DNA from: Haloferax volcanii DS2
GTDB lineage: Archaea; Halobacteriota; Halobacteria; Halobacteriales; Haloferacaceae
Length of the DNA stretch: 32,000 nt
Direction of reading: 5' to 3'
NCBI RefSeq assembly: GCF_000025685.1
Contig: NC_013967.1
Span: 2,100,001 to 2,132,000, forward strand
Part shown: one piece after another, positions 1-32,000 of the stretch
Numbering within the stretch: the first letter of the stretch is position 1
Layout of the letters: each line of letters opens with the position of its first letter
The notes under the pieces: generated by a model
What the model was told of the DNA's origin: nothing
Seen by the model: only the letters and a program-made list of their open reading frames with translations
Databases searched by the model: none
Program-made: the position numbers and the translations under genes

Positions 1-302
1 ATCTCCTCGGCGAACGCGAGAATCTCCTCGGCCGGGTCGCCGCGGCGGAGTTCGGTGGCGGCGTCGACGCCGTACTCGGCCATCGTCTCGGCGGCCTCGG
101 TGAGCGCGGCCTCGCCCTGCGACCTGAGTTCCTCGTACACCTCGTCGACGCGCTCGTCGGCGAGCGTCAAGAAGGCTCGTTCGTCGACGACGTAGAGCAG
201 GGAGACGGCGGCGTCGCGCTCTGCGGCGAGTTCCGCGGCGTCTTCGACGACCGGCTGCATCGAGTCGCTCCCGTCTATCGGCACGAGGATTGTGTCGTAC
301 AT
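1..302 (-). CDS. universal stress protein (UspA family); C-terminal end runs off the window edge
   Basis: Own minus-strand translation from the ATG at 302-300: MYDTILVPIDGSDSMQPVVEDAAELAAERDAAVSLLYVVDERAFLTLADERVDEVYEELRSQGEAALTEAAETMAEYGVDAATELRRGDPAEEILAFAEE, open to position 1. The ILVPIDGS start and the G-x-P-x-x-I block are Usp-like. It is absent from the ORF track because there is no stop in the window. Confidence 0.7.
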   Translation of the reverse strand, partial: MYDTILVPIDGSDSMQPVVEDAAELAAERDAAVSLLYVVDERAFLTLADERVDEVYEELRSQGEAALTEAAETMAEYGVDAATELRRGDPAEEILAFAEE

Positions 303-422
303 CAACTGGGGATTAGGCGGGGACAGTATCACCCTCTTCGCCAGTTCCCGCGCGATGGGAACTACGCGGGACGAGTCTCGACCGGGGAGACGCGATTCCG
401 GAGACGGGTGCGGTGCAGGCGG

Positions 423-1262
423 CTACCCGTCATCGGTCGCGTCGTCGGTCTCGTTTTCGGTGTCTACGTCATTCTCCGGTTCGGTATCACCGTCCGCGGC
501 CTGTTGCTCGGCGTACCGCTCGGCCCGCCGTTTCCAGTCGGTGACCCGCCGCGCCGACACGTCCGCGGCGGCGGCGAGTTCCTCGTCCGACGCCTCGCGG
601 AGCGCCGTCACGGTGTGGATGCCCGCCGTCCGGAGCCGGGTCGCGTACGCCTCGCCGATGCCGCGGATGTTCCGCGGGTCCTCGGGGTCGCGTGCTTCTT
701 CGGCCTCCTCGGCATCGACGCCGCCAGCCGAGACGACCGCCGCGAGCTGTTCGGTCATCGCGTCCACCCGGCCGTCGAGACCGTCAACTCGGCCGTCGAT
801 TTCGTCGATGCGCGCCGCGAGGTCGTCGTGAGTGTGCTCGGTCTCCCGGTCGGCGACGCCGGTCACGCCGGCCACGTCCGGGTCGACCCCGGCTTCGACG
901 GTGGTCCGGTCGGAGTCGTCGCTGCCGCTGTCGTCTGTCTCGCCGTCGCCGGCCTCGTGTTCGTCTCCGGCATCGTCGGCTTCGCCCTCGTTTTCGTCTT
1001 CGTCACCTTCGGACGCGTCGTCCGCATCGGTGTCGGCGTCGTCGTCTTCGGGCTCGTCTCCGTTGCCGTCGTCCGCATCGGCGAGCGAATCGCCCGGTGC
1101 CACGTCGTCGGGGAGGACGTAGACCAGCGCGTCCGCCGGCACGTAGCCGACGACCTGTTTGCGCTTCCTGTCTGCGGTGAGGACGACCCCGCCGGAGTCG
1201 AGCGCCTTGTAGCCGCCGCACTCGAAGCTGGTTCCGTCTGTGAGACACACTTTCATAATCAA
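423..1262 (-). CDS. very acidic hypothetical protein with a C-terminal helix-hairpin-helix-like motif
   Basis: 279-aa ORF with a small N-terminal domain, a long D/E-rich low-complexity linker, and the C-terminal block NIRGIGEAYATRLRTAGIHTVTALREASDEELAAAADVS (HhH-like). Competing + strand ORFs are R/P/S-rich shadows. Confidence 0.6.
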   Translation of the reverse strand: MIMKVCLTDGTSFECGGYKALDSGGVVLTADRKRKQVVGYVPADALVYVLPDDVAPGDSLADADDGNGDEPEDDDADTDADDASEGDEDENEGEADDAGDEHEAGDGETDDSGSDDSDRTTVEAGVDPDVAGVTGVADRETEHTHDDLAARIDEIDGRVDGLDGRVDAMTEQLAAVVSAGGVDAEEAEEARDPEDPRNIRGIGEAYATRLRTAGIHTVTALREASDEELAAAADVSARRVTDWKRRAERYAEQQAADGDTEPENDVDTENETDDATDDG

Positions 1263-1352
1263 TCATTGGATTCGGGGCAGAATGAGTGTTGCCGCTCCCG
1301 TTGTGTGAGAACGAACGGCGGTTTTTCACCGATTCCGCGCCGATATTCGGGC

Positions 1353-1568
1353 ATGATCCGAGCCCTGTTGGCGGCGTTCGGTCTGGTGGAACTGCTCGTT
1401 CCGGATAAACTAGTCGCCGTGATGACGCGCCTCGCCTACGAGGACGGCGGCGAGATGACGGCGAAACCGTGGGTGACGACGGCGGCGCGCGTCGAGGGAG
1501 CGGTGCTCCTGTTGGTCGCGCTCGTCGGCCTCCGCGGTCGGTGCGGCGGTGACGGCGACGACGCATAA
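1353..1568 (+). CDS. small hypothetical membrane protein (71 aa)
   Basis: Internal ATG at 1353 of ORF-track entry 408..1568; the upstream part of that ORF is antisense to 423..1262. Two hydrophobic segments: ALLAAFGLVELLV and AVLLLVALVGL. Confidence 0.35.
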   Translation: MIRALLAAFGLVELLVPDKLVAVMTRLAYEDGGEMTAKPWVTTAARVEGAVLLLVALVGLRGRCGGDGDDA

Positions 1569-1716
1569 CTGCGTCTCGCGGGCGTCGCGACGCCGGTAAT
1601 CCGGCCCGCGAAAGAAGCGACCGCGGCGAGAGAATATGAGACTGTGCGCAGCAGTCGGTCGCCGAGCGACTCGTGGTCCGGCGCGTCAGCGCGTCGGCGC
1701 GACGCGTGCGACCGAT

Positions 1717-2325
1717 TCAGGCGAGTCGCGCGAACGCGAGCGACCCGCTCGTGTTCTTGATGTAGATGCGGACGGTCTGTCCTTCCTGCGCGCCGGGCAC
1801 GAAGATGGTGTACTTCCCGCGCTGGGCGACGCCGTCGCCCTTGCGGCCGGTCCCGGTGATTTCGACCTCGTAGGTGCGACCCTCTTCGACGGCCTCGCGC
1901 TGGCGCTTGTTGCTCACGCTGGAGCGCTTCTGGACCGGGCGGAAGGCACCGCAGGCCTCACAGCGAAGCATGTCGACGCCGTCCTCGGTGACGAGGCGAG
2001 TGTCCGGCAGGCCGCACTCCGAGCAGATGACGTACTCCTCGACGTAGCCGTCGATGGCCTCTTCGAAGTCGTTGATAGAGAACGACCCGCTGTATCGGGC
2101 GCGGTCGCCTTCCAACTGGCCGCTGGTCCCGAGCGTGCGCTGGATGGCGCTGTGGAGGTGCGCGGGCGTCCGCGAGAGCGCGTCCGCGATTTCCCCGAGG
2201 TTGGTGAGGCGGGTGAACGCGCCGTCGGTTTCGCCGGACGGGTCCGGCACCGTGAGGCGTTCCTGTTCGACGTTTCGTTCCGGTAGGACGTTGAGCGCTC
2301 GGTCGAGCGCAGTCTGATACTCCAT
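1717..2325 (-). CDS. translation initiation factor aIF2 beta subunit fused to a C-terminal TRAM-like RNA-binding domain
   Basis: Start taken at MEYQTALDRALN (ATG at 2325). It has the aIF2-beta zinc ribbon CSECGLPDT...LRCEACG. The C-terminal block EGRTYEVEITGTGRKGDGVAQRGKYTIFVPGAQEGQTVRIYIKN is TRAM-like. The upstream 19 aa of the track ORF are R-rich and unlikely to be coding. Confidence 0.85.
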   Translation of the reverse strand: MEYQTALDRALNVLPERNVEQERLTVPDPSGETDGAFTRLTNLGEIADALSRTPAHLHSAIQRTLGTSGQLEGDRARYSGSFSINDFEEAIDGYVEEYVICSECGLPDTRLVTEDGVDMLRCEACGAFRPVQKRSSVSNKRQREAVEEGRTYEVEITGTGRKGDGVAQRGKYTIFVPGAQEGQTVRIYIKNTSGSLAFARLA

Positions 2326-2463
2326 AGGGGTTCGAGTGTCTGGCGACGTATAGCCGTTCCGTGACCGTCTTTGCCGCGGCACCGACGCGCCGACTTCGTT
2401 TCAGCATCTCCGACGACGGAACCGAACGCCACGCCTTGGGTGCTGCCCCTCGAACGACTCGTC

Positions 2464-2682
2464 ATGGGCTACACGTGGCAGTACTACGACCTCGTACTTC
2501 TCGGCATCCTCGGGAGCCTCCTCGCCGGCGTCGTCGTCGGCCAACTCACGCCGATGGAGCCGCAGACGACGCTCGTCGGCTTCAGCGCCCTCGCCGCGGT
2601 CGTGATGGCGCACGGCCTGTTCGTCAACGGCCCCGTGGACGAACCGGCCGACCTCGGCGACGAGGTCGAGGCGCTGAACTGA
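2464..2682 (+). CDS. small hypothetical membrane protein (72 aa)
   Basis: Internal ATG at 2464 (MGYTWQYYDLVLLGILGSLLAGVVVGQL...). Two predicted TM helices and an acidic C-terminal tail. Confidence 0.45.
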   Translation: MGYTWQYYDLVLLGILGSLLAGVVVGQLTPMEPQTTLVGFSALAAVVMAHGLFVNGPVDEPADLGDEVEALN

Positions 2683-2737
2683 GCCGGGCGACTGACGGCC
2701 GCCGGCCACCGCCCGCAATCGGTCGCCGGCAGCCACC

Positions 2738-3457
2738 TCACTCGCCGTCGACGACGCGATTCGTGAGCGTGCCGACGCCCTCGTACCAGATTTCCACGTC
2801 GTCGCCGGGTTCGACCAGTCCGGGATTCGCCGGGCTGCCGAACGAAATCACGTCGCCCGGCTGGAAGGTGTAGCGCTCCGAGAGGAACGAGACCACTTCG
2901 GCGGGCGAAAAGAGCATCCGTTCGGTGTTGGCCTCCTGCCGGAGTTCGCCGCCGACGTGGGTCGTCATGTCGATGTTCGACGGCTCCACGTCGGTCTCAA
3001 TCCACGGGCCGAGCGGCCCGGAGCCGTCGAACGCTTTTCGAGCCGTTCGGCCGGGCTGGTCGAGCGCGTCGAGGTCGTTGAGAATCGTGTAGCCGCGGAC
3101 CACCTCGTCCACGTCTTCTTCGGCCACGTCAGAGCACTCGCGGTCGATGACGGCGGCCAGTTCGCCGGCGTACGTCAGCTCGTCGGTCCAGTCGGGGTAC
3201 TCGATGTCCGCGCCGGGGTCGAGCACCGACACCGGCGGCTTGATGAACCAGTCGGGCTGGTCGGGGATATCGTAGTCCATCTGGTCGACCGTCGCCGCGT
3301 AGTTCCGGCCCACGCAGTAGAGCGCGGTCGGGTCGCAGGGCGCGAGCAACTCGGCGTCGACGCCGACTTCGTACTCCTCGCCGTCGGCCGTCACGACGCC
3401 GTCGTCGTACCGGCCCGAGACCACTCCGCCGTCGGTTCGAATCCGTGCCAATCGCAT
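2738..3457 (-). CDS. fumarylacetoacetate hydrolase (FAH) family protein
   Basis: 239-aa ORF with typical FAH-family blocks: YCVGRNYAAT, FIKPP, YAGELAAVI, GYTILNDLD, PGDVISFGSP. Confidence 0.85.
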   Translation of the reverse strand: MRLARIRTDGGVVSGRYDDGVVTADGEEYEVGVDAELLAPCDPTALYCVGRNYAATVDQMDYDIPDQPDWFIKPPVSVLDPGADIEYPDWTDELTYAGELAAVIDRECSDVAEEDVDEVVRGYTILNDLDALDQPGRTARKAFDGSGPLGPWIETDVEPSNIDMTTHVGGELRQEANTERMLFSPAEVVSFLSERYTFQPGDVISFGSPANPGLVEPGDDVEIWYEGVGTLTNRVVDGE

Positions 3458-3546
3458 TACTCGCCCCTGCGTCGGCCACTCACTTCAAGCGACGTGCCTC
3501 CGCAAGCGGGTACGAGAAAACCAGACGCGCGGGCCGCCGCCGCGAC

Positions 3547-3786
3547 TCAGTCGGACGCGGACGCCCGATTCATCCGGGGCATCGACCGGTTCTCGCGGTC
3601 GACGAGGTTGTGGATGCGCTCGGTGCGCGTCGATTCGAACTGGCGCTGACACCGGGCGACGCCCGACGCGGAGTCGGCGGGGTCGACAGGGGCGGCGCGG
3701 TCGGGGGTGGTGGTCTCGCGTTCGGCGGACCGTTCGCGGTCGGTTCGCAGGGTCGGTTCGTAGGTCGGGGTGGCGTGTGTGCTCAC
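3547..3786 (-). CDS. hypothetical small protein (79 aa)
   Basis: The ORF has high GC3 and non-shadow composition. No recognisable motif. Confidence 0.3.
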   Translation of the reverse strand: MSTHATPTYEPTLRTDRERSAERETTTPDRAAPVDPADSASGVARCQRQFESTRTERIHNLVDRENRSMPRMNRASASD

Positions 3787-3967
3787 GATTTCGGGATGGG
3801 TTCGGGTCGGTCGGACGGCTGTGCGGCGACGAGAAGGGTTAGCGACGTACGCGTACGACCGACATTGTTGTACCCGGCAGTACAGACTAATCTATAATAA
3901 ATATTCATGTTCGAACGGCGGGCGCGTTCTCGGCCCGCGAACCGTCTGCCCGGCCGGAGCCTCGCCT

Positions 3968-4810
3968 TCACTCCCGCGAGTCGTACTCCTGATAGATGAC
4001 GTGGCCGCAGGACTTGCAGTGCGAGGCGTCGGCGTCGTGGTAGGCCAGCCCGCAGTTCTGGCAGGTGACGTTGACCTTGTCGCGGTGGCCCCACTCCTTG
4101 ACGATTTTGCTCGCCTGCCACGGGATGAGGATGACGCCTGCGAGGATGGCGGCGACCGTCACCCACCGCCCCGCCTCGGTCCCCGGGACGATGTCACCGA
4201 AGCCGACCGTCGAGAGCGCGACGACGACGAAGTAGAAGGCGTCGCCGAACGACCCGATGTTGGGATTCACCCGGTGTTCGAACGAGTAGAACATCCCCGC
4301 GGCGACGAAGAAGATGGTGAGCACCGTCAACAGCAGTTTCATGACGCGGAGCGTCCCGACCGAGACGGTGCCGAAGAAGAACTCCTCGTCGCGCGTAAAG
4401 CGGTAAAACCGGAGGACGCGGACCACGCGAATCGCCCGCAGGAAGCCGATGTTGGCGGCGACCGACGAGACGGGAAGCACGAGCACCGCCAGCGTCGGCA
4501 GGATAGCCAGCAGGTCGACGAACGAGTAGACGTTGAGCAGTTCGGCGGTTCGGTCCCGCGCGCCGTAGAGTCGGAGGAGGTACTCCGCGAGGAACACGAT
4601 GGAGACGGCGGCCTCGACGGACCAGAGCGTCGACTGGACCGACGCCGAAAGCGGGTAGGTCTCGGCGACGAACATCCCGACGAAAAGCAAGTTGAGCCCG
4701 AGGAGCGCGATGTCGATGGCCTTGCCGACCGCGGTTCGATGGTCGAGGAGATAGAACCTGACCACGTCCCGCGGCGTCTCGCGGCGCGACCTCCGCGCGT
4801 GACCGTCCAT
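3968..4810 (-). CDS. voltage-gated-type K+ channel (ion transport family) with a C-terminal zinc ribbon
   Basis: S4-like arginine ladder RAIRVVRVLRFYRF, K+ selectivity filter TVGFGD, six hydrophobic segments, and the C-terminal motif CQNCG...CKSCG. Confidence 0.85.
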   Translation of the reverse strand: MDGHARRSRRETPRDVVRFYLLDHRTAVGKAIDIALLGLNLLFVGMFVAETYPLSASVQSTLWSVEAAVSIVFLAEYLLRLYGARDRTAELLNVYSFVDLLAILPTLAVLVLPVSSVAANIGFLRAIRVVRVLRFYRFTRDEEFFFGTVSVGTLRVMKLLLTVLTIFFVAAGMFYSFEHRVNPNIGSFGDAFYFVVVALSTVGFGDIVPGTEAGRWVTVAAILAGVILIPWQASKIVKEWGHRDKVNVTCQNCGLAYHDADASHCKSCGHVIYQEYDSRE

Positions 4811-4892
4811 ACACCGTCTTCGGGGCTGGGCTACTTATACAGTCGTCCGCGAGGTGATGGCCCGACGGCGGGGGGACCCGGCGGCGACCGCC

Positions 4893-5708
4893 TCAGAGGA
4901 CGATAGCGCCCTCGGGGAGTAGCTCACGCTCGGTCCGCCGGGCCTCCTTGCCCTCCTCGACGAGCGTCGGCTGGTCGACCGGCTCCGAAAACCGGTTCGG
5001 GTCCGGTTCGACCCGCTTGAGCATCGACGAGAACACCGGCCCCTTCCGGCCGCCGGCGGAGGTGATACCGCCGTACTGTCGCTCCTCGAACGTCGACTCG
5101 TCGGGGCTGGGGAACTCCTCGCGGATGATTTCCGCGGTGTCTCTGATGTACTCGGCGGCCTCCTTCTGCGAGTAGAGGCTCTCGTTGTAGTAGCGCTCGG
5201 CGTACTCGTCGTCGAGTTCCTCGGTGGAGTGTTCCGGCGACTCGTAGAGGACGGACTCCGTGGTCGTGTGGCCGCTGGCGAAGCGGATGTTGACGGTGAA
5301 GCAGTCGGGATACCGCAGGATGATGGGGAAAAACAGCATATCGGTGACGGTGATTCGCTGTTGCATCCGCCAGAGCCCCTCGAAGTAGTAGGCCGTGAGC
5401 GCGCCGACGCGGTCGTCGCGCGCCCCGCGGTTGTACGCCATCGCAATCTCCTCGTAGTCGTCGCCGGCGATGTGTCGACAGCGTCGCTTGTAGCTCTTGG
5501 CAATCCCTTCGAGTTGCGTCTCGTAGGCTTCGAGCAGGGAGATGTCGGGGTCGGCGAGCATATCCGCCTTCCGCTCTTGGGCGTCCGCGATGTTCATCAT
5601 GTTCTCGTGAAACAGCCGCTCGGCGTCCTCGTTCGGCAGCGGCGTTCTGACTGCCTGCCGGTACAGCACCCGCGTATCCCCGTTGAATGTGACCCGCTGC
5701 TCGCTCAT
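4893..5708 (-). CDS. hypothetical protein (271 aa)
   Basis: Start taken at MSEQRVTFNGD (ATG at 5708). It has balanced acidic composition, whereas the two overlapping minus-strand ORFs (4835..5503, 4924..5784) are R/S/T/P-rich. No motif recognised. Confidence 0.6.
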   Translation of the reverse strand: MSEQRVTFNGDTRVLYRQAVRTPLPNEDAERLFHENMMNIADAQERKADMLADPDISLLEAYETQLEGIAKSYKRRCRHIAGDDYEEIAMAYNRGARDDRVGALTAYYFEGLWRMQQRITVTDMLFFPIILRYPDCFTVNIRFASGHTTTESVLYESPEHSTEELDDEYAERYYNESLYSQKEAAEYIRDTAEIIREEFPSPDESTFEERQYGGITSAGGRKGPVFSSMLKRVEPDPNRFSEPVDQPTLVEEGKEARRTERELLPEGAIVL

Positions 5709-5838
5709 CTCGTACACCGGTAAGGCTGCGGACAGAAATGAACTCGTCGGTAATCCGGACTCTTTCCCGACAGTCGTGAGACACGAACTATAACCCACCC
5801 ATTGAAACCGGAACCAGTTACCATCTGTTCGATGCGTG

Positions 5839-7227
5839 TCAGTCGTCGGTTGACGCGCGACCGTCCGCGCCGTCGGCGGCGTCCGCGGCGACCGACTCGT
5901 CGGCCGCGTCGAAAAGCGGGCTCTGGTCGCCCGGCGCGAGCGTGTTGAGCACGAGCGCCGTCAGCGCGGTCACGATGACCGGCTCGCCGAAGAACGTCGC
6001 GGCGGCCTGCGGGAGCCCCGAGAGCGCGTCGGGTCGCGTGGCGACGCCGAGTCCGAGGCCGAGCGAGGCGGCGACGACGACCATGTTGCGGCGGTCGAGG
6101 TTCGTGTGGAGGAAGACGAGGCGGACGCCGCTGGCGGCGACCATGCCGGCCATGAGCAGGACCGCGCCGCCGAAGACGGCGCTCGGGATGGTCGCGACCG
6201 CCGCGCCGACTTTCGGGCTGAGGCCGAGAACGGCGAGGACGACGCCCGCGATGCCGACGACGTAGCGGCTCATCACGCCGGTGAAGTTGACGATACCCAC
6301 GTTCTGCGAGAACGAGGTGACGGGGAACGCGCCGAACACCGAGGCGACGGAGCTCATGAGACCGTCGGTAAAGAGGCCGCCGCGGAACTCCTCGTCGGTC
6401 GGGTTGCGTCCCTCGGCGGCGGTGATGCCGGACATGTCGCCGACGGTCTCCATCGCGGAGACGAGAAACAGGAACGCGAAGGTGACGATGGGGACGGGTT
6501 CGAAGGTGACGCCGAACGCGCCGGGCTGGGGAATCGCGAACCACGCCGCGTCGGCGATGGGCGAGAAGTCCACCACGCCGAGCGGGACGGCGACCGCGTA
6601 GCCGACGGCGATGCCGACGAGCGTGCTCAGGAGTCGCGTGATGCCGTCGGTAAAGAGGTTGAGCGCGATGGCGACCCCAAGGACGAGCGCCGCGAGGCCG
6701 ATGTTGTGGGTCGCGCCGTAGTCGGCGGCACCGACCCCGCCGGCGGCGTAGTCCATCCCGACCGGGACGAGATAGAGACCGATGATGACGACGACGAGGC
6801 CCGTCACCAACGGCGGGAAAAAGGGTTTGATGCGGTCGAACTGCCAGCCGATGAGTCCCTCGACGAGGAAGCCGGTGACGAGAATCGCGCCGAACACCGC
6901 GCTCAGGCCGTAATCGATGCCGATGGTTGTCGCCGCGCCGACGAAGGTGAAACTCGTCCCCATCACGATGGGGAGCCGCGAGCCGACCGGCCCGACGGCG
7001 TACGCCTGGACCACGGTGGCGAGCCCCGAAAACAGGAGCACCATCTGGACGACGTAGGCCGTGTCGGCGACGCCGAGACCGACCGCGCCCGCGACGATGA
7101 ACGCCACGGCGGTCGCCGGGACGATCATCACCGAGACGTGCTGTATCCCGAGGAGAATCGACTCCAGCAACGGTGGCCGGTCGTCGATTTCGTATTCGAG
7201 GCCGAGTTCACCGCTCTCGTCTGCCAT
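5839..7227 (-). CDS. NCS2-family nucleobase (xanthine/uracil-type) permease
   Basis: Start taken at MADESGELGLEYEIDDRPP (ATG at 7227). It is polytopic, with NCS2-like blocks GIQHVSVM, MGTSFTFVG and SFSQNVGIV. A TATA-like AAACTATTATTG (minus strand, 7255-7264) lies about 30 nt upstream of the ATG, consistent with a leaderless mRNA. Confidence 0.85.
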   Translation of the reverse strand: MADESGELGLEYEIDDRPPLLESILLGIQHVSVMIVPATAVAFIVAGAVGLGVADTAYVVQMVLLFSGLATVVQAYAVGPVGSRLPIVMGTSFTFVGAATTIGIDYGLSAVFGAILVTGFLVEGLIGWQFDRIKPFFPPLVTGLVVVIIGLYLVPVGMDYAAGGVGAADYGATHNIGLAALVLGVAIALNLFTDGITRLLSTLVGIAVGYAVAVPLGVVDFSPIADAAWFAIPQPGAFGVTFEPVPIVTFAFLFLVSAMETVGDMSGITAAEGRNPTDEEFRGGLFTDGLMSSVASVFGAFPVTSFSQNVGIVNFTGVMSRYVVGIAGVVLAVLGLSPKVGAAVATIPSAVFGGAVLLMAGMVAASGVRLVFLHTNLDRRNMVVVAASLGLGLGVATRPDALSGLPQAAATFFGEPVIVTALTALVLNTLAPGDQSPLFDAADESVAADAADGADGRASTDD

Positions 7228-7352
7228 CTGTACTCGCCACGAACGACTCCCGTTCAATAATAGTTTCGCGTTCGAGCGTATTTCACTGCACTTGGTGCGA
7301 TGTATTGGACACAGACGTGCATACTTGGCGGGCGAGTGGGGGAACTGACATC

Positions 7353-7388
7353 GCACCGACTGCACCGACTGCACCGACTGCACCGACC
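7353..7388. repeat. 9-bp tandem repeat GCACCGACT: 3 perfect units plus 1 imperfect unit
   Basis: Read directly: gcaccgact gcaccgact gcaccgact gcaccgacc. It lies between the hpt stop (7402) and the permease start (7227). Confidence 0.9.
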
Positions 7389-7401
7389 CAGCTGGCTCGG
7401 C

Positions 7402-7947
7402 TCAGTGAATCTCGACGCCGTCCTCGTCGACGCTGATGTCCACGAGGCTCGTCGCCTCGTAGTCGGTGTCGTCGAGGGCGGTCTCGCCGACCTTCCGGAT
7501 GGCGACGACGATGTCGGAGACCTCCGCGCCGATGTCGTCGAGCGCGCCGCAGATGGCCGCGAGCGTTCCGCCGGTCGAAAGCAGGTCGTCCACGACGAGC
7601 ACGCGGTCCCCGTCTTCGATGTCGTTGATGAACATCTCCGATTCGGAGTAGCCGGTCGTCTGGTGGAGCGCGACTTCGCCGTCGAGGCCGTACTCGCGCT
7701 TGCGGATGACGACGAGCGGCACGTCCGTCTGAAGGGAGAGCGCGGTGGCGATGTGGATTCCCATTGCCTCCGGGGCGACGATTTTGTCCACGTCGAGGTC
7801 GGCGGCGCGGGTGATGCCGACGACGACCTCGCGCAGGAGTTGCGGGTCGAGCATCGGCACGCCGTTGCTGATGGGATGGACGAGGTAGGAGTAGCCGTCC
7901 TTGTCGATGATGGGCGCTTCGTGTAGGGACTCCTCGAGTCGCTGCAT
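7402..7947 (-). CDS. hpt: archaeal-type hypoxanthine/guanine phosphoribosyltransferase
   Basis: Start taken at [14 protein letters not shown] (ATG at 7947). PRPP-binding block [14 protein letters not shown]. The overall pattern ([32 protein letters not shown]) matches the archaeal Hpt family as I recall it. Confidence 0.8.
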
Positions 7948-8016
7948 GGGGTCCGTTTCACGAATTGGCCCAAAAGTGGTTCGCTCTCTCGGGGACCGGC
8001 GTCGCCCCACCGCCGC

Positions 8017-9711
8017 CTAGAACACGCCGGGGGCGACGACGTAGACCAGAAGCGACCCGACGACACCGACGAACAGCGCGAAGACGACGGTCGGCACGAC
8101 CACCTTCCGGAGGATGTCGCCCTCGCGGCCCGCGATGCCGATGACGCCGGAGATGGCGGCGATGTTGAGGACCGATATCATGTTCCCGACGCCGCCGCCG
8201 ACGTTCTGAATAGCGACGACGAGCGCGCGGGAGATACCGACGTCGGCGGCCGCATTGTACTGCAGGGCGTTGAACAGGATGTCCGACGTGGTGTTGCTCC
8301 CGGTGACGAAGGTTCCGAGCGCGCCGATCCACGGGGCGACGACGGGAAGCGCCGCCCCCGCCCCTTCGGCTAACACCAACGAGAGGACGTTCATCATCCC
8401 GATGGTGTCGGTGGGGTTGATGCTCGACTGAATCATGACCTGCGTGAGCGAGACGGCGACGACGAGCGTCACCGCCGCCGTCGCGACCTGCCGCCCGGAC
8501 TCGACCCAAGCGTCGGCCATCTCGCCGGCGTCCATCCGGTAGAACAGGCCGGTCAGGACGGCGACGGGGAGAAACGGCATCGTCCCCGGGAGGTAGAGAT
8601 ACGCCAGCGACCACTCCATCGTCTCGTACCCGAATATCCAGTAGGGGCCGACGGTGAACCCCTGTAAGACGGACACGAGGTCGAGCGTCGGCCAGCGCGT
8701 GACCAGTAACACGAGCGCGACGGCGACGTACGGTGCCCACGCCATCCAGACCGGCATCCGCTTTCGCGGTTCTTCGGTGTCGAGCGACGACGGGTCGAGG
8801 CCGCCTAACCACTCGTCGAGCCAGCCCCGCCGGTCGGGGAACGTCCATCGCTCGGACGGGACGAGCACGCCCCGGTCGGCCATCACGACGCCGACGGCGA
8901 GGACGGCGAACCCGGCGGCGATATCGGGGAGCGCCGGGCCGATGAACCACGCGACGGCGAGCTGCACCGCGCCGGTCAGCCCGCCGAGGACGAGCGCGAA
9001 CGGCGCGATGGGCGCGGCGGTTCGCGCGGCCCCGCGAACCGACCGCTCGTCGTCGTCACCGAACCAGTAGACCAGCAGGAACACGCCGAGGAGCCCCCAG
9101 AACGCGAACGTCAGCCCAGTCATGACGCCGGTCCACGCCGAGACTAACTGCCGGAACGGCCCGCCCGCCATCGCCGCCGGGAGAATCGACTCGATTTGGC
9201 TGACGCCGCCGATAATCGGCGTCCCCGCGGCCCCGAACTGCGGGTTCGGCGCGTTGAAAAACAGCCCGAACACCGCCGCCGCCAGCGGCGGGAAGCCGAG
9301 GCCGATAAACAGCGGCGCGGCCAGCGCTCCCGGTGTCCCGAAGCCCGCGACGCCCTCGATAATCGTCTCGAAGCCGAGGCCGATGAGGAGCAACTGGATG
9401 CGGCGGTCGCGCTCCAGCCGGCGGAAGTACCACCGAATCGTCTCGATGGAGCCGCTGACCTCCAAGTAGTTCATGAGCAGAATCGCCCCGAAGACGATGA
9501 GGACGATGTTGAGCCCCTCAAGCGCGCCGTACACCGCGGCTCCCGCCCACGCTGTCGGCTCCATACCCCACACTGCGAACGCCAGCGCCGTCGCCAACAC
9601 CCACCCGACCCCCATTGACCGCGCCGCCGACCACCGAAGCCCGGCGAGGAGGACGAACGCGACGACGATTGGGACGCTCGCCGCGAGTGCCAAAATCACG
9701 ACTGAAGTCAT
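8017..9711 (-). CDS. lctP: L-lactate permease (LctP family)
   Basis: Polytopic protein with LctP-like blocks: GLRWSAARSM, EGVAGFGTPGALAAPLFIGLGF, GALGTFVTGSNTTSD. Start taken at MTSVVILA (9711); an alternative start lies at 9777. Confidence 0.85.
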   Translation of the reverse strand: MTSVVILALAASVPIVVAFVLLAGLRWSAARSMGVGWVLATALAFAVWGMEPTAWAGAAVYGALEGLNIVLIVFGAILLMNYLEVSGSIETIRWYFRRLERDRRIQLLLIGLGFETIIEGVAGFGTPGALAAPLFIGLGFPPLAAAVFGLFFNAPNPQFGAAGTPIIGGVSQIESILPAAMAGGPFRQLVSAWTGVMTGLTFAFWGLLGVFLLVYWFGDDDERSVRGAARTAAPIAPFALVLGGLTGAVQLAVAWFIGPALPDIAAGFAVLAVGVVMADRGVLVPSERWTFPDRRGWLDEWLGGLDPSSLDTEEPRKRMPVWMAWAPYVAVALVLLVTRWPTLDLVSVLQGFTVGPYWIFGYETMEWSLAYLYLPGTMPFLPVAVLTGLFYRMDAGEMADAWVESGRQVATAAVTLVVAVSLTQVMIQSSINPTDTIGMMNVLSLVLAEGAGAALPVVAPWIGALGTFVTGSNTTSDILFNALQYNAAADVGISRALVVAIQNVGGGVGNMISVLNIAAISGVIGIAGREGDILRKVVVPTVVFALFVGVVGSLLVYVVAPGVF

Positions 9712-9863
9712 TGTGTCTTTCTGTGTGTTTGTGACCGAGTTTGTTGTAGTACGCGCACCGTTCTCTGTCCCGTCCAACCGAAAGCAGGCTTAAGAGAGTC
9801 GAGCGACAAAGTCACCGGGTCGCGTGACACAGGCTACGGACTGATGGACTTCGAGTGAGAAAG

Positions 9864-9877
9864 TGGCCTCGGCACTC
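9864..9877. repeat. core direct repeat TGGCCTCGGCACTC, copy A (candidate attL)
   Basis: It matches 12479-12492 exactly and 31736-31748 over 13 bp. It sits at the composition break. The flanking AGAAAG and CGACTCAC are also shared with copy B. Confidence 0.6.
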
Positions 9878-10110
9878 ACGACTCACAATCTATCCATAGT
9901 GAATGTGTTTAGCGGCTCTATAGAGTCCGCTGTGCCCGTAACAACCAGAACTCAGAGGTTTGATTTCGAGTCATATCCTCAGCAAGAACTTTCACCCACT
10001 CATCACAATTAGGTGTTCATGAGCACCAACGACCGGCAGGACCGGGTTCCTGGGTTCGTCTATCTGGACATGGACCGAGTAAAATCCATATCGTCCCGTA
10101 TCGATGAAGG

Positions 10111-11512
10111 TTCAGTACCTCACAAAGCATCCTCGCCTAGCTGTCTCTGAAGCCTGAATTCTGTGGCCGAGCGGTTGCATTGGCGGTCTCGACGACAGAA
10201 TCATGGACGGATCGGCGGAGAGCCGTCGCTGTCGGCGGCGGCTGCCGCCGACGCGACAGCGTCGCCACTCCCACTGTTGGCTAGCCCGGTCGGGAGTTAC
10301 CGGTGGAACCGGTCGTCTGGTGGTCGGTTCGCGGGGACGGCCCGACGCACCGCGAGGGCCGTCCACGCTGCTCGACGGACCATATTGATGAACTCCTTGA
10401 ACGACCACTCCCAGAGGCGACGCCCCCCACGGCGGGGCGTCGCCACGTACTCCCAGTGCAAATACCGCCAGACGTTCTGTAACAGCAGGCTCACCACGAC
10501 GTACAACAGCCGTACGACCGGATTCTGTGTCGAGGTCGTCGCGATACTTTGCTCGGAGAGTCGATAGCTTGCCTCGATACCGAAGCGTTTCGCGTAGTGG
10601 TATCGAGCGTCCCGTGGTGAGTCGATGAACGGCGCGTCAGCGGCGTAGCCGTGACGCGCCACGCCATGTTCGTCGTACCGTCCGTTCTGGTAGGTACAGT
10701 CGATGTAGACGGGAAACTCGACGGTCCAGCTGTGACCGTCGAGTTTCGCTGTCAGACTGTGCTGAATCACGCGACTCCACCCTTCTGAGAGTTCTCGCTT
10801 GATCGTCCGTCCCCAGCGGACGATCGGCATGACGTAGGCGTGGTTGTGCGCCTGAAGCAGCGTCAAACACTTGCTGTCGTAGAATTCGCGGTCAAGATAG
10901 ACGGCCTTGACACCGAGGTCAAGGCCGTCGAGAATACCGAGGAACTCTGCGAGGACACTGCTGGCGGTGTCGCCGTCTTCGAGACGGCGCACCGCCAGCG
11001 TGTAGCGTTTGTTCTTCACGCGTGCGTACAGTGTCGCGTACGCGTGAAACGCGGTGGTTCCACGCTTCGCTTGTGAGTGATACAGGCCGTCTGTATCGTC
11101 TTCGTCGCCGTAGTAGGGCCGCAGGTGGAGGTCTGCGCAGACCTCCACCTGCTGGGGAAGGACGTCGAGAACGTCTTTCTGGAGGAGCGTGTTCCCGATT
11201 TGTTCGAGCGTCTCGAGGTCGAACTTGGTGCGGAGATGGTAGAGAACCGAGTTTTCGTGAGGTGCATCTTCGCTTCTCTTGCAGAGTGTAGAGACCGAGG
11301 TCCCGTCGGCGCAGGCGCCGACGAGGACCTCGTAGATGTCTTCAGCATCGAGTTCAGCGTTTTCAGCGAGTGAGAGAGCAACTTCCTCGTCAAGAGAGTT
11401 GACGAGGAAGTTAAGGAGCTGGTCCTCGTGGATTTCATCGTCTGTTTGCTGGTTGTTGGACACATCTTCAGCAAGCAGACCTTCTAACTAAACGGCTTTG
11501 TGAGGTACTGAA
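10111..11512 (-). mobile_element. ISH3-family insertion sequence (about 1.4 kb)
   Basis: Perfect 18-bp terminal inverted repeats: TTCAGTACCTCACAAAGC (10111-10128) and GCTTTGTGAGGTACTGAA (11495-11512). A single transposase ORF lies inside. GC is higher than the surrounding island. A possible 5-bp target duplication, AGGTT/AAGTT, appears if the repeats are read as 16 bp. Confidence 0.85.
10297..11463 (-). CDS. ISH3-family (IS4-related DDE) transposase
   Basis: 388-aa ORF whose length and sequence character match haloarchaeal ISH3-type transposases as I recall them (…YLDREFYDS…, …AKRFGIEASYR…). It is bounded by the inverted repeats. Confidence 0.8.
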   Translation of the reverse strand: MSNNQQTDDEIHEDQLLNFLVNSLDEEVALSLAENAELDAEDIYEVLVGACADGTSVSTLCKRSEDAPHENSVLYHLRTKFDLETLEQIGNTLLQKDVLDVLPQQVEVCADLHLRPYYGDEDDTDGLYHSQAKRGTTAFHAYATLYARVKNKRYTLAVRRLEDGDTASSVLAEFLGILDGLDLGVKAVYLDREFYDSKCLTLLQAHNHAYVMPIVRWGRTIKRELSEGWSRVIQHSLTAKLDGHSWTVEFPVYIDCTYQNGRYDEHGVARHGYAADAPFIDSPRDARYHYAKRFGIEASYRLSEQSIATTSTQNPVVRLLYVVVSLLLQNVWRYLHWEYVATPRRGGRRLWEWSFKEFINMVRRAAWTALAVRRAVPANRPPDDRFHR

Positions 11513-12478
11513 GTTATCTCGATTCGGATAATTTGGAGACGAGAATCACAGTCACTGGACCTTATCGATTTCAGGAGCTCCGTGATGAGATTGAGGACGC
11601 GGGAATTTCCATACATGACGGGAGCAACCCAGACCAGCTATCTAGGGGTGATGTTGTAGAGGTGTCTGGAAAGCTGAAACCGATGTCTCTGTTCAAATTC
11701 GAGATAGCATTCAAAGCATTTCTCGATATAATGGACAATGAAACTCAACAGTACTTGCAGGAAATCGATTATCAGGACCAACAGGTCCAAGAGGAGATAT
11801 CGGAAGAGGATGTTGAGGAATTGAAGAACATGCTCAATCTGATACAGAGGTTTGCGGGAGACAAGATTCCACTACGAGCTGACGTGGATAGCCACCCATT
11901 TGGCATCCCTCTCGACCGAAACCACATGAGAAGTAACCCGGAGAGAGTGTTCTTCGAGGATAGGGAATATACCGTCTTTGGAAGAGTAGAAAACCTCATT
12001 CAGGATGCAGAGCAGTGGGACCCCGCAGCGGTAACGGATATTATCGACACATACGTTCCACAGGAACAAACGGGAGAGGAGATGCGGACCATACTCAAGC
12101 AGGTTTCGAGGGAGTTCAATATGCAATTGAGCGATGAAGATTTCATAATCAAGTCTCCAGGGAGCATTATCCACCCAATCGCAGTTCACTGGTAGCGGTC
12201 ACTCATACAATTCTAAGGAACACACTCGGACGAGCCATTTTAGACGACTTTCTATTCCGGCGGTTCAAGAACGAGAGAAGGGAAGTTACCGATTCTCACT
12301 GTGTGACTCACATCTCGACTAGTAGAGTCGATACCTCGATAGTAGTGACTGGGGCCTATGTGACCTCTCAGAGTGTACTCTATTCGCCTGTTGATTACGA
12401 CTGTCCTCTCTCAGAGGGTAGCAGACGCGATTCTCTGACATTCGTGCACTTCTCTTCGCGAATGTATGGATAGAAAGC

Positions 12479-12492
12479 TGGCCTCGGCACTC
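12479..12492. repeat. core direct repeat TGGCCTCGGCACTC, copy B (candidate junction att)
   Basis: Exact 14-bp match to copy A. It lies in a 500-bp non-coding gap. Confidence 0.6.
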
Positions 12493-12702
12493 GAACCAGT
12501 AATTATTACCGACTCACGAAACAATTTATAGAAGATGTCTGATTCACGCCTAAACCGATAGACTGCGAGGGGATATCTATCGAGATACTCCCTATGTTAT
12601 GGAATACTCCCTGACGAAAGAGAATCTTCAACGCGAGGGTGAGGGACAAAAATACAAACCTGGTCCGGCTAAGACGAATGATTCTATCGGAACGTCGTCG
12701 GA

Positions 12703-13782
12703 TTAGAAATCGCTCAATGCTCGCTGATAGATTTTATATCGGTCTGCTACGTGAGCAGCACCTTCTGAAACACCTTCTTCACAGGACTCCTGATAGTACC
12801 TAAGCTCTCGCCCAAACTTGTCAATTCCAAATGCGCAAATGAGTGCGACTTCTGCAGTAGAGATTGCAGAGTAAGCTAACAATCGGATTGCCCTGTCGAT
12901 GAACTTGATGTAGCCCGGCCCGTACAGCCGACTGAATATCCCTCCATGTTCGTAGTTGGCCCATTCTCGGAGTAGCTTGAATACGTGGTAGAAAGTAGAG
13001 GTGTCCCGCCCATTATCCCATGTACTGATATTTTTTGCTTTGCTATATACCGCATTCATTTGACGCTCATAGTGATTTGCATATTTTTCCTCACGCTGAC
13101 CACGGATTTCAGGTATCCATTCTTCATTTTCAACGCCAATGAAGTACGGAAATGGTTTCCTGAAGTCGAAGAATTGCCCAGAAGAGGGAGCAAAATTAAA
13201 CGGATACCCATAGAGACCACGGGCTCGTGAGGACATAAACTGATTAGAGTGTTTTCTTAGCGTAGCCTGATGCGAATTAGATAAATCAGAATCATCTTTA
13301 GTACGGATAATTGCTGAGGCAGACTTGTATAGTGCGTAATAGCACATCGTGATTCGCCATTCAGCAGTTTTCATCCTCTCTTCGGGCCCAGCATCAACCG
13401 GGTCACTCAAACAATATTCATCCCTCCAAGCATTAGTCAAATTCCGGAAAGCCTTCTCCGCATAGATTCTATCTGAACCAGACCGATTGCGAAAGAACCC
13501 CAGAAGTTGACCTCGATTTTCCACGGCGAATTCAAGAGTTGCATAAATAATGTGCTCCTTCAACCGTTCAACGTCACTATCGTTACTTGCCTCAGCTAAA
13601 TTCAAACCCCAAACGCTCTGTTCATCTGAATCGATTTCAGAGGATGGCGCAACAGAATTGTCCAGCCCCATATTTTGGTCCCGCCCATACTCATAGGCCC
13701 AATAATACCCGTTTGCTATTGTTTTAAAAAATTGACCTACGGGTATCGCCTGCTCCGCAAATCTCCGAGCAGTATGCGACAT
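12703..13782 (-). CDS. hypothetical protein (359 aa); weak HEPN-like helical hints only
   Basis: Clean low-GC ORF. Helices such as MCYYALYKSASAIIRTK…SHQATLRKH and FKLLREWANYEHGG loosely resemble HEPN helices or R-x(4-6)-H motifs. This is not a confident assignment. Confidence 0.6.
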   Translation of the reverse strand: MSHTARRFAEQAIPVGQFFKTIANGYYWAYEYGRDQNMGLDNSVAPSSEIDSDEQSVWGLNLAEASNDSDVERLKEHIIYATLEFAVENRGQLLGFFRNRSGSDRIYAEKAFRNLTNAWRDEYCLSDPVDAGPEERMKTAEWRITMCYYALYKSASAIIRTKDDSDLSNSHQATLRKHSNQFMSSRARGLYGYPFNFAPSSGQFFDFRKPFPYFIGVENEEWIPEIRGQREEKYANHYERQMNAVYSKAKNISTWDNGRDTSTFYHVFKLLREWANYEHGGIFSRLYGPGYIKFIDRAIRLLAYSAISTAEVALICAFGIDKFGRELRYYQESCEEGVSEGAAHVADRYKIYQRALSDF

Positions 13783-13850
13783 TTCTCTATACTGTATCCG
13801 TACATAACTAATTACTTCCCTTTGTATCTAGAGCTATACTGAATACCAAC

Positions 13851-14573
13851 CTAGGCCGAAATACTCAGTTCTCGTGCCTCTTCGGGATTTGTCTTCATTC
13901 GTTCAACACGCTCTGCAGATTCGAGATTTTTTGTTAATGTGAGTAGTTCTCGCCCTCGCAACTCGAGCCACGTAGTGTCAAAATCACTCCGCTCTGCCTC
14001 AGTTGCGGGAATCCAATAGCAGTCTCCGATGAATTCCTTGCTTCCCTTGGACGCGAACGCGAATGCTGTCGTCTCTTCCGGTATCAAGGTCAACGCGTCC
14101 TGAACAGCAATCAGATACTTTGTCCCCAATGCGACGAAGACCAAGTCGTAGCCTTTGGCAAGGATTTGCCGGAGGTCCTGAGGGATATTCTTCTCCCGGC
14201 CAACAGCCGCTACTAACTCGTTGTTGGTCATCGTATCTACGTCGAGGTTCATCCGTTCTGCCCGTTGACGAACCTGCTCAATCTCGCTGAATGTACATTC
14301 ATAGGACGGAATCTCTGTTCCAGCAGAGAGGACACCAAACCCGGCAGAGATGATACGCCAATCCACATTAGCGAACTCCGAAAGCTCTTGTACAGCTGAT
14401 TCGATATGCTCGTGCTCGCGTCCCGTGTACATCTCAGCCGCCGAAGCGACTGAATTAGGATGCTCGCTCAGTAACTCTGTCCGCTCCCGCGAGTCTATCT
14501 CTTCGGGACCAATAACAGCATCAAATCGCTTCGTTCCTGAACAAGGTGAGATAATGAGCACATCCAATCCCAT
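13851..14573 (-). CDS. hypothetical protein (240 aa), DUF6884-like N-terminal pattern
   Basis: The pattern LIISPCSGTK … AAEMYTGREH … WRIISAGFGVLSAGTEIPSYECTF matches my recollection of the DUF6884 consensus (CSxxK, Y-x-G, ILSAxxG, P-Y-x-x-T). The family assignment is unverified. Confidence 0.6.
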   Translation of the reverse strand: MGLDVLIISPCSGTKRFDAVIGPEEIDSRERTELLSEHPNSVASAAEMYTGREHEHIESAVQELSEFANVDWRIISAGFGVLSAGTEIPSYECTFSEIEQVRQRAERMNLDVDTMTNNELVAAVGREKNIPQDLRQILAKGYDLVFVALGTKYLIAVQDALTLIPEETTAFAFASKGSKEFIGDCYWIPATEAERSDFDTTWLELRGRELLTLTKNLESAERVERMKTNPEEARELSISA

Positions 14574-14656
14574 TTGTGTATTCTTATTCTGAATGACTAC
14601 TCAGAGAACGAAACTCTTTGTGGACGTGCCTGAGAATCATATGCTAAGCAACAACG

Positions 14657-15367
14657 ATGGCACGACGTGAGGATATTACCCGACTCTATGAACTCCTTGA
14701 CGAGTTAGAGCAGACCGTCGGCGGGAAACAGAAGCTCAAGGACTGTACCGGCTATATGGACTGGCCCGACAGAGGCGTCTACTTCTTCTTTGCGTCAGAC
14801 GAACACCGCGACGCCGGCGACCAGCTTCGGATTACTCGCATCGGGACTCACGCTGTCTCCGAGAGAAGCAGTACCTCGCTCTGGGACCGACTCAGAACAC
14901 ATCGCGGAGCAAAGCGGGGAACCTACGAAGGCGGCGGGAACCACCGAGGCTCTGTCTTCCGAAAACGAGTCGGCGAAGCGTTCGTTGAGCGTGATTCCCT
15001 GAATGATGAGTATCCCCATTGGGGCGAAGGCTCAAGCGCGAAGCGAGAACGACGACTTGATGAACTCGAGATGGAGCGGCGAGTAAGCGACTATCTTCGG
15101 GACCTGCCGTTCCTCTGGCTCAACGTTGACGATGAACCAAGGGCCGAGAGTCAACGGGCCTACATCGAACGAAACACGATTGCGCTCCTCAGTAACTACC
15201 AGCGAGAGGCCGTTGACGCTCGCTCAGATAATTGGCTGGGAAATCATAGTCGGAGCAAGAAAATCCGCGAATCCGGACTGTGGAATGTGAACCACGTCGA
15301 TGAGGATTACGACCCGGAATTTCTCGACCTCCTCCGCGACCAGATAGAAGAAACGTCGCCAGTCTAA
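14657..15367 (+). CDS. GIY-YIG-like nuclease domain protein (236 aa)
   Basis: GVYFFF…LRITRIGTH (GIY…YIG-like), then LWDRLRTHRG (conserved Arg region), GGNHRGSVFRKRVGEAF, and YIERNTIALL (Glu). It is transcribed divergently from 13851..14573. Confidence 0.6.
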   Translation: MARREDITRLYELLDELEQTVGGKQKLKDCTGYMDWPDRGVYFFFASDEHRDAGDQLRITRIGTHAVSERSSTSLWDRLRTHRGAKRGTYEGGGNHRGSVFRKRVGEAFVERDSLNDEYPHWGEGSSAKRERRLDELEMERRVSDYLRDLPFLWLNVDDEPRAESQRAYIERNTIALLSNYQREAVDARSDNWLGNHSRSKKIRESGLWNVNHVDEDYDPEFLDLLRDQIEETSPV

Positions 15368-15429
15368 GAATCGACCGCCATCGTAGCGACAGGACACTAT
15401 TATAATGGTAATGTCTGTACAGCAATAGT

Positions 15430-16818
15430 ATGGCAATCTACGTCGACGACCCTCTCAATTCGAACGACGAAGACTGGGACATCAGCAAGTTCCACAGCGA
15501 TAGCGAATACTTCGTTAAGCGACCACCCTATCAGCGAAAGACCGTCTGGGATACCGGAAAGAAGAAAGAACTAATCGACAGCTTCGTTCGCCAACTCTAC
15601 GTTCCGCCTGTCGTTATCCGGCAAGTCGTCCTCGACGGTAACGACCTCCGTCTCGAAGTCGTCGACGGCCAACAGCGAATTACCGCGATTCAAGAGTTCT
15701 TCGAGGACGAATTCGCACTCCCCGATAGCCCCGAACTCCGTGAACTCAACCCGGAACACGAGATTGCTGGGAAACGATACTCCGAACTTAGCGAGGACGT
15801 CCAGGAGTATATTGACTCTCAGTGTTCGCTCAAAGTCATCAAGCTGCGCGGCATCGACGACCCCGACGACAAGCGCCATCAGGAGTTAGCCACGAAGGTA
15901 TTCTGGCGACTCCAGCAGGGCGAACACCTGACCAACATCGAGAAGAACCACAGTAAGACCTACAGCCCCGTTCGGAACTTCATCGTCCAGACGGCCGACG
16001 ACATCAGCTTCGACCGGGAGAACTACGAAAGCCGTGACGACAACCCCAATCGCCACGAGTTCTTCACGCTTCTCGCTCGGAACAACGACCGACTTCAGCA
16101 ACTCTCACTCCTTGCTCGCTTCATCCTGATTGAGATTGATGAAGGCCCGACGAAGGTCACCGGGAAGGAGGTCACCAAACTATTCGATTGCAAGCGCGAG
16201 GGGTTCACTGTCCACGAGGACTTAGAAGAGTTCAAACAACGCGATGAGATTCAGCGCGTTCAGCGGATGCTCGACCTCCTTACGGAACTGTACCGAGATA
16301 CCGACCTGAAGAACGGGAACGGAGAGATAGAGTTCCTAAACAAGGAGTACTTCATCCTCAGCCTGTATTCGCTCATCCGTGAGTTAGAGTACGGCGATTA
16401 CAACTTCGGGCGGGACAACTACGACGAGGTTCGGGACTTCACCGAGGAGTGGTTCAAGCGGTTCGAAGTTGAGGATACAGACGACAGCGAAATGCTCCAA
16501 TTCAAGGAGGCTCGCCAGCAGAACCGAGGAGCAGTCAACAAGCGACACTACATCCTCGAAAACGCCTTCTGGGAGACAGAGCCCGACATTCAAGAGACGG
16601 ACAGCCAACGGGCATTCTCCCGAGCGCAGCGAATTAAGCTCTTCATCGAGAGTGACCGCATCTGCGAGATGTGCGTAGAGGAAGGGAAAACCGAAGAGGA
16701 GGCAAAAGTGTCTTGGAGTAATTGGGACGCCGACCACATCGAGGAACACTCACAGGGCGGCCAGACTGTTCTCGAAAACGCACGGGTCCTCTGCCCCCAT
16801 CATAATCGGAGCCGATAG
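15430..16818 (+). CDS. DUF262 (ParB-like, DGQQR) plus C-terminal HNH nuclease; GmrSD/BrxU/SspE-like type IV restriction candidate
   Basis: N-terminal YQRKTVWDTGKKKELIDS…VVDGQQRITAIQEFF is the DUF262 signature. C-terminal CEMC…DADHIEEHSQGGQTVLENARVLCPHHN is HNH. Confidence 0.8.
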   Translation: MAIYVDDPLNSNDEDWDISKFHSDSEYFVKRPPYQRKTVWDTGKKKELIDSFVRQLYVPPVVIRQVVLDGNDLRLEVVDGQQRITAIQEFFEDEFALPDSPELRELNPEHEIAGKRYSELSEDVQEYIDSQCSLKVIKLRGIDDPDDKRHQELATKVFWRLQQGEHLTNIEKNHSKTYSPVRNFIVQTADDISFDRENYESRDDNPNRHEFFTLLARNNDRLQQLSLLARFILIEIDEGPTKVTGKEVTKLFDCKREGFTVHEDLEEFKQRDEIQRVQRMLDLLTELYRDTDLKNGNGEIEFLNKEYFILSLYSLIRELEYGDYNFGRDNYDEVRDFTEEWFKRFEVEDTDDSEMLQFKEARQQNRGAVNKRHYILENAFWETEPDIQETDSQRAFSRAQRIKLFIESDRICEMCVEEGKTEEEAKVSWSNWDADHIEEHSQGGQTVLENARVLCPHHNRSR

Positions 16819-16873
16819 CGTCCAGCAGTATCATTAATATCCTGACAGCAATCCGGTTAGATGGCGATTCTCG

Positions 16874-17077
16874 ATGACTGATGCACCATTAGCGCCCCGT
16901 CGACCGATGGACGACAACAAGGGATTAGGCGAGGGAATGACCAGCGTAGATATCTACTGTCACCGCCAGCACAAAGGCCAATGGCAGCAAGAGGCCGACG
17001 AACAAGGAATCAGCCTGAGTCGCTATCTGGTCGAACTCGTTCAAGAAGCTCGCTGGCAGAGACATAACGACGACTGA
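16874..17077 (+). CDS. ribbon-helix-helix (CopG/Arc-like) small regulator
   Basis: VDIYCHRQHKGQWQQEADEQGISLSRYLVELVQEARW shows a beta-strand plus two helices. It is a paralog of 17186.. and 31833... The exact start is uncertain. Confidence 0.6.
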   Translation: MTDAPLAPRRPMDDNKGLGEGMTSVDIYCHRQHKGQWQQEADEQGISLSRYLVELVQEARWQRHNDD

Positions 17078-17185
17078 GACGGCGAAGTCCGAAACATCGT
17101 TTTCCGCCGAAATCGGGACATAGACCGCGTTTTTACCGGTAATATCATTAACCTAACAACCCAATGACTATTCGGAGGTTATAGT

Positions 17186-17695
17186 ATGACAGAGACATCT
17201 GTGGACAGCCCCAGCGACGAACGGGACTTCCAAACGCTCCACAAGAATACGACCAGAGCCGAACTCTTCCCCGCCAAACAGCACAAAGAGGAATGGTGGG
17301 AAGAAGCCGAACACGAAGGGTCCAGCCTCAGCCGGTACCTCTACGACCTGATTCAGGAAGCCCGGATGTATCGGGACAGCGGCGCACCCTTCATCCAAAC
17401 ACAGGACCAGACAGTCAAGCAACTCCAAAACAAAATCGACGACCTCCAAACGCAACTTGAAGAGGCTCGACAAGGCGGCGGTGGTCGAACCCACCTCAGT
17501 ATTGATGACCTCGTCACTCGGGTATTGGACCAGCAGTACCAATCACTAGACGAACTCATAGAGCGCGTTTCTGCTAGTGACGATGTCGCCCAACACCTCC
17601 AACGACAAATCGAGAACCGGCTGTACGCCTTAGCCGAGAACGGACAGGTTGAATTTCAGCGTGGACACGGCTGGCGGCTCAAGGAGGGGAACTAA
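17186..17695 (+). CDS. RHH-domain protein with a coiled coil and a C-terminal wHTH-like region
   Basis: AELFPAKQHKEEWWEEAEHEGSSLSRYLYDLIQEARM (RHH paralog), then the coiled coil VKQLQNKIDDLQTQLEEA. Its stop lies 1 nt before the integrase ATG. Confidence 0.7.
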   Translation: MTETSVDSPSDERDFQTLHKNTTRAELFPAKQHKEEWWEEAEHEGSSLSRYLYDLIQEARMYRDSGAPFIQTQDQTVKQLQNKIDDLQTQLEEARQGGGGRTHLSIDDLVTRVLDQQYQSLDELIERVSASDDVAQHLQRQIENRLYALAENGQVEFQRGHGWRLKEGN

Positions 17696-17696
17696 C

Positions 17697-18632
17697 ATGG
17701 GGGCCGAACCCGGTTCATCGAAAATCTACGACAACAAGCACGACGAAGTCAACTACTTCATCACTCGAAAGCACGCGACCGGCCGGAGCGAAAGAACGCT
17801 CAACTCCTACAGTCGCATCCTCCGTGAGTTCTTCCACGACCAATTCCCAGACCTCTCACCCAGTGAAGTCGAGATTCGACACGTCGAAGACTATCTAATG
17901 GCGCTCACAGACCGGGGCGTCTCCCAGAATTCGAAAAAGAAGTATCTGGAAGTCCTCTCCAGTTTCTACGGCTATACGCTAAAACGGCCGCAGTTCGAGG
18001 GAATTACCAGCAACCCCGCTGCGGTCGTAATGGAGGAGATTCCCCGGGTTCGTCCTGACCGTCCAGACTGTGCGACATGGGAGAACGCCTGTAAACTCAT
18101 CAATGCGATTCCCGACCCGAGAGACAAGACCGTCACCATCATCCTCGCCAAAACCGGCGCTCGACTGCTGGAAGTCCTCTCCATCGAAGAGGACGACGTC
18201 GACCTCGAGAAGGGATTCATTCGACTCCGAGAACGCAAGGGAGGTAAACAGACTGTCGTCCCAATCGATGACGAGACCATCTACGCCATCAAACGCTACC
18301 AGTTCGTCAACGCCGATTTGGATTCGCCATATCTCTTCACAAGCAACAAAGGAGGACGGCTCTCGAAAGAGCGGATTCGACGGGAAGTGAAAGCCGCCGC
18401 CGACCGCGCCGGCGTCGCCCCCAAAGAAGAACGACGGTTCGAGAAGAAATTCACACCTCACACCTTCCGCACCGTGTTCACTACGCTAATGCGGAAACAA
18501 GGAATGAAGCCGTACATTCTGAAATACATCCGTGGAGACGCTAAGACCGAGACGATGGATATCTACACTCGGGTAGACCGTGACGAAGCGAAAGAAGAGT
18601 ACCTGAACTGCATCAAGGAAATTGGACTCTAA
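17697..18632 (+). CDS. tyrosine recombinase / phage-type integrase (XerC/D-like)
   Basis: Start at MGAEPGSS (ATG at 17697, preceded by AAGGAGGGG). Box I TGARLLEVLSIEEDDVDL; box II HTFRTVF…IRGD…MDIYTRV (R, H-x-x-R and Y catalytic residues). Confidence 0.9.
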   Translation: MGAEPGSSKIYDNKHDEVNYFITRKHATGRSERTLNSYSRILREFFHDQFPDLSPSEVEIRHVEDYLMALTDRGVSQNSKKKYLEVLSSFYGYTLKRPQFEGITSNPAAVVMEEIPRVRPDRPDCATWENACKLINAIPDPRDKTVTIILAKTGARLLEVLSIEEDDVDLEKGFIRLRERKGGKQTVVPIDDETIYAIKRYQFVNADLDSPYLFTSNKGGRLSKERIRREVKAAADRAGVAPKEERRFEKKFTPHTFRTVFTTLMRKQGMKPYILKYIRGDAKTETMDIYTRVDRDEAKEEYLNCIKEIGL

Positions 18633-18960
18633 CGAGGATAGACAGTTGGTCGAAGTCATTATTTATCGAAACCCGTGGGAAGACCCTGAGGAGGTAGCAT
18701 GCGTTACGATTGAGGGTGAGGTATCGGGCGGGACGCCGACCGCTGAATCTCTCCGAGACCGGATTCAGGACGAACGCGACCCAATCATCAGCGAGTACAC
18801 GGATGGACGAGAACTGCTCCGGTATCTGGCTGCCTCGTACTCGAATGGGTATGTGATGGCAGGCTACGATAGCGAAGAGTCCCGGCGAGTCGTCGAGGAG
18901 TTGAACGACGCCGCATACCTCGACTGGGTCGAAGAGTCAGGGCTCGACACCTCGCTCTGA
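18622..18960 (+). CDS. small acidic hypothetical protein; start uncertain (TTG in the ORF track)
   Basis: 112-aa ORF with acidic composition. It overlaps the integrase 3' end by 11 nt if the TTG start is used. Confidence 0.4.
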   Translation: MDSNEDRQLVEVIIYRNPWEDPEEVACVTIEGEVSGGTPTAESLRDRIQDERDPIISEYTDGRELLRYLAASYSNGYVMAGYDSEESRRVVEELNDAAYLDWVEESGLDTSL

Positions 18961-19181
18961 ATCCCAAAGACTGTACGCTGGTAGTAGTCCCTCGACTGCT
19001 CACGTATTTCTGAGCGAACCGAATAGATTGACTCTTAATCGTCATCGAACGGCTCTCTACTCCTGTTAGGTAACACTCAGTCCGATGCTAGCTTTGACCT
19101 GGACGTCCTGACATTTTCTCCATCAATCAGAGGCTGCCGCTTAGTGTACGTGATTGCTCCAGAGAACGGATTGTTGCTCTC

Positions 19182-19264
19182 GATGATGACTGGTATTCGA
19201 TTGCTGATGAACGCGTTCTCAGTTCTCTCAGCTAGGACCTCCACGCCGTTACAGACCAACAGAG
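19182..19264. repeat. 83-bp direct repeat, copy 1
   Basis: GATGATGACTGGTATTC, then 56 nt, then ACCAACAGAG. Both end blocks and the 56-nt spacing are identical at 25967-26049; the centre is partly similar. Confidence 0.75.
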
Positions 19265-19331
19265 ACCGATTCAGTCTGTTGCTCGGGAGTCTTATGATGA
19301 AACAGAGCGATTATTGATACGGTGATTTGGC

Positions 19332-19541
19332 GTGGCATTGCTCATTTTTGGACTCAACGAAGAGAGGGACGACTGGGATGTCCTCGGGAAGATTGCCGAC
19401 GGTGAAATAGTCGAGGACCCAACTGGCGAACTGGAGGCGACAATAGAAGGAGCGTATGATTTGGATGATGAGGACCACCTAAGACGGGCATTGAATAACC
19501 ACTACATCAACGCCGTTCCGCTGGCAGAGAACGAGGAGTAA
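19332..19541 (+). CDS. small acidic hypothetical protein (69 aa, GTG start)
   Basis: ORF immediately followed by a similar-sized ORF after a 3-nt gap. The pattern VLGKIADGEIVE is shared with the next gene. Confidence 0.5.
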   Translation: MALLIFGLNEERDDWDVLGKIADGEIVEDPTGELEATIEGAYDLDDEDHLRRALNNHYINAVPLAENEE

Positions 19542-19544
19542 CCG

Positions 19545-19757
19545 ATGCGGGTTCTCTTTCAGATGTACCACGCCGGCGAGCTACACGACCTCGGTATCAT
19601 CAAAGACGGCAATGTGGTCGAAAGCATGGAGGAGGGTTTTGAGGACTGGATTCGATGGGAGCTAAGTCAGCCGACGACTCCCGACATCGGTGACTCTGAT
19701 GAAATTTTGGAAGCGTATGAGGGACCACACCTAATTGCAAGAGTAACTGACGAGTGA
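19545..19757 (+). CDS. small acidic hypothetical protein (70 aa)
   Basis: ATG ORF tightly linked to 19332..19541. DLGIIKDGNVVE resembles the neighbour. Confidence 0.55.
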   Translation: MRVLFQMYHAGELHDLGIIKDGNVVESMEEGFEDWIRWELSQPTTPDIGDSDEILEAYEGPHLIARVTDE

Positions 19758-19910
19758 CAACTATTGATATAGTATAAATAGGGGAACCTACGACGCTCCA
19801 CGTTTGCTAACCACATCTTGCGTGCTCTCCATTCCTAAATCAAATTCTGGCTTCTAGCTTCATGCCCGAGTTGTTATTACTCCTTACGCGAGAGAGAACG
19901 CAAGACAAGA

Positions 19911-22316
19911 ATGACTTCCGAATATTACTTCCAGTATTGGGAGACTGTGTCTTCTCAACGTACCAAGGAATATGATGAACTGAAAGATGGAGAGGCGCTT
20001 GGTGGGAAGCGCCCTATGATTCAGAATGACCGTTTTGAGATGTTGAAACGGCTATGCGACGAAGCCGGCATAGATGACTGGGTTGGAGAGATAGACCATA
20101 CCGCTACATATCAATCAAACAAACAGAAGATAATGAACCGGTATGGTCTCTCTGGATTTGAGGTTGACCAGGAGCAGAAGCTCAAAAAATTAGAAGCGGA
20201 AGCAGAAGACCGAGAAGCGGAGGCTCCAGAAGATGCTCCGACTTCGTTTGAGGAGCAGATGCGTCAGCAATCCGGTGGGACAAAGCAGCCAGCAGACACA
20301 ATTGAGGTTGAGTCAATTGATGGGGGTTCTGAGCAGCCAGCAAAGAACAAGCAACAAAATACTCAGTCCAATAAGTCACCGAGTGGACGACAGTCTCAGA
20401 AGTCACAAATATCTGCCTCAGCGTCCCTCTCCCTTTCTCAAGTTCGAAATAAATGTCTTAAAACGATTGAGGAAGCATATGCGGAAACCCAACCAGCTCT
20501 AATTGATGCTCTACCCGGGACTGGGAAAAGCTATGCTGCGGTAGAAGCGGCCTCAACCACAGAGACACCAATTACCATACTCACTTCTCGAGGACGAGAG
20601 GAGAGATACGCTGAAATCGAGTCTTGGTGTCAGACACACGGGCTATCCTCCAAAGTTCTACCTAGCGCTGACAAGGACTGCCCCACTTTTGCTGGAAAGC
20701 ACGGCTCCCAGTTGAAAACACGGTTCAAGAAATATCGTGATTTGGGGGTTACAGTATCAGACCTACATGCTCATTGGAGTCCTCCGTGTCAGAATGAAAG
20801 TAGATGCCCCTACCAGTCTGCGTGGGACTTCCAACCGGAAGACTACGACGTAATTATGGGGTACTACACCCAAGCATACGTCGATAAAGTTACAGAGAAC
20901 AGAGTCGTTGTCATTGATGAGATACCGTCAGACGCTTTTCTTACCCAATTCGAGGACCCACAAACTCCAATCACTAATTTTCTCCAACAAACAAACGGTA
21001 TCCCCTTCCCAAATTATCACAGTCTAATCGCCAATAAAGACAGTCAAAAAGAGGAAACAGCACTCAAGTGGTTCGAAAATAGAGGAATTGACATTGGTGG
21101 TTCGAAGCAAATTCTTGACGCAAATACTAGTGACTACCACATTCACGCACCACTCTTGGTCTTAGGTATTCTCATCTCTGAACCCCTTGGAAACAACTGG
21201 AGTAGAGCCTCCTTGGGCGGCGGTCAAGTATTTGCTCACGACCAAAACGGGAACAAGATGTCTGTTCTCACGCCGCCAACTCTGACAAACGCCAAGAATG
21301 TAATCGCATTAGATGGAACACCTACACTACGGCTCTATGACTTGATGTTCAATGTCGGATTTGAGCAAAAGCAGCTACTTAGTGACCCGGAGCGGGAAGA
21401 ATACATCCAGGATACGCAGAACCTGAAGATTGTCCAGACCGAACTCAAATACATCCGCCCATATACAAGCGGGAGTAGTGTCAATGTTGACCGAGACGAA
21501 GCCCTTCTTCGAGAGGTGATTGCGGTCCACAGCGATGACCCGTCAGTAATCACTTCCTGCAAGGCTTTGAGAAAGCTCAAAGCTACGAACATCCCGATAT
21601 CTCCAAATAGCACCTACTACGGGAATCTCAGAGGCTCGAACGAGTTGGCTAAGAAAGATGTCGGGGTGATTCTTGGTAGTCCGCACTACGGGGACGAATT
21701 TATTGAGCGGTGGTCGGCTCTATTTGGATTCGAAGCGTCTGGCACTAAGACCGGTACCGCAAAGTCGTATGGAGCCTTCGGCGATGAACTTCTCCAGCAT
21801 ATGCGAGAAAATGAGGTACTGCAAGCGGTTTTCCGATTTGCTCGTGATGGGTCGGGAGCGACCGTCTATGTGAATACTGCAGCAATCCCACCCTGGCTTC
21901 CCCGAGAGATAGCATTAGGCGTCTCACGTACTCGGACGTCCACCGAACGAGAGATAATTGATGTACTATCGAATAAGGGTAAGGCCTCTGGAACCGAGAT
22001 AGCCACAAAAGTCGATAAGCATCCGAATACGGTTCGCTCTCACCTCCGTACCCTCCAGAAAGAGGGAATAGTCCGTAAGACCGGCAAAAACAAAGGAACC
22101 CAGTGGCACGATGACGGGTTATCTAATGCTAACAAGTACGGCGCAGTCGACCTCAACAGTATCACCAATAAGACCTATAAGATACCTATTAGGGAAATTG
22201 GTGATAAAATCGAGCTCAAAGACGAACTGGATATGCATCTTGAGCAATATGGCATTGACCAAGCTGAGCGCGACCGATTAATCGGAGATGTGTGGATGAC
22301 TGACCACCGAACTTAG
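19911..22316 (+). CDS. P-loop NTPase/helicase-like protein with a Cys-rich insert and a C-terminal winged HTH; putative replication protein of the element
   Basis: Walker A LPGTGKSY and Walker B VVVIDEIP. Cysteines lie between them (DKDCPTF…SPPCQNESRCPY). Later helicase-like blocks are ALDGTP, GNLRGSNE and QAVFRFARDG. The C-terminal REIIDVLSNKGKASGTEIATKVDKHPNTVRSHLRTLQKEGIVRK is wHTH. A Q/S/K-rich low-complexity linker spans aa 120-180. Confidence 0.65.
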   Translation: MTSEYYFQYWETVSSQRTKEYDELKDGEALGGKRPMIQNDRFEMLKRLCDEAGIDDWVGEIDHTATYQSNKQKIMNRYGLSGFEVDQEQKLKKLEAEAEDREAEAPEDAPTSFEEQMRQQSGGTKQPADTIEVESIDGGSEQPAKNKQQNTQSNKSPSGRQSQKSQISASASLSLSQVRNKCLKTIEEAYAETQPALIDALPGTGKSYAAVEAASTTETPITILTSRGREERYAEIESWCQTHGLSSKVLPSADKDCPTFAGKHGSQLKTRFKKYRDLGVTVSDLHAHWSPPCQNESRCPYQSAWDFQPEDYDVIMGYYTQAYVDKVTENRVVVIDEIPSDAFLTQFEDPQTPITNFLQQTNGIPFPNYHSLIANKDSQKEETALKWFENRGIDIGGSKQILDANTSDYHIHAPLLVLGILISEPLGNNWSRASLGGGQVFAHDQNGNKMSVLTPPTLTNAKNVIALDGTPTLRLYDLMFNVGFEQKQLLSDPEREEYIQDTQNLKIVQTELKYIRPYTSGSSVNVDRDEALLREVIAVHSDDPSVITSCKALRKLKATNIPISPNSTYYGNLRGSNELAKKDVGVILGSPHYGDEFIERWSALFGFEASGTKTGTAKSYGAFGDELLQHMRENEVLQAVFRFARDGSGATVYVNTAAIPPWLPREIALGVSRTRTSTEREIIDVLSNKGKASGTEIATKVDKHPNTVRSHLRTLQKEGIVRKTGKNKGTQWHDDGLSNANKYGAVDLNSITNKTYKIPIREIGDKIELKDELDMHLEQYGIDQAERDRLIGDVWMTDHRT

Positions 22317-22479
22317 CATAGCTTACAGACAGACTAATGGCGTTGCCTGTAGGTCCGCACCAGTCGTCTTCTCACGCGGTCCTCAGAGCACCTGATGATT
22401 ATGATTCAATCAGATTTCTACGGGGTCGCTGGTTCGAGTATCAGGACTTCCGTACAGTCCTCGACTCCCTTAGCCTGAA

Positions 22480-22746
22480 TCAGTCTTCAGACTCTCCCTC
22501 CTCGTAGCCAGCTTCGTACTCATCTCGTACCGTCCTCGAAGCTCGTTTCGAGAGCTTAGCGAGATTTTTGTTGAATCGACGGATAGAGAGGTAGATGTAC
22601 AGCAGGAGGAGATACGGCCAGATGAACAACCCAACGACAGAATAGATGGCGAGTTTGAGGAAGCGGTACTCTATCGGGCCGATATGGACGCTACCTATCT
22701 GGATGCCGCTCGATTCGTCTTGCTCGTCACTGTCTGAATCAGTCAT
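22480..22746 (-). CDS. small membrane protein (88 aa)
   Basis: Start taken at MTDSDSDEQ (ATG at 22746). Hydrophobic core LKLAIYSVVGLFIWPYLLLLYIYLSI and acidic termini. It is transcribed divergently from the 22933 operon. Confidence 0.5.
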   Translation of the reverse strand: MTDSDSDEQDESSGIQIGSVHIGPIEYRFLKLAIYSVVGLFIWPYLLLLYIYLSIRRFNKNLAKLSKRASRTVRDEYEAGYEEGESED

Positions 22747-22932
22747 TGTAATCTCCTGGCCAAAGCCGTCGCTGCTGGACAAGCGACGACAGTAGGACTT
22801 ATTCAGAGAGACGGCTGGAATCGATATCAAATTACTGACTTTAACTCTGAGATTGACTTCTGGACGTCCCTCTGGAATGAGAGTCACAAGCAAAGAAGAG
22901 AATATTTGTGCTTTGAATGTAGTCAGGAAAAC

Positions 22933-23286
22933 ATGACCGACGACCCGGAGGATATTCCAGACCCTGTTAAACCAACCACCCTCCAGAAGCTCCTACGAGC
23001 ATATACGCCCGAAGATAAGCAGGTCGGGGGTGAATCAGCGGACTATCTTAAACTTCAGGTGGACAATACTATTCGGGTTGTTTGGGAGGAGGCGATGAAG
23101 AAGTCTGAGGAACGTGACGCGAAACGAGTTGAAGAACAAGACGTCCGTGCTGCATTCAACGAGATATTCTATCCATACACGCTCTTAGAAGAGGCAGCGA
23201 CGAAGATGGGAGAATACCAACTAGAGCTTCGACGTACAGCGAACCGGTCACCCATCCTTGACTTGGAGGATGACGAGGATGAGTAG
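22933..23286 (+). CDS. histone-fold-like small DNA-binding protein (117 aa)
   Basis: Start at MTDDPEDIP (ATG at 22933). A TATA-like AATATTT at 22901-22907 lies about 28 nt upstream. PTTLQKLLRAY…ESADYLKLQVDNTIRVVWEEAMKKSEERDAKRVEEQDVRAAF aligns by eye to the archaeal histone pattern (…A…L…i…A…A…gRKTv…Dv…A). Confidence 0.55.
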   Translation: MTDDPEDIPDPVKPTTLQKLLRAYTPEDKQVGGESADYLKLQVDNTIRVVWEEAMKKSEERDAKRVEEQDVRAAFNEIFYPYTLLEEAATKMGEYQLELRRTANRSPILDLEDDEDE

Positions 23287-24760
23287 CGACCCGAATCTGT
23301 TCTTTTTCAGAGACGGCTATACGAGCGACGAGATGCGGTCTCGGATAAACGTTGACCATTTCCGAACCGACGATAATTCGCTTGTTGAGTCCATCCTTGA
23401 AAAGGCGAGCTTAGAGCGAGATGTTATACTTGAAAACCGGAAGTCAGATTTCCTATCCAAAATCAAATCCAACGTAGAAACGGAGGAGTACCAGTCATTT
23501 CTCTCCCAGATGTTCGAAGAGCACGGAGAGAAGGGCGACCGTGTCAATTTGCAGTTTTACCGAACTGGAGAACTTTCATTTGAGAGCTTAGTTGGGAAAC
23601 TTGCTGACGAAGTTGAACAGGAGACTATGACGGATGGTGGAGATTCCCGCTATTCATCTCTGATTACGGATTACGAGACACATGACGGTCAAGTCGTCGA
23701 TATTCAGTTTCGTCTCAGCGATGAACCAAGCGACTTGGAGTTAACTGAGGACGGATATGTTGAAGACGTCGATGGAGATAGAGTCGATATCAGCGAACTC
23801 GGCCTAGAGGACTATGAAAAGGTCGTCAAGACTAACAAATATTCTGTAGAGGTCCGAGCATACACGGACGCCGGATTGATAGCGGTCTCTAACTCGAAGG
23901 CCAGCACCACGCTCCAGAAGGCACTCCGTCAATCTCTCAGAAAATGGGGTGATGCAGATGCCGGAAATGAAGGATTCCTACTAAAGGAAACGGAGCTGCT
24001 TCTAATGCAGAATCTTATGGATGGTGATAACTCCGGGCTGGACTTCGGAGGATTCCTCGATAAGAACCTCAAGACGGCAAAATACCGTGGCGACCGAAAT
24101 GAGACTCTATCTCGGTCTCCCGTGTTGAGTCCTGCCCGTGAGCAGGGAACCATCACTCAGGCACGGTTCTATCATATGTACGATGATGGAACGGGGCCGC
24201 GACCAGTTCAAGTCCGGGTGTACCACGATGGTCACATCTCCTCAAGTAAACCGACGAAGCCCGACTTCGTCGATACTGTAACTGAGCACTTCCTGACGGT
24301 ATTCAAATATCGGGACTACATCCAACCGCTTGATGAACTAATCAGCGAGTTCATCGATGACCGATTCCGTGATGAACTTTATTCGGGAGAAGACTCCTAT
24401 CGAAGTAATAAGATGCAGGCATTTGGGAGTCTCGTTGACCAGTACATCAATAGCAACTCGTTTGATGAATCAGAGCGTCCGGTATTCGAAGCTACGTTTG
24501 CGAACATAGGAATCGAACTCTCTCAGCTTGACCTCACCAGCGATGAGTATCCCGAGGTCGAAGAAGCGTCTGACCGGCCAGAGAAAGAAACAGACCTCAA
24601 GGAGTTCTTCGAAAACTACTCGGACTATGTATTGAAGTCCACGCAGCCCGACTTTGATAACCTCTGGATGCACCTCGAATATGTCATCAATCGGCAATCT
24701 CACGACTCACCAATAGACATCATCGAGACCGCAATAGAGGAATATGCTCTCAGAGAGTGA
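23279..24760 (+). CDS. hypothetical protein (493 aa), no recognisable domain
   Basis: Start at MSSDPNLFFF (ATG at 23279), overlapping the upstream stop by 8 nt. Acidic, clean ORF; the antisense ORFs are short. Confidence 0.7.
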   Translation: MSSDPNLFFFRDGYTSDEMRSRINVDHFRTDDNSLVESILEKASLERDVILENRKSDFLSKIKSNVETEEYQSFLSQMFEEHGEKGDRVNLQFYRTGELSFESLVGKLADEVEQETMTDGGDSRYSSLITDYETHDGQVVDIQFRLSDEPSDLELTEDGYVEDVDGDRVDISELGLEDYEKVVKTNKYSVEVRAYTDAGLIAVSNSKASTTLQKALRQSLRKWGDADAGNEGFLLKETELLLMQNLMDGDNSGLDFGGFLDKNLKTAKYRGDRNETLSRSPVLSPAREQGTITQARFYHMYDDGTGPRPVQVRVYHDGHISSSKPTKPDFVDTVTEHFLTVFKYRDYIQPLDELISEFIDDRFRDELYSGEDSYRSNKMQAFGSLVDQYINSNSFDESERPVFEATFANIGIELSQLDLTSDEYPEVEEASDRPEKETDLKEFFENYSDYVLKSTQPDFDNLWMHLEYVINRQSHDSPIDIIETAIEEYALRE

Positions 24761-25901
24761 GGCGGTTTTCCTCAATCGATGTCTTCGAGAGATTCCCGCA
24801 ACCGGCCGAATAGAGGATATTGAGTTTACCGAAGAACAGGTACTAGAGCTAATTTCGGATGCTAGTCTGGCCGAATCTGATTTAAACCGTGGATGGGCAC
24901 GGTTCTTCGACTCACGCTCAAAGGATGTTGTAGAGGACGGGATTAGCACTGGTGAGACTGTTGAGATGTATCGGCTTAGCCCAGAAATCATCGCTAACGA
25001 CTGGGCCGACGAAGTAGACGATAATTCCTGGTTCTCTGAAACACGCTTAGAGCAAGTCGATGATGAAAGCTGGTGTTTCATCGCGCAATCCGATGGGCGG
25101 GGAGAACTAACGTTCCGTCTATTCTTCAATGGAAGGCGAGTTGAGGAGTATTCTCCAGACGCCCTCAAGAATAGTTTTGCAGTTTGGTTCGTCGAGCCTC
25201 GACATACGCCGGATGAAAGAGCTACGTTTCGGTGGGCAGAGTTCTTACAGGACGATTTCTGGGAGGACCTTCAGCGTAACCTATTGCGTATTCAAGAGCC
25301 CAGAACCGTCGATATCTGTCGCCTCAACTCTGTCGCGGCAAGCGATAATATGGAGGGTATTGAAGACGCTATCAAGTACAAGTTCAGGGACTTAGAATTA
25401 GAAGTCGAGGAGGACCCTGAAGAGGATATTACTGAAATTGAAGAATATATCGATGGGCCAATACTGTTCGGGGCGAAGGAGGACCAAGATTCCTCATATC
25501 TCATAGTATGTGAATGTGACCGTAGCCCCAATCAGCTTCATCTCCACTATGTCCGCGACGGTAAGCCCGCATACCTGAGTGATTCTAATCACGCAGAGGA
25601 TGTCCGAGAATTCACCCGGAGCAAGGTCAAGCGATACAACGAGCTATCCGCGAAAAAGAAGGACGTGCTACCAATTCTAAAGTGGAGTGCGGCTTTGCTC
25701 GGGGCAATCGGTGTTTCGCAGGTCATTCCACTATTCACGTTCTTTGGAGTTCAACCGAACTCTCAGATGGTGACTAACAGTATGATTGGCGTTCTTGTAG
25801 TGAGTCTGCTAATCGGGATTGGCGTTTTTGTGTATATGATGCTCCCCGTAGTTGCCTTCCGGAGATTCAGTTGGACACGAGATGGCGGGTTGTTGAACTA
25901 G
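24744..25901 (+). CDS. hypothetical protein (385 aa) with two C-terminal transmembrane helices
   Basis: It overlaps the upstream gene by 17 nt. The N-terminal 320 aa or so are soluble and acidic, with no signal peptide. C-terminal TM helices: ILKWSAALLGAIGVSQVIPLFTFFGV and MIGVLVVSLLIGIGVFVYMMLPVVAF. Confidence 0.7.
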   Translation: MLSESEAVFLNRCLREIPATGRIEDIEFTEEQVLELISDASLAESDLNRGWARFFDSRSKDVVEDGISTGETVEMYRLSPEIIANDWADEVDDNSWFSETRLEQVDDESWCFIAQSDGRGELTFRLFFNGRRVEEYSPDALKNSFAVWFVEPRHTPDERATFRWAEFLQDDFWEDLQRNLLRIQEPRTVDICRLNSVAASDNMEGIEDAIKYKFRDLELEVEEDPEEDITEIEEYIDGPILFGAKEDQDSSYLIVCECDRSPNQLHLHYVRDGKPAYLSDSNHAEDVREFTRSKVKRYNELSAKKKDVLPILKWSAALLGAIGVSQVIPLFTFFGVQPNSQMVTNSMIGVLVVSLLIGIGVFVYMMLPVVAFRRFSWTRDGGLLN

Positions 25902-25966
25902 CGCTGAGAGAATTTTGAATCATAGCAGGTTGTTGTCTGTCATCTGTTGACCAAGTATTCTTTCTG

Positions 25967-26049
25967 GATGATGACTGGTATTCAGATGCGGGTGGAATGC
26001 GTTAGCGTCTGAGTCACGTTACGCTCTGTACAGTCTGAGACCAACAGAG
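25967..26049. repeat. 83-bp direct repeat, copy 2
   Basis: It has the same 17-bp and 10-bp end blocks and the same 56-nt spacing as 19182-19264. Confidence 0.75.
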
Positions 26050-26071
26050 GCAGTTATCAGAGCCTCACCGG

Positions 26072-26614
26072 TTAGAGAAATTCAGAGACCGTCTCTGTCA
26101 AGCCCGCAAAAATCTCCTCGGCTGATTCGATACTCCGACAGCCCGTGATAACAACCTTACCTGTAGCGAAGAGCAGTACTACACCTTCTGCGCCCTCGGG
26201 GCGATAAATTAGACCGGGGAACTGTTCCGGTTCGTACTCGGTCTTCTCGAGACCCAGTCCGATGGCGAGCGCATTCAGATTGAGGTTCTGGTCTAGTTCT
26301 CCAGTACAGACGTAATTCTGGACGGCGAACCACTCGTCCTCGGGGTTCTCAATAACGTCCATTTCGGCGAACAAATTCAGAAATCGCTCTCGGAGCGAGT
26401 AGGATTCGTCCTCGGAGTCTGCGCCGGTGATGATGAATTTACCCGTGCGATAGACCGTTATCAGCGGCGCATCCTCCTCGAATCGAAGGTACATCCCTGG
26501 GTACTTGTCCGGGTCGTAGCGAGCGACCGGCTCACCGATGTCGTCAGCGAGGCGTTCTAAATCGAGTTCGACATTCAGAGCACCTGATGCGACGACATTT
26601 ACAATCTCTACCAT
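26072..26614 (-). CDS. tbp: TATA-box binding protein (TBP) paralog
   Basis: Start at MVEIVNVVASG (ATG at 26614). Two TBP repeats: IVNVVASGALNVELDLERLA… and VQNYVCTGELDQNLNLNALA…, each followed by the …GKFIITGA / GKVVITGC motif. Confidence 0.9.
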   Translation of the reverse strand: MVEIVNVVASGALNVELDLERLADDIGEPVARYDPDKYPGMYLRFEEDAPLITVYRTGKFIITGADSEDESYSLRERFLNLFAEMDVIENPEDEWFAVQNYVCTGELDQNLNLNALAIGLGLEKTEYEPEQFPGLIYRPEGAEGVVLLFATGKVVITGCRSIESAEEIFAGLTETVSEFL

Positions 26615-26757
26615 CCCGCCCTCCGACTCACAGTTAAATCTCGTTTCAATTCTGCTCAGCCCTCGTCTAAACACTTGCTGGTTTCCGCCCTCTGTGAGGT
26701 ATTGTTGAAAATGACTGTCGGAAGAGCACTTATACCCCGAGTGAAATATAGTGAGTA

Positions 26758-28980
26758 ATGGCTGACAAAGGAACCGACCCCGAAGACGAAGCCCGAGAGG
26801 TCATCGATACCCAGCTAAAAGAGGCAGGCTGGAAAGACCTCGAAGAAGAGGGAGGCGATACGGGTTTCGAACGGGAGTATTCCACTTCTTCTGGTCCCGT
26901 TGATTACGCTCTTCTGGTCTCAGGAAAGCCCATCGCGGTCGTAGAAGCGAAAGAAGCCCAGAAAGACGCCTATGCCGCTCTAACCCAATCCAAACGATAC
27001 GCACAGGATATCGGTACGGGTGAGAACTACGCTGGCCGGTACGGCGTCCCCTTCGTGTTCACCGCGAACTCAGACGAAGTGTGGTTTCAGGACCTTCGAG
27101 AGGAGGCCCCGCGTGAACGGAAACTCCGTAGTTTCCACCGACCTGATGGACTCGAACAGTTCCTCAATACCGACTACAAGGCTGCGAAGGAGTGGCTAGA
27201 GGATACCCCTATTCGAGAGTCCGACTCGAACCTCTGGGATAACCAGTTTGAGGCAATCCAGAGTATCGAAGAGTCCCTTCAGGAAAACAAGCGGCGGATG
27301 CTCGTTCAGATGGCGACTGGAACCGGGAAGACCCGGATGGCCTGCGCTCAAACCTACCGCCTCCTGAAATCCGGCTACGTCAATAGCGTTCTCTTCCTCG
27401 TTGACCGCAACAGCCTCGGGAATCAGGCTGAGAGCGCATTCAAAAACTACGACGTCGGCCCGGCGATGAAGCTAAGCGACATCTACATTATCGAGCAGGT
27501 CGAGGACGGCGTCTATCCCGAGAACGCGGATATCGTCATCGCCACCCTTCAGGGGATGTACAGTCTGCTCGAAAATCACGACGAACTCGACATCCCGCAG
27601 GACGCGTTCGACTTCATCATCTCCGACGAGTCCCACCGCTCTATCTACGGGGACTGGCGCGTCGTTCTGAATCACTTCGATGCCCTCCAACTCGGTCTGA
27701 CTGCGACCCCGGCGACTCACACGCTCAGCTACTTCAACGAGAATTGGGTCTACCAATACGGCTACTGGCAGGCGGTCGATGACGGTCACGTCGTCCCCTA
27801 CGAGACGTACCGGATTCAGACGGGCATCACGATGGACGGCCTCTACTACGAAGATGAGGAGTACGAACCCGGCGACCTCGAAAACAAAATCACCGTTCCC
27901 TCTACGAACCGCCTCATAGCAGAAGAGTTCCGGAAGCAGTCGGGCGAGGACGAAAAGACGCTCGTGTTCGCTAAGAACGACCGTCACGCAACCGAGTTAG
28001 AGAAGATATTCAGGGAGGTCTACTCGGACAAAGACGACCGCTACGTCAAGAAAATCACCTACACGACCGACGACCCCGACGGCTGGATTAAACGATTCAG
28101 GAATCAGAAGTACCCGAAAATCGCGGTGACGGTTGATATGGTCAGTACGGGTGTTGACGTCAAACCTATCGAGAATATCATCTTCATCCGGCCGACTCGT
28201 TCCGCCGTCCTCTACAACCAGATGATTGGCCGGGGGACTCGAACCTGCGACGAGATTGGCAAAGAGAAGTTCACCATCTACGACTGCATCGGCATCGTCG
28301 ACTACTTCAGCGAGACGCCGCCGTTCAACACGTACCGCCCGGATGGAACCGTCGACGAAGAGAAGTCCGGACAGAAGGAGCGAGAGGACGACGAGGACGA
28401 CGAAATCATCGTCGCCGACGACGTTCAGGACCACCTCGAATTCTCGGGGTATATGTTCGAGACGAAGGACGGCCAAGAGCTACGGCCGGACGACTACGTC
28501 ACTCACTTCGAGCGATACGTGAGACAGAACCAGTCCGAGATTGAAGCAATAAAGATAATAATGGAGTCCCCGGAAGCCCTCAAGCGTAAGCACCTCCGGG
28601 AACTCAATCGGAAACTTCAGGACGAGCCGGAGAAGTTCTCCGAAGAGAAGCTGCAAAAGGCCTACGGGCAGGAGATGACCGACATCATCGGCTTCATCAA
28701 ACACGCCCTCGGTGAAGACGAGTTCCCCACGACGGAAGACCGGGTCGAACGGGCGTTTAGTGCGTGGATGCAGGACAAAGATTTCACCGAGCAAGAACGC
28801 GAGTGGCTGAACCTCCTCAAACGCCACTTCGTGCAGGAGAAAGTCATCAAGAAGGAGGATTTCAACTACGTGCCGTTCTCCCGGCATGGCGGTTGGAATT
28901 CCGCTGCGGAGGCATTCGGAGGAGAAGAGGAGCTGAAAGACGTGCTGCAAGAGCTTAACGAAGACGTGATATTAGCATGA
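26758..28980 (+). CDS. hsdR: type I restriction enzyme R subunit (HsdR)
   Basis: N-terminal PD-(D/E)xK-like VDYAL…VVEAKE. SF2 helicase motifs QMATGTGKT, SDESHR, LGLTATP and QMIGRGTR. The C-terminal domain is EcoEI-R-type. A 4-nt ATGA overlap joins it to hsdM. Confidence 0.9.
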   Translation: MADKGTDPEDEAREVIDTQLKEAGWKDLEEEGGDTGFEREYSTSSGPVDYALLVSGKPIAVVEAKEAQKDAYAALTQSKRYAQDIGTGENYAGRYGVPFVFTANSDEVWFQDLREEAPRERKLRSFHRPDGLEQFLNTDYKAAKEWLEDTPIRESDSNLWDNQFEAIQSIEESLQENKRRMLVQMATGTGKTRMACAQTYRLLKSGYVNSVLFLVDRNSLGNQAESAFKNYDVGPAMKLSDIYIIEQVEDGVYPENADIVIATLQGMYSLLENHDELDIPQDAFDFIISDESHRSIYGDWRVVLNHFDALQLGLTATPATHTLSYFNENWVYQYGYWQAVDDGHVVPYETYRIQTGITMDGLYYEDEEYEPGDLENKITVPSTNRLIAEEFRKQSGEDEKTLVFAKNDRHATELEKIFREVYSDKDDRYVKKITYTTDDPDGWIKRFRNQKYPKIAVTVDMVSTGVDVKPIENIIFIRPTRSAVLYNQMIGRGTRTCDEIGKEKFTIYDCIGIVDYFSETPPFNTYRPDGTVDEEKSGQKEREDDEDDEIIVADDVQDHLEFSGYMFETKDGQELRPDDYVTHFERYVRQNQSEIEAIKIIMESPEALKRKHLRELNRKLQDEPEKFSEEKLQKAYGQEMTDIIGFIKHALGEDEFPTTEDRVERAFSAWMQDKDFTEQEREWLNLLKRHFVQEKVIKKEDFNYVPFSRHGGWNSAAEAFGGEEELKDVLQELNEDVILA

Positions 28981-30371
28981 GTCGGAACAACGGAAAACTC
29001 GACGTCGAACAGAAGATTTGGGATATCTGTGGTATTCTCCGTGAGGACGGGATGCACATCGGGACTTATGTCGAACAGGTCACGGTGCTACTATTCCTAA
29101 AGATGATGGACGAGCGGGAGCAATTCGGTAGCGAGTCCATTGAGATTCCGGAAGATTGCCAATGGAGTGTGCTAAAAGAAAAGGATGGTGAGGAGCTCCT
29201 TGAGCATTATAACCGCGTTGTCCTTCCGACGCTCGGAGACCAAGACGGAATTGTTGGAGACATTTTCGCGCGAGTTAATAGTCAGTTCCGCACACCAGTC
29301 AACCTCCGTGAAGCTATTCGTGAAATTGATGAAGTAGAGTGGTCGGCGATTGAGGTTGATGTTAAGGGGACTGCATATGAAGCGCTTCTTCAGCGATATG
29401 CTGAAGAAGCAAAAGGGGCGGGCCAATATTTCACACCTCGACCAGCAATTAAGGCAATTGTCAAGGCAGTAGACCCCGACCATGACGATGATATACATGA
29501 CCCAGCCGCTGGGACTGGAGGGTTCCTAATCCACGCTTTCGAACATATTCTTGAAAAGACAAATGAAGGGTTGGACCTGAGTCGGGATGAACGGAGAGAG
29601 CTAATGACAGAAAATCTCTCTGGAATGGAATTAGTGCCTGAAACCCGCCGACTAGGGCTAATGAACTTAGCACTTCACGATTTACAGCCTCAGAATTTCG
29701 AGGTGGGAGATTCATTATCGCTGGGTCCACATACGGACGAGTCGTATGATGTGATATTAACTAACCCGCCATACGGTGGAAATCAAAAGAAAAAGCGAGC
29801 TCGGGATGATTTTATGGTCGATACCAGAAGTCCCGAACTCAACTTTGTTCAACACAACATGAGCCTCCTCAAACAAGGGGGTGAATGTGGTATGGTCGTT
29901 CCAGATGGGACCTTGTTCCAGTCCGGCGCTGCCCAAAGAATCCGAGAGAACCTATTTGAGGATTTTAACGTCCATACTGTTCTCGTACTACCGATTGGTG
30001 CATTCCAACCCTACACCAACGTTGCAACTAACGTTATATTCTTTGAAAAGGGCGATTCAACCGAGAAAGTGTGGTTCTATGACCTCCGAACAGAGATGGA
30101 AAAAATCAAGAAAAGTAACCCTCTTACGGAAGAGCACTTTGAGGATTTCCTTGAGAATTTTGACTCTCGTGAAGAAAGCGAACATTATTTCTCTGTTTCA
30201 ATAGAAGAAATTGAGGAGAACGAGCACACGCTCAGTTACAAGCAGTATAAGGAATTTGATGATGGTGATGAAGTTGCGCCTCCAGAGGAGCTTCTCACTG
30301 AACTGCAATCTCTACAAGATACTGTTCGAGAGAATACAGAAGCGATTATGGATGAGCTGGAGGACGAATAA
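28977..30371 (+). CDS. hsdM: type I R-M N6-adenine DNA methyltransferase subunit (HsdM)
   Basis: N-terminal HsdM-type helical domain. AdoMet motif DPAAGTGGFL and catalytic NPPYGG. FTPR precedes motif I. Confidence 0.9.
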   Translation: MSRNNGKLDVEQKIWDICGILREDGMHIGTYVEQVTVLLFLKMMDEREQFGSESIEIPEDCQWSVLKEKDGEELLEHYNRVVLPTLGDQDGIVGDIFARVNSQFRTPVNLREAIREIDEVEWSAIEVDVKGTAYEALLQRYAEEAKGAGQYFTPRPAIKAIVKAVDPDHDDDIHDPAAGTGGFLIHAFEHILEKTNEGLDLSRDERRELMTENLSGMELVPETRRLGLMNLALHDLQPQNFEVGDSLSLGPHTDESYDVILTNPPYGGNQKKKRARDDFMVDTRSPELNFVQHNMSLLKQGGECGMVVPDGTLFQSGAAQRIRENLFEDFNVHTVLVLPIGAFQPYTNVATNVIFFEKGDSTEKVWFYDLRTEMEKIKKSNPLTEEHFEDFLENFDSREESEHYFSVSIEEIEENEHTLSYKQYKEFDDGDEVAPPEELLTELQSLQDTVRENTEAIMDELEDE

Positions 30372-31603
30372 TGGATAGAGAGGATTTGCCTAAAGGATGG
30401 AGACAATACGAATTAGGTGAGATATGCGAAATCATCATGGGTAACTCACCCCCTGGGGAGAGTTATAACGATGAGGGAGAGGGGGTACGTTTCTTGCAGG
30501 GCCAAAATGAATTCGGGGAGAATACCCCTGATAGCGATAGATTCACTACCGAACCTTCGAGGATGAGTAAGAATGGGGATATATTGGTAGCTATCAGAGC
30601 TACACCCTTAGGGATAGTAAACCAAGCAGATGATGAATATTGTGTAGGGCGTGGTGTAGCTGCATTAAGACCGAAGAAGAAGAAGCTTGATGGAAGATAT
30701 CTCTACCACTACATGAAATACTGCAAAGAGAGCGAGTACTGGAGAAAGGTGAGTACTGGCAGTACCTATCCATCAATAACTAAGACAAACCTGCAGAATT
30801 TGTCTGTCCCGCTTCCACCCTTGTCCGAACAGCAGAAAATTGCCGACAAGCTGAACTCCGTAATTAGGGGAGTGGACGAGACACGCGAAGTGAGTTCTGA
30901 CGCTAAAGTAATTGAAGAGAATCTACTTCGGTCCTGCATTTCGGGGTTGATGCCAGAAAAGGAGGGTTCAACGTGTGAAACAGTCAAACTCGATACTGTC
31001 TGCGAAGTAATCCTTGGTAATTCACCCCCAGGAGAGAGTTACAACGAGGAGGGTGAGGGAATGCGTTTCTTGCAGGGGCAAAAAGAATTTGGAGAAAAGA
31101 CCCCTGTCAGCGATAGATACACTACTGACCCTTCGAAAGTAGGTAAGGAAGGGGACATTCTGATAGCTATCAGAGCAACGCCCTTGGGAATCATAAACCG
31201 TTCAGACGATACGTATTGTCTTGGGAGAGGTGTAGCAGGGCTAAGACCTGAAAAGAATCTCGATGGTGGATACCTCTATTACTATATGAAGATACAACAC
31301 GGATATTGGGAGAAAATCAGCAAAGGGAGCACATACCCCTCCATAACTAAGACAAATCTTCAAAATCTACCCATTCCACTTCCAAAGATTTCTAAACAGC
31401 AGGAAATAGCTGAACGTCTTGAATACATTGAAGCCAGAATAGACGATATTCATGAAGCATCGGAGCGAATGTCCGACATAATCGACGTACTCCCTGAGTC
31501 GGTTCTTTCAAAAGCATTTCAGGGAGAACTCATAGACGACGAATCCATAGAAGAGCGGGTCGTAGCGGTGCAGAGTGGGTTGGAGGAGTTTGAGCCCAAT
31601 TAA
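30371..31603 (+). CDS. hsdS: type I R-M specificity subunit (HsdS) with two near-identical TRDs
   Basis: TAATG overlap with hsdM. Two-TRD architecture with conserved spacers (LSEQQKIADKL / ISKQQEIAERL). TRD1 (aa 13-161) and TRD2 (aa 205-350) are about 70% identical by eye. Confidence 0.9.
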   Translation: MDREDLPKGWRQYELGEICEIIMGNSPPGESYNDEGEGVRFLQGQNEFGENTPDSDRFTTEPSRMSKNGDILVAIRATPLGIVNQADDEYCVGRGVAALRPKKKKLDGRYLYHYMKYCKESEYWRKVSTGSTYPSITKTNLQNLSVPLPPLSEQQKIADKLNSVIRGVDETREVSSDAKVIEENLLRSCISGLMPEKEGSTCETVKLDTVCEVILGNSPPGESYNEEGEGMRFLQGQKEFGEKTPVSDRYTTDPSKVGKEGDILIAIRATPLGIINRSDDTYCLGRGVAGLRPEKNLDGGYLYYYMKIQHGYWEKISKGSTYPSITKTNLQNLPIPLPKISKQQEIAERLEYIEARIDDIHEASERMSDIIDVLPESVLSKAFQGELIDDESIEERVVAVQSGLEEFEPN

Positions 31604-31735
31604 TAATCTCACCTATTCACAAAGAGAGGAATGGCCCTTCAGTAATAGGTTGGCTTCGGCCTCACACTATGCGCTGCATTCTGCAATCTATTATTCTCTA
31701 TGTGTGGGTCAGAAATGAAGAGTCGGTAATAGGTC

Positions 31736-31748
31736 GGCCTCGGCACTC
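31736..31748. repeat. core direct repeat GGCCTCGGCACTC, copy C (candidate junction att)
   Basis: 13-bp exact match to the cores at 9865-9877 and 12480-12492. It lies 130 bp after the hsdS stop and 85 nt before the next RHH gene. Confidence 0.55.
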
Positions 31749-31832
31749 ATCGAAAGGCGAACTGGAGTTAGTTATAAAAATAATTACAGTTAATCTGGCT
31801 AGCGTGATGAATGTGTTGGGAGGTGTCGAAAA

Positions 31833-32000
31833 ATGACAGGCAGCGGCTGGAAAGACTCAGTCAATATTCCAGAGTCGACCACGAAGGCCACCCTGTACTG
31901 TTCAGAAGATGATAAAGAAGAATGGGATCAAGAAGTGGAGGAGCAAGGCTACAGAAGCAGAAGCGCCTACCTCTACGAACTGATCCAAGAGGCACGCGCC
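31833..32000 (+). CDS. RHH small regulator paralog; 3' end off window
   Basis: Own translation from the ATG at 31833: MTGSGWKDSVNIPESTTKATLYCSEDDKEEWDQEVEEQGYRSRSAYLYELIQEARA, open to the window end. It is clearly paralogous to 16874.. and 17186.. (…YL.ELIQEAR). Confidence 0.65.
   Translation, partial: MTGSGWKDSVNIPESTTKATLYCSEDDKEEWDQEVEEQGYRSRSAYLYELIQEARA

Follow-up and report, generated by a model that had tools for sequence, protein, structure and literature searches.

A GIY-YIG-like gene and a DUF262-HNH fusion gene lie side by side in the genome of Haloferax volcanii DS2, which raises the question of whether the two nucleases they appear to encode work together. We addressed this question in a 32,000-nt stretch of DNA (positions 2,100,001 to 2,132,000 of NC_013967.1; hereafter the window, with coordinates counted from its first letter). 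The initial annotation, made from the sequence alone, had proposed that the two genes form one functional module with two nucleases. Our analysis favors a different reading, to which we assign a probability of about 0.7: two independent nuclease genes have come to lie next to each other in a defense island on an integrated, integrase-bearing, low-GC element, the GIY-YIG-like gene having a DUF6884 gene as its partner and the DUF262-HNH gene being self-contained.

The two open reading frames, at 14657-15367 (236 aa) and 15430-16818 (462 aa) on the plus strand and 62 nt apart, were confirmed at these coordinates, and the motifs originally picked out in them (GVYFFF and RIGTH in the first, DGQQR and CxxC...DH...N...HN in the second) were all found and are conserved across homologs; judged by their homologs, both are real genes and not chance open reading frames. 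The 236-aa protein, a putative GIY-YIG-type nuclease, has 6031 database homologs, many of them sharing 70-92% identity in different haloarchaeal genera. Precomputed annotation assigns PF26468 (GIY_YIG_3) to this protein and to 120 of 120 listed homologs, and residues 1-233 align to positions 1-234 of the 238-position PADLOC model PDC-M57B (PDLC04714) with an E-value of 1.6e-77, so that the GIY-YIG-like call made from motifs alone is upheld at the level of family membership. GVYFFF occupies residues 40-45 and RIGTH residues 61-65, and Y42, G63, R78, H82, E171 and N180 show either no variation or more than 90% conservation among 51 diverse and 11 close homologs; the list of conserved residues also takes in R61 and H96. 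The GIY-YIG catalytic motif set is thus complete except that the tyrosine of "YIG" is replaced by R61.

Comparison with canonical GIY-YIG nucleases (the UvrC N-terminal domain, I-TevI, Eco29kI and Hpy188I) revealed both similarities and differences. The motif order is shared: strand 1 carries GVY42, strand 2 R61-I-G63, the next helix R78xxxH82 and the helix following strand 3 E171. The predicted order of secondary structure in the AF2 model (strand-strand-helix-helix-helix-strand-helix; pLDDT 96.3) is compatible with that of the canonical enzymes. In contrast, the second tyrosine is an arginine, which is presumably comparable to Lys73 of Hpy188I, about 65 residues with two extra helices separate helix 1 from strand 3, and a C-terminal extension carries a WLG...SGLWN motif. 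Searches at the level of fold and profile gave no significant support: Foldseek with the AF2 model found nothing in PDB or BFVD at E≤0.001, the classical Pfam model PF01541 matched neither the window protein nor its 51 relatives even at E≤5, and the family alignment, run as a profile against PDB sequences, returned only one irrelevant weak match, ORF134. Alignment of the family profile by hhalign to a four-sequence profile (three UvrC sequences and I-TevI) whose members had been checked against PDB entries gave an E-value of 0.19, and to a 120-sequence UvrC N-domain profile 0.15, each with a probability below 1%, yet both of these non-significant alignments fell in the expected register, with RVG on YIG, R78 on the catalytic arginine and E171 on the metal-binding glutamate. 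The putative GIY-YIG fold therefore rests on the curated Pfam family name, from which we take PF26468 to belong to the GIY-YIG clan, and on the motif pattern. Literature searches found no functional study of PDC-M57, of PF26468/GIY_YIG_3 or of YaaA/DpdC proteins with a GIY-YIG partner.

The second gene encodes a 462-aa protein made up of a ParB-like DUF262 domain containing DGQQR, a helical middle region and a C-terminal PF01844 HNH finger. The DUF262-HNH fusion described in the initial annotation was borne out by Pfam matches to GmrSD_N (8.9e-18) and HNH (7.2e-06), both over the Pfam cut-offs. PADLOC models gave matches to NsnA (2.3e-18 over residues 31-335, including the middle helical region) and PD-T4-2_A (2.3e-16), and more than 1000 homologs in archaea and bacteria have the same two-domain architecture. 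The DGQQR motif (D79 to R83) is invariant in 54 homologs, and the HNH-finger positions (C412xxC415...D435-H436...N450...H458-N459) are invariant or nearly so. Although no PDB chain gave a significant sequence match, Foldseek with the AF2 model (pLDDT 89) returned ParB/Noc N-domains (9.4e-4), as well as Srx and Gme HNH; BrxU (7p9k_A) was matched at E = 2.6e-3 with a probability of 0.90 and a TM-score of only 0.2, and SspE at E = 0.06-0.1.

These features place the 462-aa protein close to the GmrSD family (Eco94GmrSD, BrxU and SspE), whose members likewise combine a ParB-like DUF262 domain bearing DGQQR, a helical middle and a C-terminal His-Me-finger nuclease in one polypeptide. Unlike in that family, the nuclease here is a zinc-finger HNH of PF01844 (CxxC...DH...N...CxHHN), and PF07510 (DUF1524) found no match on the protein. 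Because DUF1524 and HNH are both His-Me finger nucleases (PMC4619093), the working principle of GmrSD can nevertheless be common to DUF262-HNH proteins. In contrast to BrxU and SspE, the gene has no link to BREX or Ssp genes here. We therefore regard the 462-aa protein as a candidate stand-alone, GmrSD-like type IV restriction enzyme, for which a type-IV-restriction-like role is a reasonable assignment from its domains.

The initial annotation had proposed counting how often the two genes co-occur in other genomes, and had named a lack of conserved linkage as grounds for refutation; by that standard the functional module fails. In a census of 80 genomic loci at species level that carry GIY_YIG_3, obtained by a locus search from 11 closer sequences, a DUF262-HNH gene adjoined GIY_YIG_3 in a single locus, that of Salarchaeum japonicum, which carries the same element at 93.6% DNA identity. 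Together with 10 metagenome contigs, the window and the S. japonicum locus make up a set with about 90-97% DNA identity, and these comparisons restrict the adjacency to a single shallow lineage. DUF262-HNH relatives at 77-86% DNA identity occur in about five distinct contexts, from which GIY_YIG_3 is absent and which have no other neighbor in common. Close homologs of the 462-aa protein without GIY_YIG_3 were found in Halarchaeum rubridurum (94% amino acid identity), Halobaculum lipolyticum (82%) and four metagenome contigs representing two contexts. A profile built from the 54 homologs found no further DUF262-HNH gene near GIY_YIG_3, although such a profile would miss very divergent DUF262 subfamilies. 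The same profile passed over a GmrSD gene annotated by Pfam in locus L006.

Analysis of the junction between the two genes revealed a recombination or insertion breakpoint at 15300-15330, within the last 40-70 nt of the GIY_YIG_3 gene, which forms the left boundary of the DUF262-HNH segment. Homology of the block that extends leftward through GIY_YIG_3 and its DUF6884 neighbor to p359 (a 359-aa protein gene described below) ends at 15327-15328 in loci L004, L006 and L011. The GIY alleles adjoining DUF262-HNH form one shallow clade with the exception of L090, where a different allele (77% amino acid identity) is accompanied by a canonical, co-directional short DUF6884 gene. Identity to L090 is 61-77% over the body of the GIY gene and rises to 93-100% from about 15300 on; this jump, together with the different allele, fits insertion of a cassette at the GIY 3' end. 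Within the 62-nt spacer (15368-15429, plus strand), TTATAA at 15400-15405 forms a TATA-like element about 28 nt ahead of the DUF262-HNH ATG, which, given what is generally known of haloarchaeal promoters, suggests that DUF262-HNH is transcribed from a separate promoter as a leaderless RNA. The position of the junction within the 3' end of the GIY gene, together with a separate TATA-like box for DUF262-HNH, makes the adjacency look like the product of an inserted cassette. From the breakpoints we infer an integration site at the GIY 3' end; against it, a search of the window and the 10 kb beyond for an att-type direct repeat of that end found none.

If DUF262-HNH is not the partner of GIY_YIG_3, another neighbor fits that role much better. 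Of the 80 species-level loci, 43 have a DUF6884 gene no more than 500 nt away from GIY_YIG_3, upstream on the same strand in 18, downstream on the same strand in 17, divergent in six and convergent in two; for this adjacency the loci span Halobacteria, Thermoplasmata, Chloroflexota, Acidobacteriota and Proteobacteria. Clustering of neighbors identified DUF6884 as the sole recurrent neighbor family, and the gene downstream of GIY_YIG_3 differs among other genomes (e.g. DUF192 or DUF8172). The two families are also found fused. Pfam DUF6884 was present on 45 of 80 GIY_YIG_3 representatives of at least 285 aa, whereas DUF262 or HNH was present on none, and a DUF6884 profile derived from the loci detected fusions in 51 of 150 family representatives at 50% identity, with DUF6884 N-terminal in 35 and C-terminal in 16. 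The short DUF6884 neighbors match PDC-M57A at 1e-30 to 1e-45, and the fusions match both the A and the B models. Nevertheless, 33 of the 80 loci, mostly haloarchaeal, lack DUF6884 within 6 kb, and a more sensitive DUF6884 profile built from the fusion proteins added no partners in these loci, indicating that the GIY_YIG_3 nuclease can exist alone. In sum, with about one third of representatives fused and more than half of the loci adjacent, in archaea and bacteria, this is a Rosetta-stone case arguing that GIY_YIG_3 works with DUF6884, and the likely true partner in the window is the divergent gene at 13851-14573.

This DUF6884 gene (minus strand), which the initial annotation had overlooked, encodes a 240-aa protein of the long, DpdC-like form. 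Direct Pfam matches were weak for DUF6884 (3.3e-05, under the cut-off) and YaaA (7.5e-4), although its homologs have precomputed PF21818, and PADLOC gave DpdC at 6.8e-16 (residues 4-168), compared with 0.003, a weak match, for PDC-M57A (PDLC04712). Among 102 DUF6884 domains associated with GIY proteins, about 95% keep C11xxxK15 and S76-A77-x-x-G80, which agree with the motifs that Pfam gives for the family (PMC11701544). YaaA, an oxidative-stress DNA-binding protein, is a relative of DUF6884; YfjM, which belongs to the DUF6884 family, was picked up as a protein interacting with abasic and RNA-base lesions; and the fold common to DUF6884, YaaA and DpdC has been proposed to be DNA-binding and base-flipping (PMC11701544). 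The 240-aa protein is a putative sensor or enzyme of the YaaA/DpdC type that would flip bases out of DNA. Its likeness to YaaA and to DpdC of the Dpd 7-deazaguanine DNA-modification system consists of sequence matches and a proposed common fold, and covers only about half of the DpdC model (170 of 312 positions). Unlike in the Dpd system, dpdA and dpdB neighbors are absent at this gene, which is paired with a nuclease and not with a transglycosylase. The 83-nt region between the DUF6884 and GIY_YIG_3 genes (14574-14656), conserved within the block common to L004, L009 and L011, presumably holds the promoters of both.

The pair of DUF6884 and GIY_YIG_3 families corresponds to PDC-M57 (cassette CAS_00183), a two-gene PADLOC candidate nominated through guilt-by-embedding, having been found within loci for BREX, DISARM or type I R-M, and one of the 145 PDCs listed as untested by Payne et al. 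(2024, bioRxiv 10.1101/2024.01.29.577857). The 236-aa protein matches the B component over its full length, the adjacent gene that fills the partner slot belongs to the DUF6884 family as PDC-M57A does, and a PADLOC search, which had been suggested at the outset, thereby identifies one of the two genes first noted, with a partner that is DUF6884 and not DUF262-HNH. Similarly, the initial view that the arrangement is not a described system holds for GIY_YIG_3 with DUF262-HNH, but only because that combination is not conserved, and does not hold for the real pair. The catalogued cassette is co-directional (FAM_03160>>FAM_00294; Payne et al. 2024), whereas the window genes, although adjacent, diverge across the 83-nt gap, and the window DUF6884 protein is long (about 240 aa) and closer to the DpdC models than to PDC-M57A, being of the same superfamily and a different subfamily. 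On sequence grounds we classify the window pair as a variant of the predicted PDC-M57 system with a long, divergent DUF6884.

From these domain identities we infer how the two sets of genes might act. The DUF6884 protein, with a YaaA/DpdC-like fold and a CxxxK...SAxxG pocket, would bind DNA and flip out a damaged or modified base, and would direct or license cleavage of this DNA by its GIY-YIG-type partner nuclease. Separately, the ParB-like NTPase/sensor and helical middle domain of DUF262-HNH would recognize modified foreign DNA and activate the protein's own C-terminal HNH nuclease. Insertion or recombination would have brought a cassette with DUF262-HNH, usually accompanied by p67, p169 and the integrase (see below), to the 3' end of a GIY_YIG_3 gene, and the two nucleases need not depend on each other. 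A bolder version, which we find doubtful, is that DUF6884 and GIY_YIG_3 constitute a widespread immune system of a new mechanistic type, in which a base-flipper senses a hypermodified viral base and licenses the divergent GIY-YIG nuclease; in this haloarchaeal lineage that system would be stacked with DUF262-HNH, giving two modified-DNA sensors with different nuclease chemistries for different viral modifications. The 7-deazaguanine derivatives known from haloviruses are an example of such hypermodified bases.

The originally proposed modification-dependent restriction module, in which the DUF262 sensor would control both its HNH domain and the separate GIY-YIG nuclease, now appears very unlikely. 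The genes do lie on the same strand only 62 nt apart, and the two-gene block keeps this constant spacer in about 12 loci (the window, S. japonicum and 10 metagenome contigs) with differing outer flanks; in L095 homology is limited to these two genes, and in L090 the same DUF262-HNH gene adjoins a different GIY allele. Because block and spacer are kept in this way, some lineage-specific cooperation may exist. The linkage in one of 80 loci, the roughly five DUF262-HNH contexts that lack GIY_YIG_3, the occurrence of DUF6884 but never DUF262 or HNH on long GIY_YIG_3 representatives, and the widespread DUF262-HNH architecture by itself all argue against a module, however, and the breakpoint and TATA-like box point to an inserted, separately transcribed cassette.

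Two further explanations concern the GIY_YIG_3 gene itself. DUF6884 and GIY_YIG_3 could be a DNA-repair module that recognizes and incises lesions, with no antiviral role and with DUF262-HNH as an unrelated neighbor. The 3' incision of UvrC uses GIY-YIG chemistry. This possibility also draws on the kinship of DUF6884 to YaaA and the interaction of YfjM with abasic and RNA-base lesions (PMC11701544). FEN-like 5'-3' exonuclease domains occur fused to GIY_YIG_3 in three representatives, and the family is large and well conserved across genera. We nevertheless consider repair unlikely, given that the context of GIY_YIG_3 is variable and lacks conserved housekeeping neighbors, that some genomes (Halorussus, Haloferax gibbonsii and Natrarchaeobius oligotrophus) have two copies, that the gene sits in low-GC, integrase-bearing or defense-rich regions, and that PDC-M57 owes its nomination to being embedded in loci of BREX, DISARM or type I R-M systems. 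Homing endonucleases are common among GIY-YIG proteins, and GIY_YIG_3, with or without DUF6884, might instead be a selfish nuclease gene of this type, whose own cutting makes its 3' end a recombination hotspot that gathers cargo such as DUF262-HNH. The very high identity between genera in varied contexts, the clustering of breakpoints in the last 40-70 nt of the gene and the integrase module found downstream of it in three genera are in keeping with such a gene, but no association with an intron, an intein or a defined target gene was seen, the gene is rare in viral contigs (14 loci in IMG/VR versus at least 578 in genomes), and frequent fusion to DUF6884, a conserved putative enzyme or sensor domain, is atypical of homing endonucleases, making this the least credible explanation.

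With two independent nuclease genes as the preferred reading, GIY_YIG_3 and DUF262-HNH are two catalogued gene types that came together by chance in a defense island, with no new system to record. The GIY_YIG_3/DUF6884 pair, by comparison, offers a concrete and testable hypothesis for both families, catalogued so far only as candidate PDC-M57, and its well-conserved haloarchaeal version is suited to Haloferax or Halobacterium genetics.

The surroundings of these genes are those of a mobile defense island. GC content falls from about 67% to 44-57% across the island, and the same low-GC island holds a type I R-M operon, hsdR, hsdM and hsdS (26758-31603, plus strand; Pfam HSDR_N/ResIII/EcoEI_R_C, N6_Mtase/HsdM_N and Methylase_S), which makes this a defense island context. 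DUF6414 is also present in the window, beside type I R-M and the integrase, and equivalent GIY_YIG_3 loci elsewhere hold Mrr_cat, Schlafen AlbA_2, GmrSD and Dnd-like genes. An Rfam scan of the window gave zero matches. Downstream of DUF262-HNH on the plus strand lie p67 (16874-17077, 67 aa), p169 (17186-17695, a 169-aa coiled-coil protein) and a tyrosine recombinase (17697-18632; Pfam Phage_integrase 2.6e-24, Phage_int_SAM_4 1.3e-09), which is annotated as a 311-aa gene in L001 and L002. The p67 protein is a paralog of the N-terminus of p169, the profiles of the two matching each other's proteins, and its NikA/MobA-like matches in profile scans were all sub-threshold; it may serve the integrative element as a small DNA-binding or excisionase-like protein. 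The p169 gene always lies ahead of an integrase, suggesting that it is part of that element: both are found together downstream of GIY_YIG_3 in L009 and L046, p169 is followed by an integrase fragment in L007 (from Natronorubrum daqingense, a locus also listed as L006), and a paralogous pair occurs just past the window edge.

The p359 gene (12703-13782, minus strand) is co-oriented with the DUF6884 gene and lies 68 nt downstream of it. Its 359-aa product had no match in Pfam, PADLOC, NCBIfam, PHROGs or PDB sequences. As a third component of the system it was ruled out, being present in none of the 80 species-level GIY_YIG_3 loci. Outside the window organism it travels with DUF6884 and GIY_YIG_3 in Halobellus limi and Natronorubrum daqingense only, and in L089 its slot is taken by other genes, e.g. 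one for an Mrr_cat protein, suggesting that p359 is probably a variable accessory gene of the island.

Two open reading frames on the same strand, at 14657–15367 (236 aa) and 15430–16818 (462 aa) and separated by 62 nt, are genuine genes, with many homologues and with matches to known families and domains. The initial annotation had described them as a GIY-YIG-like protein and a DUF262-HNH fusion forming one two-nuclease module; our analysis upheld the domain calls but not the pairing, and both genes belong to known or catalogued kinds.

Homologues of the 236-aa protein number 6031; many are 70–92% identical across haloarchaeal genera, and all of those listed carry Pfam PF26468 (GIY_YIG_3 according to a contig look-up). 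The PADLOC model PDC-M57B, from a candidate phage-defence system, matched it end to end (1.6e-77); the Pfam copy searched gave no match. The expected motifs, G40-V-Y42-FFF and R61-I-G63-T-H65, were found and are conserved, with Y42, R61/G63, R78xxxH82, H96, E171 and N180 as conserved residues. In the AF2 model (mb3e9aa50b591, pLDDT 96.3), strands 40–50 and 57–64 are followed by helix 75–83, helices 100–112 and 130–148, strand 151–156 and helix 166–178, and this order and the conserved residues appear to fit a GIY-YIG core bearing a large insertion, judged by the residue pattern of I-TevI and UvrC. The model had no Foldseek neighbour in PDB or BFVD at E<=0.001, which could mean either that large insertions mask the core or that the family is structurally unusual. 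Comparison by hhalign with UvrC and I-TevI profiles was not significant (E 0.19 and 0.15), with both alignments in the expected register, in which YIG is paired with RVG, the catalytic Arg with R78 and the metal-binding Glu with E171. As regards curated family and motifs we accept the protein as GIY-YIG-like; the fold comparisons gave no significant match. Among 80 long representatives, GIY_YIG_3 was fused to DUF7662 in seven and to 5'-3' exonuclease N and C domains in three; single fusions to a Mur ligase and to a prenyltransferase may be gene-calling artefacts. The family is scarce in viral contigs (14 loci). Within the assembly collection, 317 indexed blocks contain the identical 236-aa sequence and 418 the HsdS protein of the window, so the organism or element they come from has evidently been sequenced many times; at NCBI the 236-aa sequence is on contig JAERQU010000016.1 of GCA_018420055.1.

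The 462-aa protein matched GmrSD_N (8.9e-18) and HNH (7.2e-06) above the Pfam cut-offs, and its motifs, D79-GQQ-R83 and C412xxC415...D435-H436...N450...C455-x-x-H458-N459, were likewise found and conserved. Foldseek searches with its predicted model (pLDDT 89) matched ParB/Noc N-domains (9.4e-4), BrxU of the GmrSD family (2.6e-3, probability 0.90), SspE and sulfiredoxin, and the C-terminus matched the Gme HNH nickase and McrA; the PADLOC model NsnA spans residues 31–335, comprising DUF262 and the helical middle domain. This layout corresponds to that of GmrSD, BrxU and SspE, in which a sensor NTPase precedes a DNA-binding helical region and, last, a nuclease of the His-Me finger type (PMC4619093, PMC12065111), but with a classical PF01844 HNH in place of DUF1524. 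More than 1000 homologues of the same architecture, labelled by NCBI as 'HNH endonuclease family protein' or 'DUF262 domain-containing protein', occur in archaea and bacteria. DUF262-HNH is a common stand-alone architecture that would need no second nuclease.

Counting co-occurrence in 80 species-level GIY_YIG_3 loci from Halobacteria, Thermoplasmata and several bacterial phyla revealed no conserved linkage to DUF262-HNH. The only locus with the two genes side by side, in Salarchaeum japonicum, represents the same element as the window (93.6% DNA identity over 6.1 kb), and none of the 80 long GIY_YIG_3 representatives contained DUF262 or HNH. The gene 3' of GIY_YIG_3 differs elsewhere, encoding DUF192 in Halobellus limi and DUF8172 in Natronorubrum daqingense. 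All ten metagenome contigs with ~90–97% DNA identity to DUF262-HNH had GIY_YIG_3 upstream with the same spacer, and homologues at 77–86% identity, in Halarchaeum rubridurum, Halobaculum lipolyticum and four metagenome contigs (two contexts), lacked GIY_YIG_3 and shared no other neighbour.

The GIY alleles beside DUF262-HNH form one shallow clade, except at locus L090, which has a distinct allele (77% aa identity) and a canonical co-directional short DUF6884 gene. DNA identity between L090 and the window is 61–77%, rising to 93–100% from ~15300, less than 70 nt from the 3' end of the GIY gene, and the block shared with Halobellus limi, Natronorubrum daqingense and Haloarcula pellucida (p359, a 359-aa protein gene, followed by DUF6884 and GIY_YIG_3) stops at 15327–15328. 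Thus, the junction of the two genes is a recombination or insertion boundary. Several unrelated loci have breakpoints at 15300–15330, all within the last 40–70 nt of the GIY_YIG_3 gene, suggesting that its 3' end is an insertion or recombination hotspot, possibly the attachment site of the element carrying p169 (a 169-aa protein gene) and an integrase; no att repeat was found in the window or the 10 kb beyond it. A TTATAA box lies ~28 nt ahead of the DUF262-HNH start codon, the position expected in haloarchaea for the promoter of a leaderless transcript, and may serve as such.

Comparative evidence from fusions, adjacency and a catalogue match makes a strong case that the true partner of GIY_YIG_3 is DUF6884, and this predicted partnership is the result of lasting value. 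DUF6884 was the sole recurrent neighbour family, lying within 500 nt in 43 of the 80 loci (on the same strand in 35, 18 of them upstream and 17 downstream, divergent in six and convergent in two). With the family represented at 50% identity, 51 of the 150 best representatives were fusions of the two domains, in both orders. Short DUF6884 neighbours matched PDC-M57A (1e-30 to 1e-45), and the fusion proteins matched the A and B models alike. PDC-M57 is a candidate two-gene cassette (FAM_03160>>FAM_00294) nominated by 'guilt-by-embedding' (Payne et al. 2024, bioRxiv 10.1101/2024.01.29.577857). In the window, the DUF6884 gene (13851–14573, minus strand) is divergent from GIY_YIG_3 and 83 nt away; its product has a sub-threshold Pfam DUF6884 match, a YaaA match and PADLOC matches to DpdC (6.8e-16) and PDC-M57A (0.003). 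The window pair is a variant of PDC-M57 in which DUF6884 is long, DpdC-like and divergently oriented, a form also present in Salarchaeum japonicum, Haloarcula pellucida, Halobellus limi and Natronorubrum daqingense; in bacterial loci the long form is the usual partner (neighbour cluster 1). At loci L096 and L097 an additional gene sits between divergent DUF6884 and GIY_YIG_3. The protein has C11xxxK15 and S76-A77-x-x-G80, the signature motifs of DUF6884 (PMC11701544), which are ~95% conserved among 102 GIY-associated DUF6884 domains.

We propose that DUF6884 would bind DNA and flip a damaged or modified base into the CxxxK/SAxxG pocket, by analogy with YaaA, YfjM and DpdC (PMC11701544), and would next recruit or activate the GIY_YIG_3 nuclease; that the two are so often fused speaks for a physical complex. 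DUF262-HNH would detect modified DNA via its ParB-like NTPase domain and cut with its own HNH finger. Nothing indicates that either module depends on the other, although together with the type I restriction-modification (R-M) system on the same mobile island they may have additive effects on incoming DNA. Lesion binding by YaaA and YfjM, the UvrC-like chemistry of GIY-YIG and the occasional exonuclease fusions would also suit a role of the DUF6884/GIY_YIG_3 pair in repair rather than defence, but we consider this unlikely given that its genomic context varies, that a genome can have several copies, that it lies in an island and that embedding led to the nomination of PDC-M57.

GC content is 63–70% over bases 1 to ~10,500, which include permease genes, and 44–57% from ~10.5 kb to the window end. 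The low-GC part encodes DUF6414, p359, DUF6884, GIY_YIG_3, DUF262-HNH, p67 (67 aa), p169, a tyrosine integrase, a plasmid-type HTH protein, a TATA-binding-protein paralogue (26072–26674, minus strand) and, adjoining the latter, a complete type I R-M operon (26758–31603, plus strand; hsdR 26758–28980, hsdM 28977–30371, hsdS 30371–31603). After hsdS, ~1.5–2.9 kb past the window end, locus L107 (11463–12895) encodes a second pair, a p169-like protein of 166 aa and a 310-aa integrase, the gene for the latter being a paralogue (65.6% nt) of the integrase gene that follows p169 in the window (17697–18632). Gene content, the GC shift and this second pair therefore place both nuclease genes within a defence-rich, integrated mobile region of a haloarchaeon, and the second pair suggests tandem integrative modules with defence cargo ahead of each. 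Farther along, L107 encodes an Eco57I-type methyltransferase, an AAA protein of 1397 aa and one resembling TraG/TrwB.

The DUF6414 gene (11533–12195, plus strand; 3.8e-29), at the left margin of the island, has a TTG start and covers only profile positions 74–282 of 283; either truncation or a real start farther upstream may account for this. The p359 protein (12703–13782, minus strand), encoded in the same orientation as DUF6884 and kept with the block only in Halobellus limi and Natronorubrum daqingense, had no match in Pfam, PADLOC, NCBIfam, PHROGs or PDB sequences; an R-x6-H stretch near its C-terminus (REWANYEH) might be HEPN-like. Defence-type genes also flank DUF6884/GIY_YIG_3 in equivalent loci (L089 1895–2905, minus; L093 2363–3706, plus; L006 1924–3963, plus; L004 1–2560, minus), namely Mrr_cat, Schlafen AlbA_2, canonical GmrSD (DUF262 and DUF1524) and a PAPS-reductase/DndD-like pair. 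The p67 gene (16874–17077, plus strand) is paralogous to the N-terminal part of p169 (17186–17695, plus strand); weak resemblance to NikA/MobA (ribbon-helix-helix-like) was seen, and each gene is preceded, ~40 nt upstream, by a similar AT-rich motif (TATCATTAA).

Follow-up and report, generated by a model that had tools for sequence, protein, structure and literature searches.

The closest described system is the operon type reported by Schwab et al. 2024 (Nat Commun 15:7950; PMC11390915), in which an RdgC histone gene is followed by genes for an RdgC-like protein and a transmembrane protein. It was found in Halobacteria and Bacillus, with D4GVY1 as the exemplar from Haloferax volcanii, and the RdgC-like gene was sometimes split. 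RdgC histones share only 15-20% identity with coiled-coil histones, and DNA bridging was shown in the same study for HMfC. The operon was presented there as a histone variant; its function, carriage on mobile elements, defence-island context and parallel to Rex were not covered, and on each of these points we propose an addition here. In the literature, the operon is thus a structural-bioinformatic entry in a histone survey only. The phage-exclusion protein RexA of lambda is a non-specific DNA binder of the RdgC fold that has the membrane protein RexB as its partner (PMC11077077); a relation of the CENP-N/CENP-L fold to RdgC and RexA is stated in the same paper.

The operon compared here is located on the chromosome of Haloferax volcanii DS2, within the integrated plasmid/ICE-like island Halfvol4, and was analysed in a window of 32,000 nucleotides (contig NC_013967.1, positions 2,100,001 to 2,132,000). 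It consists of three plus-strand ORFs of 117, 493 and 385 aa in the ORF list of the window. The features concerned, in window positions, are:

12480..12493, plus strand: att-like repeat of Halfvol4, copy matching at 13 of 14 positions, left edge of a 19.2-kb sub-module (pattern search)
15430-16818: type IV GmrSD/HNH enzyme of the island
22480-22746, minus strand: HVO_2264, 88 aa (ORF and exact-sequence look-up)
22747..22932: intergenic region of 186 bp, presumed operon promoter from its position alone
22933..23286, plus strand: HVO_2265, RdgC-type histone, 117 aa (ORF and exact match to 309800.HVO_2265)
23279..24760, plus strand: HVO_2266, RdgC-like protein, 493 aa (ORF, AlphaFold2 model and Foldseek)
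24744..25901, plus strand: HVO_2267, membrane-anchored protein, 385 aa (ORF, AlphaFold2 model and hydropathy)
26758-31603: type I R-M system of the island
31736..31749, plus strand: att-like repeat of 14 nt, GGCCTCGGCACTCA, perfect copy, right edge of the sub-module, directly after rmeS (pattern search)

Exact-sequence look-up of the window proteins returned HVO_2264, HVO_2265 and HVO_2267, with HVO_2263 lying upstream. Genes 1 and 2 overlap by 8 nt (ATGAGTAG) and genes 2 and 3 by 17 nt (ATGCTCTCAGAGAGTGA), as read off the sequence. Short overlaps and gene order were kept at every other locus examined, in agreement with a preliminary description of the window that had reported three overlapping, coupled genes. 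The same description had regarded the system as undescribed, which does not hold, since the operon type is already contained in Schwab et al. 2024 (PMC11390915), very probably including this very locus. HVO_2265 to HVO_2267 are almost certainly the published 'RdgC histone' operon of H. volcanii. By accession arithmetic, D4GVY1 very probably corresponds to HVO_2265, because D4GVX1 is HVO_2255, ten genes upstream; as the last character of a UniProt accession is a digit, D4GVY1 follows ten steps after it. No other copy of the candidate D4GVY1 gene was found in any PLSDB plasmid. Split RdgC-like genes were also encountered among the loci analysed here.

HVO_2265, a presumed bridging-type histone, comprises an acidic N-tail, a histone fold at approximately residues 16-84, an additional predicted C-terminal helix (approximately 85-108) and an acidic tail. 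As a single query it gave a histone score below the cut-off. The family profile (A5) matched the HmvA histone 8bdk_A best in the PDB (4.9e-10), followed by H2A/H2B, HMfA/B and HPhA, and PF00808 was matched by nine of nine family members (best 2e-6), which bears out the earlier assignment of gene 1 as a histone-fold protein. A conserved segment of about 25 residues after alpha3 aligned with the HmvA extension and with the Bacillota histones. Family comparison with the Bacillota operon histones by hhalign gave 98.3% (E 2e-14, 99 columns), the C-terminal helix included.

No family in Pfam, PHROG, NCBIfam or PADLOC was found for HVO_2266. The RdgC family PF04381 gave no match at E up to 0.1, and RdgC was not recovered when the HVO_2266 profile was run against PDB sequences. 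The preliminary description had recognised nothing in this 493-aa protein, which is correct for sequence motifs, but the predicted structure is RdgC-like. The AlphaFold2 monomer model (pLDDT 80.8, pTM 0.80) showed a beta-rich RdgC-like core at approximately 87-326 between two helical parts, an N-terminal insert (16-82) and a C-terminal domain (328-489). Best Foldseek matches in the PDB were RdgC of E. coli (2owl; 4.4e-6, prob 1.0) and of P. aeruginosa (2owy; 1.1e-4). Against BFVD, 14 matches below 1e-3 were obtained; the best 13 (prob 1.00) were phage proteins, those with names being annotated as RdgC, recombination-associated protein or exonuclease, and the 14th was a weak Pithovirus match. 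As modelled, HVO_2266 is related to RdgC at the level of the fold only. A profile search recovered only 76 representatives of its family among 1.84 billion proteins, full-length Bacillota homologs included.

The AlphaFold2 model of HVO_2267 (pLDDT 76.6, pTM 0.47) showed an N-terminal helix/beta-hairpin domain at approximately 1-80, winged-helix-like, alpha/beta domains at approximately 80-185 and 188-280, and a long helix. Hydropathy revealed a C-terminal TM hairpin (hydrophobic stretches 315-336 and 341-375) and no N-terminal hydrophobic segment; a conserved P..F.W tail comes after the hairpin. Together with the model this indicates a cytoplasmic multi-domain protein, in agreement with the large soluble domain on two C-terminal TM helices proposed before. 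The model had no significant match in the PDB, with weak Rio2/IclR winged-helix matches only, and the winged helix is a putative one, based on topology and these matches. None of ten diverse gene-3 proteins contained a Pfam family. The HVO_2267 family and the Bacillota gene-3 proteins were nevertheless matched by hhalign (96.6%, E 5.6e-10, 260 columns), and W87, W164, F172, G273, P368 and W377 were invariant in archaeal and bacterial members. The motif C256xC258...H266xH268 was present in haloarchaeal members only; as it is missing from Bacillota, it does not represent a conserved active site. Conservation of P368, F375 and W377, on either side of the last TM helix, extends from archaea to Bacillota, indicating a constraint beyond the needs of a passive anchor. 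For each gene of the trio, the copies in Halobacteria and Bacillota are homologous.

Whether the trio is conserved as a unit had been left for checking by the preliminary description; it was found in one gene order at all 22 loci examined, and recurred in this order at 16 distinct loci. The three genes co-occurred in the same five plasmids, and all complete-replicon matches were megaplasmids. The trio is a self-contained cassette, carried as cargo on integrated plasmids/ICEs, megaplasmids and one prophage; at locus L015 it stands alone among housekeeping genes and is therefore autonomous. A divergent membrane protein of 88 aa had been counted with the operon. HVO_2264 is indeed an annotated ORF with one hydrophobic stretch (29-56), predicted to form a single helix, and is separated from HVO_2265 by 186 bp, an arrangement that would suit a system of four genes. 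However, tblastn found no homolog of HVO_2264 at the other trio loci L001-L018, and the gene was rejected as a conserved component, which makes a four-gene system highly improbable; at most, HVO_2264 might interact with the trio in a strain-specific way. Copies with at least 90% identity were present in Halobacterium and Halomicrococcus genomes alongside homologs of HVO_2255/2256, and no trio homologs surfaced from those genomes.

At most loci, the trio was neighboured by recombinases and by R-M, BREX, Abi or type IV restriction genes. Neighbourhoods included Pycsar, HEPN and PIN at one locus, BREX PglX and a helicase with ArdC near at L003, HicAB with PIN, an MmeI-like R-M, AbiJ with BREX, and McrBC with GmrSD in Priestia; a Mrr-like nuclease, a helicase-REase fusion and a DUF1156 methylase with DUF499 were also observed. 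In Paenibacillus, the trio lay immediately behind a prophage lysis cassette. No recognised defence gene was found near the trio at three loci. A resolvase or integrase was located within two genes of the trio at six loci, and serine/tyrosine recombinases, varying in family and orientation, were the commonest direct neighbours. This proximity might reflect a modulator of recombination, in which ring protein and histone would coat DNA and restrain RecA/RadA, as E. coli RdgC does; its targets would be integration, excision or homologous recombination of the element, or DNA entering at the membrane by conjugation-like transfer or cell fusion. RdgC, the best structural match of HVO_2266, inhibits RecA functions (PMC11077077), three of the five trio plasmids were typed as MPF_T, Halfvol4, an integrated plasmid/ICE, encodes a T4SS (PMC12091111), and ArdC occurs at L003, all of which would fit such a modulator. 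We nevertheless consider both this role and these targets unlikely: HVO_2266 has no sequence match to PF04381, canonical RdgC works without a histone or membrane partner, and the mixed family and orientation of the recombinases are those expected of genes mobilising cargo and not of functional partners.

In two plasmid lineages, the trio was part of the backbone near orc1/cdc6 and parA, at a distance of 0.2 to 4 kb from these genes in Halorussus and Halobaculum-type plasmids. This position, the occurrence of all complete-replicon matches on megaplasmids and the location of the window copy in an integrated plasmid/ICE would be consistent with a maintenance or inheritance module of the mobile element. 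Histone and RdgC-like ring would then package or mark the DNA and HVO_2267 would tether it to the membrane, and the effect might be passive segregation, copy control or protection, partition-like and without an NTPase motor. HmvA, the closest histone relative with a solved structure, is extended at its C-terminus in the manner of the bridging coiled-coil histones described by Schwab et al., and the RdgC-fold proteins Iml3/Chl4 (CENP-L/N) bind centromeric chromatin (PMC11077077), which also fits maintenance; CENP-N and Chl4 were among the weaker Foldseek matches of HVO_2266 (E 7e-3 to 0.1). The histone and RdgC-like pair might even correspond, in prokaryotes, to the CENP-A nucleosome with CENP-N/L (Chl4/Iml3), the histone particle marking the element DNA, the RdgC-fold protein reading the mark and the gene-3 protein fastening the complex to the membrane. 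Such a motor-less, membrane-tethered 'centromere' for inheritance would be common to archaeal and bacterial mobile elements, but we regard the parallel as quite doubtful. Maintenance as such is a possible, though distinctly less than even, explanation. It is opposed by the trio loci amid chromosomal housekeeping genes, beside resolvases in Bacillota chromosomes and at a prophage end, where a plasmid tether would have no obvious use. No ATPase or GTPase domain was found in the trio proteins, the nearby ParA genes being separate, and no recognisable centromere repeats were seen. With 76 representatives among 1.84 billion proteins, the trio is also too rare for a general backbone function.

Within Halfvol4, the operon is situated in the 19.2-kb att-bounded sub-module together with an integrase, the type I R-M system, the GmrSD/HNH enzyme and the PADLOC candidate PDC-M57B, also in the window; the earlier statement on type I and type IV restriction in the element was therefore correct. 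The att-like repeat occurred three times in the window against 0.01 expected (pattern search) and is flanked by short inverted repeats visible in the sequence; internal copies are mentioned for Halfvol4 (PMC12091111). Halfvol4 can be deleted with viability intact, which has no bearing on stability (PMC12091111). HVO_2265, HVO_2266 and HVO_2267 were all detected by mass spectrometry in CsCl fraction 2 of culture supernatant (PMC12091111, Table 5). This detection and the long-standing annotation of Halfvol4 as a defective provirus could be taken to mean that the trio comprises structural or replication genes of a virus. However, the same fraction also holds R-M subunits and Avs2, its content was ascribed by the authors to membrane debris, and they found no capsid or viral homologs and no circular form of Halfvol4 (PMC12091111). 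The trio gave no tblastn match in 50,697 phage records and no significant PHROG family, and its viral structural matches were phage RdgC proteins only (HVO_2266 against BFVD). With these searches empty, a virus module is barely credible.

Because of the defence and recombinase neighbours at most loci and the RdgC fold of lambda RexA, we favour an exclusion or defence role over plasmid maintenance. Tentatively, and at somewhat under an even chance, the cassette may be a membrane-coupled DNA-sensing module of mobile elements that follows a Rex-like logic. The three proteins would assemble, on the cytoplasmic side of the membrane, into a DNA-binding complex in which the histone tetramer would bridge or capture duplex DNA, the RdgC-like dimer would close round it and HVO_2267 would couple the complex to the membrane. 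Like lambda RexA, the RdgC-fold DNA binder might signal abnormal or incoming DNA to a membrane partner in the part of RexB, and the conserved TM hairpin of HVO_2267 might perturb the membrane or sequester DNA there. Expression of the trio proteins, their presence in a fraction rich in membrane debris and the conservation of P368/F375/W377 at the last TM helix are consistent with exclusion. The resemblance to defence or exclusion modules claimed in the preliminary description received circumstantial support from the neighbourhoods of the 16 loci and the fold of RexA, but no PADLOC-DB v2.0 model matched either the haloarchaeal trio or the Bacillota trios, and the searches revealed no effector domain, either enzymatic or of a known pore-forming type. 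The backbone position near orc1/cdc6 and parA in two plasmid lineages and the three loci lacking a recognised defence neighbour also argue against exclusion. The sample is small, and adjacency to defence genes is expected to have a high background, since such genes abound on haloarchaeal plasmids. Furthermore, HFPV-1 chronically infects H. volcanii strains with Halfvol4, and HVO_2266 was two- to fourfold down and not up in the course of infection (PMC9436352).

As an exclusion or defence module, the cassette would give a prokaryotic histone its first immune function and would take the Rex-like logic of an RdgC-fold DNA binder with a membrane protein beyond lambda, to archaea and Firmicutes. 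As a tether, it would represent a new inheritance route for plasmids and ICEs. Both readings are directly testable, as genetics, a Halfvol4 deletion strain and the virus HFPV-1 are available for H. volcanii and the Bacillales homologs can be transferred to B. subtilis.

Compared with the RdgC-histone operon of Schwab et al., HVO_2265-2267 showed no structural difference: gene 1 is a histone with a predicted C-terminal helix, gene 2 is RdgC-like with extra N- and C-terminal domains, and gene 3 encodes a TM protein that combines a putative winged helix with two unknown domains and a TM domain. The bridging or coiled-coil archaeal histones (HMfC, Methanococcales histones and HmvA, PDB 8BDK) share with HVO_2265 the histone fold and a C-terminal extension, and the alignment with HmvA, the best PDB match of the family, extends beyond alpha3; they are, however, single-gene nucleoid proteins, whereas HVO_2265 is weakly expressed and opens a mobile operon of three genes. 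RdgC of E. coli and P. aeruginosa (PDB 2OWL, 2OWY), a ring-forming, non-specific DNA binder, aligned with HVO_2266 over about 330 columns at 12-13% identity. HVO_2266 exceeds them by about 190 residues, has additional helical domains and shares its operon, on mobile elements, with genes for a histone and a membrane protein, whereas these RdgC proteins are encoded by chromosomal housekeeping genes. Plasmid partition systems (ParABS, archaeal SegAB, AspA-ParB-ParA) combine an NTPase motor with a centromere-binding protein, and the trio lacks the motor. CENP-N/CENP-L (Chl4/Iml3) with the CENP-A nucleosome bring an RdgC-related fold together with a histone-fold particle on DNA, as HVO_2266 and HVO_2265 might do, but the likeness is at fold level only, with weak scores, and the cellular setting is wholly different. 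Lambda RexA/RexB and the actinophage Rex-like systems (PMC11077077) resemble the trio in combining an RdgC-fold protein with a membrane protein, in lying on a mobile element and in being expressed while carried. RexA was not among the best 50 Foldseek PDB matches of HVO_2266, which shares the RdgC fold of this non-specific DNA-binding dimer in the model only. RexB is a 16-kDa protein with four TM segments, which HVO_2267, a 385-aa protein whose large cytoplasmic part is joined to two TM helices, does not resemble, and a histone, absent from the Rex systems, is the first component of the HVO_2265-2267 operon.

The three overlapping + strand genes HVO_2265 (histone; gene 1), HVO_2266 (493-aa RdgC-like protein; gene 2) and HVO_2267 (385-aa membrane protein; gene 3), here called the trio, are the published RdgC-histone operon and most likely its actual exemplar. 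The claim of the preliminary description that they form an undescribed system was thus not borne out, since the same architecture had been reported by Schwab et al. (2024, Nat Commun 15:7950, PMC11390915). The example given by these authors is D4GVY1 of H. volcanii (PMC11390915). The GIY-YIG/PDC-M57B gene, located ten genes upstream of HVO_2265, has the accession D4GVX1 and, as UniProt accessions end in a digit, D4GVX1 and D4GVY1 are ten steps apart, from which we infer that D4GVY1 is HVO_2265. Literature searches revealed no paper besides that of Schwab et al. in which the operon is discussed, and none tying histone-fold proteins to phage defence. By exact-sequence look-up the window was located on the main chromosome of Haloferax volcanii DS2, and HVO_2263, HVO_2264, HVO_2265, HVO_2267 and RmeR were assigned.

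Features of the window (window coordinates)
10297-11463, - strand, ISH3 transposase, low-GC part
11533-12195, + strand, DUF6414 ORF (fragment), low-GC part
14657-15367, + strand, HVO_2255, PADLOC candidate PDC-M57B (E 1.6e-77), UniProt name GIY-YIG protein
15430-16818, + strand, HVO_2256, GmrSD+HNH type IV enzyme, directly downstream of HVO_2255
19911-22316, + strand, HVO_2263, 801-aa Walker-A/winged-helix protein
22480-22746, divergent from the trio, HVO_2264, 88 aa
22933-23286, + strand, HVO_2265, histone, 117 aa
23279-24760, + strand, HVO_2266, 493 aa
24744-25901, + strand, HVO_2267, 385 aa
26072-26674, - strand (opposite to the trio), TBP paralog
low-GC part of the window, tyrosine integrase
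low-GC part of the window, complete type I R-M system, R subunit RmeR

Reading of the junctions confirmed overlaps of 8 nt (ATGAGTAG) between genes 1 and 2 and of 17 nt (ATGCTCTCAGAGAGTGA) between genes 2 and 3. Co-conservation of the trio was supported by tblastn with the window proteins, which detected all three genes at every one of the early set of fetched loci (L001-L018). The same five haloarchaeal megaplasmids were recovered with each trio protein (tblastn), and in all five the genes were adjacent, in unchanged order and with short overlaps. Further trio loci were taken from genome and metagenome look-ups; a genome-collection scan yielded five loci only, since it relied on short conserved peptides, and the Halovivax member P0008 was traced to no contig. 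Relatives of HVO_2266 in a 5.8-billion-protein index numbered 11 and were haloarchaeal without exception. On one 510-kb contig the trio stood alone amid housekeeping genes, indicating that the module is self-contained. The divergent 88-aa ORF HVO_2264 does exist, but its proposed role as a fourth component did not hold: neither HVO_2264 nor the 801-aa HVO_2263 had a match at any of the loci L001-L018 by tblastn, and both were rejected as components. Copies of HVO_2264 at least 90% identical were found beside HVO_2255/2256 homologs in Halobacterium and Halomicrococcus genomes, from which no trio homolog surfaced. Its absence at these loci and the location of its copies elsewhere argue that HVO_2264 belongs to the adjoining segment and is not an operon member.

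Searches of 1.84 billion representatives with the RdgC-like family profile returned only 76 proteins, the distant full-length ones deriving from Paenibacillus, Neobacillus, Halobacillus, Alicyclobacillus and Priestia, and an identical three-gene order was observed at four Bacillota loci. Profile-profile comparison of haloarchaeal and Bacillota proteins gave 96.6% (E 5.6e-10, 260 columns) for the membrane proteins and 98.3% (E 2e-14, 99 columns) for the histones, which indicates that these two genes, like the RdgC-like gene, are homologous across both domains. Invariant residues across both domains were W87, W164, F172, G273, P368 and W377 in the membrane protein; in the RdgC-like protein R22, K55, G83, G86, D141, E191, R193 and Y195 were invariant, and F10, R11 and Y14 of an N-terminal FFFR..Y motif were nearly so (90% or more). 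No plasmid copy was detected by tblastn of two Bacillota RdgC-like proteins against PLSDB; the copy of B. cereus ATCC 10987 may be plasmid-borne, but nothing here is based on that location.

Neither the 493-aa nor the 385-aa protein matched a family in Pfam, NCBIfam, PHROGs or PADLOC, and the histone matches of gene 1 all lay below threshold. Taken singly, HVO_2265 fell just under the family cut-offs of histone models; its suspected histone fold was established with a nine-member profile, which matched the archaeal histone HmvA first (8BDK, 4.9e-10) and, after it, dozens of histones of the H2A/H2B and HMf types. PF00808 was matched by all nine family members, and a stretch of about 25 residues after alpha3 is conserved as well. 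The earlier statement that the 493-aa protein has no recognisable motif remained true of sequence families but not of predicted structure, which is RdgC-like. With the AlphaFold2 model of HVO_2266 (pLDDT 80.8, pTM 0.80), the first PDB matches obtained by Foldseek were RdgC of E. coli (2OWL, E 4.4e-6, probability 1.0) and of P. aeruginosa (2OWY); helical domains 16-82 and 328-489 are added to the RdgC core. A search of PDB sequences with the family profile gave a chance BglG match only. In BFVD, 13 phage proteins came first (probability 1.00), the named ones being annotated as RdgC, recombination-associated protein or exonuclease. Further down the list than RdgC stood the toxin endoribonuclease RnlA (E about 4e-3). 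CENP-N/Chl4 was matched too (E 7e-3 to 0.1), as explained by the fold that Iml3/Chl4 (CENP-L/N) share with RdgC and RexA (Adams et al. 2024, PMC11077077). Natronomonas (L003) has two genes in place of the single RdgC-like one, at 8992-9675 (N-terminal half, about 225 aa) and 9672-10463 (C-terminal half, about 265 aa), which overlap by 4 nt. Two pieces were noted by Schwab et al. in some genomes, such as that of Haloplanus vescus (PMC11390915), and such halves account for roughly 55 of the 76 representatives of the family, so that the split gene is evidently a common natural form.

In the model of HVO_2267 (pLDDT 76.6), a helix/beta-hairpin domain at the N-terminus is followed by two alpha/beta domains, and these by a long helix and a TM hairpin (315-336 and 341-375). 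Foldseek against the PDB gave nothing significant, only weak matches to the winged-helix-containing Rio2 and IclR. Haloarchaeal homologs share an invariant CxC(x7)HxH at residues 256-268, in a predicted beta-hairpin; a catalytic or zinc-binding role in an effector was weighed, but as a conserved active site the motif was rejected, being absent from the Bacillota homologs. A Halobaculum-type clade (L005/L008-L010) has an added CExH...CGC insertion in the N-terminal domain (alignment columns about 62-95), also missing in the Bacillota homologs. Both motifs are probably zinc sites.

Low transcript levels were reported for the operon (PMC11390915). By mass spectrometry, HVO_2265, HVO_2266 and HVO_2267 gave 11, 22 and 29 spectral counts in a CsCl fraction of culture supernatant consisting mostly of membrane-associated debris, and zero counts in the Halfvol1-4 deletion strain (PMC12091111), indicating that the trio proteins are made and travel with membrane material. 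HVO_2263 was among the most abundant Halfvol4 proteins in these data (117 counts; PMC12091111). The stretch ALPGTGKS of this protein resembles a Walker-A motif, its matches to DinG-like proteins are weak, and a winged helix lies at its C-terminus. During infection with the virus HFPV-1, HVO_2266 was about two- to fourfold down (PMC9436352).

The trio lies in Halfvol4 (HVO_2251A-2293A, 53.7 kb, 50% GC), formerly labelled a defective provirus, which Di Cianni et al. (2025) argued to be a plasmid/ICE in integrated form that carries a T4SS, rmeRMS, Avs2 and a pair of orc genes; H. volcanii lacking all four proviruses is viable (PMC12091111). A reading of the trio as provirus structural genes was rejected, given that tblastn against 50,697 phage records gave no match and given the published Halfvol4 analysis (PMC12091111). 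Near 10 kb of the window, GC content drops from about 67% to about 48-55%. An att-like 14-nt repeat, GGCCTCGGCACTCA, is perfect at 9865-9878 and 31736-31749 and matches 13/14 at 12480-12493, i.e. three copies in the window versus 0.01 expected (pattern search); the copy at 9865 agrees with the published left end of Halfvol4, provided that genome position 2,100,001 is the first nucleotide of the window. A short inverted repeat (TATTACCGAC / GTCGGTAATA) abuts the copies at 12480 and 31736, so that 12494-31735 has the look of a separate module, 19.2 kb long and equipped with an integrase. Apart from the trio, most of the cargo that can be recognised in it consists of defence genes (PDC-M57B, GmrSD, trio, TBP and rmeRMS in all), and the type I and type IV restriction noted earlier was verified as a complete type I R-M system and a GmrSD+HNH enzyme. 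Segment 9879-12479 has an inverted-repeat pair of its own (tctatccata / tatggataga); given the three repeat copies with their inverted-repeat pairs, Halfvol4 looks like tandem or nested integrations. The DUF6414 ORF aligns only to profile positions 74-282 of 283, an N-terminal truncation that suggests disruption by the neighbouring ISH3 insertion sequence. Copies of HVO_2255 and HVO_2256 at least 90% identical occur in Halobacterium, Salarchaeum, Halorussus and Halomicrococcus, an identity indicating that the pair was transferred recently between genera.

Nine of 16 distinct loci have, within 10 kb of the trio, clear genes for R-M, BREX, Abi, Pycsar or type IV restriction (raw counts, not scaled to background), and toxin-antitoxin or HNH genes are present at three more. 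A resolvase or integrase lay at most two genes from the trio at six of the 16; at one, the trio comes directly after the lysis cassette of a prophage, where morons typically lie. In the window, the next gene after the trio is the convergent TBP paralog, and the R-M system follows. Halobaculum-type plasmids (L005/L011-L013, about 11480-12028, - strand) likewise carry a convergent TBP paralog, 44% identical, followed by an R-M system, and Haloterrigena pHTS138 (L001, 13706-14629, - strand) has a TFB gene at a similar place; the TBP paralog thus recurs beside trio versions only about 30% identical. Lambda RexA was shown to be a non-specific DNA binder of RdgC fold whose role in exclusion is shared with RexB, a membrane protein (Adams et al. 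2024, PMC11077077). Neighbourhoods and this Rex parallel favour, by analogy and tentatively, a module that serves mobile elements in exclusion or defence; DNA would be captured by the histone and an RdgC-like ring, and its capture coupled to the membrane protein. Against exclusion or defence stand the lack of a PADLOC match for any trio protein, the negative outcome of the search for an effector domain in them, the infection of operon-bearing strains by HFPV-1, and adjacency counts not set against background. The trio also lies near orc and parA in two plasmid lineages, again at odds with exclusion or defence. Of the main rival readings, a role as membrane tether or chromatin for DNA of the element itself is somewhat less likely than exclusion or defence, and modulation of recombination or DNA entry is rather unlikely.

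In the operon defined by Schwab et al., the C-terminal helix of the histone leads to a tetrameric coiled coil, the second protein is RdgC-like with extra N- and C-terminal domains, and the TM protein combines its TM domain with a winged helix and two domains of unknown kind (PMC11390915). We add to this description, by inference, that the operon keeps company with mobile elements and defence islands, that each of its three genes has homologs in both domains, that HVO_2264 lies outside it, and that it parallels the Rex system.
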